This document shows positions 1-64,000 of a stretch of 64,000 nucleotides of DNA, in pieces. The stretch lies in the NCBI GenBank assembly GCA_051294905.1, contig CM119371.1, positions 28,212,001 through 28,276,000 of the forward strand. Reading direction: 5' to 3'. The notes beneath the pieces are model-generated. The model did not search any database. It saw only the letters and a program-made list of their open reading frames with translations, and was not told the DNA's origin. The number at the start of each line of letters is the position of its first letter. Position 1 is the first letter of the stretch. The translations under genes and the position numbers were made by a program. The stretch comes from Botryllus schlosseri (taxonomy: Eukaryota).

Positions 1-497
1 ATTTTCCTGTACATCATATTCTTCTAAGCGGTTTTCTAGACCGCTGAAAATACCTAGAGTTGTTCTACTTTCGCCTTTTCGAACACCCAGTTTGATTTTT
101 GCCAGACAAATTGAAATTATACGATATATACAGTCTACATCGAAAATCGGAATTAATAATTATTTATTAATTATTTAATATTGACTGTAAACAAGAACAC
201 GATAGGAATAATTCAATCTGGGCGTTCAAAATGTACCAAAATACTATTTTAAATCTTCGCAATTGGAATTGGGTCACTTAAATTCAAATCAGTAGATATA
301 TAAATTATATAGTCTGTATCTACAAAAGAAAGCCTATCCTCCATACAGTGAAAACTGGAAATTTTTTGTGCGGGAGGTTTTTGTTCAAACAGTCTTAACT
401 TTTGTGAGTTTTGAAATCAGGACACAAAAGCTCATCATTTGTGACTACAGGCCACACAAAATTTTGAAATTTTTTTTCTAGTCATAACCCTACTGTG
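1..497. mobile_element. Possible end of a Transib-like DNA element running off the window
   Basis: Ends ...tttttttctagtcataaccctactgtg, which reads CACAGTAGG on the minus strand (a CAC-type terminus). The partner end is not in the window. Confidence 0.3.
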
Positions 498-1652
498 CAG
501 TGTGCAATGCACTGTGCATGCATATTTTCTGTACCACCACCATTGCCGTCTGTTGGTTATGTATTTTGGTGGGATGAAAATAAAGACTCTCTCTTTCACA
601 CACTCTCTTTCACGTTCACACGAAACAGAACCTTTCAGGGGTTCGCACCATCCCCAGTACCGAAGATCTCAAATTTGGATTTTGACATTGCGGGATAATC
701 ATCGATCGCATACTGCAATAACATTAGATCATATTTGGGTTTGCGTGAACCCCTGCGCCGCTTCGCATGTACGCAGTATGATGTCACGTTGATAAATAAT
801 TTTTGCAAAAAGTACCAGTTGATACTAACGACAATCGTATGAGAGTGAGTATTATACGTTCTATATCCAATACAACTAAGCGTTGTGAGAGGCAACGACC
901 ATGTCCACTCACCTTCAAGTATTTTACGGCAGTATATACATGCCACTGTTTTCCGGGGTAGAAATTCTGTAGTGCGAACCAATGTAATGCATTAATTTCC
1001 ATGTTCATACGATGCCATGCCTTCTTAGTATTGCCCTGTCAGTCACTTTAGTTAGCCCGGCCAACGTACGATTGTGATAGGGAATTACGGTACGATATTA
1101 TGAATATTCCGTACCGGTACGATACGGCATTTAGTTATTACCTTTTCTCTCGTAATGAGGAAAATTGAATGTACCAAGTACCACATTCCAGAAATACTAT
1201 ACCGTACCTCGTACCAGGACCTTATTGTCGTTTTTGCATCGATCATATATCATATTTATAATACTGCAATCGCGTGGCAGTGTGCATTTAATGAGCTAAT
1301 AAATATTTTGTCATTGCTGCCTCATAAGATAACAAATATCACAGCCGTTTTGGAATAGCGATTGCTCGGACATTTATTCAACTCTTTTGAATTAATGTGA
1401 GCGCCGGTATGGCGCCATATATCTATTTGATATTATACAATGTACTCTGCCGCGTTATGCCAATTTACATTGTGTATTTAGCCCTCGTAAATTTACCTAA
1501 AATATGCCAGTAAACTATTCCAGTCAGTTATGTCAACATGTATGCAATAGTTAATAGCAAGTGAGATCTACTTTTAATTTTTTGTGGGTAGACAAATTAC
1601 AAAATATATTGGTTCAAGTTGGTTACAAAATCATCATCGCTATGAATTATAC

Positions 1653-2538
1653 CAGGGGCGGGCAACATACGGCCCGCGGGCCGGATCCGGCCCGCGATGA
1701 GATTTTGTCCGGCCCGCGGACAGTTTTCCGCCTTACATGATAATGTGGCCCGTGGCCACAGTCTTCCGAGTTTCCCCACTACTTGGTTACATGCATCAAA
1801 TTTTAGTGACTTTTTATCATCAATATTCAATATACACATGTATGCGCAGCAAGCGAGGGTGGAGCTTACGCGCAAGTTCGTCGACGCCAGAAGACTTTCA
1901 ATATCGGTATTTACGATGTACTCAACCCTAATTTCATTTGTAGTAATCATGGTGCTTGTCGACTACAATGATCATTTACACCACGCCGATATTTCTTATT
2001 TTTGATTCCGTAACCGTAGTCTTGTAGCACGGCACAGTTCTAGCCTTTTGTAAGACACCGCTTATGCCAGGGGCCACCGACTTGAAATTGGTCGCGGGCC
2101 ACTTTCAAATTCCGAGGCCGCGGGCAGCATGAATTCAATATCGAAATAAAATAGGTCACACAGTTGAACCAGCACGCTTTTTTCGTCATCTACTCAACCC
2201 TAATGAATTAATATTTGGTAAATTTAAGGTCTCGGGCTTATCGAACGGATTAAAATCTTTATTAAGGATTGCACACTGTGTTGATTGGTCAGAGAGAAGC
2301 AGACATGGCGGCGCCTGTATGACAATGCTGTTCTCAAATCCACGCTGTCTTCGTCATTATTTGCGAGAAATGGCTTTAAAGTTACATTGCCGTCGTTAAA
2401 ATACATTCATTAAATACGAGTTATTCCTTGTATATATGGATAAATGGGCGAATAACAATGTATCAATTCAGCATCCGGCCCGCCAAGTACTTAATTTTCC
2501 TTATCCGGCCCGCCGACTGGAAAAATTGCCCGCCCCTG
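1653..2538. mobile_element. hAT/Charlie-type MITE (CAGGGGCGGGCAA TIR, CGGCCCGC repeats)
   Basis: TIRs caggggcgggcaa / ttgcccgcccctg. TSD not conserved. Related copies near 11586 and 49406. Confidence 0.78.
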
Positions 2539-2769
2539 TTATATGTGATTTTAGAAATTGGGAATTGGAAAATACATATTTTTGTCCTTGGTTTTGCGGC
2601 ATATGCGCCGATTCATAATATAAATAAACACATTCTATGCATACTATAAATGCATGGTGTGCATATGCCGCTGGACAAGGATGGTGCAGAAAAAGCCTTG
2701 TATTCCTTGTAATCCTCATAAGTTTTGCAACATTCCCCCGTGTACTCCCGGAAATGCGGAGCGTCTAAC

Positions 2770-2835
2770 CCGGCGGGGGCTTGAACTCAGGATCGACTGA
2801 TCAACAAACTGAGCGCTCCACCATTACGCTATATG
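2770..2835 (-). mobile_element. tRNA-derived SINE head
   Basis: Minus strand has A-box TAGCGTAATGG and B-box GAGTTCAAGCC at tRNA-like spacing, without a convincing cloverleaf. Confidence 0.55.
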
Positions 2836-3737
2836 TTGTCAGTTATTCGTCTCACATTTGAAGAGACAAGGTTTCATAGCCGACAATCATACTGCGAGCT
2901 CACTCGAAAATTTGCAAGTTAACCAACATTTTATAATTCCTGGTGTGTCATTGCCCGTAGATGGCTAGCGCTGATATGATGGTCGCACGGGATGCACACC
3001 CCTAGACTGACGCATCTCAACCAATGTTCCGTCTAAGCTGCGCACCTGCGTAATAGCGCAGTGCTGAAACAGTCCCTGCGCACAGAAAATCTAATCTGCG
3101 CTCCAAAATTCCAAAGTGATGACCTTTTTTTAGTCGTTACGCACTGCTGTCCGAGGGACCGCGCAGTGAGTTGGTGATTGTGCGTAGACTCGTGAAAAAT
3201 TAGAGGGAACATTGATCTCAACTGCCTCAAGCGACACCAAGAATATTGCAGCACATTCCTATTGCGAAAACAAGTTATCCTCATTAATCTAAATTAAGCG
3301 TATTTTCTCATACGGTCGCTTTTGCATACCTTAGCTATCACAGTGCGCCGCAACTAATTTATTAGTCATCGAAATCCTAAATTTCACGGTCATGCTAATT
3401 ATGTTATTGGTTTACTTGCAGGTTGACGATAAATTACGTGGGCTATTCATTTTGATACTATAGATTATTTCGAAACCTACCGCGTGGGCCATTCAAAATC
3501 ACTTCGTTGGCCACTGGCTGGTCAGATCTGCTGTAGGCAAAACCACTTACTCCATAAAATCTGGATTGTGAAAAGTAAAAAGTAGTTTTCCGATAAGTTT
3601 GCATCTATTGTATGTGCGAAATCGTCAGAAAAACCGCGTGAAATAGCGATCACGGTAGCTGCTGGATCTATATCCGTGTATAATTTACTATTTGCAGCGT
3701 CATTTTGAGAAGGTGGATCATGAAAATATGTTGGGTA

Positions 3738-4328
3738 CAGGGTTGTAACCAAGTAACAAGGCTCCGAGTCACAACTCACAAGTCAATCTCACTTTCATAT
3801 TTTTGACTCGAGTCAAGTCAAGTCATTTTCAATTCCTACCGAGTCAAGTCCAAGTCCAAGTCAGCGAACAGAGGATCGAGTCCGAGTCATGGTATTATGA
3901 CTCGAGTCCGAGTCCAAGTCATTGTGTTGACTGCTCAGTTTCCAGTTAAAATCTTCCTAAACTCACTTTTTTAACTCTGTTTGGTGATATTGAATGGTTC
4001 GCATTTAAAATATATCAATTTTCCTCACTTTTAGTAGTTTCTGGTCCCTTTTTAAAGCACCAGTACCAACAAACGAAATCCCAATAATGTGTTGGCTTCG
4101 AAATTACAATGAAATGTCGGTCTTAGCCGTCTGAATCTCGAGTCAATGACTTGCTTCGAGTCATGCGCAATGACTCGAGTCCAAGTCGAGTCAATACACA
4201 GATTGACTCGAGTCGAGTCGAGTCATTTCTGTATTTTGAGAAAATGACTCGAGTCGAGTCGAGTCATCCGAAAATCGTGACTCGAGTCTGACTCGAGTCG
4301 AGTCATGACTCGAGTCATTACAACCCTG
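3738..4328 (+). mobile_element. hAT-type MITE family A (CAGGGTTGTAA TIR, GACTCGAGTC repeats)
   Basis: TIRs cagggttgtaa / ttacaaccctg. Perfect TSD GTTGGGTA. Confidence 0.92.
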
Positions 4329-5545
4329 GTTGGGTATCTCCCCATTTCGAATGTAGCCACCAACGATTAATTGCCAAAAATTAACAAAGTATACTTTTCG
4401 AGACTGCATAATTGAAAAATTCTCAGGGCATTCTCCTTCTAGTCGTTTGAAGTAATACCGACGCGTTTTGTAAATTGCTATATCTGCTGGTAATTTAATA
4501 GAAATTGACTTTTACTTCATCGAGTAGTAATGCGGACTACTTTGACCACCGCTGCTTATACTTGCAAGAATGCCGATGCCATTTTACCAATGATAGTACT
4601 GACATAGATATTATGGGCCTGACCCAAATTCAATGTGCGAGCATCCTGCCTAATTGAGGTGATAAGCGCAATGCCACACGTTTCGATGCCTCCAGCAGGC
4701 ACTACCTGGCTTAGATATATCTCTAACGGTTACTCAAATTCACAATCATCTCGCACTTTATTTCGATGGGTTCACGCTGTTCTAGAGGGCCAATAGATAC
4801 TGATGCATTCAAGTGAATAAATAATACGTCGATATCCATTTCCAATAACTTCATGTCAACGAGCAACAGAAGAAAAAAATACAAATTACGTCTTCACAGT
4901 TGCTGGGCCAACAAAGCTAAACGCTTTGTTTGTTTCATTGGAGGAGCTTCTTGGAGGTACAGAATTTCACTATACAATTGAATAGTATATTTATAATGAA
5001 ATATACCCGAATATTGTCGGCTGATACTCGTCAGGGGTATTCGTCAGCAGCTTGGAGAGTTGGAAAAAACATTGTATATCAAAGTCAAAGACCAGGCTCA
5101 TAACTGTTGGTTGAAATAAAGCCGGTGATGAGCGAAGATTGACTTTACAACGGATCGATATCATTAAACATTCGTCAGCATTACCGTGATAAGCTGTCCA
5201 TTGTCCCGGATTAGCGTGTCAAATATTTACAATGAAGCAAATAAATCACATTCAAAACACCGATACAAAAGCCCAGCAATGAGCCACGGCAAAGCCATAT
5301 TGCGGTAGGGTACCTAGAATGTTGATCAAGTCACTCTGATAGGTAGTCGAATGATAGTCAATATCTGGGTGGATACGTCGATATGAAAGTGCTTGTCTAT
5401 GCTCGTTTATATATGCGACATGTTTGAGGGCGACAGAATATGAGAGTGATTCTTCGATTTCAGTAGCCAAGGAACGTTTTGCAATGGATGCGAAAATGGT
5501 CACTACAGCATTTTTTCAAACTCATCAATTGACATGTCTTGTGAC

Positions 5546-6041
5546 TAAGGATGGACACAATGATTCGAGTACTCGAATCTGAATCGAGTATTAATTTCAA
5601 TGATTCGAGTCGAGTAGTATATAACATTTTTTTCAAGTACTGAAATTATATTCTCCTCAGAACTGAAAGTTAATTTATCAACGAAAATTATAGTTCCGAT
5701 GCTCTTTTTCGCTGCGAAAGCCTTGAAACCTCGATTTCCCGTATTGCAACACACGAAACAGTACAAAGCTACCAGTGTTACTGGAAATAAATCATTTCTG
5801 AAGTCATGATCATCCCACAACATGCAACAGTGCAATGAGATCGGTATGGTCGAAAAAATATTGACGTACCTTTAACGTGATGGATAAGAGGTAATATATT
5901 ATTTGTGGTGGCATAAAAGGTACATATTTGAACTTTGACATATTACATACTGTTATGACATAGTATTGAGTATTACTCGAATACTCGACTCGACTCGAAG
6001 CAGAATCGAATCACTCAGGTACTCGATTTTGCCCACCCCTA
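5546..6041. mobile_element. hAT-type MITE with TACTCGA repeats
   Basis: TIRs taaggatgg / ccaccccta. Perfect TSD CTTGTGAC. Confidence 0.8.
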
Positions 6042-7764
6042 CTTGTGACCTCAATGTAGTGATCAGCACAATATTGGCGGGTTCGTCTCAGACCACACTT
6101 CCGTATTTGCGAACTTTCATATTTAAACTTATGGTCGCAAAAATGGCACCTACATACAGACTAATGGGATCTTATGATGTGCAAATTATACTGAGCTTTG
6201 AGACTGCCACCTGACATATCACTCTCAGCCATTGCTATACGCGCGGGACCGACGTCTATATATCTCCGTGCAGTAACAAAGTTACCTATTTCTGAGGAGA
6301 ATTGATTGATATATTAAGGTCTGTGGGGGAAATTGGTTCCTGAGCTTCGGTAATTCTGTGAGTATCTCCACAATAGTTAGTGCAAAAGCTAGGCAAATAC
6401 GGACACAAAGTGAATTGGGATGTATTATAATCTTGCCGACGAGCTGTTGTTATCATAGCATCAATCAATAAGACATTTCGTTGAAATCACACAGTTGTGA
6501 TTGACATTTTACGAATTATACGATGCGACCTCTATTTATCGACTATACTTGCCTACTCCAGCAGTATCTTAAATGTGGAAAAAATAGATAGGGACTTTCC
6601 AATGCAACTCTTATCGAGTCGAAACTGCAACCTATTAACACCGGATTTTCACTGATTCCGACATGCAGGCGGGGCCTAAAATCGATGGTACCTCTACGAT
6701 GATCGGCAAGCCTTCGGCGAACCCTAACTTAGCTGCACGGGTCCACATATCTACCACATTAGCCACCAAATACCTTAATGTGGAATACTACTGAAGAAAT
6801 ATAAAGACGCATAAATAACGGTGTAAAAAAACTTTTAAAGCATAATTTGTAAGCAACACAAAACATATTTGGCTACTATAGATATCTATTTACTTCAAAT
6901 CGATGTGACTTCTGCTGTATGAGTCGGGTGTACGTTCTGCTTCCTCTGAACCCCTTAAAACCCGGAGAACCTCTGTCATTCGTTTGAAAACCACCAATCA
7001 AAATGAAATGTATATTGTCAAATAAATTTCACTTCATTGCTGCTTCGTAAAGAAACTAACAGTAAATCAGTTTGGAATAGGGCAGAGGTTTTTAAACCTT
7101 TTATAATCGCGACTCCAAAGCTTGATTTGGAAATGTTCTCGCGACACACATCTCGATTTGGCGTGCTGATTTCCAATGTATTATTTAGCACCTCCGTCTA
7201 AACCTGTGGTCCCAAACCTTCTTGAAACTCAGAGCTACGTAAGGGGCATTTATTAATTGGAAGGGCTACGAGTTACTCCCACCCACTACCCGGGTCAGTT
7301 TGAATTCATTCACCCTAACCTTCAGAGCAATGGGCTGGGATTCCGTTCCTTACCATGTAAATATCACTCGTCCCAGACCAGTGTCTCGAAGTTCATTTGC
7401 ACCGTAGTGCCCGTCTCCACGGCGAGGCTTGGGAATACTAAGTACATTAACTATCGGATCCGGCAGGGGCAAAGACGATAAACGCTCTCGATCGGAAATT
7501 TCGCTCGCATGTTGCTTAGGGTCGATTGGCCCATATTCAATTGCTGGCATGCAAAATTGTTTCATTGTGCCATAGCTCTAAATATTCCCCGTACAATTAA
7601 GTATTATTTCTTCCGAAATACCCTTCCTTTTTCATATGTTATAAGTTGGTATAACATAGACAAGCCTCGGATATTCTCTAATATATGAATCAAAAAAGCA
7701 TGATATATGTCCCTTCCTGTATAAATGATATTTGCCTAAAAACGATAAAAGTGTAGCTCCTGTG

Positions 7765-8418
7765 CAGGGGGGCCAACTCAAAACGGATCGCGGGAAACTT
7801 TTCAAATTTCGAAGAATGCAATATCAGACAAAATAAGCGACACAGTTAGGAAATCACGTTTTATAAAATTACTTCAGTACAACGGTGTGCTCTCTATAAC
7901 ATGAGCGATGGGCATAGTTATCGCTAAAGTAAGTAATATTCTATTAAAGAAGCTTATAAGCTGCGCATGATACCTGACAACGCTTATCAGCGACTAAAGA
8001 ATCGATATTGGGGCTAGCGATACACATTACTGGCTGAAAGACTGTCACTTTCTAAAGCTTGATCTTATGAGGACCGAAGCACTAAGTCGTTTTCTAAGCG
8101 TCTTGGTCTTGGCAGTGTGTGGGCAATTACACGTCAAGGCAATATTAATATTCATATCAGCTGATTCTGTCGATCGAATGATGTTTCCATAATCAAAACT
8201 AACCGAAGCTGTTTCAGCTAGTGAAGAATTATGATGTTGGGCACAAGAGAACAGCATATTTTGAAATATCAATGTTTTGAAACTGAAATCAATCTCAGCA
8301 TCACAAAGTGCTTTACTTTACATAGCGTTCGTCCAAAATCTCATATCAGTTCGCGTGCCGCAAAATATGACCTGGCGGGAAGCTTGCGTCCCGGGGGCCG
8401 CGAGTTGTTGACTCCATG
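7765..8418. mobile_element. hAT/Charlie-type MITE
   Basis: Starts caggggggccaactc and ends gagttgttgactccatg. Perfect TSD CTCCTGTG. Confidence 0.75.
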
Positions 8419-8643
8419 CTCCTGTGTATGCAAATAATACAGAGATGTAAACATTTTCTCACTACACGCTATTCTGATGGACAAACAACAGCAACTCTAG
8501 CACCGCTAATGAACGGTGGTCAGAATTGAAATTGAGGGAGTAGTCAAATAGCATATGTCTACAATCTACATCAGTAATTCCCAAGCGCGGCACCCAGCTA
8601 ACCTAGGTCCTAGTCCGTGAATACTTGACTGATGCATGTAGAT

Positions 8644-9007
8644 CAGTGGTTCCCAACCTTTTTCGACCCATCGCCCCCTTTTCAAGGTCAATACCGATCA
8701 TCGCCACCCAAATTTTGTGTACCGAAAATTGGGCATACAAACTGTAATCAGCGGTGGGTTGACTAAAAAAAAAAGTCAAATTTTGGGATCGATGTCTAAT
8801 TTGACACACTTTTGTAACTAAATTTCCGTGGGTTGACTAAAAAAAAAGGTCAGCCGATTTGAAGCGTCATCGCCCCCTTCGCCATTTTCGCCCCCCGTCG
8901 CCCCCTTTGTCTATTTTCGCCCCCCTGTCGCCCCCTTCGTCATTTTCGCGCCCCTAGACTGCCAAATCGCCCCCTGGGGGCGATATCGCCCACGTTGGGA
9001 ACCACTG
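8644..9007. mobile_element. hAT/Charlie-type MITE with TCGCCCCC subterminal repeats
   Basis: Perfect TIR cagtggttcccaac / gttgggaaccactg. TSD not conserved. Confidence 0.8.
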
Positions 9008-9858
9008 GACTAGGACTTTACTTGCACTCCTCATTAAAGATTTGTTCGACCAAAGCGACTGAGCTACTTATTACTAATATATTTTTGATTTCGTCAAGTG
9101 GGAAGCGGCGTTTTGTAATAGCCTATCTGCTCCAATTTTACAAGTGATGTTACCACTTACAAAACGAAATGATTCAATTACTCTTTCACATTATCATGGG
9201 ATAATTTGAAAAATTACACCAATTTGTGATTGCATCGGAAATTTTGTGCTAGTCATGAAGATGCATCTTGCAATGTTTTTCCTCTATGCAACTCAATTGC
9301 AATTTGCAAATAATGTCCAGTTTTATCAACATCGTTACTAATAACAGTGGTCGTGGATACATGCAAATCCTATTTTTTTTATTCTGAGTAATTTCAAGAG
9401 ACCTTCGAAATAACTTGCTTTCATATTAAAGAACTTGGTGTCGGAGTCAGGAGCATTTTCACAAATTCCGACTTCAGCCAGCATTTTTTTATGACTCCAG
9501 CTCCGACTCCTAGTGCTAAAAAAATGAGACTCCGAATCTATTACGTAAAAAATTAGCGAAACTGATACTCCGACTACACCGACTGCGATTCCACAACCTT
9601 GGTCGTGACCCCTAGGCTGGGAACCCCTGTACCATACATTTATCCAGCATATATATATATATTCAGTTTGAAAGCATACTATTTATCGGCGCTCATATAT
9701 ATATTTGACATTCACCCATTTTTGGTGGAGTGTTTATTATACTCTACCGCTTGCGGCAAATTACACTGTGTATTAGGAGCTCGCAAATGTAACGACAATA
9801 TACCAGAGAAATTGTCAAGTCTATTGTGTCAAGAGTAAGCGCCAATTAAAGGTATGTC

Positions 9859-11193
9859 GGCAAAATTTTGTTCCCGGTTACCATGTGATAGGAGTCAGGA
9901 TTGATGTGATTGTACAGCTCTGGACGACTATACACAGCGGTAATCAGGTTCTCATCTTTCATAATATTCATTTGTTTTACAACTGAAAATAGCATAAATT
10001 CAAATGATTAATCACTGCAACTTCAGAAAGTGCGATGTCCCGATCACTACAGACCTGCTGCGGTAGCTTAGAGGATAGAAACTACGCTACGCATGAAAGC
10101 GAACGCGTGCAAGTTCTCACTGTTTTTCTCTTTCTGCCCCTCCCTCATTTTTTCTCGTCCCTCTTCTCTCTCGCACGCATCCGTTTGAGAAGAGAAAAAA
10201 GGAGAGAAAGAGACGGATGCGTTTACGGATCGTCTATTCCCGGCTTGAGTCGTCATTGAATAGCAGATATTTTAAAATAACTTTATATATCAGAGGTTCT
10301 TAAAGTAAGGTTCGTGAAGGGTATAAATTTGGGTCGACCTTCTAATATGTTTTTATTATTTCTTGAAATTCTTGCTACAAAGATTTTCGTCGGGCTTCAT
10401 GCGATCTCTTGAGAATGCTTTTTTCCTTATCCAGAGTTACCATATGTGGTGCGGTATAATCAATATGCGAGACACATAAAGAGTGATGACGACAATGGCT
10501 TGATCATAAAATGCGCCGATCTTCGTATTAAACAAATTGGTTTATTGTGATGATGATAATTATTTGATATTGGATTCTTCGGAAAGCTTTAACTTTCGAG
10601 GCTGATACTCATGCAGGGTATAGAAAGTGAGGATGAGTGGGGTCGTAACTGCCGCAGCCAACGCATTTTTTGAATACGCATAACTTAGAGACATCATTCT
10701 AACTGAATTCGAAGTTGGGAAAGAACGGTATATTCCTAGTATCGCATAACGCTATTGGAGACCGCTGGGATCATGTAGTCTAGGGTTGTACGACGTGCGT
10801 GACCTTTAAGCCTGGAATAGACGATCCGTAAGCGCGTCCGTCTCTTTCTCTCCTTATTTCTCTTCTCAAACGATTGCGTGCGAGAGAGAAGAGGGACGAT
10901 GAAAAAATGAGGAGCAGAAAGAACAAAAGTGTGAGAACTCGCACGCGTTCGCTTTCACGTATTTTCCATCCGCTCAGCTGCGTCGGCAGGTCTGTAGTGA
11001 TCGGGACATCGCACTTTCTGAAGTTGCAGTGATTAATCATGCGATTTTATGCGATTTTCAGTTGTAAAACAAAGCGAATAATATAAAAGATGAGAATCTA
11101 ATTACCGCTGTGTATAGTCGTGCAGAGCGTACATTGTGTACAATCACACCAATCCAGTCTATCATAACAAGGTAGCCAGGGACACAATTTGGC
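9859..11193. repeat. ~390-bp inverted repeat pair (about 9859-10246 and 10808-11193) around a ~560-bp spacer
   Basis: For example atgattaatcactgcaacttcagaaagtgcgatgtcccgatcactacagacctgc occurs once on each strand. Explains the near-identical ORFs 10035..10259 and 10780..11040. Confidence 0.85.
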
Positions 11194-11929
11194 GGGATAT
11201 TGTTCTGGGATTTGGACTCGAAGATATGTAAAGTATGCTGACTACGGAGTCTTTGCATGCTCGGCATTGTACACATTAACATTCAGAATCCAACGGGGAA
11301 AGACATAAAAGAAGCCGGAACACCTAAAAGTTGAGCATTTTTCTTCCTAAGGCTTGAGATTTTAAACAATTTTTTTTAAAACGGGGCATACTTCCAAACC
11401 AATGAACCCCCTAGCTCAAACACCCAAGCGAAAATAATGTCAAGCTCAATATACATTTGTGAATATCCCCAACAATCTCAACTGTGCAGGTGATGATCAT
11501 CGATTCGTGACATTCAAGGCTGAGCGCATATTGTTTACTACCTTTGCGATGACGCAATCTCACTAACTCACCAATCCTACTAAACCAGGGGCGGGCAACT
11601 TCTCTGGTCGGCGGCCCGGATATGGGGGAATGAAGCACTTGGCGGGCCGGATTACACAAACATTTTACCTCAATCGCGTATTTATCCACCTATACAAGGA
11701 ATCCATCATATTTAGTGTAAACTTCAAGTTTAAAGCATAGATTCTAAAAACAGTATTTATTGAATTTATTTACAGCAGCTATTGAAGTCAATCAGAGATC
11801 TGTGGTCGTTCAATATTGTCAACTAGCTTTTTGAACTCTGGTTACATGTCGTATGCGGAAACCCTTACTAAAGACTGTACGCGAACATCAGTTATATTGG
11901 AATGAGGCCTTCCTCGTTAATGTTCGTGG

Positions 11930-12928
11930 CAGTGTTGGGATCAAGTCACGACCTTCGAGTCACAAGTCATCTCGAGTCACTGCACATTTTGACTCGAATC
12001 AAGTCAAGTCAAGTCACCTAATTTTCAAAAGTGACTCGGGTCAATTCAAGTCAAGTCACTTGATTTTCAATAGTGACTCGTGTCAGGTCAAGTCATTCGA
12101 TTTTTGAAGGCGACTCTAGTGAAGTCAAGTCAAGTCAAGTCACGAGTCAAGTCAAGTTGAAATTTCAAAGTACTAGACATGACTCAAAGTCATTACACTT
12201 TGCTAACTGTTTTAAATACAGATGAAGTACCCATTTATTTGGAATCGACGAACGAATAAACAGTTGTTTTGAGATATTCATGCTGTTTGTCGACTACTAC
12301 GGTCAATTACACCAGGCCAATATTTTTCATATTTATTCCTCAACTGCCGACTTTTACCACGGCCCACTTCTAGGCTTTGTGTAAGACACCGCTTACGCGG
12401 ATTAAGTGGCGAGGAGTAATGGAATGAAGACTTGATTTTACTCGCAAAAGGCGCTGTATCGCTCACGCATACGCAGAACTGCTCAAGTACATAAGTATAG
12501 CTGTGTAGCCTCAGTCTTTACATATCGGCCAAAATACAGGATAACATACGAAACCCCAGAAAGTATAAAAATGATATAGTTCAATACCCTAACCACCTAC
12601 TTATCAAAGATATACAATTATAAACGTATAAGCGATATTCGTTTGATTTAAATTATATACAAAAGGGCTGGTTGAGGTAAGCAAGTTTACGACAACGTAA
12701 GCTGTTGTATAAGCTCCGATCACTGCGTTTGCGATCAATTTATTTGTGATATAACAATGGAGGTTTGGCGAACTTATACAAGATACAGCGATTTAGTCAA
12801 CATCAATTATTTGATGACTGTAAATTGACTCGTAAATTTTGCTTTGAGTTACGAGTCAATCTACATTTCTGACGCGTCGAGTCAAGTCGAGTCATACGAA
12901 AAAGGTGACCCGAGTCATCCCAATACTG
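11930..12928 (+). mobile_element. hAT-type MITE family B, nested in a CAGGGGCGGGCAA element (about 11586-13141)
   Basis: TIRs cagtgttgggat / atcccaatactg. TSD gttcgtgg / gttcatgg (7/8). Internally similar to 28871-29810. Confidence 0.85.
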
Positions 12929-13475
12929 GTTCATGGTAAAAAATGTAAGTAGATCCGAACCGAGCAAGTAGTTAAATGTCCATCTTTCTCAGGTTCACAA
13001 ACTTGGATTCGTTCTGTGACGCATAAAATTTGTCAATATATTCACAATAAAATTTCACTTTCAGAGTAAAAACTCTCGGCTGGCCGGACAAAATCCCTTC
13101 GCGAGCCGGATCTGGCCCGCGGGCCGTATGTTGCCCACATGTCCGCGAACGGTAACCTGCACTTAAAGACAAGGAATTTTGCCCGACGTGCAACTGGGCA
13201 AAGTTTGATTCCATACAATCGGTGACGATGAAGCCTTGGCCCAAAATAATCGTCACTGGTTAGCCAAAATCCTCGATATTAATACCTCCAGTATAGTCGA
13301 GATGGTCGGCACCTATTACTCCCGTCCCTGTAATCTGATCCCCGCGTAAAAATGCGGCCCGCAAGTGATATAATGGGCACCAATTTAAAATTGCGTGCGT
13401 CATACATTTTTCATGGAACTGTGTTGCGTACAACTGGCTGTCTTATCCTTATCTATTTCATACATGCCCCTGGGG

Positions 13476-14608
13476 AAGGGGTGGTCAAACTTTTGAGCTC
13501 GGGGGCCACATTCAACATTTGAATCCATTCGCGGCCCGCACTCTAAAAATTGAGATTATAAACTAAAACGCAATATGGGTTTTTGATTATATAGTGAGAA
13601 CATGGAGATAATATATGTGCTTATTTAAACCAAATCAAACATTATTTTGATGATATCGTACACGCTGGTCGATAGGTAAAGGCTGGTCGACCTCTATAAT
13701 CAATTTTTCAAAACTATAGAGATGAAACTCGGTTGTCACGATTCTTAGAACAGGATTGAAATTTAAATCTGTGAGCAGCGATCTGTTCATAGATTTACTA
13801 ATTCCGCTTTTTGTTCAGTTCCAGGACACACAATGCCGACAGCATCATAACCATGTTAGCTTCAGACACGCTTCTAATGTGTAAATAAAACATAAATACC
13901 CCAATTTTATGCGTACAGAGAACGAATCTACCTAAGACACGCGCGAATCGTTTTTTTGTGAGCACATCACTGAAATAATTAAAACTGGAGTGGCCAATCT
14001 GAAATCACACTCGTGATCGGAATTATGTCAATCTCGTTTAGGATATCTGTTATGTTTAGCAGTTGAAATCTTGCAAACTGCGTGGGCCTTGAGATCAGGC
14101 TGTCGGGCCAAAAATTGAACACAAAACATAATATAGGAAATATTTCCTTATAACAGGGGTTCCCATACTTTTAAGACACGCCCCACCCCGTTATGATGAT
14201 GAAAGATTTCGCGCCCCTTTTAAAGTCATATCACAAAACGGAACCAGGATGGCAGCAAACCAAACGGATAATTTGATGGTATGGAAGGTTACGACTGTGG
14301 ATGAGAGATTCTTAAATATGAAATTCAGACTAAATACAGAGCAATAAATATGAATCAGATATAAATCGCGCGGAGAGCGAAAAATTTCTTCGTTTGAGCT
14401 CAGTTTCGCGCCCCCTTCAGATGATTTCACGTCCCCAAGGGGGCGCGCCCCCTAGTTTGGCAACCACTGTCTTAGAATTATCATGTTGAAATATACTAAG
14501 AAAAAGTAATCAAGTAGCTGCATTAATTCGATATTTTTAAAAAGTTTCTTTAGACTCTCGCGGGCCGCACAGAACGGTGTAGAACGGGCCGTAGTCTGCT
14601 GACCCCTG
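13476..14608. mobile_element. hAT/Charlie-type element containing a nested MITE (14154-14469)
   Basis: Outer TSD ccctgggg / ccctaggg. Inner TIRs caggggttccca / tggcaaccactg with TSD ccttataa / tcttagaa. Confidence 0.72.
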
Positions 14609-17589
14609 CCCTAGGGTGTGGTATACCAACACTAAAAATACATTGTTTCGATGTCTGAGGCTTGGGTCGCGAGATGAAAAAACACCCTGATTTCGACCGC
14701 GGTCAAAAAAGTTAAGAACCCTTGTCTGATATCATCAGTCGTATCACCACATATGACGGCACCATCATACGTTAATTCGAATGATCCATGCGACAAGATG
14801 GCCAAGGCTCAATAGATTCATTTTTAGATTATGCAATAACTCCTGTTGGCACACCATGTATTGGCCGATTTTATTAAAAGTCGACTCCCATGCACACATA
14901 TGACAGAATACACGGCCTTTTCCGACGACACCAAATCTGAATAGTTTGTCGCGCGAATAGAAATATCCATCGAATGTTTGATAATGGCAGAATTCGTGGC
15001 AGTTGCCTATTCTGGTTCTATTTTCAGGGAGTGGATAAAATTCGAACTTTTCTCCAAACGTGATGCGCATGATGTAATAAATCAAGAGACATATTTTTTA
15101 TGCGGCTTGTCAACGGTTATATTCTGGCACCTCTATATGTGATTTTAGTATTTTGTGTTCAGTGTTCTCAAACGCCAGCAAATTACGCCATCCATGGCCG
15201 TGGTCGACGCTGAACGCTACGACGGTACCCAACAGTCATTTAGGAGTCGCGACTATATCTACTATTCAAACAAGTTTGGTTAAAATTATTATCCTTCGAG
15301 ATACAAAGAAAACATTCCAATTTGATTGTGTAAATTACGTAGTCTTACATCAGCTACATGTTAATCCTGGGCCAGTTTCGGAGGTATTGTATTATGAGCA
15401 ATAAAGCTGTTGGGTCATAGACACCTGGACGCAAGCAGCCATATATTGAAACGGAGGACGACATGTATGCAGTAGCGTGGTAATTAGGTAAACCAATTAC
15501 GGTAAGGTAGAATACACAATGTTATATATCGAATATGCGAAGTACCGTAAATACAAAAGTACCGCACTATACCTGGATCTTGCCGCTTATGTCTAGGTCG
15601 TAAATTAATTAGCATCACTGTTAATTTTGCGTTCCCGCACTTGATCCACGGTGCGTAATTTATTATGAAGCGATAAAATCTGCGTCATTGCTGCTATATA
15701 AGGTTACCAATAAAACATCTGCTTGACTAGATGTTTCCATACATTAATTTATTTTAGGTTGCATACTTTTGTAAATTATGGTCCGATGCGTTCGTGACAC
15801 TCAAAATCAGAGGCTCCTAAACTTTTTATAGTCGCGACGCCAAATTTCGATTTGAGAATGTTGCGCGATCCCACTTCTAAATTTGGCATGCTAGTTACCA
15901 ACATATGGTTCAGCACTGTAGCCCAAACCTACTCACGACCTATGTGTGAAGCTGACGACTATCCGCACAGTAACATAAATTATGAACTCGTCAAATTCCG
16001 TACGCATATAAGATCAATCAAGACTATAGAAACATAATAATCGAATTTGAACGATTACTTCGTATGTCCAATCGATGCATAGGCAAATACTGTTCCGTGA
16101 AAGGCTGTGTCTCGCGATTTTTAACTATCGACCGCGCCGAACGTGTGTATAGGCCTCTATAATGCTAGCACATAACACTACTGGTCGATCGTAGTTTTCC
16201 TGGGACGACGCGGAATTAGCGTTTTACTGATTTTTAATATCCTCCCTACACTTTATTTCTGCAGGCCAGTCATCAACCTTAGGTCACAGTAGGTAGCGCT
16301 TTAAAATGATGCTTCGACTGATCCGATACCTACTTTACCGGATTCGCATTTCTCAGAGGTCGTGTTTTCTTCTATCTTGGAAAATGATCTAAAATATTCG
16401 GAGCCGCCGATAGAATCTGCTTAATGGATTCTTGTAATAGTCATTGGTATTTAATTTCACTTCAGCTACAAAATTTTTATCGTGGTGGAAGAAAAATGGA
16501 TTTTCAGATGCTTTAGAAGTAGGACATCATTATTAATGGTAGTTCAAATTCAGTGCAAATTAACATTCCACCAAACATGTCAACTGTCGAAATTTTTGGT
16601 TGCGCTCCGCGATGATGTTTGCTACATATGTCTTTATTAATATCGACTCTTATTATAATTCATGTTATAAATAATTTACGCTTACTTTTAGATCGCCAAT
16701 CACCCATTAAAACACTGTCTTCACTATTGCTAGGGTTATTTTCAAACTAGGTATTGTATCCTGGAGCGCACAGCGTGTGGCAATCGAAGAAAGAGGCACT
16801 TTATATCACTTCTGAGAGTGAGAGCCCGTTGTAAAATAAATGTGCTTTGAATCTTTGTGGAAAAAATGATTACTTAAATATACTTATATTTCAAAGCTAA
16901 AAAATTAAATCGTTAGAATATTTTGTCGTCGCATTATAAAGGATGATACTATTTAGTGCTGTGGTCCACAACATCACATGAACGTTGTGTAATATGAGTT
17001 GCTTGGTTTGTAATACATCCATGTTGAAATTATTAACTGGGTGCAGTGCTAAATTCCATGTGAGCAGATATCTCAATCACATTATGAGTTGATTGACTGG
17101 TCAGGCAACGAACTGAATCAAAACCCAATACAATTAATTTCCCGTATTGCCAATCGCAGATGCAAATTCGGGATTTGTAGATCTGATTCGAACCACATGG
17201 TATGAGCGCCTACCCGATGTTTTTATAACAACTTTGATTTGATTCCAAATGTACAACATAAATGAATATATCGTTTATTAGTCGAGTGGTCCTCGGCCTC
17301 GGTTGAAGCGCGAAATATTCACGATAGTAAAGTCTCAACCCGAAAAGGCCGACTGGACTTTGACCTCTTACCAGTCAGGTGGTGACCAATGATACATTCG
17401 AGCAATAAATTGTGAACGTTGATAAATATTTTTTAAAGGTGGATATTCGTGTAAATATCTGCGATATAGGTAGATCATGTATCAAAAGGTTGAGTCAGCA
17501 GAAACTTTTTTGAAGATCGCAAAGCACCTAATCACAATCAGGTGGTCCGTGAGTTGGTATCTTCATATGGAAAACTTGGAGCAAACAGG

Positions 17590-18778
17590 AATATTAAAGT
17601 TCACTTCCTGTTCAGTCATCTCGCTATATTCCCTGATCATCATTGTGATTACAGTGAAGAGCAAGAGAAAAGGTACCACCAAGACATCAAAACAACAAGA
17701 GAAAGAGATAAGGGTGGATGAGATGAACGTATTATGGCAGACTATTGCCGGAACCTTTTCAGAGATCGCACTAAATTGCCTACAAGGAAAGATCGTACAA
17801 GAAACAATTTTGTTCCAAGATAAATTATGTTAATATCATAATTCAACTAATTATTTTAAATTTACAATATGCGGCTGACATCAAACTGATTGAATTAGTG
17901 CAACGTTATTTGAGTATTTAGGCAGAAAGTTATGTGTATGATTGGAGTTTATTTATGTAGGGGAGATGTGGTACCTATGAGACAGTGGGGCCGAAAATAC
18001 TTGGAAAATTATATGTGATAATTCCATGATTACCGTGCGCGAATTTGTCTACAGTTGCATGCTGGCAGAATCTTTCCTCACATGAAATGACTTTGAAATG
18101 CATGAGTTATGGAGTCGATGGCGGAGGATTTATGTTTTGGGGAGTGTAACATAAATTTGGATCGACTTATACATTTTTCTATATCACCTTCCACACTAAA
18201 AAAACCAGTCATAATTTTTAAGTGAAGTTTCGGGCTTGTATCAGACTATATAATGTCACATTGGACCCACCAGGTGAGGACCGATGATACCGTCGAGCAC
18301 CAAATGTTAAACGTTCATAAATATTTTTTGAGAAGGCGCATATTCATGTAAATGTCCGCGATAGGTAGTGCTTGAAACAAAGTTTCGGGCCCGCAAAATA
18401 TCTGCTAATATCGGCTGAAGAGTTGAGGGCCAGAGATCATTTTGCAATTTTTGATCCATCGGTACCACATCTTCCCTACATGGTATCCATTGAAGTTTCC
18501 AACTATGATAAATCTGATACCCCTTAATATAATGATGTTGCTGTATTTTGATTTAAAACAGTCTTCAGTATATAAAAATAAGAAGCAGATTGAATTTCCG
18601 AACCTAATTAAAATATTAAGCCGTTTTTTTATTTAGCCCATATAGCGAAAATATAAGATATTACTTGAAATAGCCCCTTGGATTATCTCCAAAACTAAAG
18701 TGATATTTGGAATAAGTTCCATTCAAACCACCCAAACCGCTTTTACCCATTCAGCCTTAAAATATGTGTTGACCAGTG
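17590..18778 (+). mobile_element. Chapaev3-like (CMC) transposon 3' relic with terminal repeat
   Basis: Reads IKVHFLFSHLAIFPDHHCDYSEEQEKRYHQDIK...*DERIMADYCRNL, in a different frame from the ORF-track call. Ends TGTTGACCAGTG followed by TTA. Confidence 0.7.
17960..18476. mobile_element. MITE with TA target duplication inserted in the Chapaev3-like relic
   Basis: TIRs ggggagatgtggtacc / ggtaccacatcttccc, each flanked by TA. An older partial copy lies near 17370-17520. Confidence 0.7.
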
Positions 18779-19728
18779 TTATTGACCAAAAAACGTCCAT
18801 GGGCCTGCAGTAAGCTGACGGAAAAGTTGAGATTTGACAAGAAGTGTTTGATAATAGCTGCCAAAGAGTTGGCGTGCCACTGACCATAGAATGGCGAGAA
18901 GACTAGTAATCACGACATAACGGCGATTCATTGGGTAATCGGCTATGGTTGAAAGATCACAACGGTGATGGCTTGCTGATCAGCTGTTCAAGAAGTCTGC
19001 TAACCACAGTGATTCTGTAAGCACATTGCAGTTTAGTCCGTAGATAATGATTGAAGATTATTTCACACGTGCAATATTGCGAAAGCGAAAGGTGGCGAAC
19101 TAAGTTCTTGTGCTACAGTTATTATATGGAGAGCAAAAAGAACCTTGCCGGCAATTATTTAGTAATTTTTGATGAGAAACACTATTTCTGGGCAAATTCA
19201 TTTACCCGAAAATATATTTTCTAGGGCTTCGCGCAATTTAGTTTCACTAGAAAACTAAGAATGAAAAAATAACACATCAAGTGTGCTTGATTTACAGAAT
19301 AGGGTCAAACTGTATACGCAATTTTGAAAAGACAGTATTTTCTTGGTATCGCTTTTGGCCGTAGAGGTGCCTCAGTCTATAATTGCACAGTAGGCTAGTG
19401 ACCATTAGTCAAATGCATATCCACGCTAGGACACATTACGATATAAACGTTTCGCTATACCTGCAATTCCGCGAAGCGTGCTGCTAGAAAGATCTATACG
19501 GTGATAACACCTAGAATCCAAAATGTCCGACAAATTTTTACCGAAATCGAAGATATGATATTACTATGACTGCGCCGCTCCGAAATGACAGCAACGAATA
19601 GTCCTCCCTTTGAAATCTGAGCCCCGAAATGCGACCCGAAGAGAAAAACAGTCAAGAAATACGGATTCTGAATCTTTCGAGTAGACTAGCGAAAACCTTT
19701 ACCAAAGGTCACGAAATAACAAAATACT

Positions 19729-20168
19729 TTAGGAAAGTAATTTGTACCCACCCGGACCTTCTATAATAGTCTCAACTGTGTGGCTTTGGTTTCCTAAATT
19801 TTCGAAGACACCATTTCCGTCCGCTCCAGCAGAAAATCCGAACACTTTTATGCTATATATGGAAGTACCAATATTATTGACCGAACTTAGATATAAATTT
19901 TTGAAGAATTTCGCGTGACCATTGTACTTAGGCATACTGGTTTTTCCCATCAGTTAAATTTGCGATTTTTGCATGGTAGGTCGACACACCGAAATGGATA
20001 AGTTTTGCGTTTGTCTTTACTTAACTCGGTCGTACCTGCGAATCGCATGATACCGTACTTGGTATGGACCTGCATATGTTTGTGTTGCTGTGAATTGTAT
20101 GTATCAATGACGTACGGATCTGTGAAGCGAAGCCCTTCCGCAGTTTCGTTGATTGGGACCAAGACCAT
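19729..20168 (-). pseudogene. Small minus-strand gene of unknown family (~146 aa if one frameshift is repaired), or two TGATG-coupled ORFs
   Basis: Minus-strand acceptor tttgtttccag (exon starts 20204) and strong context AAAACAATGG at 20168. ORF1 (72 aa, MVLVPINET...RKFN*) overlaps the start of ORF2 (73 aa, MGKTSMPK...YKLLS*) at TGATG. Adding one base fuses them (KFN-L-MGK). Confidence 0.45.
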
Positions 20169-21619
20169 TGTTTTGGCTGTTGACAAATTGTTGTGAGGGC
20201 TTAACTGGAAACAAACATTCTGTATCGTTCGTCTTATTCTTCAGTCAACAGGTGTTTGTGCAGGAAATATGCAGGATTATAATTACTCGAGTCATGACCC
20301 AACTCGAGTCATTTTCTCAAAATACCGAAACAGCTCGACTCGACTCGAGTCAATTTGTGTATTGACTCGACTTGAATTATGTAACTTCTAATTTTATTTG
20401 CAAGCGATTCAACATTAGATTTTTAATCTATGTTGAACGTATACTATGGGCGCTCAGTGTCAACAGTTTGTGGGGCCTGACGATGTCCTGCTACAGTCTT
20501 GCGCAGTGCTATGGTCCTACGAACCATTTTCTCCACTCAACGGGTGCCGCGAGGTCAAGAATTTTGAGAACCTGTGGGGTATAGCCTGGGTTCAAGCTCG
20601 CTTCGTCTGACTAAAGACGTTTTCCGATACGATATTAGTCTCCCTGTATATGGTATAAGCCTATGTTTACACGTGAACGCCTACAATTATTTCAATGTAG
20701 ATTATTGTTGTTGTGTTCAATAAAGTGCACCAATGCTTTACCACATGTATCTCCCATAGCCTACACATTTCTTTTGAAACTAGAGCTTATCAGCAATTTC
20801 AACCGATATTTTTGGATTCAGCCTTCAGGAATATATATAGAAATCAACGTTTTTTCTTTTCGGCCGCAAACAACATCGATAAAATTGTTGCACGGTGTAA
20901 TTGGTAACTCTGGCAAGTTTATTTTCGGTGCTGTAGGCTTCTCGAAAAAACCGACGAGTTCATGTATTTTTGAGATTGGTCCTATATATGTACAGTGTAC
21001 ATTGTACACTGTGAAGTTGGGTACAGCACGTTTATAACTTCAGTCACGATTCATTCTCAATGTGACGTTCAGAGAAATCTAAAAAGCGAAATGAGAACAC
21101 TGAATGCTTTGATTCCAACAAACACTCGTCAGAAAAGTATTTCTGACCCGCTGCCGGTTTAACGCAATATGTATGACTCGTCATATTGTGAATCTGTTCC
21201 TGCAATTTGAAAAGCCCCTATAAACCGAACATACTAATTTTTGGGCAGAATTTATTAAAATATGAAGTTTTAAATAACGTTACTGAATGAATGAAATGTT
21301 TAAGTCAACAGTAAATTATGTCGATGCCGTCTTCACAAAAGCATGTGACGAAGACTAGCCTTACACAGTAATACAATAAAGCATTTACCCGATCATATAA
21401 GGTAACAAGGTTATGATATGAATCGGAAAATTTATGAACAGAGCGGTGCTCGCAGATTCAAATTTTCATCCTGTTTTATGAATCGGCACAATGTACTATC
21501 ATCCCTAATTTGACAAATCAGTTTCTAATGATGACCAGCTTATAAAAAACTGGTTTATGTTTCTGATACATGTGCTTTAATATCAAGTCAATATTTGAAT
21601 TTGTGTTAAATATAAAATC

Positions 21620-21689
21620 ACTTCCTCGTCTTCGGTCATACGATCTAAAAAAATCTTGGGTTTTGGTTTAAAATCCGTATTGTACTATG
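21620..21689 (+). other. Possible 5' UTR exon of the NLR-like gene (start coordinate approximate)
   Basis: Consensus donor ATG|gtgagt at 21690 lies 190 bp upstream of the acceptor at 21879. An ETS-like CACTTCCT sits near 21619. Confidence 0.35.
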
Positions 21690-21899
21690 GTGAGTTCCGC
21701 GAATCCATTGAGCAGTTGAGTGCTTCCCTCGAGCTAAAGTGTTTGTTTATCCCAGTTCAAAGAGATATTGATAGCCGATGTCACCTTTTATCCTCTGTTA
21801 TTGCCAATAGTGACGACATTACATACGATTGATCCGGAAGCGATAATGTAATCCCTTTCCTATCTCTGATATTTTCCAGTTTCCATCAGAATTACAGGT

Positions 21900-22125
21900 A
21901 TGAAGCTGTTAGTTATCTACAAAGCGACTAGGAGAATAGTATACGTGACTGACAAATCAGATATCGAAGCTACGGTGGAGAAAACTTTCAAGAATGAAAT
22001 TAGCAACCGTCCATACAAAATCCAGTATTACGACAGGGATTTTGAAGAATACGTAGATTTGGAAACCATCGACATACAAGATTGCGGTAAAATCAAACTA
22101 ATTGTGGACGAATGTTTGGATAGCG
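21900..22125 (+). CDS. Coding exon for a PB1-like / ubiquitin-like beta-grasp domain; probable first coding exon of the NACHT gene
   Basis: Encodes MKLLVIYKATRRIVYV...KIQYYDRDFEEYVDLETIDIQDCGKIKLIVDECLDS. It has a basic N-terminal strand and an OPCA-like acidic motif (YYDRDFEEYVDL). Upstream acceptor attttccag ends at 21879; consensus donor G|gtaagt at 22126 is phase 1. Confidence 0.7.
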
Positions 22126-22312
22126 GTAAGTCCCACTGTCACGCGTACGTGATAACAAATTAGTTATCATTACTAGTGTTTTTTTTCTGGAAGGAAAAAG
22201 ATTGATGGGCGAGTTATCTTTAAAAATCCCAAAGCTAACCGATAAATCACTGTCAGAAGTGATTAGCGATATGGATAACGAAAGGATACCAGGTTTGTAC
22301 ATATACCAATAT

Positions 22313-24010
22313 TAGGGAGGTCCTTAAAAACGAATTCTGGAAAGTTGTTGGTCTGACCCTGCCAACATGTTCCCTTTGGTAAAAAAAACACCCTGTGTAA
22401 AATTTTATCGATATTCATTTATGTTCGGAGGTGGCTCAATGGATCCGAAATTCTACCCATATTAGGCATAAAACACATATCGTCACTTCATAGTTGCTGT
22501 TGGATCAAAGCTTGAAAACTTGGATTGCCTCTTCCGGGTTTTGGCTGATCATTGGCAGGAGTGTCATGATGGCCAATATAATTTTATTTCGCCAATTACG
22601 CTCTGCTCGGGGGCATTGGGGTACATTTTTGCGGAAGTCAGCAACAACCCCATATGCAAACTGTAGTTGATCCTCATTTTTTGTGAGATGGGGATAAACA
22701 TCCTCAAACATTACGTGGGACGTTTTGTGGGGTCGTTGGAAACAGACAATGTGAGCGTGAAGCTTTTTGCAGCAATAAAACTAGACTGCACCTTCTTTCT
22801 ACTGAGCTGTCGGACATTCAAGAAAACCATCGGAAAGACGCAAGTTTTCTTCAAAATAAGTGTTATGTTCTTTGTCGATTCAAATTGTCTCTAGAATGTT
22901 TTGAAGTTAATAATAACACAATCTAGTAGGTATTCTTTTACTTCCGTCTCTTTTATAGCTACAACTCTATAATATTTTGTTGTCGTCTTGTCCAGATCAT
23001 CATCAAACAACGCCACGCCACGCCTAATCACCCCGCACACGGAAACCACAGTTGCCCTAACATCTTCCTCACTTTATAGCTTTGGATATGTCGACAATAT
23101 TCCCATGATCCTTCTGCAGCTTCAAACCTTCACAATATTGTTGTCTGTTGTCCATGCTTCAATGTGGATGCAAAATAGAGCATGCTGAGTTCCCGCAACG
23201 CTCGATACCAGCTCGATAACTATTTAAACTGTGAACGAAATATCCAGACCTTTGAAAGTTTAGATCAATTTCGCCATCCGTAGTTCTTGATGCATGGCTC
23301 CGGAAGCTTCAAAGTGGATGCCTCGAAAATGGACAGCGCCAAGGAAAATGCAGGCCAGCTCCAGTAGTTCTCTGTAAGGATCGCTCGTCTGAGTGACTGT
23401 CACAGCTGTCTCCAATAGGTTCGCCTTGTCATTTGTCATGTCAGCTACAGAATCGGATTATAATGATCACTTGATCAGTCGTCGAGTTTTCAAATGTAGT
23501 GTGGTCAATATGACGTTATCTTCTTTTGAAGCACTTGACCAAGAGAACACAAAGAGCAGATTAAGTTATCAGGGCTTCCGAAAACGCTGATGTGGGCCCA
23601 GCATTTGCTCTAAAAGAATACAGGTTCTTTAGTGCCAACCGCCATTGAAGCACATCGCCTGGATCTTTGTCTTTAAATCCGCGTCTTTCAGAATAAAGAA
23701 GATAGCCTCCGCTTGTGCTTTTCGCTTTTCATATCCTGGGTCTTAACTTTGAGACTGAGCAGTAGCTGTGATTGGCCAGTGTTTGCCACTAACATAGTTA
23801 GTTCGTCAACAGTCTCCATTCCAATGACATCTGGGATTAGTTTGTCATCCCCGTGCACAATACGTGGAAAGTGTGGGTCTAACTAATATTTAACTTCTTC
23901 GGGTATGACTCAACTATTAACTATTAAAGGAACTATTAAAGCGAGTAAAACAATCGGCAGAAGACTTTATTCAACTTTACGACGAAGAAATCATCAATTA
24001 TTTCAAGAAA
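22313..24010 (-). pseudogene. Degraded DNA-transposon transposase, hATm-like (boundaries approximate)
   Basis: Minus-strand fragments with stops and frameshifts: IVHGDD, LIPDVIGMETVDELTMLV, AQAEAIFFILKD..KIQAMCF, CILLEQMLG, PYRELLELACIFLGA..GIHFEASGAMHQ..MAKLI, VVADFRKNVP. A tagggaggtcc-type end lies near 22313. Confidence 0.7.
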
Positions 24011-24477
24011 CTCGCGTCTGTCAGATGTTTTTTTCCAACCACCGACGATTATTTTGGGCCAAGGCTTTTAGCGTCACCGATTTTATGGCATCGCACTTTG
24101 CCCAGCCGCATGTTCGTCAAAATCCCATATCTTCAAGTGTAGGCTACTCGCGCGGTCATGGCCGACCGATAAATAACTCTCTGCAATCGTCCCGAACGTC
24201 GCACACCCCTAGACTAAATGCTCTTATCGGTCTCCGATAGCGTTAAGCGATACTAGGAATATACCCTTTTTAGTAGTAGCATGACCTGAAATTGTGCCCC
24301 GACAATCCCCGCCCCTGAGGCTATTTATATTTGTCGCTCACCCATAGATTATCGCGATGCGTATTTAGCATGTATCAGATATTTTAAGGTTTTATGAATT
24401 TCAATACCGATTTTCCATGTGTATTTAGCAATATGTATTGAATAACTTGCTTCCGAGAAATAAATAACATTCATTAT

Positions 24478-24920
24478 ACGTTTGATGATTAAATTCCGAG
24501 ACTTGATAATAATTTGCTTTCGACAAATAAATATAATTCAGATTATACATAAGTTTCGAAAACTATGATGTCTATGCAAGGCTATATTCGTCAGATAATA
24601 TTATTATGTGTATTTAGGATTTTTTATCTTCGCGGATAACATGACCTCCCAGATAATACTCATCAACGTTGAACTATAGGCGCGGTATTATGATGATTAC
24701 GTTAGATGATTAAATTCCAAAACTTGATAATAACTTACTTTCTGGATATAAATAACTTTCAGATTATACATAAATATCGAAAACTATGATGTCAATGCAA
24801 GATTATATTCGCCAGATATTCTATTAATATGTGTATTTAGGACTTTGTATCTTCGCGGATAATATGAGCTCTCAGATAACACTCATCAACGTTGAATTAG
24901 GCGCGGTTTTTATGATGATA
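24478..24920. repeat. Two ~221-bp tandem units in the left arm of the Polinton-like element, mirrored in the right arm
   Basis: The unit gatgattaaattcc...gttgaa...ggcgcgg...tatgatgat recurs at about 24481 and 24702. Confidence 0.8.
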
Positions 24921-27900
24921 TATCATAGAGATTTTGCAGCACCATCATCACTAATTAATTATTATAAAATGCGATTTTGAGCGCAGACAGATCATGGTTT
25001 CGATTTACGAGGTCTCCATATTTTAAGACTTATTATAGCTCGCAGTATAACTGAATAGGACTTCATTCTGCCTGCATAATTTTTGCATGTCGAGTAAAAG
25101 GCTAATTTAATCAGTACTAAAATGTCAACGGACTAGCCGCAGGCGCGCGATTCTCGGGGCTATAATTAAACAAACACGTTCGCTGCCGGTACGCTATCCC
25201 TAACGTTATAACGATAGGGATAAGTTAGCCGCATGAAAGCGAGTCTAATGAATATAACGACAGACAACAAGTTAGTTGAAAAGTAAATTATTTTTAGGTA
25301 TTAATCCTTACGTCGCTAACGTAAACCAACAAAATACAACTGATGTCATATTCCATCATTCCATGCAACACTATGTTGGCGACAGACCTAATTTGAACAC
25401 TATAATTTTTCCGAATTAAACTTATCGCCCACCACGGACACCCACATAAAACACCATACAATTCTTGTGGTATAATATACTGAGCATATAATAAGCTGAC
25501 CAAAACACAAACTTTGCTTGCTTTCAGAGTTAGTAACTTAGCGCATAACAGAATTTACCCAAAACAGTCGCTACTCCGAAAATTTTGTAAAGTAGAGCTT
25601 TTTGGCGTTGGACTTAAGTTCCAATGAACAAGTGTTCACGTAGCTTCGAATCCCACACCCACACCTTACTTAAGTGTTTTAAATTAAGTTGGAAGTAGCC
25701 ATTTTCTAGTAAGTAAAACGTTAGTATTTTAGGCCCATTTCTGCTTAATACTATAATTATCATGGAGTTGAAGCAGTCCAATATCATAAACACGTGAAAG
25801 TATTTGTTGCATATAGTTAAAAACCTAATTGAGTACTCTGAAGAAGTACAAGTAGCATAGTTACATTCCAACATTTTATTATCACTAAATTTCTACTAAA
25901 GTACAGGATGTGCAGATTTCCAACTAGTAAATAAGTAAGTTTTAAAGGTATAGTTTGTCTGATAACTGAAAATAATAAATATTAAAATTAAAAAATTAAA
26001 AAGCCCCAAAAATTACATTTTGTCTCCGAACGCAACAAGAAAAATCGTATGACTTTTGTAAAGTAGATAGAAAACTACACTATTCCGATGCACTTAAGAC
26101 TTTTTCACTCCGGATTTTGTATAGTACATGCTAATTTTACATTGCGGAGTATTCATTAAACTTTAATCCAGTGATCCTCAATCTATTTTCAATCACGATC
26201 CTCTTATTAGTCAAGGCTTCGAACCCCATACCCAGTACGTTCTGATAACTGAAAACTCTGAAATAGAAGTAGAGGAAATCTAAATAGATAATAGCAAGAT
26301 TCAGTATAGCGCAAGCAGGCGAAACCTATACTTGAGTACTCCAAATGTACAATTATTTCGATATAGAGATGGTTCGGATAATATCCAATGTGTAAGCTCA
26401 CTTTGAAGGATAATTCGTAAAACTCAAATATTTCGCAGTGAGAGTTTGCAGATTCTCGATGTATTTTTCCTATTTTTCGATGTGATAAGTCATTCTGCTG
26501 TGCGAAAATGCATGATTGGATATAGATGAAACTGACGCTGCTCATCAAGGCCATTGAAAAAAGTACATTTCAACATTTTAGTAGCAGCAAATTTATAGTA
26601 AAGTGCAAGAAGTGATGATTTCGGAGCGTGTAAATCAGTAAGTATTGAAGGTATAGTTTGTCTGAAAACCGAAAACTCTGAAATAGAAGTAGATGCGCTG
26701 TAAAACCAATGCTTGAGTACTCCAAAATGTACAAGTACTTCGCTGTCGACTCAAAAGGTAGTTTTTTTAAATCTACTCTACAAAATCCGTACTGTAAAAC
26801 TTTAGTACATTGGAAAAGTATTTGAGTCTAAAAATATTAATATCTATAAAAAGTATTGGGTGTGGGGTTCGAAGCCTAGACTAATAAGAGGATCGTGATT
26901 GAAAATAGATGGAGGAACACTGGATTAAAGTTTACTGAATACTCCGCAATGTAAAATTAGCATGTGCTATACAAAATCCGGAGTGAAAAGTCTTTGGTGC
27001 ATCGTAATAGTGTAGTTTTCTATCTACTTTACAAAAGTCATACGATTTTTCTTGTTGCGTTCCGAGACAAAATGTAATTTTTGGTGCTTTTTAATTTTTT
27101 TATTTTATTTTTCATTATTTTCAGTTATCAGACAAACTATACCTTTAAAACTTGCTTTTTTACTGGTTGGAAATCTACACATCCTGTACTTTAGTAGAAA
27201 TTTAGTGATAATAAAATGTTGGAATGTAATTTTTTCATTGCTCTTGATTAGAGGTGTCAGTTTCATAAACTTATCCGACAGCATCAGGAATTGGTGATGG
27301 AGAAAGCTAGGCACTAATCTTGTAGAGAACCTCTCGAATTGGTATTTCCTAATATCTCATTCCCGTAGGTGAAATTGCAAACCTTGATCTCAGCTACGAG
27401 GAGAACATTAACTTTACGCAACTCGGAACTATTATTTCGAGGGATCTAACTTATTTGCCACTTGCGAACTCGCGCTTACACTCATTAGGTGATCATCTGT
27501 TAAGTTCGCCAACTGAAATAATCAATCATAGTGCAATATTTATGTGAGTTTTAGTCATATTTAAGCGTGTTTACATTTCTACTAAATTCCTACACTGAAT
27601 CTTGTAAAGTAGATAGAAGAGGAACACTATTAACATAAGGTAAGCGCCAAGTACGTAAATTTCGATGTCATACAAATGCCACAAACTATGCTACTTGTAC
27701 GTATTCAGAGTACTCAAATATAGGTTTTTAGCTATAAGCAACAAATACTTTCATGTGTTTATGATATTGGACTGCTTCAACTCCATGATAATTATAGTAT
27801 TAAGCAGAAATGGGCCTAAAATACTAACGTTTTACTTACTAGAAAATGGCTACTTTCAACTTAATTTAAAACACTTAAGGGAAGCTAACGAAATTCATAG

Positions 27901-28870
27901 TGTAAACGTCTCTAATGCGCAGAAAAAGTACTCAATACGCTATATTTGAATCTAAAAATATTAATTCTCGTAACACGTAGTGGGTGTGGGATTCGAAGCT
28001 ACGTGGACACTTGTTCATTGGAACTTAAGTCCAACGCCAAAAAGCTCTACTTTACAAAATTTTCGGAGTACCGACTTTTTGGGGAAATTCTGTTATGCGT
28101 TTAGTTACTAACTCTGAAAGCAAGCAAAGTTTGTGTTTTGGTCAGCTTATTATATGCTCAGTATATTATACCTCAAGAATTGTATAGCATTTTATGTGGG
28201 TGCTCCGCGGGTGCTCTTCATTGAGTGTCCGTGGTGGGCGATAATTTTAATTCGGACAAATTATAGTGTTCAAATCAGGTCTGTCGCCAACATAGTGTTG
28301 CATGGAATAATTGAATATGACATCAGTTGTATTTTGTTGGTTTACGTTAGCGACGTAATGATTAATACCTAAAAATAATTTACTTTTCAACTAACTTGTT
28401 GTCTGTCGTTATATTCATTAGACTCGCTTTCATGCGGCTAACTTGTCCCTATCGTTATAACGTTAGGGATAGCGTACCGGCAGCGAACGTGTTTGTTTAA
28501 TTATAGCCCCTAGAATCGCGCGCCTGCGGCTAGTCCGTTGACATTTTAGTACTGATTAAATTAGCCTTTTACTCGACATGCAAAAATTATGCTGGCAGAA
28601 TGAAGTCTTATTCAGTTATACTGCGAGCTGATAATTAATAAGTCTTAAAATATGGAGACCTCGTAAATCGAAACCGCGATCTATCTGCGCTCAAAATCGC
28701 ATTTTATATTAATTAATTAGTGATCATGGTGCTGCACAATCACTATGATATATCATCATAAAAACCGCGCCTACTTCAACGTTGATGAGTGTTTTCTGAG
28801 AGCTCGTATTATCCGCGAAGATAGAAAGTCCTAAATACACATCTGGCGAATATAATCTTGCATTGACATC

Positions 28871-29810
28871 CATTGTTGGGATCAAGTCACTACCTTCGAG
28901 TCTCGAGTCATTTCGATTCATTGCAGATTTTGACTCGAGTCAAGTCAAGTCAATCGATTTTCGAAGGAGACTCGAGTCAAGTCAAGTCACTCGATTTTTG
29001 GAGGTGACTCGAGTCAAGTCGAGTCAAGTCAAGTCAAGTCACGAGTCAAGTCACAATTCAAGTCAAGTTGCCTTTTCGATGTATGAGGCATGGTTGCGTC
29101 ATTGTATTCTGCTAGCTGTCTAAAACAGATTAAGTGGTCATTGATTCTGAACCGATGAACGAATGTAGAGTTAAATATTCACGCAAGAAGGCGCTGCATG
29201 GCTCACATATACGTAGAAATGCTACAACTACGTAAGTAATTACATAGCCTCAGTTTAGTTACTAGCCAACATAAAAAATAGAGAAACGTATTAAAATTCG
29301 AGCGTGCGCCAATGGTCGAGGACTATATAAACTATATTCAAATTCAATTTCAATAAAACAAGAGGTTTGGTACAGATGATAGAAGTATACATTCTGCCAC
29401 GAAATTTCCCTACCATACTAGTTTGCGACAGCGTAATCCGTATGCTCCTATCATTTCGTTTGCGGTCTATTTATTTGTGAGAGAACAATGGAGATTCAGT
29501 AAAACGCACGATCATTGAATGATTTGTCGCTTTCACGGGTTACACCAGCGTTTCGTGAACAATCCGACTATATGCAAGATTTGTGATTTGTGACCATATG
29601 CAAGTGATTTTATCGACATCGTTTGCTTGATGACATGAAATTGACTCGTGAATTTTGCTTCGAGTCACGAGTCAATCCGCATTTCTGATACGCCGAGTCA
29701 AGTCAAGTCAAGTTATTTTAGCAAAGTGACTCGAGTCAAGTCAAGTCATACGAAAAAGGTGACTCGAGTCTGACTCGAGTCAAGTCATGACTCGAGTCAT
29801 CCCAACACTG
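28871..29810 (+). mobile_element. hAT-type MITE (family B, CAGTGTTGGGAT TIR, GAGTCAAGTC subterminal repeats) inserted in the right Polinton arm
   Basis: TIRs cattgttgggat / atcccaacactg. Perfect 8-bp TSD TTGACATC. Absent from the left arm. Confidence 0.9.
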
Positions 29811-31578
29811 TTGACATCATGGTTTTCGAAATTTACATATAATCTGAATGTTATTTATATCCAGAAAGCAAGTTATTATCAAGTTTCGGAATTTAATCAT
29901 CTAACGTAATTATCATAAAACCGCGCCTATAGTTCAACGTTGATGAGTATTATCTGAGAGCTCATGTTATCCGCGAAAATGAAAAGTCGTAAATACACAG
30001 AATAATATTATCTGACGAATATAGCCTTGCATAGACATCATACTTTTCGAAACTTATGTATAATCTGAATTATATTTATTTCTGGAAAGCAAGTTATTAT
30101 CAAGTCTCGGAATTTAATCATCCAACGTATGATGGATGTTATTTATTTCTCGGAAGCAAGTTATTTAATGCATATTGCTAAATACACATGGAAAATCGGT
30201 ATTGAAATTCATAAAACATTAGAATGTCTGATACATATAGTGCTAAATACGCATCGCGACAATCTAGTGGTGAGCGACGAATATAAATAGCCTCAGGGGC
30301 GGGGATTGTCGGGGCACAATTTCAGGTCATCCTACTACTCTTTTTCACAATGTCGAATACAGTAGGACTTATTTCTATAAGTTATGCGTATTTAAAAAAA
30401 AACGTATTTGGTGCGGCAGTTACAACTCGACTCTTTCGGTTTTTCTAAACCCTGCCTGAGTACCACCTACGAAAGTTGAAGCTTTCCAAATAATCGACCA
30501 TCAGATAAATATTATCATAACATCAAACAACTTTGTTCAATACAATGATCGGCACAGTTTATGATCAAGCCATATGGTCCTTATTACTTTTTTATGTGTC
30601 TTGCATATTGTTTATATTGCACCCCACATGGCGACTCCCGATACTCTGGACAATGATAAACCATTTACAAGAGATCGCGTAAAGCCCGAATAAAATTGTG
30701 TGTTGCAACAAATTCAGCGAATATTACAAGGATAGTAGAAGTTCGCTCTGGTCCGATCGCGACCCACATTCATACCCATCGTAACCCATGTTTGGGTCGC
30801 GAATTATACTTTAACCAACCCTAGATATAAGTGTTGGGGTCAAGTCGCTACCTTCGAGTCACGAGTCATTTCGCGTCATTGCACATTTTATTCTCGAGTC
30901 AAGTCAAGTAAATCGATTTTCGAAGGTGATTCGAGTCAAGTCAAGTCATTCGATTTTTAGAGGTGACTCGAGTCAAGTCAAGTCAGAATTCAAATCAATT
31001 TGTTTGTTCGAAGTAAGAGGCATGATTACGTCATTACATTGTGCTAGCTGTCTGAAATAGACATTGAATGGTCATTGATATTGAACCGATGAACGAATAT
31101 AGAGTTAACTATACGAAGTGCAAAACTACAAGGTAATTGCATAGCCTCAGTTTATAGTAACCAGCAAAATAGAGAATAGAGCAGAGGTTCCCAACCTTTT
31201 TGTTTTCATTCTCCACTTCAGATTTATTCCTGGCCTCATTCCAAACTACCAAAAACTTTTGTCATTTCGGAGCTGGTAATTGCTTGTATGAGTACACAAG
31301 ACATACAACCTCGCCATTACGCAAGACAATCGCTAATAACTGTAACACAAAGAGTATTGTGAACCGATACCGACAACCCTCAAGATTTAGCGAAATCGTT
31401 ATTTCTCGGTATACTGGTCGTGTTGGATGCGTTCGTGACGCCGTGATTGGATACCGGGATTCAAAAATGAGTTTTTTCGAACAACACGCAGTGTATTCTT
31501 TGATACATACATTCCAGAGCAGTTAATTGGTAACGGCAATTGCGCATGTGTCTCTGTAAATATGTACACTGTCTAGTA

Positions 31579-33706
31579 CAGGGGTTCTCAAAGGGTGGGC
31601 CATGGCCCACTGGTGGACCACAGCAGCATTTGAGGTGGGCCACAAAGCTATTTAGAAAATTTCAGAATTAATGTAAGCCATGTTATATTTGTTACGTTAA
31701 TCGCTACAAAATATATTATCTAATTATACGTAGCCCACATAAAACTTTTCATCCGACTCTAATTAGACGTAGTGGCACGTATGGAGTCAGCATGTAGGCT
31801 ACATTGTACAAGTCGAAAACGTTAAAGAGAAACGGTGGCTTTTTCCACTGGCTATGACAACCTACGGCTAACAGCAGCTAAAATAATTTGGAGTGTATAA
31901 TAACTGGAAGGTAATGCTGAAGTAAACAAGTATTCTGGCAGGTTCATGTGGCGTATGCCGTTGAAAGAGGTATGCAATGAACTCGCAATGAAGTGTATTT
32001 GATGTACAGATTTTGCTGTACTTCGACAGGTCGGATTATTGTCAGATAAAAATAGCCATAATTGCCAATTCTGGTGGAGGTATACTGTACCACCGTAACG
32101 AATCGTAATGGATGGAGGAATTTAACAGGGGAGGGCAATATTCTTTGGAGTCAGTTTAAAATGTCCTTCCTGCCTATACATAATGTAAGATTCAAATGGA
32201 TTGTTTGTATCATTGGATTGAATATTCTGACATCGCAACTTCAGTTGTTTGGGTAAAAGACATGTTGTACATTGTACGTACATCATGCATATTAAAAAAT
32301 CTTTCGTCACTTCTCGGTAGGACCCCATTCTCCAATGAAATATTTGAAGCCGGTCCAGAATGATTATATTAATTATTCCCAAAAATAGTGGAACTAAAAT
32401 CCCAGACACACAGTGGATGCAGGGATTTGATCATTGTATTTCGTGACGCGAATGGAGCAGCGGACGATCATAATGTACTCAGGAGCTTTAGCCTATGATC
32501 TACCAGGCTGTAACTGCTGCACCCAGACGCCCAATTGGGGCAGCTCGAAGGTGCCCAAGATTATTTCGTCGGTCGTTTGTTGGAGCATATTTATTCAACT
32601 TGAAAAATTTCGTCGCGCTTGGTGCGATTTCGTGTCCCGGGACGTGTAGATTTAGATATCATAAGTAGGGCGATTTTTTTTTGACCTAAAAAACGGAAGA
32701 TTTTGACCTAAAAAATCTAAATTTTGACTTTTTTTGATCTAAAAAAACTGTAATTTGACCAAATTTTGACCTCACGTATGCAATTTAGGTTTTTTCGCAC
32801 ATAATGTTAAAATTGTACTACATATTTTCATTTCTGGTTAGAACTGTCTGTCCTTACAAAGTAGATTGGCCTGAAAAAACGTATTTGACTCAAAAACTGA
32901 CAAATTTTTACATAAAAAAACTAGTATTTTAACAAAATCTATGAAGAATTCCAGTAGTTACAGTACGTAGTATGGTGGAAATAATTCAAATTTGTTGTAG
33001 TACAACGAAATACTTTCCTACATTCTCGGTTAGAAAGTGTCTGTCCTTACTAAGTAGCTGGTCAAGAACGGAGAATGAACGTTCAACAGCAGCAGTTGTT
33101 GGCTGACAATACTGAAGTTGTGTGCACACTGCTGGTGACACACCGTGTTGCTTCATTCTGACAATGTTGTCTATATCACAATTTTTCAGCTTGCGCTCCT
33201 TGATATAAGAACATCAATGTCCAAGCAGTCTTGCTTCAGTTAGAATATTGCGGTACGTTGACCATAAAACCATGTCACTATTTGTTTCATTTGACCGTTT
33301 ATAATTCACAATGAGCAGACGATGGGGCCGTTTATAACGGTAGGCCTATAAAGTAGGCTACAAGCTGTAAATTATCAAATGATAAGTTCACAGACAGCGC
33401 AAAATCTACGATACAAACGAAATGCAGAGGTCAAAAAATGTTTGACTTTGTAAACAATTTTGACCTAATTTTGACCTAACGCTACAATTTTGACCTAATT
33501 TTGACTTTTTTTGACATGTCAAAAAAAATCGCCCTAATCATAAGTAAATTCAGTAAAAAATGCGCATAATTTTACGGAAATAGGCATATCGCCGCTGTTC
33601 ATTACCATGCATTGAACAGGATAATGACCCCAAGATAAGAGGTGGGCCACAGCACATTTTCAAATCGGAAAATGGGCCACGGCCAAGAAAGGGCTGAGAA
33701 ACCCTG
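31579..33706 (+). mobile_element. hAT/Charlie-type element; third nest level
   Basis: TIRs caggggttctca / tgagaaaccctg. TGGGCCAC subterminal repeats. Perfect TSD GTCTAGTA. Confidence 0.88.
32666..33536 (-). mobile_element. Internally deleted hAT-like element with a transposase C-terminal remnant; innermost nest level
   Basis: TIRs tagggcgatttttttttgac / gtcaaaaaaaatcgcccta. Perfect TSD ATCATAAG. TTTTGACC subterminal repeats. Minus strand near 33000-33130 reads YCQPTTAAVERSFSVLDQLLSKDRHFLTENV, like a hAT dimerisation motif. Confidence 0.85.
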
Positions 33707-34299
33707 GTCTAGTATATAGTGTTCAACAAATGGGTTTATTCCCCACCAGAAACCATTGAATTCTCCACCAGTGGGGCCTGGCCCCTAGAATAGAGAAACG
33801 AATTGATAAGATGCAATACGTTACCCATTAACAAATTGATATGATACAATTCAAGTCTGCGCCAATGGTAGAGGACTATATAAACTATATTCGAATTCAA
33901 TTTCAATAAATGAAGAGGTTTGGTGAAGGTAAGAACAGAGAACCGAAATAAACATTTTGTTATTAAATTACTCCACTATACTAGTTTACGATAACATAAG
34001 CTGTACAATTCGATAACTTGGTTTGCAGTCAATTTATTTGTGAGAGAATAATGGGAGTTCAGTAAAACTCACGATCATTGAATGATTGGTCTCTCTCACG
34101 GGTTACACCAGCATTTCGAGAACAAAAACAAGATAGTGATGTTTAGCGATACCGATTACTCTATGACTTGAAATTAACTCGTGAATTTTGCTCTGAGTCA
34201 AGAGTCAATCCATATTTCTGATACGCCGAGTCAAGTCAAGTCAAGTCAAGTCATTTTAGCAATGTGACTCGAGTCATCCCAACACTGCTAGATATAGAT

Positions 34300-35726
34300 C
34301 GGTGGTCGGGAACCTTTTTCTTCCGAAGACCCATATTGACCTTATATTTTGCATTTGAACTCCCAAAGAGCCATACATGTCAATCAACTATTACGTCACA
34401 ATTGAAAAATCATTACATCATGGTAGCGCAAATTCGATATCACTACATGGGCTTCATCGTTTGCAACGTATTTTCTCTGTAAAAACTATAGTACCAATCA
34501 TGCTCGTTTCCTTTACTCGAGTGATGACTGATGAGTATGCAAAACTTGAGTTACATAGATCTTTTGCAAGTTATATATTTTTAATTGTATTGCACTGAGA
34601 GACATATGATATTTTTTAACCTTAAAACAATGCCATTTAGATTTCCAACTGACGTAGCCCACAGTAAAAGTATGAATCTACTTTTTACACGGTTTTACAG
34701 TTAATGCGTTTTTTGGTGTTGGATGGCATTCTTGATGACCTTCTAGTCTGGTTGATAAATTGTTGAGGTTAAGCCTCATACAAAATTTGAGACTTTCTTC
34801 AGTCATACGAGATCGTAGGTTCGTCTTGATGCTAATTTTAAATGAGAGGACCTATGCTTCGTAAATGGTGCCAAACACGGTCACTATGCAGCAGTATGCA
34901 TACCCACTGTAATAAGTGATGCGTCAGTGACGTGGGGTCAAGGGAGGCAGGTGACGCATTGCCTCACCTGTCTACTAGATTTTGAACATTTGTACTACCA
35001 AAATCACGCAACTTGCCCATTTATTGATCGAAAATAAAATGTGAAAAGAGAGGTAAGGCATGTTGAGGCACGACCCGGCGATGCCTTACCTGTAATCATC
35101 GTAATTCATCGTAAATATCATATAATTTATAATAACTGATATTAATGTGTAGTGTCGCGCTGATTCCGATTCGACTTCTCAATTCTCAAAGTATTCGGCG
35201 GTAACATAGCGTTGCGCCACACGCCCTCATTTTAGCAGCGACTACAAAGCTATCAATCAAGAATGTGGATGGCTATGGCGTTGTTTGAAATTTGAATTTA
35301 TAATTGTGAATGTCACTTCTCCGGTAGTTAATTTCTCGCCGTAGATCAGGATGACAATGTGTATTTGAAAACTGCATTGTGATACAGGTGCCGCCACATA
35401 TTATACTCTGGTATGATCAATTCAGGATTTCGTGGCGGGTAAATCGAATTCGGGAGTGATATTGGTCGCCGGCACGACAGCAACTTAAACTTGAGGATTT
35501 TGAAAAGGGAGTCCGAGCCTTTAACCCCGAATACGTCTCTGTATTAACCTCTCAAAGTCATGTTTATAGAGTCACAAGAATAATTATAGTGTTCGTGCTG
35601 AAGATTTAATAACAAGTTGCTGCAATATTGATAAATTTGGGAAAAAAATAAAAATTTCGCAAAGAGTCATATCTCATGCCCAAAAGAGCCATATGTGGCT
35701 CGCGAGCCATAGGTTCCCGACCACTG
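34300..35726 (-). mobile_element. Charlie/Buster-type hAT deletion derivative
   Basis: TIRs cggtggtcgggaacct / aggttcccgaccactg. Minus strand near 34760-34890 reads VFGTIYE..IKTNLRSRMTEESLKFCMRL, like a GTF2IRD2/Buster C-terminus. Confidence 0.7.
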
Positions 35727-37169
35727 CAAAATAACGATTGCGATTAAAAGGCCTCATGAGAGAACCACTTTATTTTTAAATGCAGCGTCATGGCGTCATT
35801 TACTGTTCACGTCATAATATACCAATCGGTCTTCTTTATAGCTGCCGATTACTCGGACCAATTGATTTGCATTCTACCCAGTGCCCTTACCAAACATCCC
35901 ATTCGGGTGGAGAGTAAGTAGAAGGGGACACAAAATTATAGAATATTTTTCGGAGATTTATTTAACTTGGAAATTTTGTTCACGCTTAGCGATTTTATGT
36001 CGTAAATATCTTGATTTTGAATTTCATGCCCCTTCCCTTTCCAAGATGTGTTATTTATAGAAATAGGCATTTCAGTGCGGGCCATTAACCCACCACGATC
36101 CACGAAGACATACGCGGCTTCGGTCAACATGCGACCCACGAAGTGTGCTACCAAAAAGAGACTGTAGCAGAAATTTTGTACACATGCCCATTGTCAATAC
36201 CCGCTCCGCATCTGCGCGACGAATAATCCTGTCCTCCAAATCTGAGCCCGACAATACAAATGCCACGCGGGGCACCCACTGAGGAAAATGCTGCGTCCCA
36301 CGGAGAAAATACAATTTTTGCGTGCGTCGAAAGTTTTCTTGTTCATTTTCTTAGTTTGCTATGTTTGGGTTACTCCAATATCTTTTGTCGATGCAGCATA
36401 TGGGAGGTCACGAGTCAACAACATACAACCAATTAATAATAACAACGGGCTTCCCCAGCTCTACCGGTTGATCGAACCAGTGGAGATGGGTGAGGATGAA
36501 AAATGAATAGTAATATATGCAATTACCAATATTATAGGCGACATTCAGTCATGAACTTGAAAAAATTTTCGCACTTGAAAGCAAATACGCCGCACATCAT
36601 CATCGCATCACAAATTCAAAACCTGTCTTTTCGATGTTGCGGAAAGCCCGGTCATAAAAGGGGTGTCTTGGGGACTACGCGCGCCAGACGTTTGATTGAT
36701 CATTTTGTTGAGGTGATTTACCATTTATAGACGCTCAGCAAACAATATATGCCTAAATCACGGCGAAAATCACGTTCTTTTTGTGCTTTTGCTTGTAAAT
36801 GTAGCGAAGTCTCTACGAAAATCGAATTATCTTCTGTGTTTTCGCTCCGTAAATGCTTAACCGGGGCTTGTCCCGGTACCGCTCATAAGAAGCTAACACT
36901 GTCCTCTCAAAGCCGATCACAATAAGGAAACGGTGAACTACTCTCTCCTATTCATAAAATTACCGAGCAACCGGGGCAATTTGGCGAGTGGCCCTGCAAG
37001 TGTGATGTAGCAATGGTATATATACCTGAACTCTGTTACCGTCCTTTGCGCTGAGTCGACCTTTGTTGGTATAAGTCGATTTTGACGGTGTTTCGCAACA
37101 TGGTAATTCTTGAAACTTTGTGTGTTACGTCGTTATGGTGGTATTTAACGCTGCTCCACGTTTCAGGGT

Positions 37170-37730
37170 TGCTACTTAAAGATTAGGGTAGTAATTTTAT
37201 TTCCGCAGTTCAGTGTGTGCTGATCCGTCATGCATCGGAAACAGATTTTACTCAAAAGTCGGTATTGGTCTCCACTGATTTTGACGATGTTCAATACCGA
37301 GATCGTTCATGACATTTGACGTAGTAAGTCTTATTGTTAGTATCCAACGCTCCGCCAAGTTTCAATTTATCACTGAACTATATGGGTGGTAATTTCGTCT
37401 CCCAAGTCGAGTGAGAGCTGACTCGCTATTTATCGCTAACAGATTTCACGCAAAACCGGTATTGGTTTCTATATATTTTAACGATGCTCCATACCTAGAT
37501 CGGTCATGAGCTTTTGATATCTTGATTTTAGTATCGAACGCTGTGCCAAGTCCCGAGGTTGGCACTCTATCATTAGGGCAGTCATTTCGTTATTGAAGTC
37601 GAGTATGGTAAGAGATGTACGCTGATCTATGACAGATAGGCCTAACTACCGCATTGCGGATTTCACGCAAAAGCCGGTGTTTGTCTGTGCTAATTTTAAC
37701 TGTGCTTCATACTGAGATAGGTGATGAGAT
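37170..37730. repeat. Degenerate tandem repeat, ~200-220-bp unit, about 2.7 copies
   Basis: The motif gattt(c/t)ac(g/t)caaaa..cggt(a/g)tt..t recurs near 37243, 37441 and 37659. Confidence 0.7.
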
Positions 37731-37851
37731 AATGATCTCATGAAACAGTTTACGAAGATTCTCGGTTTGCATTCAAATATTCACTTTATTTTATATTCTC
37801 CAATGTCAATTTCACCGTGAAATAGTGGCCTTCAAGCCATTTGCTTACAAC

Positions 37852-39281
37852 TATGGGATGGTGTGAACCTCTGAAAGGTTCAGGTTCGTGTGAACGTGAA
37901 CCTTTTTGAAAGGTTCTGTGTGAACGCGAACGAGAACCTCATGACGTCACGTGACGTCATATTGCTAATTTAAACCCCATATTTCAATTAGGTGATTGCC
38001 TATATTAATCTACTGTACACGATACCGAGCGACGACCCGGGGCCGCATAATAGCTCAGTACTAAAGTACATATTGAATTGACGTTTGAAACGTCGACAAA
38101 TGTATCAACTGGGGCAATCAAATGATATAATATTCCCATAAAATCAGCATCTTGAATCGCTTTGCAAACAATTTCGACCTGATCGGACAATGTATTCGGC
38201 GTCTGAGTATTGTCACATGGATATTGAGCAGAGTGTAAAATGGGTTTCTATACTTGCTACCGATTGACAAGTTATACAGCAGTATAGTAGGCTTACCATA
38301 CGTCCTCTTTTAAGAGGATTTGTCCTCTTTTTTGACTTTTTTGAAAGTGTCCTCGGAGGACGCCCTTTTGTCCTCTTTTTTGAGATTTTGTCCTCTTTTT
38401 TGAAAATTTAGGTCAGATTTAGAGGAAATTGCGAGTGATATGCCGCAAATTAGCGCAGAAGTGAAGCTCCGGCGGGTATTTCGGAGGGAAAAGTGGTGAT
38501 TTCAGCTCTGAGCGATAAGAAGACCTTTTTTTTTTTTTTTTTTTTTTTTTTTAGTCATCCACCTAGTAATGTGAAGTGGAAAACGTCTCTTTGAGCTCTG
38601 AGTGGATGTGATGACCTTTTTTTTTTTTTTTTTTAGTCAACCGATCATGAAGCGGGTGAAATTTACCTGTTTTTGAGAATTCTTCTCCAGTTATGCTTGA
38701 CTGAAATTTCTGAAAAAGTGTCCTCTTTTTTCATTTCCGAAATATGGTAAACCTACAGTATAGCCAACACCGCAGTGGCACGGATTTGGTTTTTATGATG
38801 CAGTATACATATGTAGTCAAGATTGACCCCCTACGCCTGCTAGATTTTTACATCAGAAGACGATATCAATCTCATTGATTGGTTGAATAAGGATCATTTG
38901 CTGACAAAATACAGTGCATTTCGCTCTTGATATCATGTGATTGCGGGTCAAGCTCACAGCACAGAGACATTAAATATGCACAAACGGAAGGCTGGATATT
39001 TCGAGCAAACTTTTGTAACAATTCAAGTAAATTTATGAGATTGTCAAGGGCATGTTCGTTTAGTGTTGAATGTTTATGCTGCCAGCCCCATGCATAGAGT
39101 GGCCCGCAGTTGAAAGTCAATAAATTTGAACCAAAGATGTTATAATGAATTGAAAATTGCAATATATGAAAAAGGTTCACAGTGCAGAACCTACCAAGGT
39201 TCTGTTGTGAACGCGAACCTCAAATTTTCCGAGGTTCACACACAGAACACGAACGTGAACCTCACGTTCACACCATCCCTA
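37852..39281. mobile_element. hAT-type MITE (GGGATGGTGTGAAC TIR, GTGAAC repeats) hosting a nested MITE
   Basis: TIRs gggatggtgtgaac / gttcacaccatccct. TSD cttacaac / cctataac (6/8). Confidence 0.75.
38288..38755 (+). mobile_element. hAT-type MITE (TAGGGTTACCATA family, GTCCTCTTTT repeats, internal poly-T)
   Basis: TIRs taggcttaccata / tatggtaaaccta. Perfect TSD CAGTATAG. Confidence 0.88.
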
Positions 39282-40448
39282 CCTATAACCCCTGATCAAG
39301 CGCGATAGGTAGTTCGTTGTCGATGACGGCTAACACCTGATCCCTTGATCAGCCTGTTCCTCAATATATTTTACCCAAAGATCGGTGTTTTACGCAAGAC
39401 TCGGCCCTTATCAGCCTGAAAAGTGTCCATTGATTTAATCGTACGCGGGAGGAAAGCGCACTCTTACCTTTTTCCAAACGTATTTCGATAAAAATGAATG
39501 ACTGGCGTATAAGCAAGGATAAGGCCGTCTTGTTATGCACTTTTACACTGCTGGTGCCAGGGACAGGTCGACCGAAATTGGGTGGCGTGATCTGAAGCAT
39601 GTGGTCTACTACAAACGGTGTCTCGATATTAAACGATGGTCGTCATTGCTCGGTACGAGTTGACTTGTTCGTATTCCAATAAATCTTTTTCCGAAGTAGT
39701 AACTATACGAGTAAACTTTTAAAATTCCTGTAGTTGAAGAATCGCTTTCCATCAACTTTGCTGTAATAACTAGGCTCGATGCGTTAGATGTGCTCACGAT
39801 TCTCAACGCCCTCATTCTAGGTATTCCAGATTTCAATGAATTCGTCATTGAACATTTTGTAACTATGAAATCACGCCGCTCGCAATAGGCCTACTGATAC
39901 AAACGTTAGAATATGCACATTAGGCAGCTATGAACTACTGTACTTCTTATTTTCTTTCGAATAATTTGAAATGCGTAAGCTATGTTAACCATGACTAATG
40001 TCTATACCCCATAAAAACTGTGTGTGGCCACCACGAAGTCACATTTTACGTCAGAATACACTATTTTGACGTCATTTGAACAATTAAAATCGCGTGCACC
40101 TCTTGCCCCACCACCCGATATTGTCACGACTTACGAGCCGCCACTGGTCATATGAGAATAAGATAAGTGAACAAAAAATTCTCCCTGCAATACAGATGTT
40201 GCGAGCTGCCATCACGAGTAATGGTACATACCGACTCGGTTATGATCTCTATCAGCAGCCATTGATTTCTAATGCTTCGCTGAGGAAATCCTCATGTTTA
40301 ATTTGGCGGGTATAGAATTGCAAATTTATGTCCTACTGCTTTGGGGTACTGCTCGTCAAGCAACAACGATCAAACTCTATAACTTAAACATAACAAAACA
40401 TGTTGTATACATACGTACAGCTATTTGAAACTCAGGCGAGCTGTGAAT

Positions 40449-41270
40449 CATTGGTCAACAACAAAAAAAACTTTTTTAGTGCCAAAGATATTTTAATGGT
40501 TTCTAGGGGCTTCTAGGTATGTTTGGGTTGCTGAGTCCGAAAATGACACCCGTTTCTCTGAATTGGCTCTACTTCTTGAGATATCGATATTTTTGATTTA
40601 TTTAATAATTATTTACTTTATTTAATCGTCGTAAGTAGATTACTTGGAATTATGCAGATTTAGAATCTTATCGGCGATCTGTGCCTCACTCCGAGGAGTA
40701 CCCGACTCAATAACGAAACCTGCTCTCGAACTGGAGCTTGAATAACATTTTACCGCACTGGAGAAATAGAATTACTTCCGTATTTTAGCCAACCAGATGA
40801 AATTTTTTACTGCAACGACATCGAAGGGCTTACTGAAAGTGGAGGCATATGATTGATTAGCGTGATTTGGACTGCTTACTAACTGGACTTTGAGCGTTAC
40901 TGAACGTAGTGTTTGGGCTTTGATGGCACTTGCTTTTGATTGACAAAAATATGTTGTTTAGCCTTAACATCGCCCAGTTTTTATAATTTATATAACAGGA
41001 CTCGCATATAGAAGGCTCTCTGTGTTAACGATCGGGTCTTAAACGATATCGCTTCAGAAATCAAACAATACTGTATGCACAATTGCACATACTTGAAGAG
41101 ACAGATGTGAACTCATCGAAGTTGTAGTATATAAAGTGAAATTTACCCATGCCAGAATTGGCGGATTTTGAGAACTTTTCCTAACAAAAATGTGGAATAT
41201 CTCAAAGAATAGGCTCTATTCGGAAAAACTGACGTCATCGTCGGATTCAGCGACATAAGAATGCCCTACA
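40449..41270 (+). mobile_element. Internally deleted Chapaev3-like element
   Basis: Starts CATTGGTCAACA, the near complement of the 18778 end. Subterminal inverted segments near 40515-40585 and 41197-41270. Internal remnant ELLPYFSQPDE / FYCNDIEGLL. Confidence 0.6.
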
Positions 41271-41834
41271 ACTGTAGTATACAAAGATCCGTAGTATACA
41301 AAGATCATTTTACCTATGCCATGGAGAGACCGCCGAAAATTACATTTTCACTGGGCCCCATTCTTCAGGCTATAGATTTTGTTAAAGTCTCCAAGAGTGA
41401 GTTTTTCTGCCTTGGGTCAAGTTTGCAGACCTAGGGGGTTAGGGCTGCGTTATTCTATCTGTTTTAGGGGGGTTATTGCTATGCTGCTCGGAATTTTTGG
41501 GAAAAATTATTCCCGCTTCGCGTAATTTTCTTGCTGTGAGCCGGGGAAAATGTAATTTTGAGCAGTTTCGCCAGACCGTTAAATGGCGAAGTAACAAATT
41601 TGACAGCTCTAGGAACTAGGTTATACAACGGAGACTTTCAAGTATATCATACCCGAATAATTCAACAAAATTATAAATGCAACTTTTTACTACAACTTTT
41701 GTTAAAATTAAATGCATCTTTTTCGCGATTTTAATGCAACAAAAACTTGCCCTGCTAAGTACGATTAGCCCATGTCTGCGGTACAGCTCAGACAAAATCT
41801 GTAATCTGTAAAACATCCGAATAACAAAACAGCA

Positions 41835-42059
41835 CTAATGGAAGATTTCCAGTGTGTAGAGATGTTCCTTCTGGCGATAGAGGATCGGCTTTTGTAGCTT
41901 TATGATAGTTGAATCAAGGATTTTTAAATAAAAAAGAGATCGACCAAGATAAACTATTAAAAACTGATTGTTATTGTAATGTTTTGCCCACTCTGAATGT
42001 TTCAAGAGGTGTTGTCCGATGGCAGAATTACATGCTGTTACTTGGTCATAATCACGCAT
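41835..42059 (-). pseudogene. Penelope-like retroelement GIY-YIG endonuclease C-terminal fragment
   Basis: SAIGQHLL...RSLFYLKILDSTIIKLQKPILYRQKEHLYTLEIF follows the typical Penelope C-terminal pattern SAIxxHL...LEAxxI...PxLxRQ. Confidence 0.75.
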
Positions 42060-42420
42060 GGTAACCAGTGGCGTAGCAGCATGGGCTCACGCCCATGGCT
42101 TTCGTAGAAAATGCTGCTATCCCCCCTAAGTAGGCCGCAGTAAATTTCGACATAGTTCCATATTCAAGCAATCTCTTCAATAAAAATAAATATAAATATC
42201 ATGCCGCGTTTCAGAAGTATTATATTGCATGAGCAAGAAGCCTCACCGTTTCAGTGTTTATAAGGCCAAAAATATTAAAGACAAGAAATAGTAGACAAAT
42301 TTTAAAACAAAACAAAAATCAATAACAGCCTCAAAATTGAACTTTTCGAGCTTTCGCCGAAGACATATCAGCGACAATATCCTCAAAATCCGGTTTTGGA
42401 CGTAATCTATTTTCATAGAA

Positions 42421-43513
42421 CAGTGGTTTCCAACCTTTTTGTGTTCGTTCCCCACTTCAGACTTATTTTGAGTCTTCATTCCCCACTACCATAAACCAGG
42501 GTTGTAATGACTCGAGTAATGACTCGACTCGACTCGAGTCATTTTCTAAAAATACGAAAATGAATCGACTCGACTCGAGTCAATCTGTGTATTGACTCGA
42601 CTTGGACTCAAGTCAGTGCGCATGACTCGAACCAAGTCATATGACTCGAGACTCAGACGGCCAAGACCGACATTTCATTGTAATTTCGAAGAATAACAAA
42701 GTAGCCACACTGTTGGAGTTCGTCTATTGGTACTGGTACTTGAAAATGCCACCAGAAACTGCTAAAAGTAAGGAAAATTAGTATATTGTAAATGCGAGTC
42801 ATTCGATATCACCAAACAGAGATATAAAAAGTGGTCTTTACAAGACTTTAACTGAAAGCTGAGCAGTTAATACAATGACTTGGACTCGGACTCTAGTCAT
42901 AATACCATGACTCGGACTCGATTCTCTGCTCGCTGATTTGGACTCGGACTAGACTCGTTGGTGAATTGAAAATGACTCGACTTGACTCGAGTCAAAACTA
43001 TAAAAGTGAGATTGACTTGTGACTCGAAGCCTTGTGAATTGGTTACAACCCTGACAAAAACCCCTTATACCAGTAGTTTTACCACATTTTGATATCCTAA
43101 AAAGAGGACACCTCTATAAATTCGGAAAACTGGTGATTTTGAGAATTTGTCGACCTACAGCGTTGTGTTGAGCAAAGAAAGGTAATCACTTTTACTCGGC
43201 TCCAGATTTTTTACGAAACTCTGACGTTCGCCGCGTCGGAGTAGCATTTATCGTGGCATTTAAATCCTTTTTAGAGAAAAAGAGAACAGATTCCGGAAAA
43301 AGAGGAAAATTAGGGGTGCTCCGGCGACTCTTTCAATTTATAATTCTCGATATATGCATTCCAGAGCATTTAAGCGGTAACGGTAATCGCGCATGTGTAT
43401 CCGTAAATCTGTAGACTATCCCGTATATAATGTTTACCAGATGCGTCTATTCCCCACCATACACCATTGAATTCCCCACCAGTGGGTAATTCCCCACCGG
43501 TTAGGAATCACTG
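42421..43513 (+). mobile_element. Family C MITE interrupting a Tip100-like transposase relic
   Basis: TIRs cagtggtttccaacc / ggttaggaatcactg. TTCCCCAC subterminal repeats. Similar to 31182-33787. Confidence 0.75.
42497..43053 (-). mobile_element. Second family A MITE in inverted orientation, nested in a family C MITE
   Basis: Reverse-complement match to 3738-4328 over its full length. Degenerate TSD ccataaac / acaaaaac. Confidence 0.88.
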
Positions 43514-46500
43514 CCGGACAGAGCTGATAGCCGATAATTATTCATGGTAGAAGGTAAATAAGACTGTATCAGTTTGAGCTTTGAGAAGCTCCTCTCGCAG
43601 CTCGCAATAGAAACACTAATGGTCAGACAAAGTTTCATATACGAGCATAAATATGGTGTCGAATCAAGTAGGTGTGATGTAACTATAACCACTAGGGTTG
43701 TCCAAAATTTGGAAAATCTCAAAAATGATGGGTATCAATGTCTCATTCAATAGGTTATTGATATAAAACAGCAATGAGCCTGGAATATGCTCACAGGAAA
43801 ATCGTTAAGATTTGTCGCAAAGCGTTTAAAAGTAGCTACAGACGGGTGGGAGTGCCAGCGACCATATAACAGCATCAAGACTAGTAATCACGAAATCACG
43901 GCTCTCGATTGGCTAATCGGCTATGCTTCAATGATCACGACGGTGGTGCGGCGGTGATTCTGTAAGCGCATTGTAAGTTGGTTGGCAGATAGTGATTTCA
44001 GATTAATTCATGACATGTTGAGTTACTAAATACATGATGACGAACAAACAACAGCTTCTTCCAACAAACTTAAAGCATGACCGGCTTACTGTCCACGAAA
44101 CTGCCGTAGCCCACATGTCTGTTTTGACCGAGGGAAGGCACAGAACATGCCGACAAATATTGCAACGGCGCTTATGCAAGTGGCGAACGAATGTCTTGTT
44201 TCAGAAAGGATGCATCATCATTGAATACAAGCTTAACAATGACACTACTTTATCTGATCTTATTAGGTTCCAGTCGTGGTATATAATTGAAGTCTTGAAT
44301 GCCCTAAGGATTGGCTGAATAAGCAATTTATGCTGGGGGCTTATTGGGCTCTTACCCCTAAATGAATTCCCTCGTAAGTTTAGTCGAAGAGCAATACGGA
44401 GAAGTTGTATAGGATACGGTGCAACACACATATTGCGCGATTAGTAAACTTGAACAAAAAATATGGTGGATGGTAAAAATACCATATTGTGTAGCTTTAT
44501 TTCCGTAAATTAACGGCATTTCTACACTTGCGTTTACACTTCAACATGTACGTTATCCAGACAAAAGAACTGATATTAATTAGAGCTCAAAGTATATGAT
44601 GGTGGGAATTGAAAGTGAAACATAAATACTACTTCCAAAAGGGGAAAATGTATTTCATGTCTTTAGTCCAGAAAGTTTCAAAGGTGGTATGTTAAAACAG
44701 CTTTAAAACTGAAAAAAGTCAGAGTCCGCTTTTCCAGATTAGGACACGCCATGTACTGCTAGATTACGGTATGATAAGTAAATGCTACGTTGCGAAACAT
44801 CAGTTTCAAATTTTATGATGAGCAATATATACTGTGATGAAATATTTCATATGGGCGAAGGGCGACAATACGGTGTGAACGGAACCACGCCAACCCGCTA
44901 CCTAAATTATATTCACCGGAACTTTCGTGAAATCATACTGGTTACGCTGTATCCACTGAGCGCAAAGCGCGACGAAAATTCTGGGTTTCACTTAACTTTT
45001 ATGAACATTAAATGTTGATACTCCTTAAAAACAGCGCCGAATTTCCTCAGGCTATCTTCCTGATTGGAGGATTAAACTACTTCTAATTGACAAACTGAAA
45101 ATAACGAAAAGTAAGTAAGTAGATCACAAAATATTATGAAGTAGAAGTAGAAGTAGCGAAAATCAGATCTACTTGAGTAAGTACCAGAAGTAGGGGAAAC
45201 TACTTGAGTACTTCGAAAAAGTAGAAGTACTTCATTACTGACCACCTCTGGATAAGACACAATGCGGTGTAATGAATGGATAGGAGAATGCCGAACGACC
45301 AGTTACGTTTGCAGCAGCGGCCTCTTGAAAACGCATCCACCTCGGCCTCACGGCACTAGCCCGATTTCACAGTTCCTTTTTCGATGTTAGTCTCTATTCC
45401 GTGGTCTCTAGGTCATTCTCCCTTCCTCGTAAGTGCGCTCTTTCATCGGGTATTTTTCTGGACTTTTTTGTCACCGTAAGAACGGCGACGCGGGAGAACA
45501 GAATAACCTCCGACCCAGAATCCACCAGGGCCGCTTGGGCGGTAGGCACTCATTGTGACCACTATGCTATCTTCCTCGCTAACTCCGATTTAAAAATGCC
45601 GATCTTAATCGCAAGTTATTGTTGTCCTGATTCCGTAAATACAATTTAAAAGCTGGTCAAGGCAACGGAACCACCCCGAAATAGCCATCAAAGTCTGAAA
45701 ATTGGCATTGCCTTAAATAATCGCTCAACATAATGTGCATTACCTTGGTCAGTTGGTCATTGTGGTGCGGTGCTCCGATTTTCTGGAACAATCTGCCTGG
45801 ACGGCTTTTTCGGAGTGGTTCCATTGCCATTCCCGCATTTTCATGTTTTCGGAATCAGTGCTACACAAGCTTTCGATCGAGACCAGTTTCAATAAATTTT
45901 AGCTATCTGGTCGATGGCTATAGGACTACCAATTACGCTGCTTTTAGCCGGCGGTGTACACTGTGCAGCCTCATTATGCCGCCCCTTAGAGCCTGCCGCC
46001 TCTGCGCAGAGCCATATCCGCCAAGTGGCTGCTACGCCATTGATGGTAACTAGTCGAATTAAACCGAGTCGAAGTTGCCCAGATAAACATGCTACCGCCG
46101 AAACTCGATTATGTTTTTTTTTTGTATTCGCGCCGAAGGATGGGGATTGGACGACTGTACGAACGCGAATAGTATTCCTTCCTTCGACAATATTGAGATA
46201 AGAAGTGTTTTGGGGTCGGACCAAACACCTCATCTCAGTTTATTGCTCGTTCCCTCTTCCACCAGACGTACTACGAATACAATGCACCGCATGAAAACAG
46301 GATTGTCGCTCGCATGTCATCTCCGAATACGGCTTGACATTCAAATCAAATCGCACATGTTACCCGGCCTAATGCTACGTCACGATGCTATAAATTGCAG
46401 AATTAGTGATGTTCTAAATAATTTTAAAACTTGATGTTTTATTTCTTTCGTCAATGAACAAGCCTTCAATGCTTTGCATTTTTCAATCAATGTATGAAAT

Positions 46501-47315
46501 TTTGTTATATCTGGTGGACCGGCAGAAAAGTAGTCGCAGACGGGCGGTTGAGAACCACTGCATTACACACTTCACCTACGCATTCATACGATGCAATTTG
46601 TGCCTGCATAAATTGTTGACGAGGGTATAACGTATAAACTATATCAGTACGACTTAAATCATACAAGAGAATCGCCAAGATGAACACGAAGCAGTCTATA
46701 GAGCAGAAAGACACTGCTATTGATGAATTAGCACATGTCTGCCACAACGTGAGCTTCGATAACTTCGTGTGCGGTCAATTTTGATGTATACTGACCGCGG
46801 ATCAGTACACGCGTCTACGCAATCGTCGAATGACCGCTTGCTCACATCGATCATATCAGCATATCGCGAATAATTACGTACAGTTACAGCGACTGATTTG
46901 ACACTGATTGCTTATTGCCTTGAAATTGACTCGAAAATTTAGCTTCAAGTCACGAATAAATCCACATGTTTGAAACGCCGAGTCAATTGAAGTCTTTTTC
47001 GGAAAGTGACGCAAGTCAAGTTCAGGTCATCTGGAAAAATTGACCCGAGTCTTCACAACACTATTTGAATGCAAAATAAAGTAGCATGGTGGATTTTTTT
47101 CTCAATTGCAAGATACATATTTACGAAAGTTCTGCGCTGTCAGGCCCAATTTGACATTTTCCACGCATAGGAATTTACATTATCCATCATTCAACAATCG
47201 AATATATTGACTTTCAAATGAAGCCCTGATATTCTGACTGATTATGAATTGATTGAAGTTCCTAATGCTGTTTGATTCCATTATGAATGCATTGCGTGAA
47301 ACCATTTTGTTACAG

Positions 47316-47504
47316 AATCCGGACAAAGATCTTCATCGTTACCACCTTATCATATCACAGTAACGGGTGATGTAATTGGAGGAAACAAATATTCCAATAA
47401 CACTGCTGGTACCATAAATGAGGGTGTAATGAATAGTGAACAGAAAGACTGTCACCTCACCATATCTGGGAATACGAGCACTCACCATCTGAAGACAGAA
47501 ACAG
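47316..47504 (+). CDS. Symmetric 189-nt exon encoding an N/G/S/T-rich low-complexity, amyloid-motif-like linker; probably part of the NACHT gene
   Basis: Acceptor ccattttgttacag and donor ACAG|gtgagc. Open in phase 1-1: (E)SGQRSSSLPPYHITVTGDVIGGNKYSNNTAGTINEGVMNSEQKDCHLTISGNTSTHHLKTET. Splices in frame to the NACHT exon (G|AA ATC AAT = EIN). Absent from the ORF track. Confidence 0.7.
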
Positions 47505-47560
47505 GTGAGCAATTAAAGATTTGCAAGTAATTGATCATAAATCTTGCATAGATGCTAGGA

Positions 47561-47861
47561 TAGAGTTACCATACGTCGTCTTTTAGGAGGAAAGTGTCCT
47601 CGGAGGACGCCTAAATGTCATATTTTTTGGGAATTGATCCTCTTTTTCGAGAATTTGGGACTGAGATACACGAAATCAGCGGCCAAGCAACGGTCCGACG
47701 TGATTTCTGAGACCTGAGCCGGAAAAATGACCTTTTTGTAGTCAGGTGACCACAAAGTCGGGGAAACATTTCCATTTTTCCCGGATTTTGCTCCACTACT
47801 GTAACTTTAAAAATTTTGAAAAAGTGTCCTCTTTTCATATTTTCAAAATACGATAACCCTA
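47561..47861 (+). mobile_element. Second TAGGGTTACCATA-family MITE, 56 bp downstream of the 47504 splice donor
   Basis: TIRs tagagttaccata / tacgataacccta. Perfect TSD TGCTAGGA. Confidence 0.85.
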
Positions 47862-48119
47862 TGCTAGGAGTCTTGATTAAATTCGTTTTTCAAGATAACA
47901 GATGTCTATTGACTACTTGAAAATGCATCCTACTTTTGATGCTAGCAACACTCACATTTCAACCGAAGAAAAAATGATGATGGGCGAAAGGGGTAGGGGC
48001 AGTTTCCATCTTTCCAGTTATGTAGGCCTACCAAATAACATAAATAAGTACCAGTTTTTAGAATGTGGGGCACAGAATATCTCTCCATAGCGCTAATGAC
48101 AGTGGCAGATGGTCTGTAG

Positions 48120-50904
48120 CAGTGGTTCTCAACCTTTTTGTCTTCGCGGACCACTTTTGTACCGTGAGGAACCCCGCGGACCTCCTCATGTTTTAGTTCA
48201 AATTTAGCTCAATTATCGTGCGAACGTCATCTGTCTTGTCAACTTAAGGCTAGTGATAAACAGCAACAAAACTACCGTTCTTGAAAACAACATCATACTA
48301 TATGTAGTGATATGGATAGGCTTTTCTTCTTTCGAAGGAACTCCTGCAGCTGTATTTCTTATTTCTTGATATATGTGGTCGTGTCTTGAAAATCAACGCC
48401 TCCGATTTGATCAGAACGAGTGCCGAACCTCCGTTTTCACGATGGCGGTGAATGTAATTTGAGCACGATCGCAACATATATGGCACCAAAATCGAGAAAC
48501 ATATTTTTCAATGAAGTTATCACTACCAGACTAGTCATTTCTATATAGCAGCTCATCTTCAAGAATTTCTGGAATAGTGGTTATTTATATCACAGGAGAG
48601 AATGGATTCCGTGATGAAGTTTTGATCCCTTTTTTGAGACAGACTGGAAAAAAATTTTTTTTTTAACAAACTGCAACAAAACATCTTTAAACAGCACTAT
48701 GTTTGTATCAGAAGGCTATTAGCAACTTTGAAATAAAAATGAGTTCACACCAGGAGTTTCAAACATACGACCCGCCAGACGATTTTAGCCGGCCCGCGAA
48801 GCCATTCCGAGTAGATTGAAAAATACTTGTATTATCCAGCTCATTTTTCACAAATGTTGATTTGTTTGGAAGAAAATACTTCCGGTAAATATTGCCCCAA
48901 GACAGCAAATGTCGAGTATGTTCGTAGCAGGCCACATTATAATCACCAGACTATCGTGTTTTGGTTTCATACTTATTAGCACTGTAGAAACAAATCAGTG
49001 ACATTGAAACCCAATTTCCAAAAAGCAAACAATTGCACATTGAGTTGACTTGGTGCATGTTCGTGCTGCTGTATCGTTTCTGACTCAAAAGGTCCCCGGA
49101 ATGTGGAGAAACCTGAATCGAGATTTATTAAGAATACAATCAATTTAAAAGTCCATGTTTACAGTTTATTATCTTTTATTCCTCACTACGCATACACACG
49201 GCTAACCCTAGATTACTACTTAAGCAAAGGGGGCATAGGAATAAGTGAACTTGTATCGTCGTTACCGCCGCTGTTTTAGCAGCGGTTCATAAGTGCATTC
49301 AACCAACCAATCATCATCGTGAATTCCGTTGTTCGCAATTAAGGGTGTTGCTACTTTCTAGAATAGGCTAAAGCCCATGTGATCCGTGATACAATTTTAA
49401 TATACCAGGGGCGGGCCACATACGGCTCCGCGAAGGGATTTTGTCCGGCCCACGGACAGTTAGGGCCCGACAATTTTCGAGTATCGACGATCTTACATGA
49501 TGAGTTCGGCCGAAAATATCGACTACTCATGTAGCCTACGGCCGAATTCCAGGGCGTAGTCGTAATAAACTAGCTGGAAGCCAAATACCCATGTTAAACT
49601 GCCTATGTCCATGCCTGGTGAATTCCGAACAAATCTCCTTTTTAATATAGGCTTACTATACGCATCGAAATCGCGAGTGGTCACTGGTCAGAATATGAGA
49701 TTGTTGATAGTCGCACGAGGCGCGAAAAATTTTTCAGATTCACTGATTAATTTCGTCATTAATATTCGTAGTTTTACATATTACTATCGATCATTTATTC
49801 TTTCTCAGCCCGTGTGATCAGGTTCACTAATAGAATTGATGGAGGGGATGTTTTCGGAATTTTAGGGCAATTATAAACAATCATGCATCTTCGCCTCGGG
49901 CAATTATTATTAGTCACTTTGTTGCATGCCGTTATTTCTTTATCTCCCAACAGGATTTTCGGTATAGGGAGGACCACACGATTCCGAGCTGGTATTTCTA
50001 TATGAGGCCCATCATTTTCCTCTGCTGTTCACATCTATACTGTGGGGATCCGATTGCAAATGGGGCTACTATATTAAAATCAAAATAGAAGTCACATTGA
50101 ATCGCGCACAACGCGAAGAAAATTTCAAGATTAATTAAAATCTCACAAGAAACCGGAAATCAATTCATAAAGTTGAATTGCATGTCGACGGCCGCCAACA
50201 CATCCTAATTGAATTTCGTATCGACGGCCGCACAAATTTCCTTCTACGGTCGCAGGTTGGCCACCCCTGGTCTCCGGCTATTCGTCCGGTACCGGTCAAG
50301 TAGACACTTTCTTGTGGAAATTAGTTGGAGTAGTAAGATCACAGAGTGAATTCTCAATGTTTGCAAAAATCCATTTTCTCTTGTGATATGGATAAACACC
50401 ATTCCAGATAAACTTCAAGATGGGCTGCTATATAGAAATGCCTATACGCTGGACGTTATAAGTTCATTAAAAATCTGCTTCTCAATTTGGGTGCCATAAA
50501 TGTGGCGATGCTATAGAATGGTGTCGTCGGAAGCGTTACCCGTTATTATTATATCGCCAACACCTATCTTTGTGGAAATGGATTTTCGGCAATCGTTCAT
50601 ATCAAATCGTAGGTGCAAATTTTCAAGACACGTCCACGTATTTCTATAAATGCAGCTGTAGCATTCGCTTTGAAATAATAAAAGTTTACCAGGTTTCTAC
50701 AAAAATAGTATGATATTATTTTCAAGAAAAGTCATTTTGTTGCTGTTCATCAATAAACTACAGTTAATATTTGAACAAGACATACGGCGGTTGTACAATA
50801 ATGGAGCTAAATTTGAACTAAAAATTGTGTGTGTAGAGGCGTTCCGCGACGGTCAGTGACAATCCTAAAGGGGTCTGCGAAGATAAAAAGGTTGAGAACC
50901 ACTG
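48120..50904. mobile_element. Charlie-type element, or inverted pair of copies, with long diverged inverted arms and nested MITEs
   Basis: TIRs cagtggttctcaaccttttt / aaaaaggttgagaaccactg. Arms about 48190-48650 match about 50380-50830 in reverse. No TSD. Nested ends near 48750 and 49406-50269. Confidence 0.65.
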
Positions 50905-53319
50905 TACTAAATCATCATTTGGATCACAACGGCCGAAGTTTCCTGGCAATTTTCCAAATCTGAACAACCCTAATGTACACGTTGTACAACGTTAAAACAG
51001 TGACATCACGTTTTAATACCGGTACTGCGCTCTTATCAAGCCGTACAGTCCAATTAAATCTTGAAATGGTGCGACTTGTTCAACTGTCACTGCAGAAATC
51101 CAGTTTTTACCAAATATTCCCAATAATCACCAGTTCGTCCGTCGTCGATCAAATTTCGTAGAATATTGGTTACCCTTCACACGAATCGAATAAACTCAGA
51201 ATTAGTGCCGTTGAGAATCTGGTGTTGCATCAATATTCGAGAACTTGATGCAACGCCGTACACTGTACAAGTGTACAGCTGTACAAGTCAGAAACCATTT
51301 AAACTGCACGGTTGCAAGTGAGATTACTCAACAATTCCAAAATACGATCCGAAAAGAATGAATACACAACTTCGATGTTTACAAATTGAAAAGCGCGCAT
51401 CCTATCACTAATTGCCCTCTTATATTCAACACGAGGGCAGGGTTCGGACAACACATTGACTAGATATCATCGCGACAATTGTATGCGGACTACAATAACG
51501 ATATAGGCTGCTTCGATGCATATCCTTATTTACATTCGCAAATCGCTTTTGGAGTAAACGATCATGCACTGGAATGAAGTTCAATTCGTAGGCATAAACG
51601 ATACCACACTGTCAAATTTGTCGCTGCGGCTGCGATTAAAAAACTGTCAACCAAGGTCGTGCAATCGCTCATCCAATTCAGAATGGAGAAGATGTTCTTC
51701 AGCGTGCGGCATGCGCGCCTCCAAATCGAAATGTGCAGCAAGGTCACGATTCTATCCTCTAACATCGCTTATATATTCGACTAATTACTAATTAGGTAAA
51801 TTGCTCAGCTCACATAAGCATCAATCCCGCTTTGTGACATTCATTGTTTTTACTATTTTACGAGCCATATAATTGGTCATCGCTGTTATGCTGAAAGCGA
51901 AATTGCGGGTGTATCCATAAATAGTGAGTACGGATAGAGCGCGGCAAATCCAGCCCACCAAGGTTTGGCACCTATGTAGGAACAAAGTTTACCACACTTA
52001 AAATGGTACTCCGATATCCAAAGTGATATTTTCATACTGCGTAATGTGCGTATGTTTCAATTCGATGTCACAGATTCCGACAATAGGTTTTATGCGGGTG
52101 TATCGATTCCTAAACTTTGCTCCCACCAGTTAAAACGAAAATCGAGTGTGCGTGTACTTTTAGGTTGACAATTCTATTGAGTTTAATACGTCTACAATAT
52201 ACTTGAATACATCGATCGTGATAGTGTTCGGTAGATTCACAAATCGAGATGATGATAATGCTGTTCCTAAAATCTTTGCTCCATAACTCTTTCGTAAGTT
52301 CGTTACAACTCAGTCGTAATGAATTTCTGAATACAAATCTTAAAAAAACAAGTTGAAGACGAATGATTTGTTTTTTAATAAACTAGAAAAGTACTTTTGT
52401 TTTGTAATTGGATTTGTGTTCTGATATTGATAGATGTGTTGAGTAATATGCCCAGTTTATAAAAAATTCGGTAATGATTTTGGTACCTTAAGTCGGGCGA
52501 TCAATCATAAAATCGCGGTAATGTTTCTTGCGTGTGCGCGTTATCATCAAATTAATACGACTGCATCTTACTGATGGAATAAAAACACAGGTCTGTGATA
52601 TGTGAAGACAACCGAGATTGATTAATATAGTTTACAGTAGAAATGATTGTGTATATTAGCGAAAACGTGGCTACTTTTCTTCGAGTAATTCAGATAAGTT
52701 GATAAATCAATGTGGTAATAACTACGACCGTGAAGAGTTTCTCACATCTCGATGTCTTACATTAGGCTATAACATGCGGATTCACTTGTTGGAATTGCCA
52801 TCATTGACTAAGTATTCAAATCACGTCGTATGCACCGAGTAGTAATTACTTTGTGTTATAGAATAATAACGACTTTTACAGTCGAATAAAAATTACCGGT
52901 CATATGAATACGACCAGGATGAATTAATTCAGGTTTGCAAGTTGTAGTGACATAATCAAGTAAGTGGAAAGTTGATTTAACACTTGGTAATTTTGTTGTG
53001 AATAATTCTTTTGAGCATGGTAAGATTCAACTAACAATTACATTTCCAGCTACGAAAAAAGTAACTGGATTGCTAATAAATTGTAGGAATTCATGAGTCT
53101 GCGTGTTTCAGATCAATATGTGAATAATCAAACAGACAGGTAACTCTATTTGATGGATCTGAAATAATATTATCTTGATGTCAAGGCGGTAAATTAACAT
53201 ATTCGGATTTCAAGTTTGCGAATTAGCACATTGATCGAGTATTCCCATGATTCTTATCACACAACTAAAGTCAACCTCTATTCCAGAGGTGTTAAAACAC
53301 TGACAAAGCGATCGTCAGA

Positions 53320-54555
53320 AAGTGTCAAATTGTTGGTATTCAAGTCACCGTCTGCGACGGTTCTGTAATTCGTTACTTATTACTTAACATTTTAGCTACC
53401 AAGGCCTATTATTGGAAATTACCAGTAAATGCCAGCAAACAATTAATTTTCGACTAGTTGGATATTTAGCTGGAATCGGGCGTGCTGATAAGTATAAACC
53501 TTGTGCATCTTATGAAAAATATTTTTTTCTTTAATACCAAGGAATTATAATAATATTGCAATTTTTGGCTGCTCATTTTATGAAAAGCCACCTAGTGGTC
53601 AAACCAAAAAAAGATTGGCCAATTGTATACAGATGTGATTTAAAAAAAATACTTCCGTAAACAACAATGGTTGTTTCTCACAACAAGCCTATTGAGTAGC
53701 CTCGAATACACCCGTAATCCGGAGATAGATCCAATTCCGGACTTCACTGTACGCATTTGAAAAATATCTTAAATATAAGATCGCTGGCACTTTATGGATT
53801 TGGGTAAAATCCTAAATTTTGGATTGTTGGCAGTCAAAGTGTTAATAGATATTATACTTATTATATCTCCCTCGCGATATCCGGTTCCGCGCCAAACTAC
53901 CAAAATATTACCTTGTGAGCAATTGGTATGTCTGCAGCAGCAAGTCACGAGAGATGGCTATGTCCGAGGTGTTACATTGTGAGCGTTCGTCGGATTTTAG
54001 AATTAGTCCACATCTTTTTGAATAAGCGTTAACTTCGCAAAGGATTAGGGTAAGAGCAGAAATAAGTGACAATTTGTTGGTATTTAAGTCCCGTCGGAGG
54101 CGGTTCTGTCATTCGTTACTTACTTACTAAATCTTACCAGCGAAATCCAGCTCTGTGACAAACTGTTTACCAAAATTTTACCTTGTGAGCGATCGGTATG
54201 TATGTAACAGAAAGTCACGAGTGATCGCTATGTCTTAGGTGATATCTTGTCAGCGATCACTGGTTTGTAACTTATTTCACACCTATTTGAAGTGTTAGTT
54301 TGCGAGCGCGACTATTGTTGGTTTTCGAATCACCGTCGTCTACGACGACTCTGGCAAACTAATTACCAACATATTACCACGCGAGCGATTCCTAGATTTA
54401 GCAAACTATTTCACACCTTTTTGAAGTGTTAGTTTGCGAGCGCGGTTGTTGTTGGTTTTCGAATCGCCGTCTGCGACTACTCTGTGGCAAACTAATTACC
54501 AAAATATTACCGTGCGAGTGATTCCTAGATTTAACAAACTATTTCACACCTTTTT
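53320..54555. repeat. Complex degenerate tandem array, including two ~133-bp units at about 54274-54550
   Basis: tatttcacacct..ttgaagtgttagtttgcgagcgcg recurs at about 54274 and 54407. caaact..accaaaat.ttacc recurs near 53893, 54160, 54355 and 54488. 53325-53385 resembles 54068-54128. Confidence 0.75.
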
Positions 54556-57500
54556 TCTGAAAGCGCGAATTGCCACCGCAGCCTATACCTGAAAGTACGA
54601 CATACCACCGCGCCCATAAGAATATGGATATATTGGTGTTGCACTCACTGTAAACGTTCGGATTACCTCGAACTGGTCGTATATAATAATTTGGAATATA
54701 CATATTAGGTAGCGATCAATCACCTGATCAATAAACTTTAGCCTATACACATTCAACACCATGTCGACGATGACTATACCTGAAACAACCCCTCAGCAAC
54801 ACGCCCAATACCTCAAAGAGACACCATGCGAGAGATGCCTATACTACCCCACGCACCGGTTCAGCGATAGGGGGTCAAAAAGGTGCCATCAACAACACGA
54901 GTTTTCAACCATCCGCGTCACCGCAAGAGGTCACCTCATCCGAGATCCCTATACTTTCAACGCACATGTTCAGCGATAGGGGGTCCAAAAGGGCCACCAG
55001 TCCAACACGTGTTTCGAGTCACCGGTCGAGTGGGCCCATAAGAACCCCTGCCGCGCCCAGAGATATCATATATACGACTTACGTGGGCTGAGATAGGACA
55101 ATAAAATGAATAGTAGTTTATTAAATTACTAATGTCAATGACGGAATTCAGGTATGAATCGGAAGTTTGAATGATCACCCTAGAGGGGCCAAGAACCACA
55201 TTTAAGAGAAGGGCCGGCGAAGTGCTGTTTCGGTCGTGATTCTGGCTGCAACACACGCTATCATGTTGTAGGTAGAAGGTTCTGGAGGCAGATCTAAATG
55301 TTAAGTAAAGAATTGTGAAGTAACGATTGGGGCTCACGGTCATATGCGGATAATGTTTTTCGCTGTTGAACAACGAACATACACAAGCCTATTGCCTCTT
55401 ATCAGAATTACTCGGTTATAATTTATATCCGCACCGTTGATTTTAAATGCTTCAATGTTTAAATGGTAATTTTTCCTTTGATGAGCACAGAATTTCAAAG
55501 CATTGTCCGGCGTACGTAGGCTTGCATTTGAAACGAACGGTGTTTTAAAAAAATTGTTTAAAACATGTTTTAAACACTGTTTTGAGCAGAGGCCTGTTAA
55601 AAATGTGTTTTTTCAAGTTGTAAAATTATACCATAATTGTGAATATACTTTAGAAAAAACATGTTGTATGAGCCTACGGACAATTACCACACGATATAGC
55701 CGACGAATATCGATATGGGATGGTTGGAACCCCCAAAATATTCGGTTCAACAGCAATTGTACTGATATTTCGTCAAGGGAGCTAGATTTACCCTACATTT
55801 TCAACGGTCAATGCCAATCCACTATGACGTCACTATTGAATATTGGTGACGTCATTGGTTAAAATATGTTTTAAACAAGGGCCTTGTTATAAACATGTTT
55901 GTTTTAAATTGATTTTTGTTTTAAATGCAACAATGGGTGTACGTAGAGTACATAGACCTGCTCCTCGCCAAGTAGCGACGTTCAAACCGCGTTTAACTAA
56001 GCATAACCAAACATCAATACATAAGTTATTATATGAAACAAGGCGGAGTGGTGATTATTATCCTGTTGTGAGGTAGTGGCGTATGGAGTATATTGATAAA
56101 CAGATATACGGCACTCCAGTGGTTCATACAATTATGTAAATCGAACATCCATTAACTACATGTGGATAATTCTTCACGCAATGACTAGCAATGCTGATGA
56201 AATCCTACGATTCTGATATCAATAAATCAGATATAATGACGCCGTGCAAGTACCTTGTACGAACAATAACTAATTGCTCTTTCACAAAGAACTCGAACAG
56301 ATATATGAAATAATAGACTACGATTACGATTATTTCTTTTTTTTTCGAATGTAATCGATTGCGATTACGATTGCATTAAAGTGATGTAATCGTCGTAATC
56401 GTTTTCGATTACTAATCCCGATTACCCCGTATCTGGCTTGCATCATACTTAATCAAGTGATTATCTATTTGGACTGCATCTACTTCTACTTCAGTGTTAA
56501 AAAGTTTTTAGGTAAATCAAGCACTTTAATACCTACTTTTTACTCGGTCCGGAAATCACCACTTCTTGTACTTAGTAGAAATTTAATGGTAATACAATGT
56601 TGAAATGTACTTTTTCAACGGCCTTGATGAACGTTACCAGTTTCATCTATATCGTACAATGCATTTCCTCGGTCCAGAATGACTTATCGCAATGAGAAAT
56701 AGCAAATAAATCGAGAATTTGCAAAGTCCCACTTTGAGATATTTGAGTTTCCGAAATTATCCTTCGAAATGAACCCATGTGTTTGGTATTATCGAAAGCC
56801 TCGTGAAATCCCAGGGTCAAACGAGATCCCAAGAAAGATGGCTTCGATTGGAATATTACAGGAACTTTGATATTCTATGATTGCGATATTACTCGTCTTG
56901 GAAACTAAAGGTTGCGTTTACGATCTCAAACACAGACACAGTATAGGATAAATTTACACAATGTGTCCTCTTGCCACGGTATTACTATAGTGCAATAGCT
57001 TTCAACCTATTTGATGGTACGCATTTTCTTGCGAATGAAAACAATCTGAACTAACGTGGTGCGCATGGTGAATGAAATCCGGACGAATATGGATGAAAAT
57101 TGTAGATAAGAGTTACTTTCTCTGACGTTGAAAATATCAAATAAAGCTAATAGAAAATTCCAGTGCCGTGGCTCCCTAACAATCTGCAATTGCGACTCAA
57201 TTGTAAAAACTTGTTTGACTTATGACGCACCACTAATCGTAGCTTTTACAATAACACTGTCTCTAACCAGCCGTATAGTGAAATATTATTAGCGCACTGT
57301 AATTATTACTTAATCAAAAGCTTGGTTCAAAAGCGGGTGACGTGGCAGGCATACAAATGGGCTTTCTGCTTTCTTTGGCTGAGCAATCGTCAGATTTTTG
57401 TAATACCAGTTCGATTATCGCGAGGCTCGAGGATAGTCGTAAATACCATCATTTCTGACTCACATATGCAAGCCAATGTAACGCAAATAATTACCTCTTT

Positions 57501-59979
57501 TTGGGTTGTTAAAGTATGGGTCGCAGAGAATAAATTTTTTGGTTGGCACGGCACCCGAGCGCTCTGTTAATGTCTATGTAATATTTGTTGAATTTATTGC
57601 AAAAAATCCAACGGATAGTTTTTACAAATCCAATGGCGCTGTGTTAGATATAGCCTATAAGCGAGACACGCAGAAACTATTGCTTGATCGTGAGAATGTG
57701 CCGACCTTCGTACTATACAAATTGATTTGAATTTATGGGATTTCTCTGATTGGTGTCTCTAGAAAACATCGTCGTAGACCGTTGGTATATACTAGTGTAG
57801 GGGTGTCCAACGAGTGAGTTTGGGCCTATGATACACATTCATTATAAGGCCAACCACTTGTGCGGCGTGGCGCACGAAGATGTAAAGTTTAGTTCGGTAT
57901 TCGGTTCGGTTAGTTTGCAAATTTTATCAGTTTAATAAACTACACTATTGCGATATATTGAAAAGATAGGAATGTGTCGAAACGACTTGGTGTAGTCTCT
58001 GGAATCAGATACTCACCTTGGCCTATCCACCGCTGGTAATATCCGGTTCCAAAAAGATCAGCGCGACAAAACGTTGGCCAAAAAAGACAGTCGCTGGTTG
58101 GCCAAAACTTCCGATATGGATATGCTCAGTTGTCGAAATGATCGTCAGTTGGCACCGAATAGTCTCGTTCTTTCAATCTGAGTAGACAGTCGTACAAATG
58201 CGACGAGCAAACGAATTTCAATCACCCCACCCAGTCAACAAAATGGGATGCGATCACACGACGCTTCATGCGCATTCGATGTCAAAATGATGCTTCAAAA
58301 GAAAGAATTTTCGCACTTCTGCCGCAGACTCATTAACCTGCTGTTGCTGTCCATTAACCCTCTCGCTACTGCAGCTTACAACCGCTATTCGCCCTATCGC
58401 TACCTGAATCATTGTGTCATTCTGGCATACATACTCAGCCTTATGTTGTAAGACATCACAATTTGACTATATATTTCATTATAGTTTCAGTTATACTAAT
58501 ATTCACCACGAGCATACATACAAGATACCGGCAAATACAGACAGGCATCCATATAAAATGCATAAAACGACATATTCATTTCAGTCGAGATACAGAGAGC
58601 TTTTCAGGACAAGTTTGATGCAACTATTACTGCTCTTGAATTGAAATTTAGACAAAATCTGATTTATCAAACAAGTCTGTGCCTGGGCGGGAAGAATAGG
58701 ACTAAGCAACGCGGAGCTGCAATCAGCAGTCTACTCACTGTGTGGCACGCAACTTCATTCAGAGGCCAATTGTAAATGATTTTCCCCACGTTTAGGCTTG
58801 GCGTGGTCTCTGATATCTGGGTAGTTCCCCTGGCCTCATATTCGATTGATGTACTGTCAGCCAGATATCTTTAGCAGTGATAATCGGCTGATCATGGCCA
58901 TTGTCGCTGCAGGATGAAACAATGCTTGGAGGACGATATTTTATATACTGTTGCCAGCTCCGCCAACGATGCATCCTTTTCAATTCACCCTCAGACTTAT
59001 ACTTATATTCGGGCATATCCCAATCACTTCATGGCTTCAGTCCAATCGTAAAATAAAGGCGAAATATAGCAAGAAAAAAAGTCGTAGATTAACTGAAATG
59101 AGTATCACAAATTTTAATCAGAAATTATTACAAGATATAGTATTTGGCTGACCTGTCGAAATGCCAACCGTTGTAACGTACATTTTATGATGGTAGATGC
59201 AGTCACAGACATTGCAGACAGAGAAAATAGATGGGTTGATCATATGCCATGATTCGGTATGTACATTAGGGCTCTTCAAAAATGACTTTTTTTCACAAAT
59301 TGTACTGGCTACTTGATAAAATTGTTAGGTTACCTAATTTAAACCTACACACAAAATTTTGGTTCAATTCCAGCCAGTAACCGCTTTGCTACGGGAGAAG
59401 AAAGTTTATATTTATTGTATAAAAATAAATGATAAAAAATTTGAAAATATTTTGTTCATCCCATGAAAGTGTTAGGCTGTCTATAGAAACGATGCTGACC
59501 AAATTTGGTTCAATTCCAACCAGTGGAAGTGGGGTTATTGGCCTCGAAAAATTTTGATTTGAATAAAATAGTGTTCATGGTGAGCCCAACTATATTAAAT
59601 AAACAAAGAATTGGTAACCGTAAATACTATTTTATTCAAATCAAAATTTTTCGAGTATTTGACATTTTTTTGGAGGGAGCATTTTTGATGGTTGATAGAG
59701 CGATTTAATGTTGTGGTTAATGAAGACTCGGAGCAAATCGGAAGTGGGGAATGATGGAAAAACGCTGTGAATCAGTGCCTTAAAATTATGAATTCATCGT
59801 TACCGATTACGATCATAAAACACCAATACCACATGTTTAACCTGTAGCAGAGAAATTCCGAAAAAAGGTGATGTGCACATAGTGCACAACTACTACTACT
59901 AGCGTTTTACTTGCGAAGGTCGATCTTACCTATTTCACATATTCATTATTTTATATGTGTTATAATATTTTTATAACAG

Positions 59980-61386
59980 AAATCAATTACGAAGAACTGT
60001 TAAGCACTGTCAACATCAATACCATGAGCACAACGTCAGATACCATACTTTCTGATTTCCAACATGAGGAACTTCATGAAGCAGGCTGTGTAGTCTACAC
60101 GCAGATGGTAGAAATTGACATAAACAACTACTATAAAGGTCGAAGTGAAGTTCATCGAAATCAGTTAATAAAAGAATTCGGATTTAACCGTCAACAGGAG
60201 AATAGAAGTAAAGCAATCGTAGTGAAAGATTTCATGGAATCAATATGGGAAAGAAATCGGATGGGTCAAGATGGCGTATTGGGATTCACTGCCATTATCG
60301 GTTCAGCGGGATCAGGAAAAACGACTCTTACTCGAAGAATGGCTCGAAAAGCGCTCGGTATTCGGTCGGCAGATCAAGAAGATGAAAAAATGTCTCATGA
60401 CGACAGAAAGCAAAACATGGTTCATTACATTGAATTGAAGGAGATCCAAGAACAAGAATCGATTACTCTACCTGAATTTATTTTTAGAGAGCTTGACAAG
60501 TCTGATCGAGACCAAGCTTTCAAGTGGTTAGTTCAAAACCAATCAAAAGCAATACTAATATTTGACGGCCTTGATCAAACGAGATGGGAGATTAACCGTA
60601 CAAATCCTCGTAAAATAAGACATGATGAAAGTGCAAGCACATCAATCATATTGTACAATATCTTAGCTCGCAATATTCTTTGCCAAGTCAAAATTTTTAT
60701 AGCTTCTCGTAATTTCAAAGTCTCAGAGTTACCATTTGACGCCCGACCGAAGAGAATCATCGCGCTAAACGGCTTCAATCCGAAAGATGCGGAAACGCTC
60801 TTCATTTCTCTACTTGACGGTAAAGGGGCAGAGCTCTGGGAAAAAGTTGAAGTTATGTCACCACAATTGCTCCAACTAGTCTGTGTACCGGTTTTCCTGA
60901 TTCTAACGGCAATCGTAATGGGGAGGGACCCAAACAGAGATCCTCCCACTACAGTCACTGAATTGTACAACAGGATTATATTAAATCTTGAAAGTGTTAG
61001 AAATATCCGAAATCCGGAACGAATTATCGCGATAATCCAAAAATTGAAGAAAATGGCATTTCGTGGCATGCAAGAGGGGAAAGTCGAGTTCAAAGAGACC
61101 GAATTGGAAAGCGTAGGAATTTCGGCGCGAGAAGTGGAAGATTTGATGTCGAAAATTCCGGATACAAAAAAGCTTGTACGTTGTCGTTTACTGCCGAAAG
61201 ATTTCGATTTCTTCTTTTGCCATCAAAGTCTGCAAGAATTCCTTGCAGCGAGTTTTGTAGCAGAAATGAACCTTGAAGATTTTTCTCGCTTCGACGAAGA
61301 ATACCTCCATAACGAACGATGGTCTGTAGTTCGAAGATTCGTCGCAGGAATCGTATCTTCAAAATCAGCGAATGAGCTTCACAATG
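59980..61386 (+). CDS. Large internal exon encoding a NACHT NTPase plus helical/winged-helix domains (NLR-like protein)
   Basis: Lies within the 478-aa ORF 59955-61391. Motifs: Walker A GSAGSGKTT (from 60300), Walker B ILIFDGLDQ (60552-60578), sensor-1 IFIASR, LNGF, CVPVFL, TVTELY, LKKMAFRGM, winged-helix FFFCHQSLQEFLAA, RWSVVRRFVAGI. Acceptor ttttataacag ends at 59979; donor G|gttagc starts at 61387. Both junctions are phase 1. Confidence 0.93.
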
Positions 61387-62271
61387 GTTAGCATCATCAT
61401 TCAACCGATCGATGCCATATTGACTATACGCTGACATTGCTAGCCCGAATTAGTATCCCCAGGCCTTGTAAATGTGGTATTAACAAATGATTCCCGAACG
61501 CCTACGGAGAGTCAAATAGAGCGATCGAGGAAATTACCGAGTCAGCTATTGAGTGTTCGGCTTCATTGCCTTGTGGCGTTACCTATCACGTCGAGTCGAG
61601 TCGAGTCAAGTCCTCAAAGTAGGAGTTAGTAGGATAACTAATCAATGACGGAGAATTTCTGTGTATCTATTCCATAAGTTTTGGTCATTCGCAAACAATT
61701 ATGAGTACAATGTTTTCAATGTGATGCAATTTCGAAAATTTTCGAAAGACGTCTCCGTCATTAAGCTTGCGATTCGTTGGTTTCTACATAGGTATTTTTG
61801 GCCCTTTGACCCAACAGACGATCTTAAACTATATTACAATCACATTACTAGAGATAGTGAGCATCACCGGAAGGTTCTAATTTGTGTGACCACGGAATTC
61901 TATAATAGACTTGCTCTGAAGATGAACCTGCGGCGTCAAGAGAAATCACTTATCTAATTATAATTTTTACATTCTCACAATGTATGAATGTATATAATAC
62001 TTAAAAGGCGAAGCGATTTTCAAACAAGCATAGTGTAATTTTGACGTTCATAACATGGTACTTTCACAACAACATAATCCAAAATCATTAAGGAGGCGCA
62101 TGTTTTGCCCCTCCCCCTATCCATGCATGTAGATTGCAGAATTAACTCATTCCTATATGTACGTTATGTTGGTTTATTATGCAGTGACTTGTCCATGTCT
62201 TTGACCGTCTGGATAAACATGAATACGTATTGAAATTTGCGGATAATTGCAACTACTTAGATGTCTTAGAC

Positions 62272-63236
62272 CAAGGGGCTAGCCAGTAACCCGCGGGCCA
62301 ATGTGGCCCGGGTAAAGGTTTTGAGTGGCCCGCGATTTTTTCTCAGATCGTACTGGCTACTTGATAAAATGACTTCCTTTAACCCTACACACTAAATTGG
62401 GCTCAATTCCAACCAGTAGCAGCATTGCTACAGGAGAAGAAAGTTTCAAAGGTTTAGAAATTACTTTTATTAATGAAAAAATAAATCACCCATGTAATTT
62501 ATTGCGAACTTGCAAGGACGAAGAAAGTTTGATTAGCCTGACTGCGAAATTCGTGAACTTGATGACTAAAATCTCAGCCCCGACGAATTTGCATGGCAAA
62601 GAACCAGCCACATTTTTAGTATATCTTTGTATATGACCATAGAATAGAATATCTCGTGATAGATTTATTTGACTTGATATTTTTCTTAGCACTTCGCGCG
62701 ATTTATTGTCACTAGAATTATTGCTTTTAGTATTGGTGCCTCCTCCAGAAAATTAGGAATTGAAAATTGAGTCGAATTATATTCGTAGTTCTAAGAGAAC
62801 GTGTCGTCCAGCATGTGAATTCACGTCTGCACTCAAAGAAACATAGTAGGCGATGAAACCTCTGCACAAAATGATGGACGCATGTTCACCGAAATCTTCG
62901 ATACTGATATGTCCAAGCGCCGAATAATCCTGTCGTTGCGAAATGAGCCCAGCGGTATATAGAGGCGAGCATCAATATATGCAAATAACATTGTTATTGA
63001 CAGAATTCATTCATTACCCATGAGAAGATTTCGCGCTTTGCGTGGCTAAGACTTTAATGCACACTGAGTTTCCAAGACATAATTGTTATCGATTTTGATG
63101 CCTAGTAATGTAAGTCGCATTGTTACCGTTACTTAATCCCATCGGACGACTAAAAAGGTTATCAACATTTAAGAGGTTCTGGCAATGACTCGTAAATCTC
63201 ATGTGGCCCATGGGCCGAAAAGGTTGGCCACGCCTC
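62272..63236. mobile_element. hAT/Charlie-type MITE in the intron after the NACHT exon
   Basis: GTGGCCC subterminal repeats. Perfect TSD TCTTAGAC at 62264-71 and 63237-44. Contains a fragment similar to 59300-59440. Confidence 0.75.
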
Positions 63237-63460
63237 TCTTAGACCGTCATGTTCGATAGATCGGAAATAGTGCTTCGACGCCCTGTCTGCCAAGTCTGTG
63301 TGTGATATCTTCGAAGTATCGTCATTAATCAATGCAAGTTCGGGGCCTTTGTTGCATGTTAGTCAAGATGACGAGACATAGACGAATGTATCTTATTATC
63401 ATGTAAATTCTTATAGAGCTTGAGTCGACAAGTAACCGTCATTAACCAATATTATTTCAG

Positions 63461-63483
63461 CTCATCCTTTTGAGTGCCCATGA
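63461..63483 (+). CDS. Possible short terminal coding exon (AHPFECP*) of the NACHT gene
   Basis: Acceptor attatttcag ends at 63460. Phase-1 reading is (G)CT CAT CCT TTT GAG TGC CCA TGA. No canonical AATAAA seen nearby. Confidence 0.3.
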
Positions 63484-64000
63484 ACTATTTGAGATCGTAT
63501 GATCAATATTTTAGTATTTTGTTGACTGTGAATAGCTAATCCTGCCACAATGCGTTTCCACAACAATCGCGAAGTGATGTAGGAAATGAATCATTTTAGA
63601 ATTCAAAGCTGGCGTGGTGTTATATTTCTAGAAGAAAATCGCGAGTAATGAAATTTTGTGTTGAACCTATCTTTTCAACGCGGCCACTATGTTGCGCAGA
63701 GTTAGGCCTATATGAAGTATCAATGCAATGAGGTTTGGACAAATATGTCAGTATTATCTTGCAATCCTGTTATTGCTCGAACACATTGACCGTGTAAAAC
63801 CTTCATCCAAAGTCCCTAGTCGTTATTCCAGCCGTCCCCATTAATTTTCACTGGACTCATTCATATAAATAACCTAATTCCTAATATAATGATTACCCAA
63901 TGAACTCGAACTATTATTGAATATATAATGGAGTAATATTAGGAGCATTGATTGTACATTACTGTTGGAAATTCACCTATTGAGTATTTTCCTATGTAAA

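Follow-up and report, generated by a model that had tools for sequence, protein, structure and literature searches.

Our analysis suggests that a 6,068-bp segment of the 64,000-nt Botryllus schlosseri stretch analysed here (the window) is probably an old, damaged, non-autonomous foldback derivative of a Polinton/Maverick, mobilised by helper enzymes and now aged. The boundaries of the element, its target-site duplication (TSD), its insertion in an older repeat, its lack of recognisable genes, the multi-copy state of its terminal sequence and its later damage were observed directly. An earlier, sequence-only reading had proposed a gene-less Polinton/Maverick derivative at this place. The ends, the 6-bp TSD, the long terminal inverted repeats (TIRs) and the lack of any Pfam family are in keeping with that proposal, but the present symmetry of the element had been overstated.

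The element begins with AGTAGTAG at 24272 and terminates with CTACTACT at 30339. The inverted-repeat match ends exactly at these positions, which are the boundaries flanked by the two 6-bp copies of CTTTTT (24266-24271 on the left, 30340-30345 on the right), bearing out the AGT-repeat termini and perfect 6-bp TSD first read from the sequence. CTTTTT is of low complexity, and AGTAGTAG by itself has four occurrences in the window (0.99 expected), two of which are the ends of the element. The combination of AGT ends and a 6-bp TSD is nonetheless not attributable to chance, because in the 64-kb window two random 6-mers are identical with a probability of 3.8e-4 and the frequency of AGTAGT is 2.3e-4. 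In the available part of their survey, vertebrate Mavericks have a terminal motif of (AGT)2//(ACT)2 or (AG)3//(CT)3 and a 6-bp TSD (PMC8097293), in agreement with the view of such termini and TSDs as Polinton hallmarks. The element shares with Polintons/Mavericks, as described in the accessible sections of two papers, the (AGT)2//(ACT)2 ends, the perfect 6-bp TSD and the long TIRs (PMC8097293, PMC3014272). Classification by termini and TSD is also how Repbase treats non-autonomous elements, according to an excerpt of its description (PMC4455052).

Other groups of elements fit these ends less well. The excerpted description of IS3EU/GingerRoot gives a 6-bp TSD with TA..TA or TG..CA termini (PMC10045372), whereas our element ends in AG..CT, and Ginger elements combine TGT ends with TSDs of 4-5 bp in the part of their description at hand (PMC2836005). 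We infer that a Polinton integrase inserted the element in trans, since it has the ends and TSD of a Maverick and both the other group with 6-bp TSDs and Ginger end differently. The enzymes for its mobility were probably borrowed from Polintons, because the element has a Polinton/Maverick end signature without Polinton genes.

The insertion split an older dispersed repeat (24189-30745, made of 24189-24271 and 30340-30745). A paralogous copy of this repeat, 75-84% alike and unsplit, lies on the minus strand at 10335-10803 and serves as an empty-site control: the left flank (24189-24271) aligns to 10803-10721 (84%) and the right flank (30343-30745) to 10722-10335 (75%). At the insertion point, the paralogue is one base longer than expected from a single TSD copy. 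The target repeat is continuous in the paralogue, and the element therefore arrived as one unit. A 478-nt contig from the public run X1 crosses the left junction (23832-24310) with no differences, which excludes a mis-join at that end; because X1 may be the source sample, it adds no independent support.

Self-BLAST of the window, the self-comparison that had been proposed as a check, found 24272-26241 and 26850-30339 to match each other in four large inverted blocks, and the left arm of about 2 kb is matched by the right arm as described. The left arm (24272-26241, plus strand) covers 1,970 bp and the right arm (26850-30339, minus strand) covers 3,490 bp, including extra segments. Their global alignment has 1,955 columns, with 1,861 matches (95.2% identity), 94 substitutions (44 transitions and 50 transversions, or 4.8% divergence) and 11 indels. 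Substitutions are spread fairly uniformly along the arms (3-13 per 200 bp), and such even divergence is as expected if the arms were alike at insertion. The outer part of each arm consists of about 200 bp of terminal sequence followed by a tandem, and the inner part consists of diverged modules. In the left arm, the tandem comprises two copies of a 221-bp unit (24477-24919, plus strand; units 87% alike); it is mirrored in the right arm, where a hAT-like insertion splits the second unit.

The spacer between the arms (26242-26849) is short, as had been noted, and measures 608 bp instead of about 620 bp. It is a mosaic of older, diverged copies of inner-arm modules, which are 75-86% alike to those of the arms and occur in both orientations. 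Part of it (26368-26696) has a 75% copy at 56476-56802, and no codon-position bias was found between these two sequences. The statement that the element is almost entirely one inverted repeat captured a real plan and exaggerated its extent, since 3,910 of the 6,068 bp (64%) pair today. The proportion is this low because the right arm holds a nested insertion and segments of 456, 93 and 25 bp without left counterpart; it is 76% once the nested insertion is left out. The arms include 21 perfect pairing runs of at least 30 bp, the longest of 101 bp.

These data bear on whether the structure is a product of misassembly or arose locally as an inverted duplication of non-mobile origin, which we find very hard to credit. 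In favour of such an explanation, the region is repeat-dense and the public-contig check covers the left junction only. Yet, the TSD is present, the target repeat is unsplit in the paralogue, the X1 contig crosses the left junction, and the arms differ by their substitutions and all 11 indels. The earlier argument that the arms are distinguished by substitutions and by a TSD-flanked insertion thus proved correct, with 94 of the former and an insertion at 28871-29810 flanked by the 8-bp TTGACATC.

All four large indels between the arms are extra sequence in the right arm. The largest, of 948 bp, corresponds to a nested element of 940 bp and its 8-bp duplication. This non-autonomous element (28871-29810) has CA(G/T)TGTTGGGAT ends and TCAAG-type subterminal repeats, and we take it to be hAT-like from the hallmarks of CAG ends and an 8-bp TSD. 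Sister copies lie at 11930-12928 and 30829-34287; each is flanked by a separate 8-bp match, which in one case contains two mismatches. The three other segments, at 27230-27685 (456 bp), 27881-27979 (about 93-99 bp) and 28203-28227 (25 bp), are missing from the left arm, which has gaps at about 25439, 25663 and 25861. They were probably deleted from the left arm, because none has a flanking duplication and because the corresponding left-arm joins show a 2-bp microhomology, a short filler and a 3-bp microhomology, respectively. If they are left-arm deletions, each arm would have measured about 2.5 kb at insertion, and nearly nine tenths of the element would have been arm sequence.

A six-frame Pfam scan of the element, with frames read with X at stops and a threshold of E<=1, returned no family in any of the six frames, and the longest stop-free stretch has 120 codons. 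This confirms the reported lack of integrase, pPolB or capsid remnants. More generally, the genes of autonomous Polintons (pPolB, rve integrase, ATPase, protease and capsid; Pfam, six frames) and their length of 13-25 kb are absent from this 6,068-bp element. Rfam gave no match over 23000-31500 and a tRNA scan (ARAGORN) gave none either. The accessible portion of the vertebrate survey gives Mavericks lengths of 12.7-24.6 kb and TIRs of 46-1,447 bp, with a mean of 402 (PMC8097293). Against these ranges and the available descriptions, the element has 6.1 kb, arms of at least 2 kb that make up most of its length, and none of the eight core genes. The arms had been described as exceeding the usual TIRs of about 1 kb. 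They do exceed the vertebrate range, but are less unusual than this implied, given that polintons with TIRs of about 2 kb, and polintons without polB, are described in butterflies in the available part of a preprint (bioRxiv 10.1101/2025.02.07.637071). The butterfly elements share with ours, as far as that text extends, the TIRs of about 2 kb, mobility without the full gene set and the presence of cargo (bioRxiv 2025.02.07.637071). They differ in keeping most core genes and in having TIRs that, by the same partial account, code for hexon and adenain, whereas our element keeps none.

The main rival explanation, which we regard as unlikely, is that the element shrank in place. The element that integrated would have been longer, either a large hairpin or an autonomous long-TIR Polinton, and would then have lost its middle through a central deletion. 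The spacer would be what remained of the arms or the interior, and the 6-kb form would never have moved. The left arm has probably already been hit by three deletions, the spacer is built of modules related to the inner arms, and autonomous polintons with TIRs of about 2 kb exist according to the butterfly preprint excerpt (bioRxiv 2025.02.07.637071). Degradation is also the rule among vertebrate Mavericks, affecting 96% of loci in the part of the survey consulted (PMC8097293). Against shrinkage in place stand the lack of a trace of any core gene, and spacer modules that are 75-86% alike to the arms and lie in both orientations, when the arms are 95% alike to each other. Because the spacer modules are far more diverged than the arms and occur in both orientations, the core was rearranged long before insertion. 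We favour arrival as an already gene-less foldback derivative.

The layout of the element, with a 221-bp tandem in each arm and a 608-bp non-coding spacer, is that of foldback elements of the Tetris/Mutator type. In Tetris of Drosophila virilis, which has an 8-10-bp TSD and was tentatively assigned to Mutator, units of 220 bp have expanded to satellite arrays, as described in the available text (PMC4079207). Within the limits of that text, Tetris shares with our element the long modular TIRs, the tandem units of about 220 bp that outnumber the flanking domain, the non-coding middle and a helper that is not known. It differs by its TSD of 8-10 bp, against 6 bp and AGT ends here, and the likeness in unit length need not reflect homology.

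This resemblance raises the question of whether the element could be a foldback DNA transposon of another superfamily (of the Tetris/Galileo/FB type, with a cut-and-paste transposase), with the AGT ends and the 6-bp flank match being coincidental. The succession of outer domain, units of about 220 bp, inner domain and non-coding middle closely parallels Tetris in the accessible description (PMC4079207). The contrast in depth detailed below, in which the tandem unit is far more abundant than its flank, is also as in Tetris (PMC4079207, in the part at hand). Still, such an origin seems quite improbable. The TSD of Tetris has 8-10 bp instead of 6 bp in that same excerpt (PMC4079207), the excerpt on IS3EU/GingerRoot, which does have a 6-bp TSD, gives it TA..TA or TG..CA ends (PMC10045372), and chance would very rarely bring AGTAGT ends together with a duplication of 6 bp.

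Public sequencing runs show that the terminal sequence has other copies. A search with 24698-26240 listed 24 runs, with no RNA run listed as carrying this sequence, and contigs or reads of four of 24 listed runs (X1, X5 and X6, DNA; X23, RNA) were aligned to 18500-24697 at 85% likeness. A variant letter at 24329, a position 57 bp in from the end, is carried by 23 contigs of X1, nine of X5 and 10 of X6; the summed depths there (510, 207 and 1,235, respectively) are not copy numbers. The depths of contigs in the pieces listed are about 5-10 in X1 (single-copy-like), 3-17 in X5 and 31-98 in X6. The terminal region is clearly multi-copy, with many variant contigs, in all three DNA runs, which come from three studies. 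From about 24440 inward, the sequence is very abundant in public contigs, far above the terminal region, and the summed depths at 24440 (47,066 in X1, 367 in X5 and 32,413 in X6) are, again, not copy numbers. This most abundant part of the arm belongs to a wider repeat family, because 31 X1 contigs depart from the arm at 24441 into other sequence. Among the matches listed, X6 has go-back joints within the tandem region, and no loose contig end was found at the terminus itself among the 24 matches listed (1,737 more were obtained). The contigs aligned to 18500-24697 include neither a complete copy nor a different flank. When the terminus and the subterminal unit were used as exact or nearly exact patterns, no match appeared in viral, metagenome and prokaryote-genome contigs, collections expected to be poor in animal DNA. 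Neither another insertion of the 6-kb form with a different TSD nor a helper sharing these ends came to light in the sequences covered.

The variant contigs also bear on how the arms came to be alike. The letter at 24329 is common to both arms and absent from the other contigs, which hints, at this one site, at copying between the arms. Six variant sites were checked for such copying. Four of them are explained instead by the second tandem unit and were dropped; of the remaining two, one is a left-arm change and the other, 24329, favours arm copying.

The 456-bp segment contains an open stretch of 64 codons (27353-27544, plus strand, with in-frame stops upstream) that resembles leucine-rich repeats (LRRs). 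A phmmer search with it gave five matches (P0121-P0125). Two of them resemble the stretch over 36-37 residues (P0122, 78%; P0125, 67%); these are short ORFs on contigs of 553 and 1,177 nt, respectively, and probably derive from related repeat DNA. The other three (P0121, P0123 and P0124) were dropped as relatives, being repetitive bacterial-type proteins with no tblastn match to the window. A profile built on three sequences, searched against the PDB, matched LRR proteins in three of three matches at E<=10 (best E 0.19), and an Atlas search with P0122 gave six LRR-labelled rows among the 10 listed, with scores of 0.83-0.85 that are at the level of a lead only. Pfam assigned no family to the stretch, an Atlas search with the window's own ORF gave no family, a search for longer homologues of the stretch found none and an LRR motif scan showed no clear enrichment. 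The stretch may be a weak candidate for decayed LRR cargo.

The element possibly lies within an intron of a predicted NLR gene model. The window has a single clear gene piece, a NACHT exon (about 59980-61388) whose closest matches are Styela clava proteins (31-34%), so that the host resembles an ascidian. Upstream of the element, an ATG-initiated candidate ORF-exon of 226 nt (21900-22125) runs up to a GTAAGT donor. This donor and the NACHT acceptor at 59980 are both in phase 1, an agreement expected in one of three cases by chance. Joining 22125 to 59980 would need an intron of 37.9 kb. NLR exons upstream of the element were sought by tblastn with 120 NACHT homologues, by Pfam on 134 plus-strand ORFs of at least 58 codons (none matched) and by phmmer with eight queries against 2,208 fragments; apart from the NACHT exon, these searches yielded two weak matches only. 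No homologue was found for the ORF at 21870-22160, and no homology was found that links the candidate exon at 21900-22125 to the NACHT exon. In the RNA run X23, of which about 6% was read, 301 reads aligned to 18500-24697, 299 of them only partly; the depth over the 21900-22125 ORF is 0.13-0.22 and no splice joint occurs among the matches listed. If transcribed, the arms could pair as double-stranded RNA. A check for A-to-I editing in X23 (18500-24697) found A>G at 11 places, against 10 for C>T and six for T>C, and these sparse, partial reads carry no readable editing signal.

How could a gene-less, mirror-shaped element arise and move? Its plan would be that of one end region of about 2-2.5 kb present as two inverted copies flanking a short core. 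Such an element may have retained only the cis-acting ends, with the protein-primed polymerase of a helper Polinton copying it and the helper integrase inserting it and leaving the 6-bp duplication. The mirror shape could result from copy-back of a replicating end or from a template switch at the internal repeated modules. In the panhandle model, the ends of protein-primed genomes pair during replication, and this end-to-end pairing may have kept the arms alike. We know of no experimental demonstration of the replication mode of animal Polintons. After insertion, the arms would have drifted 4.8% apart, the right arm would have received the hAT-like element and the left arm would have lost three pieces to host repair. 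The element would have acted like a helper-dependent Polinton end-cassette and not like an autonomous Polinton, and it is now probably inert.

A precedent may exist among adenoviruses, in which gene-less genomes reportedly formed by recombination between inverted repeats. These share with our element the derivation from a protein-primed replicon of a helper-dependent, gene-less form in which a second, inverted copy of one end serves as an arm. They differ in being laboratory products and episomal, whereas the element is natural and integrated with a TSD. Repbase lists non-autonomous Polinton entries. TIR-only Polinton remnants are described in C. elegans in the available part of a preprint (bioRxiv 2024.01.15.575659), whereas the accessible text of a lizard survey reports no non-autonomous Polintons (PMC3014272). 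The consulted portions of four further papers (PMC6431247, PMC5499653, PMC11296320 and PMC8504770) contain no matching description. Polintons without polB, TIRs of 2 kb and TIR-only remnants are thus known already from these partial sources, and no gene-less, mostly palindromic Polinton derivative was found in the literature searched, a scope outside of which lie Repbase entries, supplements and most subscription papers.

Taken alone, the element is probably an inert relic. It may tentatively be seen, although we consider this doubtful, as a member of a separate and older lineage of palindromic Polinton passengers, well below half the size of the helper, that spread as a family of its own, had taken up an LRR gene piece in its arms and seeded the abundant 221-bp tandem. 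If this were true, protein-primed replication in animal Polintons would normally throw off hairpin passengers time and again, and no capsid-sized genome would be needed, which would point to intracellular spread by the polymerase and the integrase alone. Where a gene-less hairpin is still integrated with the correct ends and footprint, it reveals the cis sequences that are sufficient, and the comparison of arm-to-arm with copy-to-copy divergence in such a family would be a direct test of the panhandle and copy-back model. Finally, in a small, aged copy such as this one, the one-sided damage records the fate of long inverted repeats after insertion.

The long NACHT/NLR exon at 59980-61388 on the forward strand is flanked by candidate splice sites and has its nearest proteins in Styela clava (31-34%); no further exons of the gene were found within the window. 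An ATG-initiated stretch of 75 codons on the same strand (21900-22125), in single-copy DNA, terminates 3' at a perfect GTAAGT donor; its phase would allow splicing to the NACHT exon, which lies 37.9 kb further downstream. We found no homologue of this short ORF in databases; its product may resemble a small ubiquitin-fold or PB1-like domain.

Members of a hAT-like non-autonomous family, which end in CAGTGTTGGGAT-type motifs, carry TCAAG-type repeats in their subterminal regions and are flanked by 8-bp duplications, lie at 11930-12928, at 28871-29810 (nested in the right arm of the Polinton-ended element, the gene-less foldback at 24272-30339) and at 30829-34287, this third copy spanning 3.5 kb with additional inserts inside. 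A short fragment of TCAAG-type repeat occurs at 20300-20374. The bin containing it had the top summed contig depth of the compared stretch, 18500-24697 (85,013 in X1, a public DNA sequencing run), and also took most of the RNA reads, every one of them partial.

Several other repeats are arranged in inversion or in tandem. A second foldback-like element (9860-11193), with arms of ~390 bp that are 84% alike and no clear TSD seen, has in its middle a paralogue of the repeat interrupted by the Polinton-ended element. The inverted pair 3738-4267 and 42519-43053 (CAGGG ends, 86% alike, 38 kb between, no evident TSD) may represent two separate copies of a single repeat. There is also an old inverted pair at 48120-48608 and 50368-50904 (69% alike), and a two-copy tandem of 133 bp at 54273-54555.

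An isolated copy of the spacer and inner-arm module of the Polinton-ended element, 75% identical, is present at 56436-56802, with no Polinton-type ends nearby. At 24441, 31 X1 contigs that match the subterminal sequence diverge from the element on its outer side, which suggests that the 221-bp unit, tandemly duplicated in each arm, is shared with another and larger family of repeats.

Follow-up and report, generated by a model that had tools for sequence, protein, structure and literature searches.

A predicted symmetric cassette exon ahead of the NACHT domain in two distant NLR genes of Botryllus schlosseri

A predicted exon of 189 nt, here called cassette B, appears to be an optional cassette that probably moved by exon shuffling from one member of a large NLR family to another, distant one. 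It lies in the window, by which we mean the whole stretch of 64,000 nt of B. schlosseri DNA that was analysed (CM119371.1, positions 28,212,001 to 28,276,000). On balance, we favour reading B as a spacer, shuffled and in frame, that carries accessory strand segments, in a receptor that signals through a clustered beta-grasp head. Placed between the N-terminal module and NACHT, B would contribute about 63 residues, for the most part disordered and including one or two short stretches prone to form strands, and would act as a spacer or as an accessory low-affinity strand segment. The main output would come from the beta-grasp domains, which, to judge by their fold and position, would cluster when NACHT oligomerises; the gene would take this route now that its own tag, exon A, has probably decayed. 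The features of the gene are as follows.

21900..22125, plus strand: predicted first coding exon, from the ATG to a phase-1 donor, encoding a 75-aa beta-grasp fold (PB1/CIDE-N/ubiquitin-like); common to the nearest NACHT relatives, with an AF2 model
22194..22292, plus strand: predicted second exon, 99 nt, a phase 1-1 linker with an AAG acceptor; a homologous exon exists in the C14 and C10 relatives
47316..47504, plus strand: cassette B, 189 nt, phase 1-1; predicted to be an internal coding exon from its splice signals, an open frame and a constrained paralogue
59760..59868, plus strand: probable decayed exon A, boundaries approximate; based on synteny with the intact exon A of the C14 and C10 relatives and on shuffles
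59980..61386, plus strand: NACHT/winged-helix exon, 1407 nt, phase 1-1, frame intact, with Walker A; based on Pfam

Judged by its sequence, cassette B is probably a coding exon with predicted splicing. It is flanked by a ttttgttacag acceptor on the 5' side and a gtgagc donor on the 3' side, and just one frame is open, giving 62 whole codons and one split codon. The symmetric exon claimed in the preliminary description is thus present in the sequence, in its length, its AG…GT flanks, its single open frame and its 1-1 phase. An alternative in-phase acceptor is possible at 47361. Since both B and the NACHT exon are of phase 1-1, B could join NACHT in frame. The exon lies outside the repeat mask, and 71% of the window is repeat matching other loci. 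The peptide has a Ser/Pro-rich start and two strand-like segments, ITVTGDVI and LTISGNT; Asn, Gly, Ser and Thr make up 48% of it, against 21% in six NACHT relatives. Seven RNA runs were added by species label, with 6–43% of each raw run read and an identity to the window that was mostly below 95%; X12 placed nothing. Over 43001–63000, runs X3, X7, X12 and X22 gave zero splice joints and hardly any depth over the NACHT exon, with nearly all reads falling on repeats, which has no bearing on expression; over 46700–47555, runs X22, X23, X6 and X9 gave a depth of zero across B, and given the partial reading and low identity this has no bearing on expression either.

Protein search of the 495-Mb genome assembly G000 found a sole other copy of the cassette, G000:C1:3498689-3498868 on the minus strand, 12.45 kb upstream of a different NACHT exon. 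The two copies share 53% amino-acid identity, with indels of 2 codons and 9 codons. The paralogue is also of phase 1-1; the donors are homologous and the acceptors lie 12 nt apart, with the phase kept. Over the 52 codons that could be aligned, differences fall on codon positions 1/2/3 as 12/14/27 (binomial p=0.006), a bias that persists in the 44 codons of the two gap-free end blocks (p=0.014). Identical residues number 28 of 52, compared with 21.0±2.4 in a neutral simulation, a value reached by 65 of 20000 runs, and Nei-Gojobori estimates give dN 0.34 and dS 1.11, a dN/dS of about 0.3; the comparison is of two sequences, the core block of which was aligned at the protein level. About 150 nt of the intron upstream of B is homologous between the carriers as well (68% of ungapped columns), so some of the similarity of the pair reflects shared ancestry. 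At the paralogue locus, exon 1 and an intact exon A lie upstream of B, with A about 870 nt away. The introns between B and NACHT are nearly equal in length (12,475 nt at 47505–59979 and 12,454 nt at G000:C1:3486235-3498688); blastn finds no colinear homology between them, and the agreement is possibly due to chance.

These data bear on whether the exon is still in use. It seems to us improbable that B was formerly coding and is now skipped, dead or in no current transcript, having been stranded by recombination between paralogues in a repeat-rich intron. Such a relic would fit the repeat content of the window and the decay that is common in this NLR family, as in the exon A remnant here and the split NACHT exon on C10; the acceptors of the two copies differ, and an open frame survives in 26% of neutral simulations at the divergence of the pair. 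Against it, frame, phase and donor are kept in both copies, the indels are net in-frame, the B acceptor resembles those of other exons of the family, and the gene's other exons are intact.

We found two copies of B only, in protein searches of G000, with two patterns and with a profile HMM over the fetched loci (217 loci, 1.41 Mb); the protein searches used single sequences, and short motifs are easily missed by such means. The remaining 1 and 20 matches of the two patterns were unrelated or represented NACHT in a different reading frame. A pattern match at L147 was rejected as a copy because it is intronic and then runs into a stop, as were 20 of the 22 matches of the second pattern, put down to NACHT read in a different frame or to chance. 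In a quick tree of 41 rows, the NACHT domains of the two B carriers fell in different well-supported clades, and their monophyly was rejected in a tree of 17 selected NACHT sequences (deltaL 251, AU p=5e-87). No B was found between the first exon or exon A and NACHT in the nearest relatives at C14:19556063, C10:11546186, C1:3253762 and C1:177575. As the carriers are not sisters and their nearest relatives lack B, the distribution fits exon shuffling or repeated loss. Transfer of B between paralogues is the simplest reading of these sequence data, and repeated loss would also explain them. The earlier suggestion that a 1-1 phase would allow shuffling agrees with this patchy distribution and with the splice phase of the family, in which all upstream exons examined are of phase 1.

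The host gene belongs to a large family. Its NACHT exon matched Pfam NACHT at E=2.4e-19 and NOD2_WH at E=1.8e-5 (PF05729 at 70.2 bits, cut-off 26.7), and has at least 91 scored paralogous loci in G000. Cassette B lies 12.5 kb upstream of this exon and the beta-grasp exon 25 kb upstream of B, and just outside the window, further downstream, comes a conserved exon that contains an LRR-like stretch. Were these joined in one transcript, as we infer, the predicted protein would consist of the beta-grasp domain, the linker, B (from residue 109), NACHT and the LRR-like exon. A single-exon NACHT with a winged helix, followed by an LRR-like exon, resembles animal NLRs of the NOD1/2, NLRP and NLRC4 type. 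Unlike in those, no death-fold domain was found upstream of NACHT in the window gene, and a beta-grasp domain is predicted instead. A divergent NACHT exon (L107, G000:C1:28322298-28322789) lies about 50 kb downstream of the window gene, and neither exon A nor exon 1 nor B was found in the 46 kb between them.

The AF2 model of the beta-grasp exon (pLDDT 80.8) runs strand-strand-helix-helix-strand-strand-strand. VIA placed it at a tied Z of 7.2–7.5 to CIDE-N, PB1 and UBL (rmsd 2.0–3.3 over 65–75 residues), where a Z below 8 may mean a common arrangement only. The best Foldseek match had E 0.011 and none reached E≤0.001, so the model does not choose among PB1, CIDE-N and UBL. PB1 and CIDE-N folds are homotypic interaction modules. 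The exon had 86 matches in G000, and 9 of the best 10 lay upstream of a listed NACHT. The weaker matches fell into groups that are 94–100% identical over 1–3 kb and adjoin a long transposase-like frame (DUF4218 at E=0.083, below the cut-off), part of an element that we take to be CACTA/EnSpm. This suggests, from sequence, that an exon of a DNA transposon was captured to serve as the head domain of NLRs. The beta-grasp exon heads a clade of about nine NLR genes, and 76 further, more distant matches lie in near-identical multi-copy elements.

HMM searches of the window and its flanks found neither the standard exon 1 of the family (MAEG…) nor an intact exon A. In the nearest relatives, on C14 and C10, an A-type exon stands immediately before NACHT. 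The probable remnant of A in the window has stops in frame on either side and lacks an acceptor at the homologous place. Against the C14 exon, 13 of 1000 shuffles and 4 of 473 window tiles aligned at least as well as this remnant, and against the C10 exon 231 of 1000 shuffles did; the A-HMM gave it 4.4 bits. Six genes were scanned besides the two B carriers: two further beta-grasp-headed genes had other candidate 1-1 exons in the slot before NACHT, and two were without a convincing one. The candidate cassettes, at L112 (~900–1050, minus) and L065 (~1730–1835, minus), are loosely A-like and highly diverged. In one of the nearest relatives, at G000:C10:11546186-11552800 (L003, L062), the NACHT exon is interrupted by an insert of about 5 kb.

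Cassette B had been proposed as a new animal amyloid-signalling motif built, like the prion-forming domain of HET-s, from two pseudo-repeats. HITVTGD begins at position 12 of the window peptide and HLTISGN at position 46, so the 34-residue offset is real; the repeat itself did not hold up. The best self-similarity of the peptide was equalled in 252 of 5000 shuffles, a borderline result for a likeness spanning about 7 residues, and that of the paralogue in 4147 of 5000. The spacing between glycines in the paralogue is 25, not 34, and the stretch GGNKYSNNT of the window copy is absent from it, so the motif was not conserved where conservation could be checked. PMC5485727 describes HET-s as two 21-residue repeats with a loop of 15 residues, to which an offset of 34 comes near; the wider HET-s/HRAM class is defined by two 21-residue pseudo-repeats on either side of a 6–15-residue loop, kept among homologues. 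We nevertheless give hardly any credence to a HET-s-like two-rung beta-solenoid: the likeness is short (p ~0.05), the paralogue does not keep its spacing, and searches of Pfam and the PDB by sequence gave no match. We rejected this model.

The layout of B also differs from that of known systems. In fungi and bacteria, an often doubled motif is described on the effector, encoded by an adjacent gene, and a single copy on the NLR, right at its N-terminus (PMC5485727; bioRxiv 2020.01.06.895854); a doubled motif on the receptor would therefore be the opposite of that arrangement. Like the fungal (HET-s/HRAM with NWD2, PP, sigma) and bacterial (BASS1–10) motifs, B is a short strand-prone segment rich in Gly, Asn, Val and Ile that precedes NACHT. 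Unlike them, it is internal, has no detected partner and lacks a conserved repeat. The N-terminal placement drawn from those systems finds no support here, as 108 predicted residues precede B in the window gene and exon 1 and exon A precede it in the paralogue. Nor was the same motif found on an effector or other partner: G000 searches, an HMM over 20 fetched kinase loci and searches outside the genome gave none, and B occurred in 0 of 679 candidate longer proteins.

The RHIM core consensus is (I/V)Q(I/V/L/C)G, and its absence from B, already pointed out in the preliminary description, was borne out: neither of the two copies has the tetrad. No Pfam family, RHIM included, matched the window copy at E≤1 or the paralogue at E≤10, with HMMER filters that discard most matches above E ~0.1. 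Sequence searches of the PDB with the B, A and beta-grasp alignments gave nothing meaningful; a match of A to a designed barrel was a repeat artefact. When a profile of the two B copies was run against 1.84 billion representatives, a sole match came up, a bacterial Ig-like repeat protein, which we set aside as compositional (it covers the LTISG stretch only, over several repeats). A four-copy complex prediction for the B peptide scored 0.02 and speaks neither for nor against assembly, and ESM Atlas gave a best score of 0.75 both for B and for the beta-grasp exon, to be read as leads only. The animal case closest in layout is the amphioxus RHIM-NACHT-repeat protein BF82280 (Kajava et al. 2014, PMC4262963): there too, in a NACHT protein of an animal, the slot usually filled by a death fold is taken by a short non-globular motif. 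It differs in that B has neither the core tetrad nor a Pfam match. For animals, the text of PMC12261475 available to us names RHIM alone as a motif of this kind.

A more widespread candidate is exon A, the common tag of the family. It had 148 matches in G000 at E≤10, 61 of them at E<0.001, with the conserved core LAEGENVNQ…NSSVNVVAGDQI, and usually comes after a short exon that begins with ATG and ends in a phase-1 donor. On the same strand, it lies within 30 kb upstream of 54 of the 91 NACHT exons and downstream of 3; the opposite-strand counts are 0 and 0. It also lies within 10 kb upstream of 4 of 30 listed kinase exons on C3 (control positions 0, 0, 0). Over the 20 fetched kinase loci, the A-HMM matched the 4 that had been picked for having A and 0 of the 16 others. 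These four loci (L148, L149, L150 and L151) carry single-exon kinase domains with exon A upstream and intact phase-1 splice sites, and are part of a big cluster of single-exon kinases at 16–21 Mb of C3, which look IRE1/RNase L-like. An insertion resembling an LTR retroelement (gag/RT/integrase-like frames) and a long dinucleotide repeat lie upstream of the kinase exon at L154, and an A-type exon at L123:3450-3580 (G000:C5:25557050) is apparently frameshifted. The RHIM core tetrad occurred in 0 of 24 copies of A. Exon A resembles B in its slot before NACHT, its 1-1 phase and one weakly similar strand, and differs in its number of matches and its presence on kinases. As A, and not B, was found on the kinase loci, the signature of a motif shared with a partner belongs to A, which we regard as the stronger amyloid-motif candidate of the NLR family on sequence grounds.

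The link between the two exons raises another reading of B, as a signalling tag of the beta-stacking (amyloid) type that would have diverged from A, replaced the decayed copy and be templated, upon NACHT oligomerisation, onto partners bearing A or B, such as the A-headed kinases. The first strand of B aligns with the second half of A (VVAGDQIHGNK; hhalign E=0.0023), the A of the window gene appears decayed, and A stands ahead of NACHTs and kinases alike with intact splice sites. Residues 12–52 of the window peptide lean towards the composition of signalling motifs, which are described as rich in Q, N, G, V and I and poor in K, P and L (bioRxiv 2020.01.06.895854, section 9): the two fractions are 0.49/0.07 in this core and 0.36/0.09 in that of the paralogue, compared with 0.53/0.09 in exon A and 0.29/0.18 in the NACHT exon. 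The alignment is weak, however, covering 16 columns at an hhalign probability of 12.6%, and the A-HMM matched the B copies at E=0.11–1 (hmmsearch) and at E=4.1 at the DNA level. The paralogue has an intact A directly upstream of B, so B is no substitute there, and has lost the GNK segment in which the window copy is like A; B was found on none of the kinase loci or anywhere else, is internal, and has no conserved repeat. We consider such a substitution unlikely, while B may still derive from an old duplicate of exon A, with which its similarity is weak. Less likely still is a composite history in which the gene took up a beta-grasp head of transposon origin, parted with A, the amyloid-type tag that would couple to kinases, and gained by shuffling a second tag, B, that re-routes the signal.

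The spacer reading that we prefer draws on what was kept between the two copies. Conservation is highest at the Ser-rich start and in two short cores (ITV.GD.I and ISGNT); the paralogue lacks the Asn-rich middle, and its charge rises to 29%. A start and cores that are kept, a middle that is deleted and a shift in charge form a pattern as in a linker. Some observations weigh against this reading. The dN/dS of the pair is equal to or below the expectation for a free linker, and together with the retention of both Gly-containing cores this makes a specific role for B possible; the Q/N/G/V/I bias of the core comes near that of exon A; and the predicted introns on either side of B are long.

Amyloid-type motifs ahead of NACHT are already known from fungi, bacteria and, as RHIM, amphioxus (PMC4262963). 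Our literature search, mostly by listings, found no published description of motifs A or B, which does not prove their absence from print. Taken alone, B is a minor module; its context shows a large invertebrate NLR family remodelling its signalling end, with phase-1 cassettes gained, swapped and lost and with a beta-grasp domain akin to a mobile element heading one clade. If A does couple NLRs to kinases by amyloid templating, signalling in the style of fungi and bacteria would extend to a non-RHIM animal system, and the window gene, with A decayed and B present, would be a natural control. If the swap of A for B as a tag were true, the specificity of amyloid signalling would have been exchanged at the level of an exon within a family of animal receptors.
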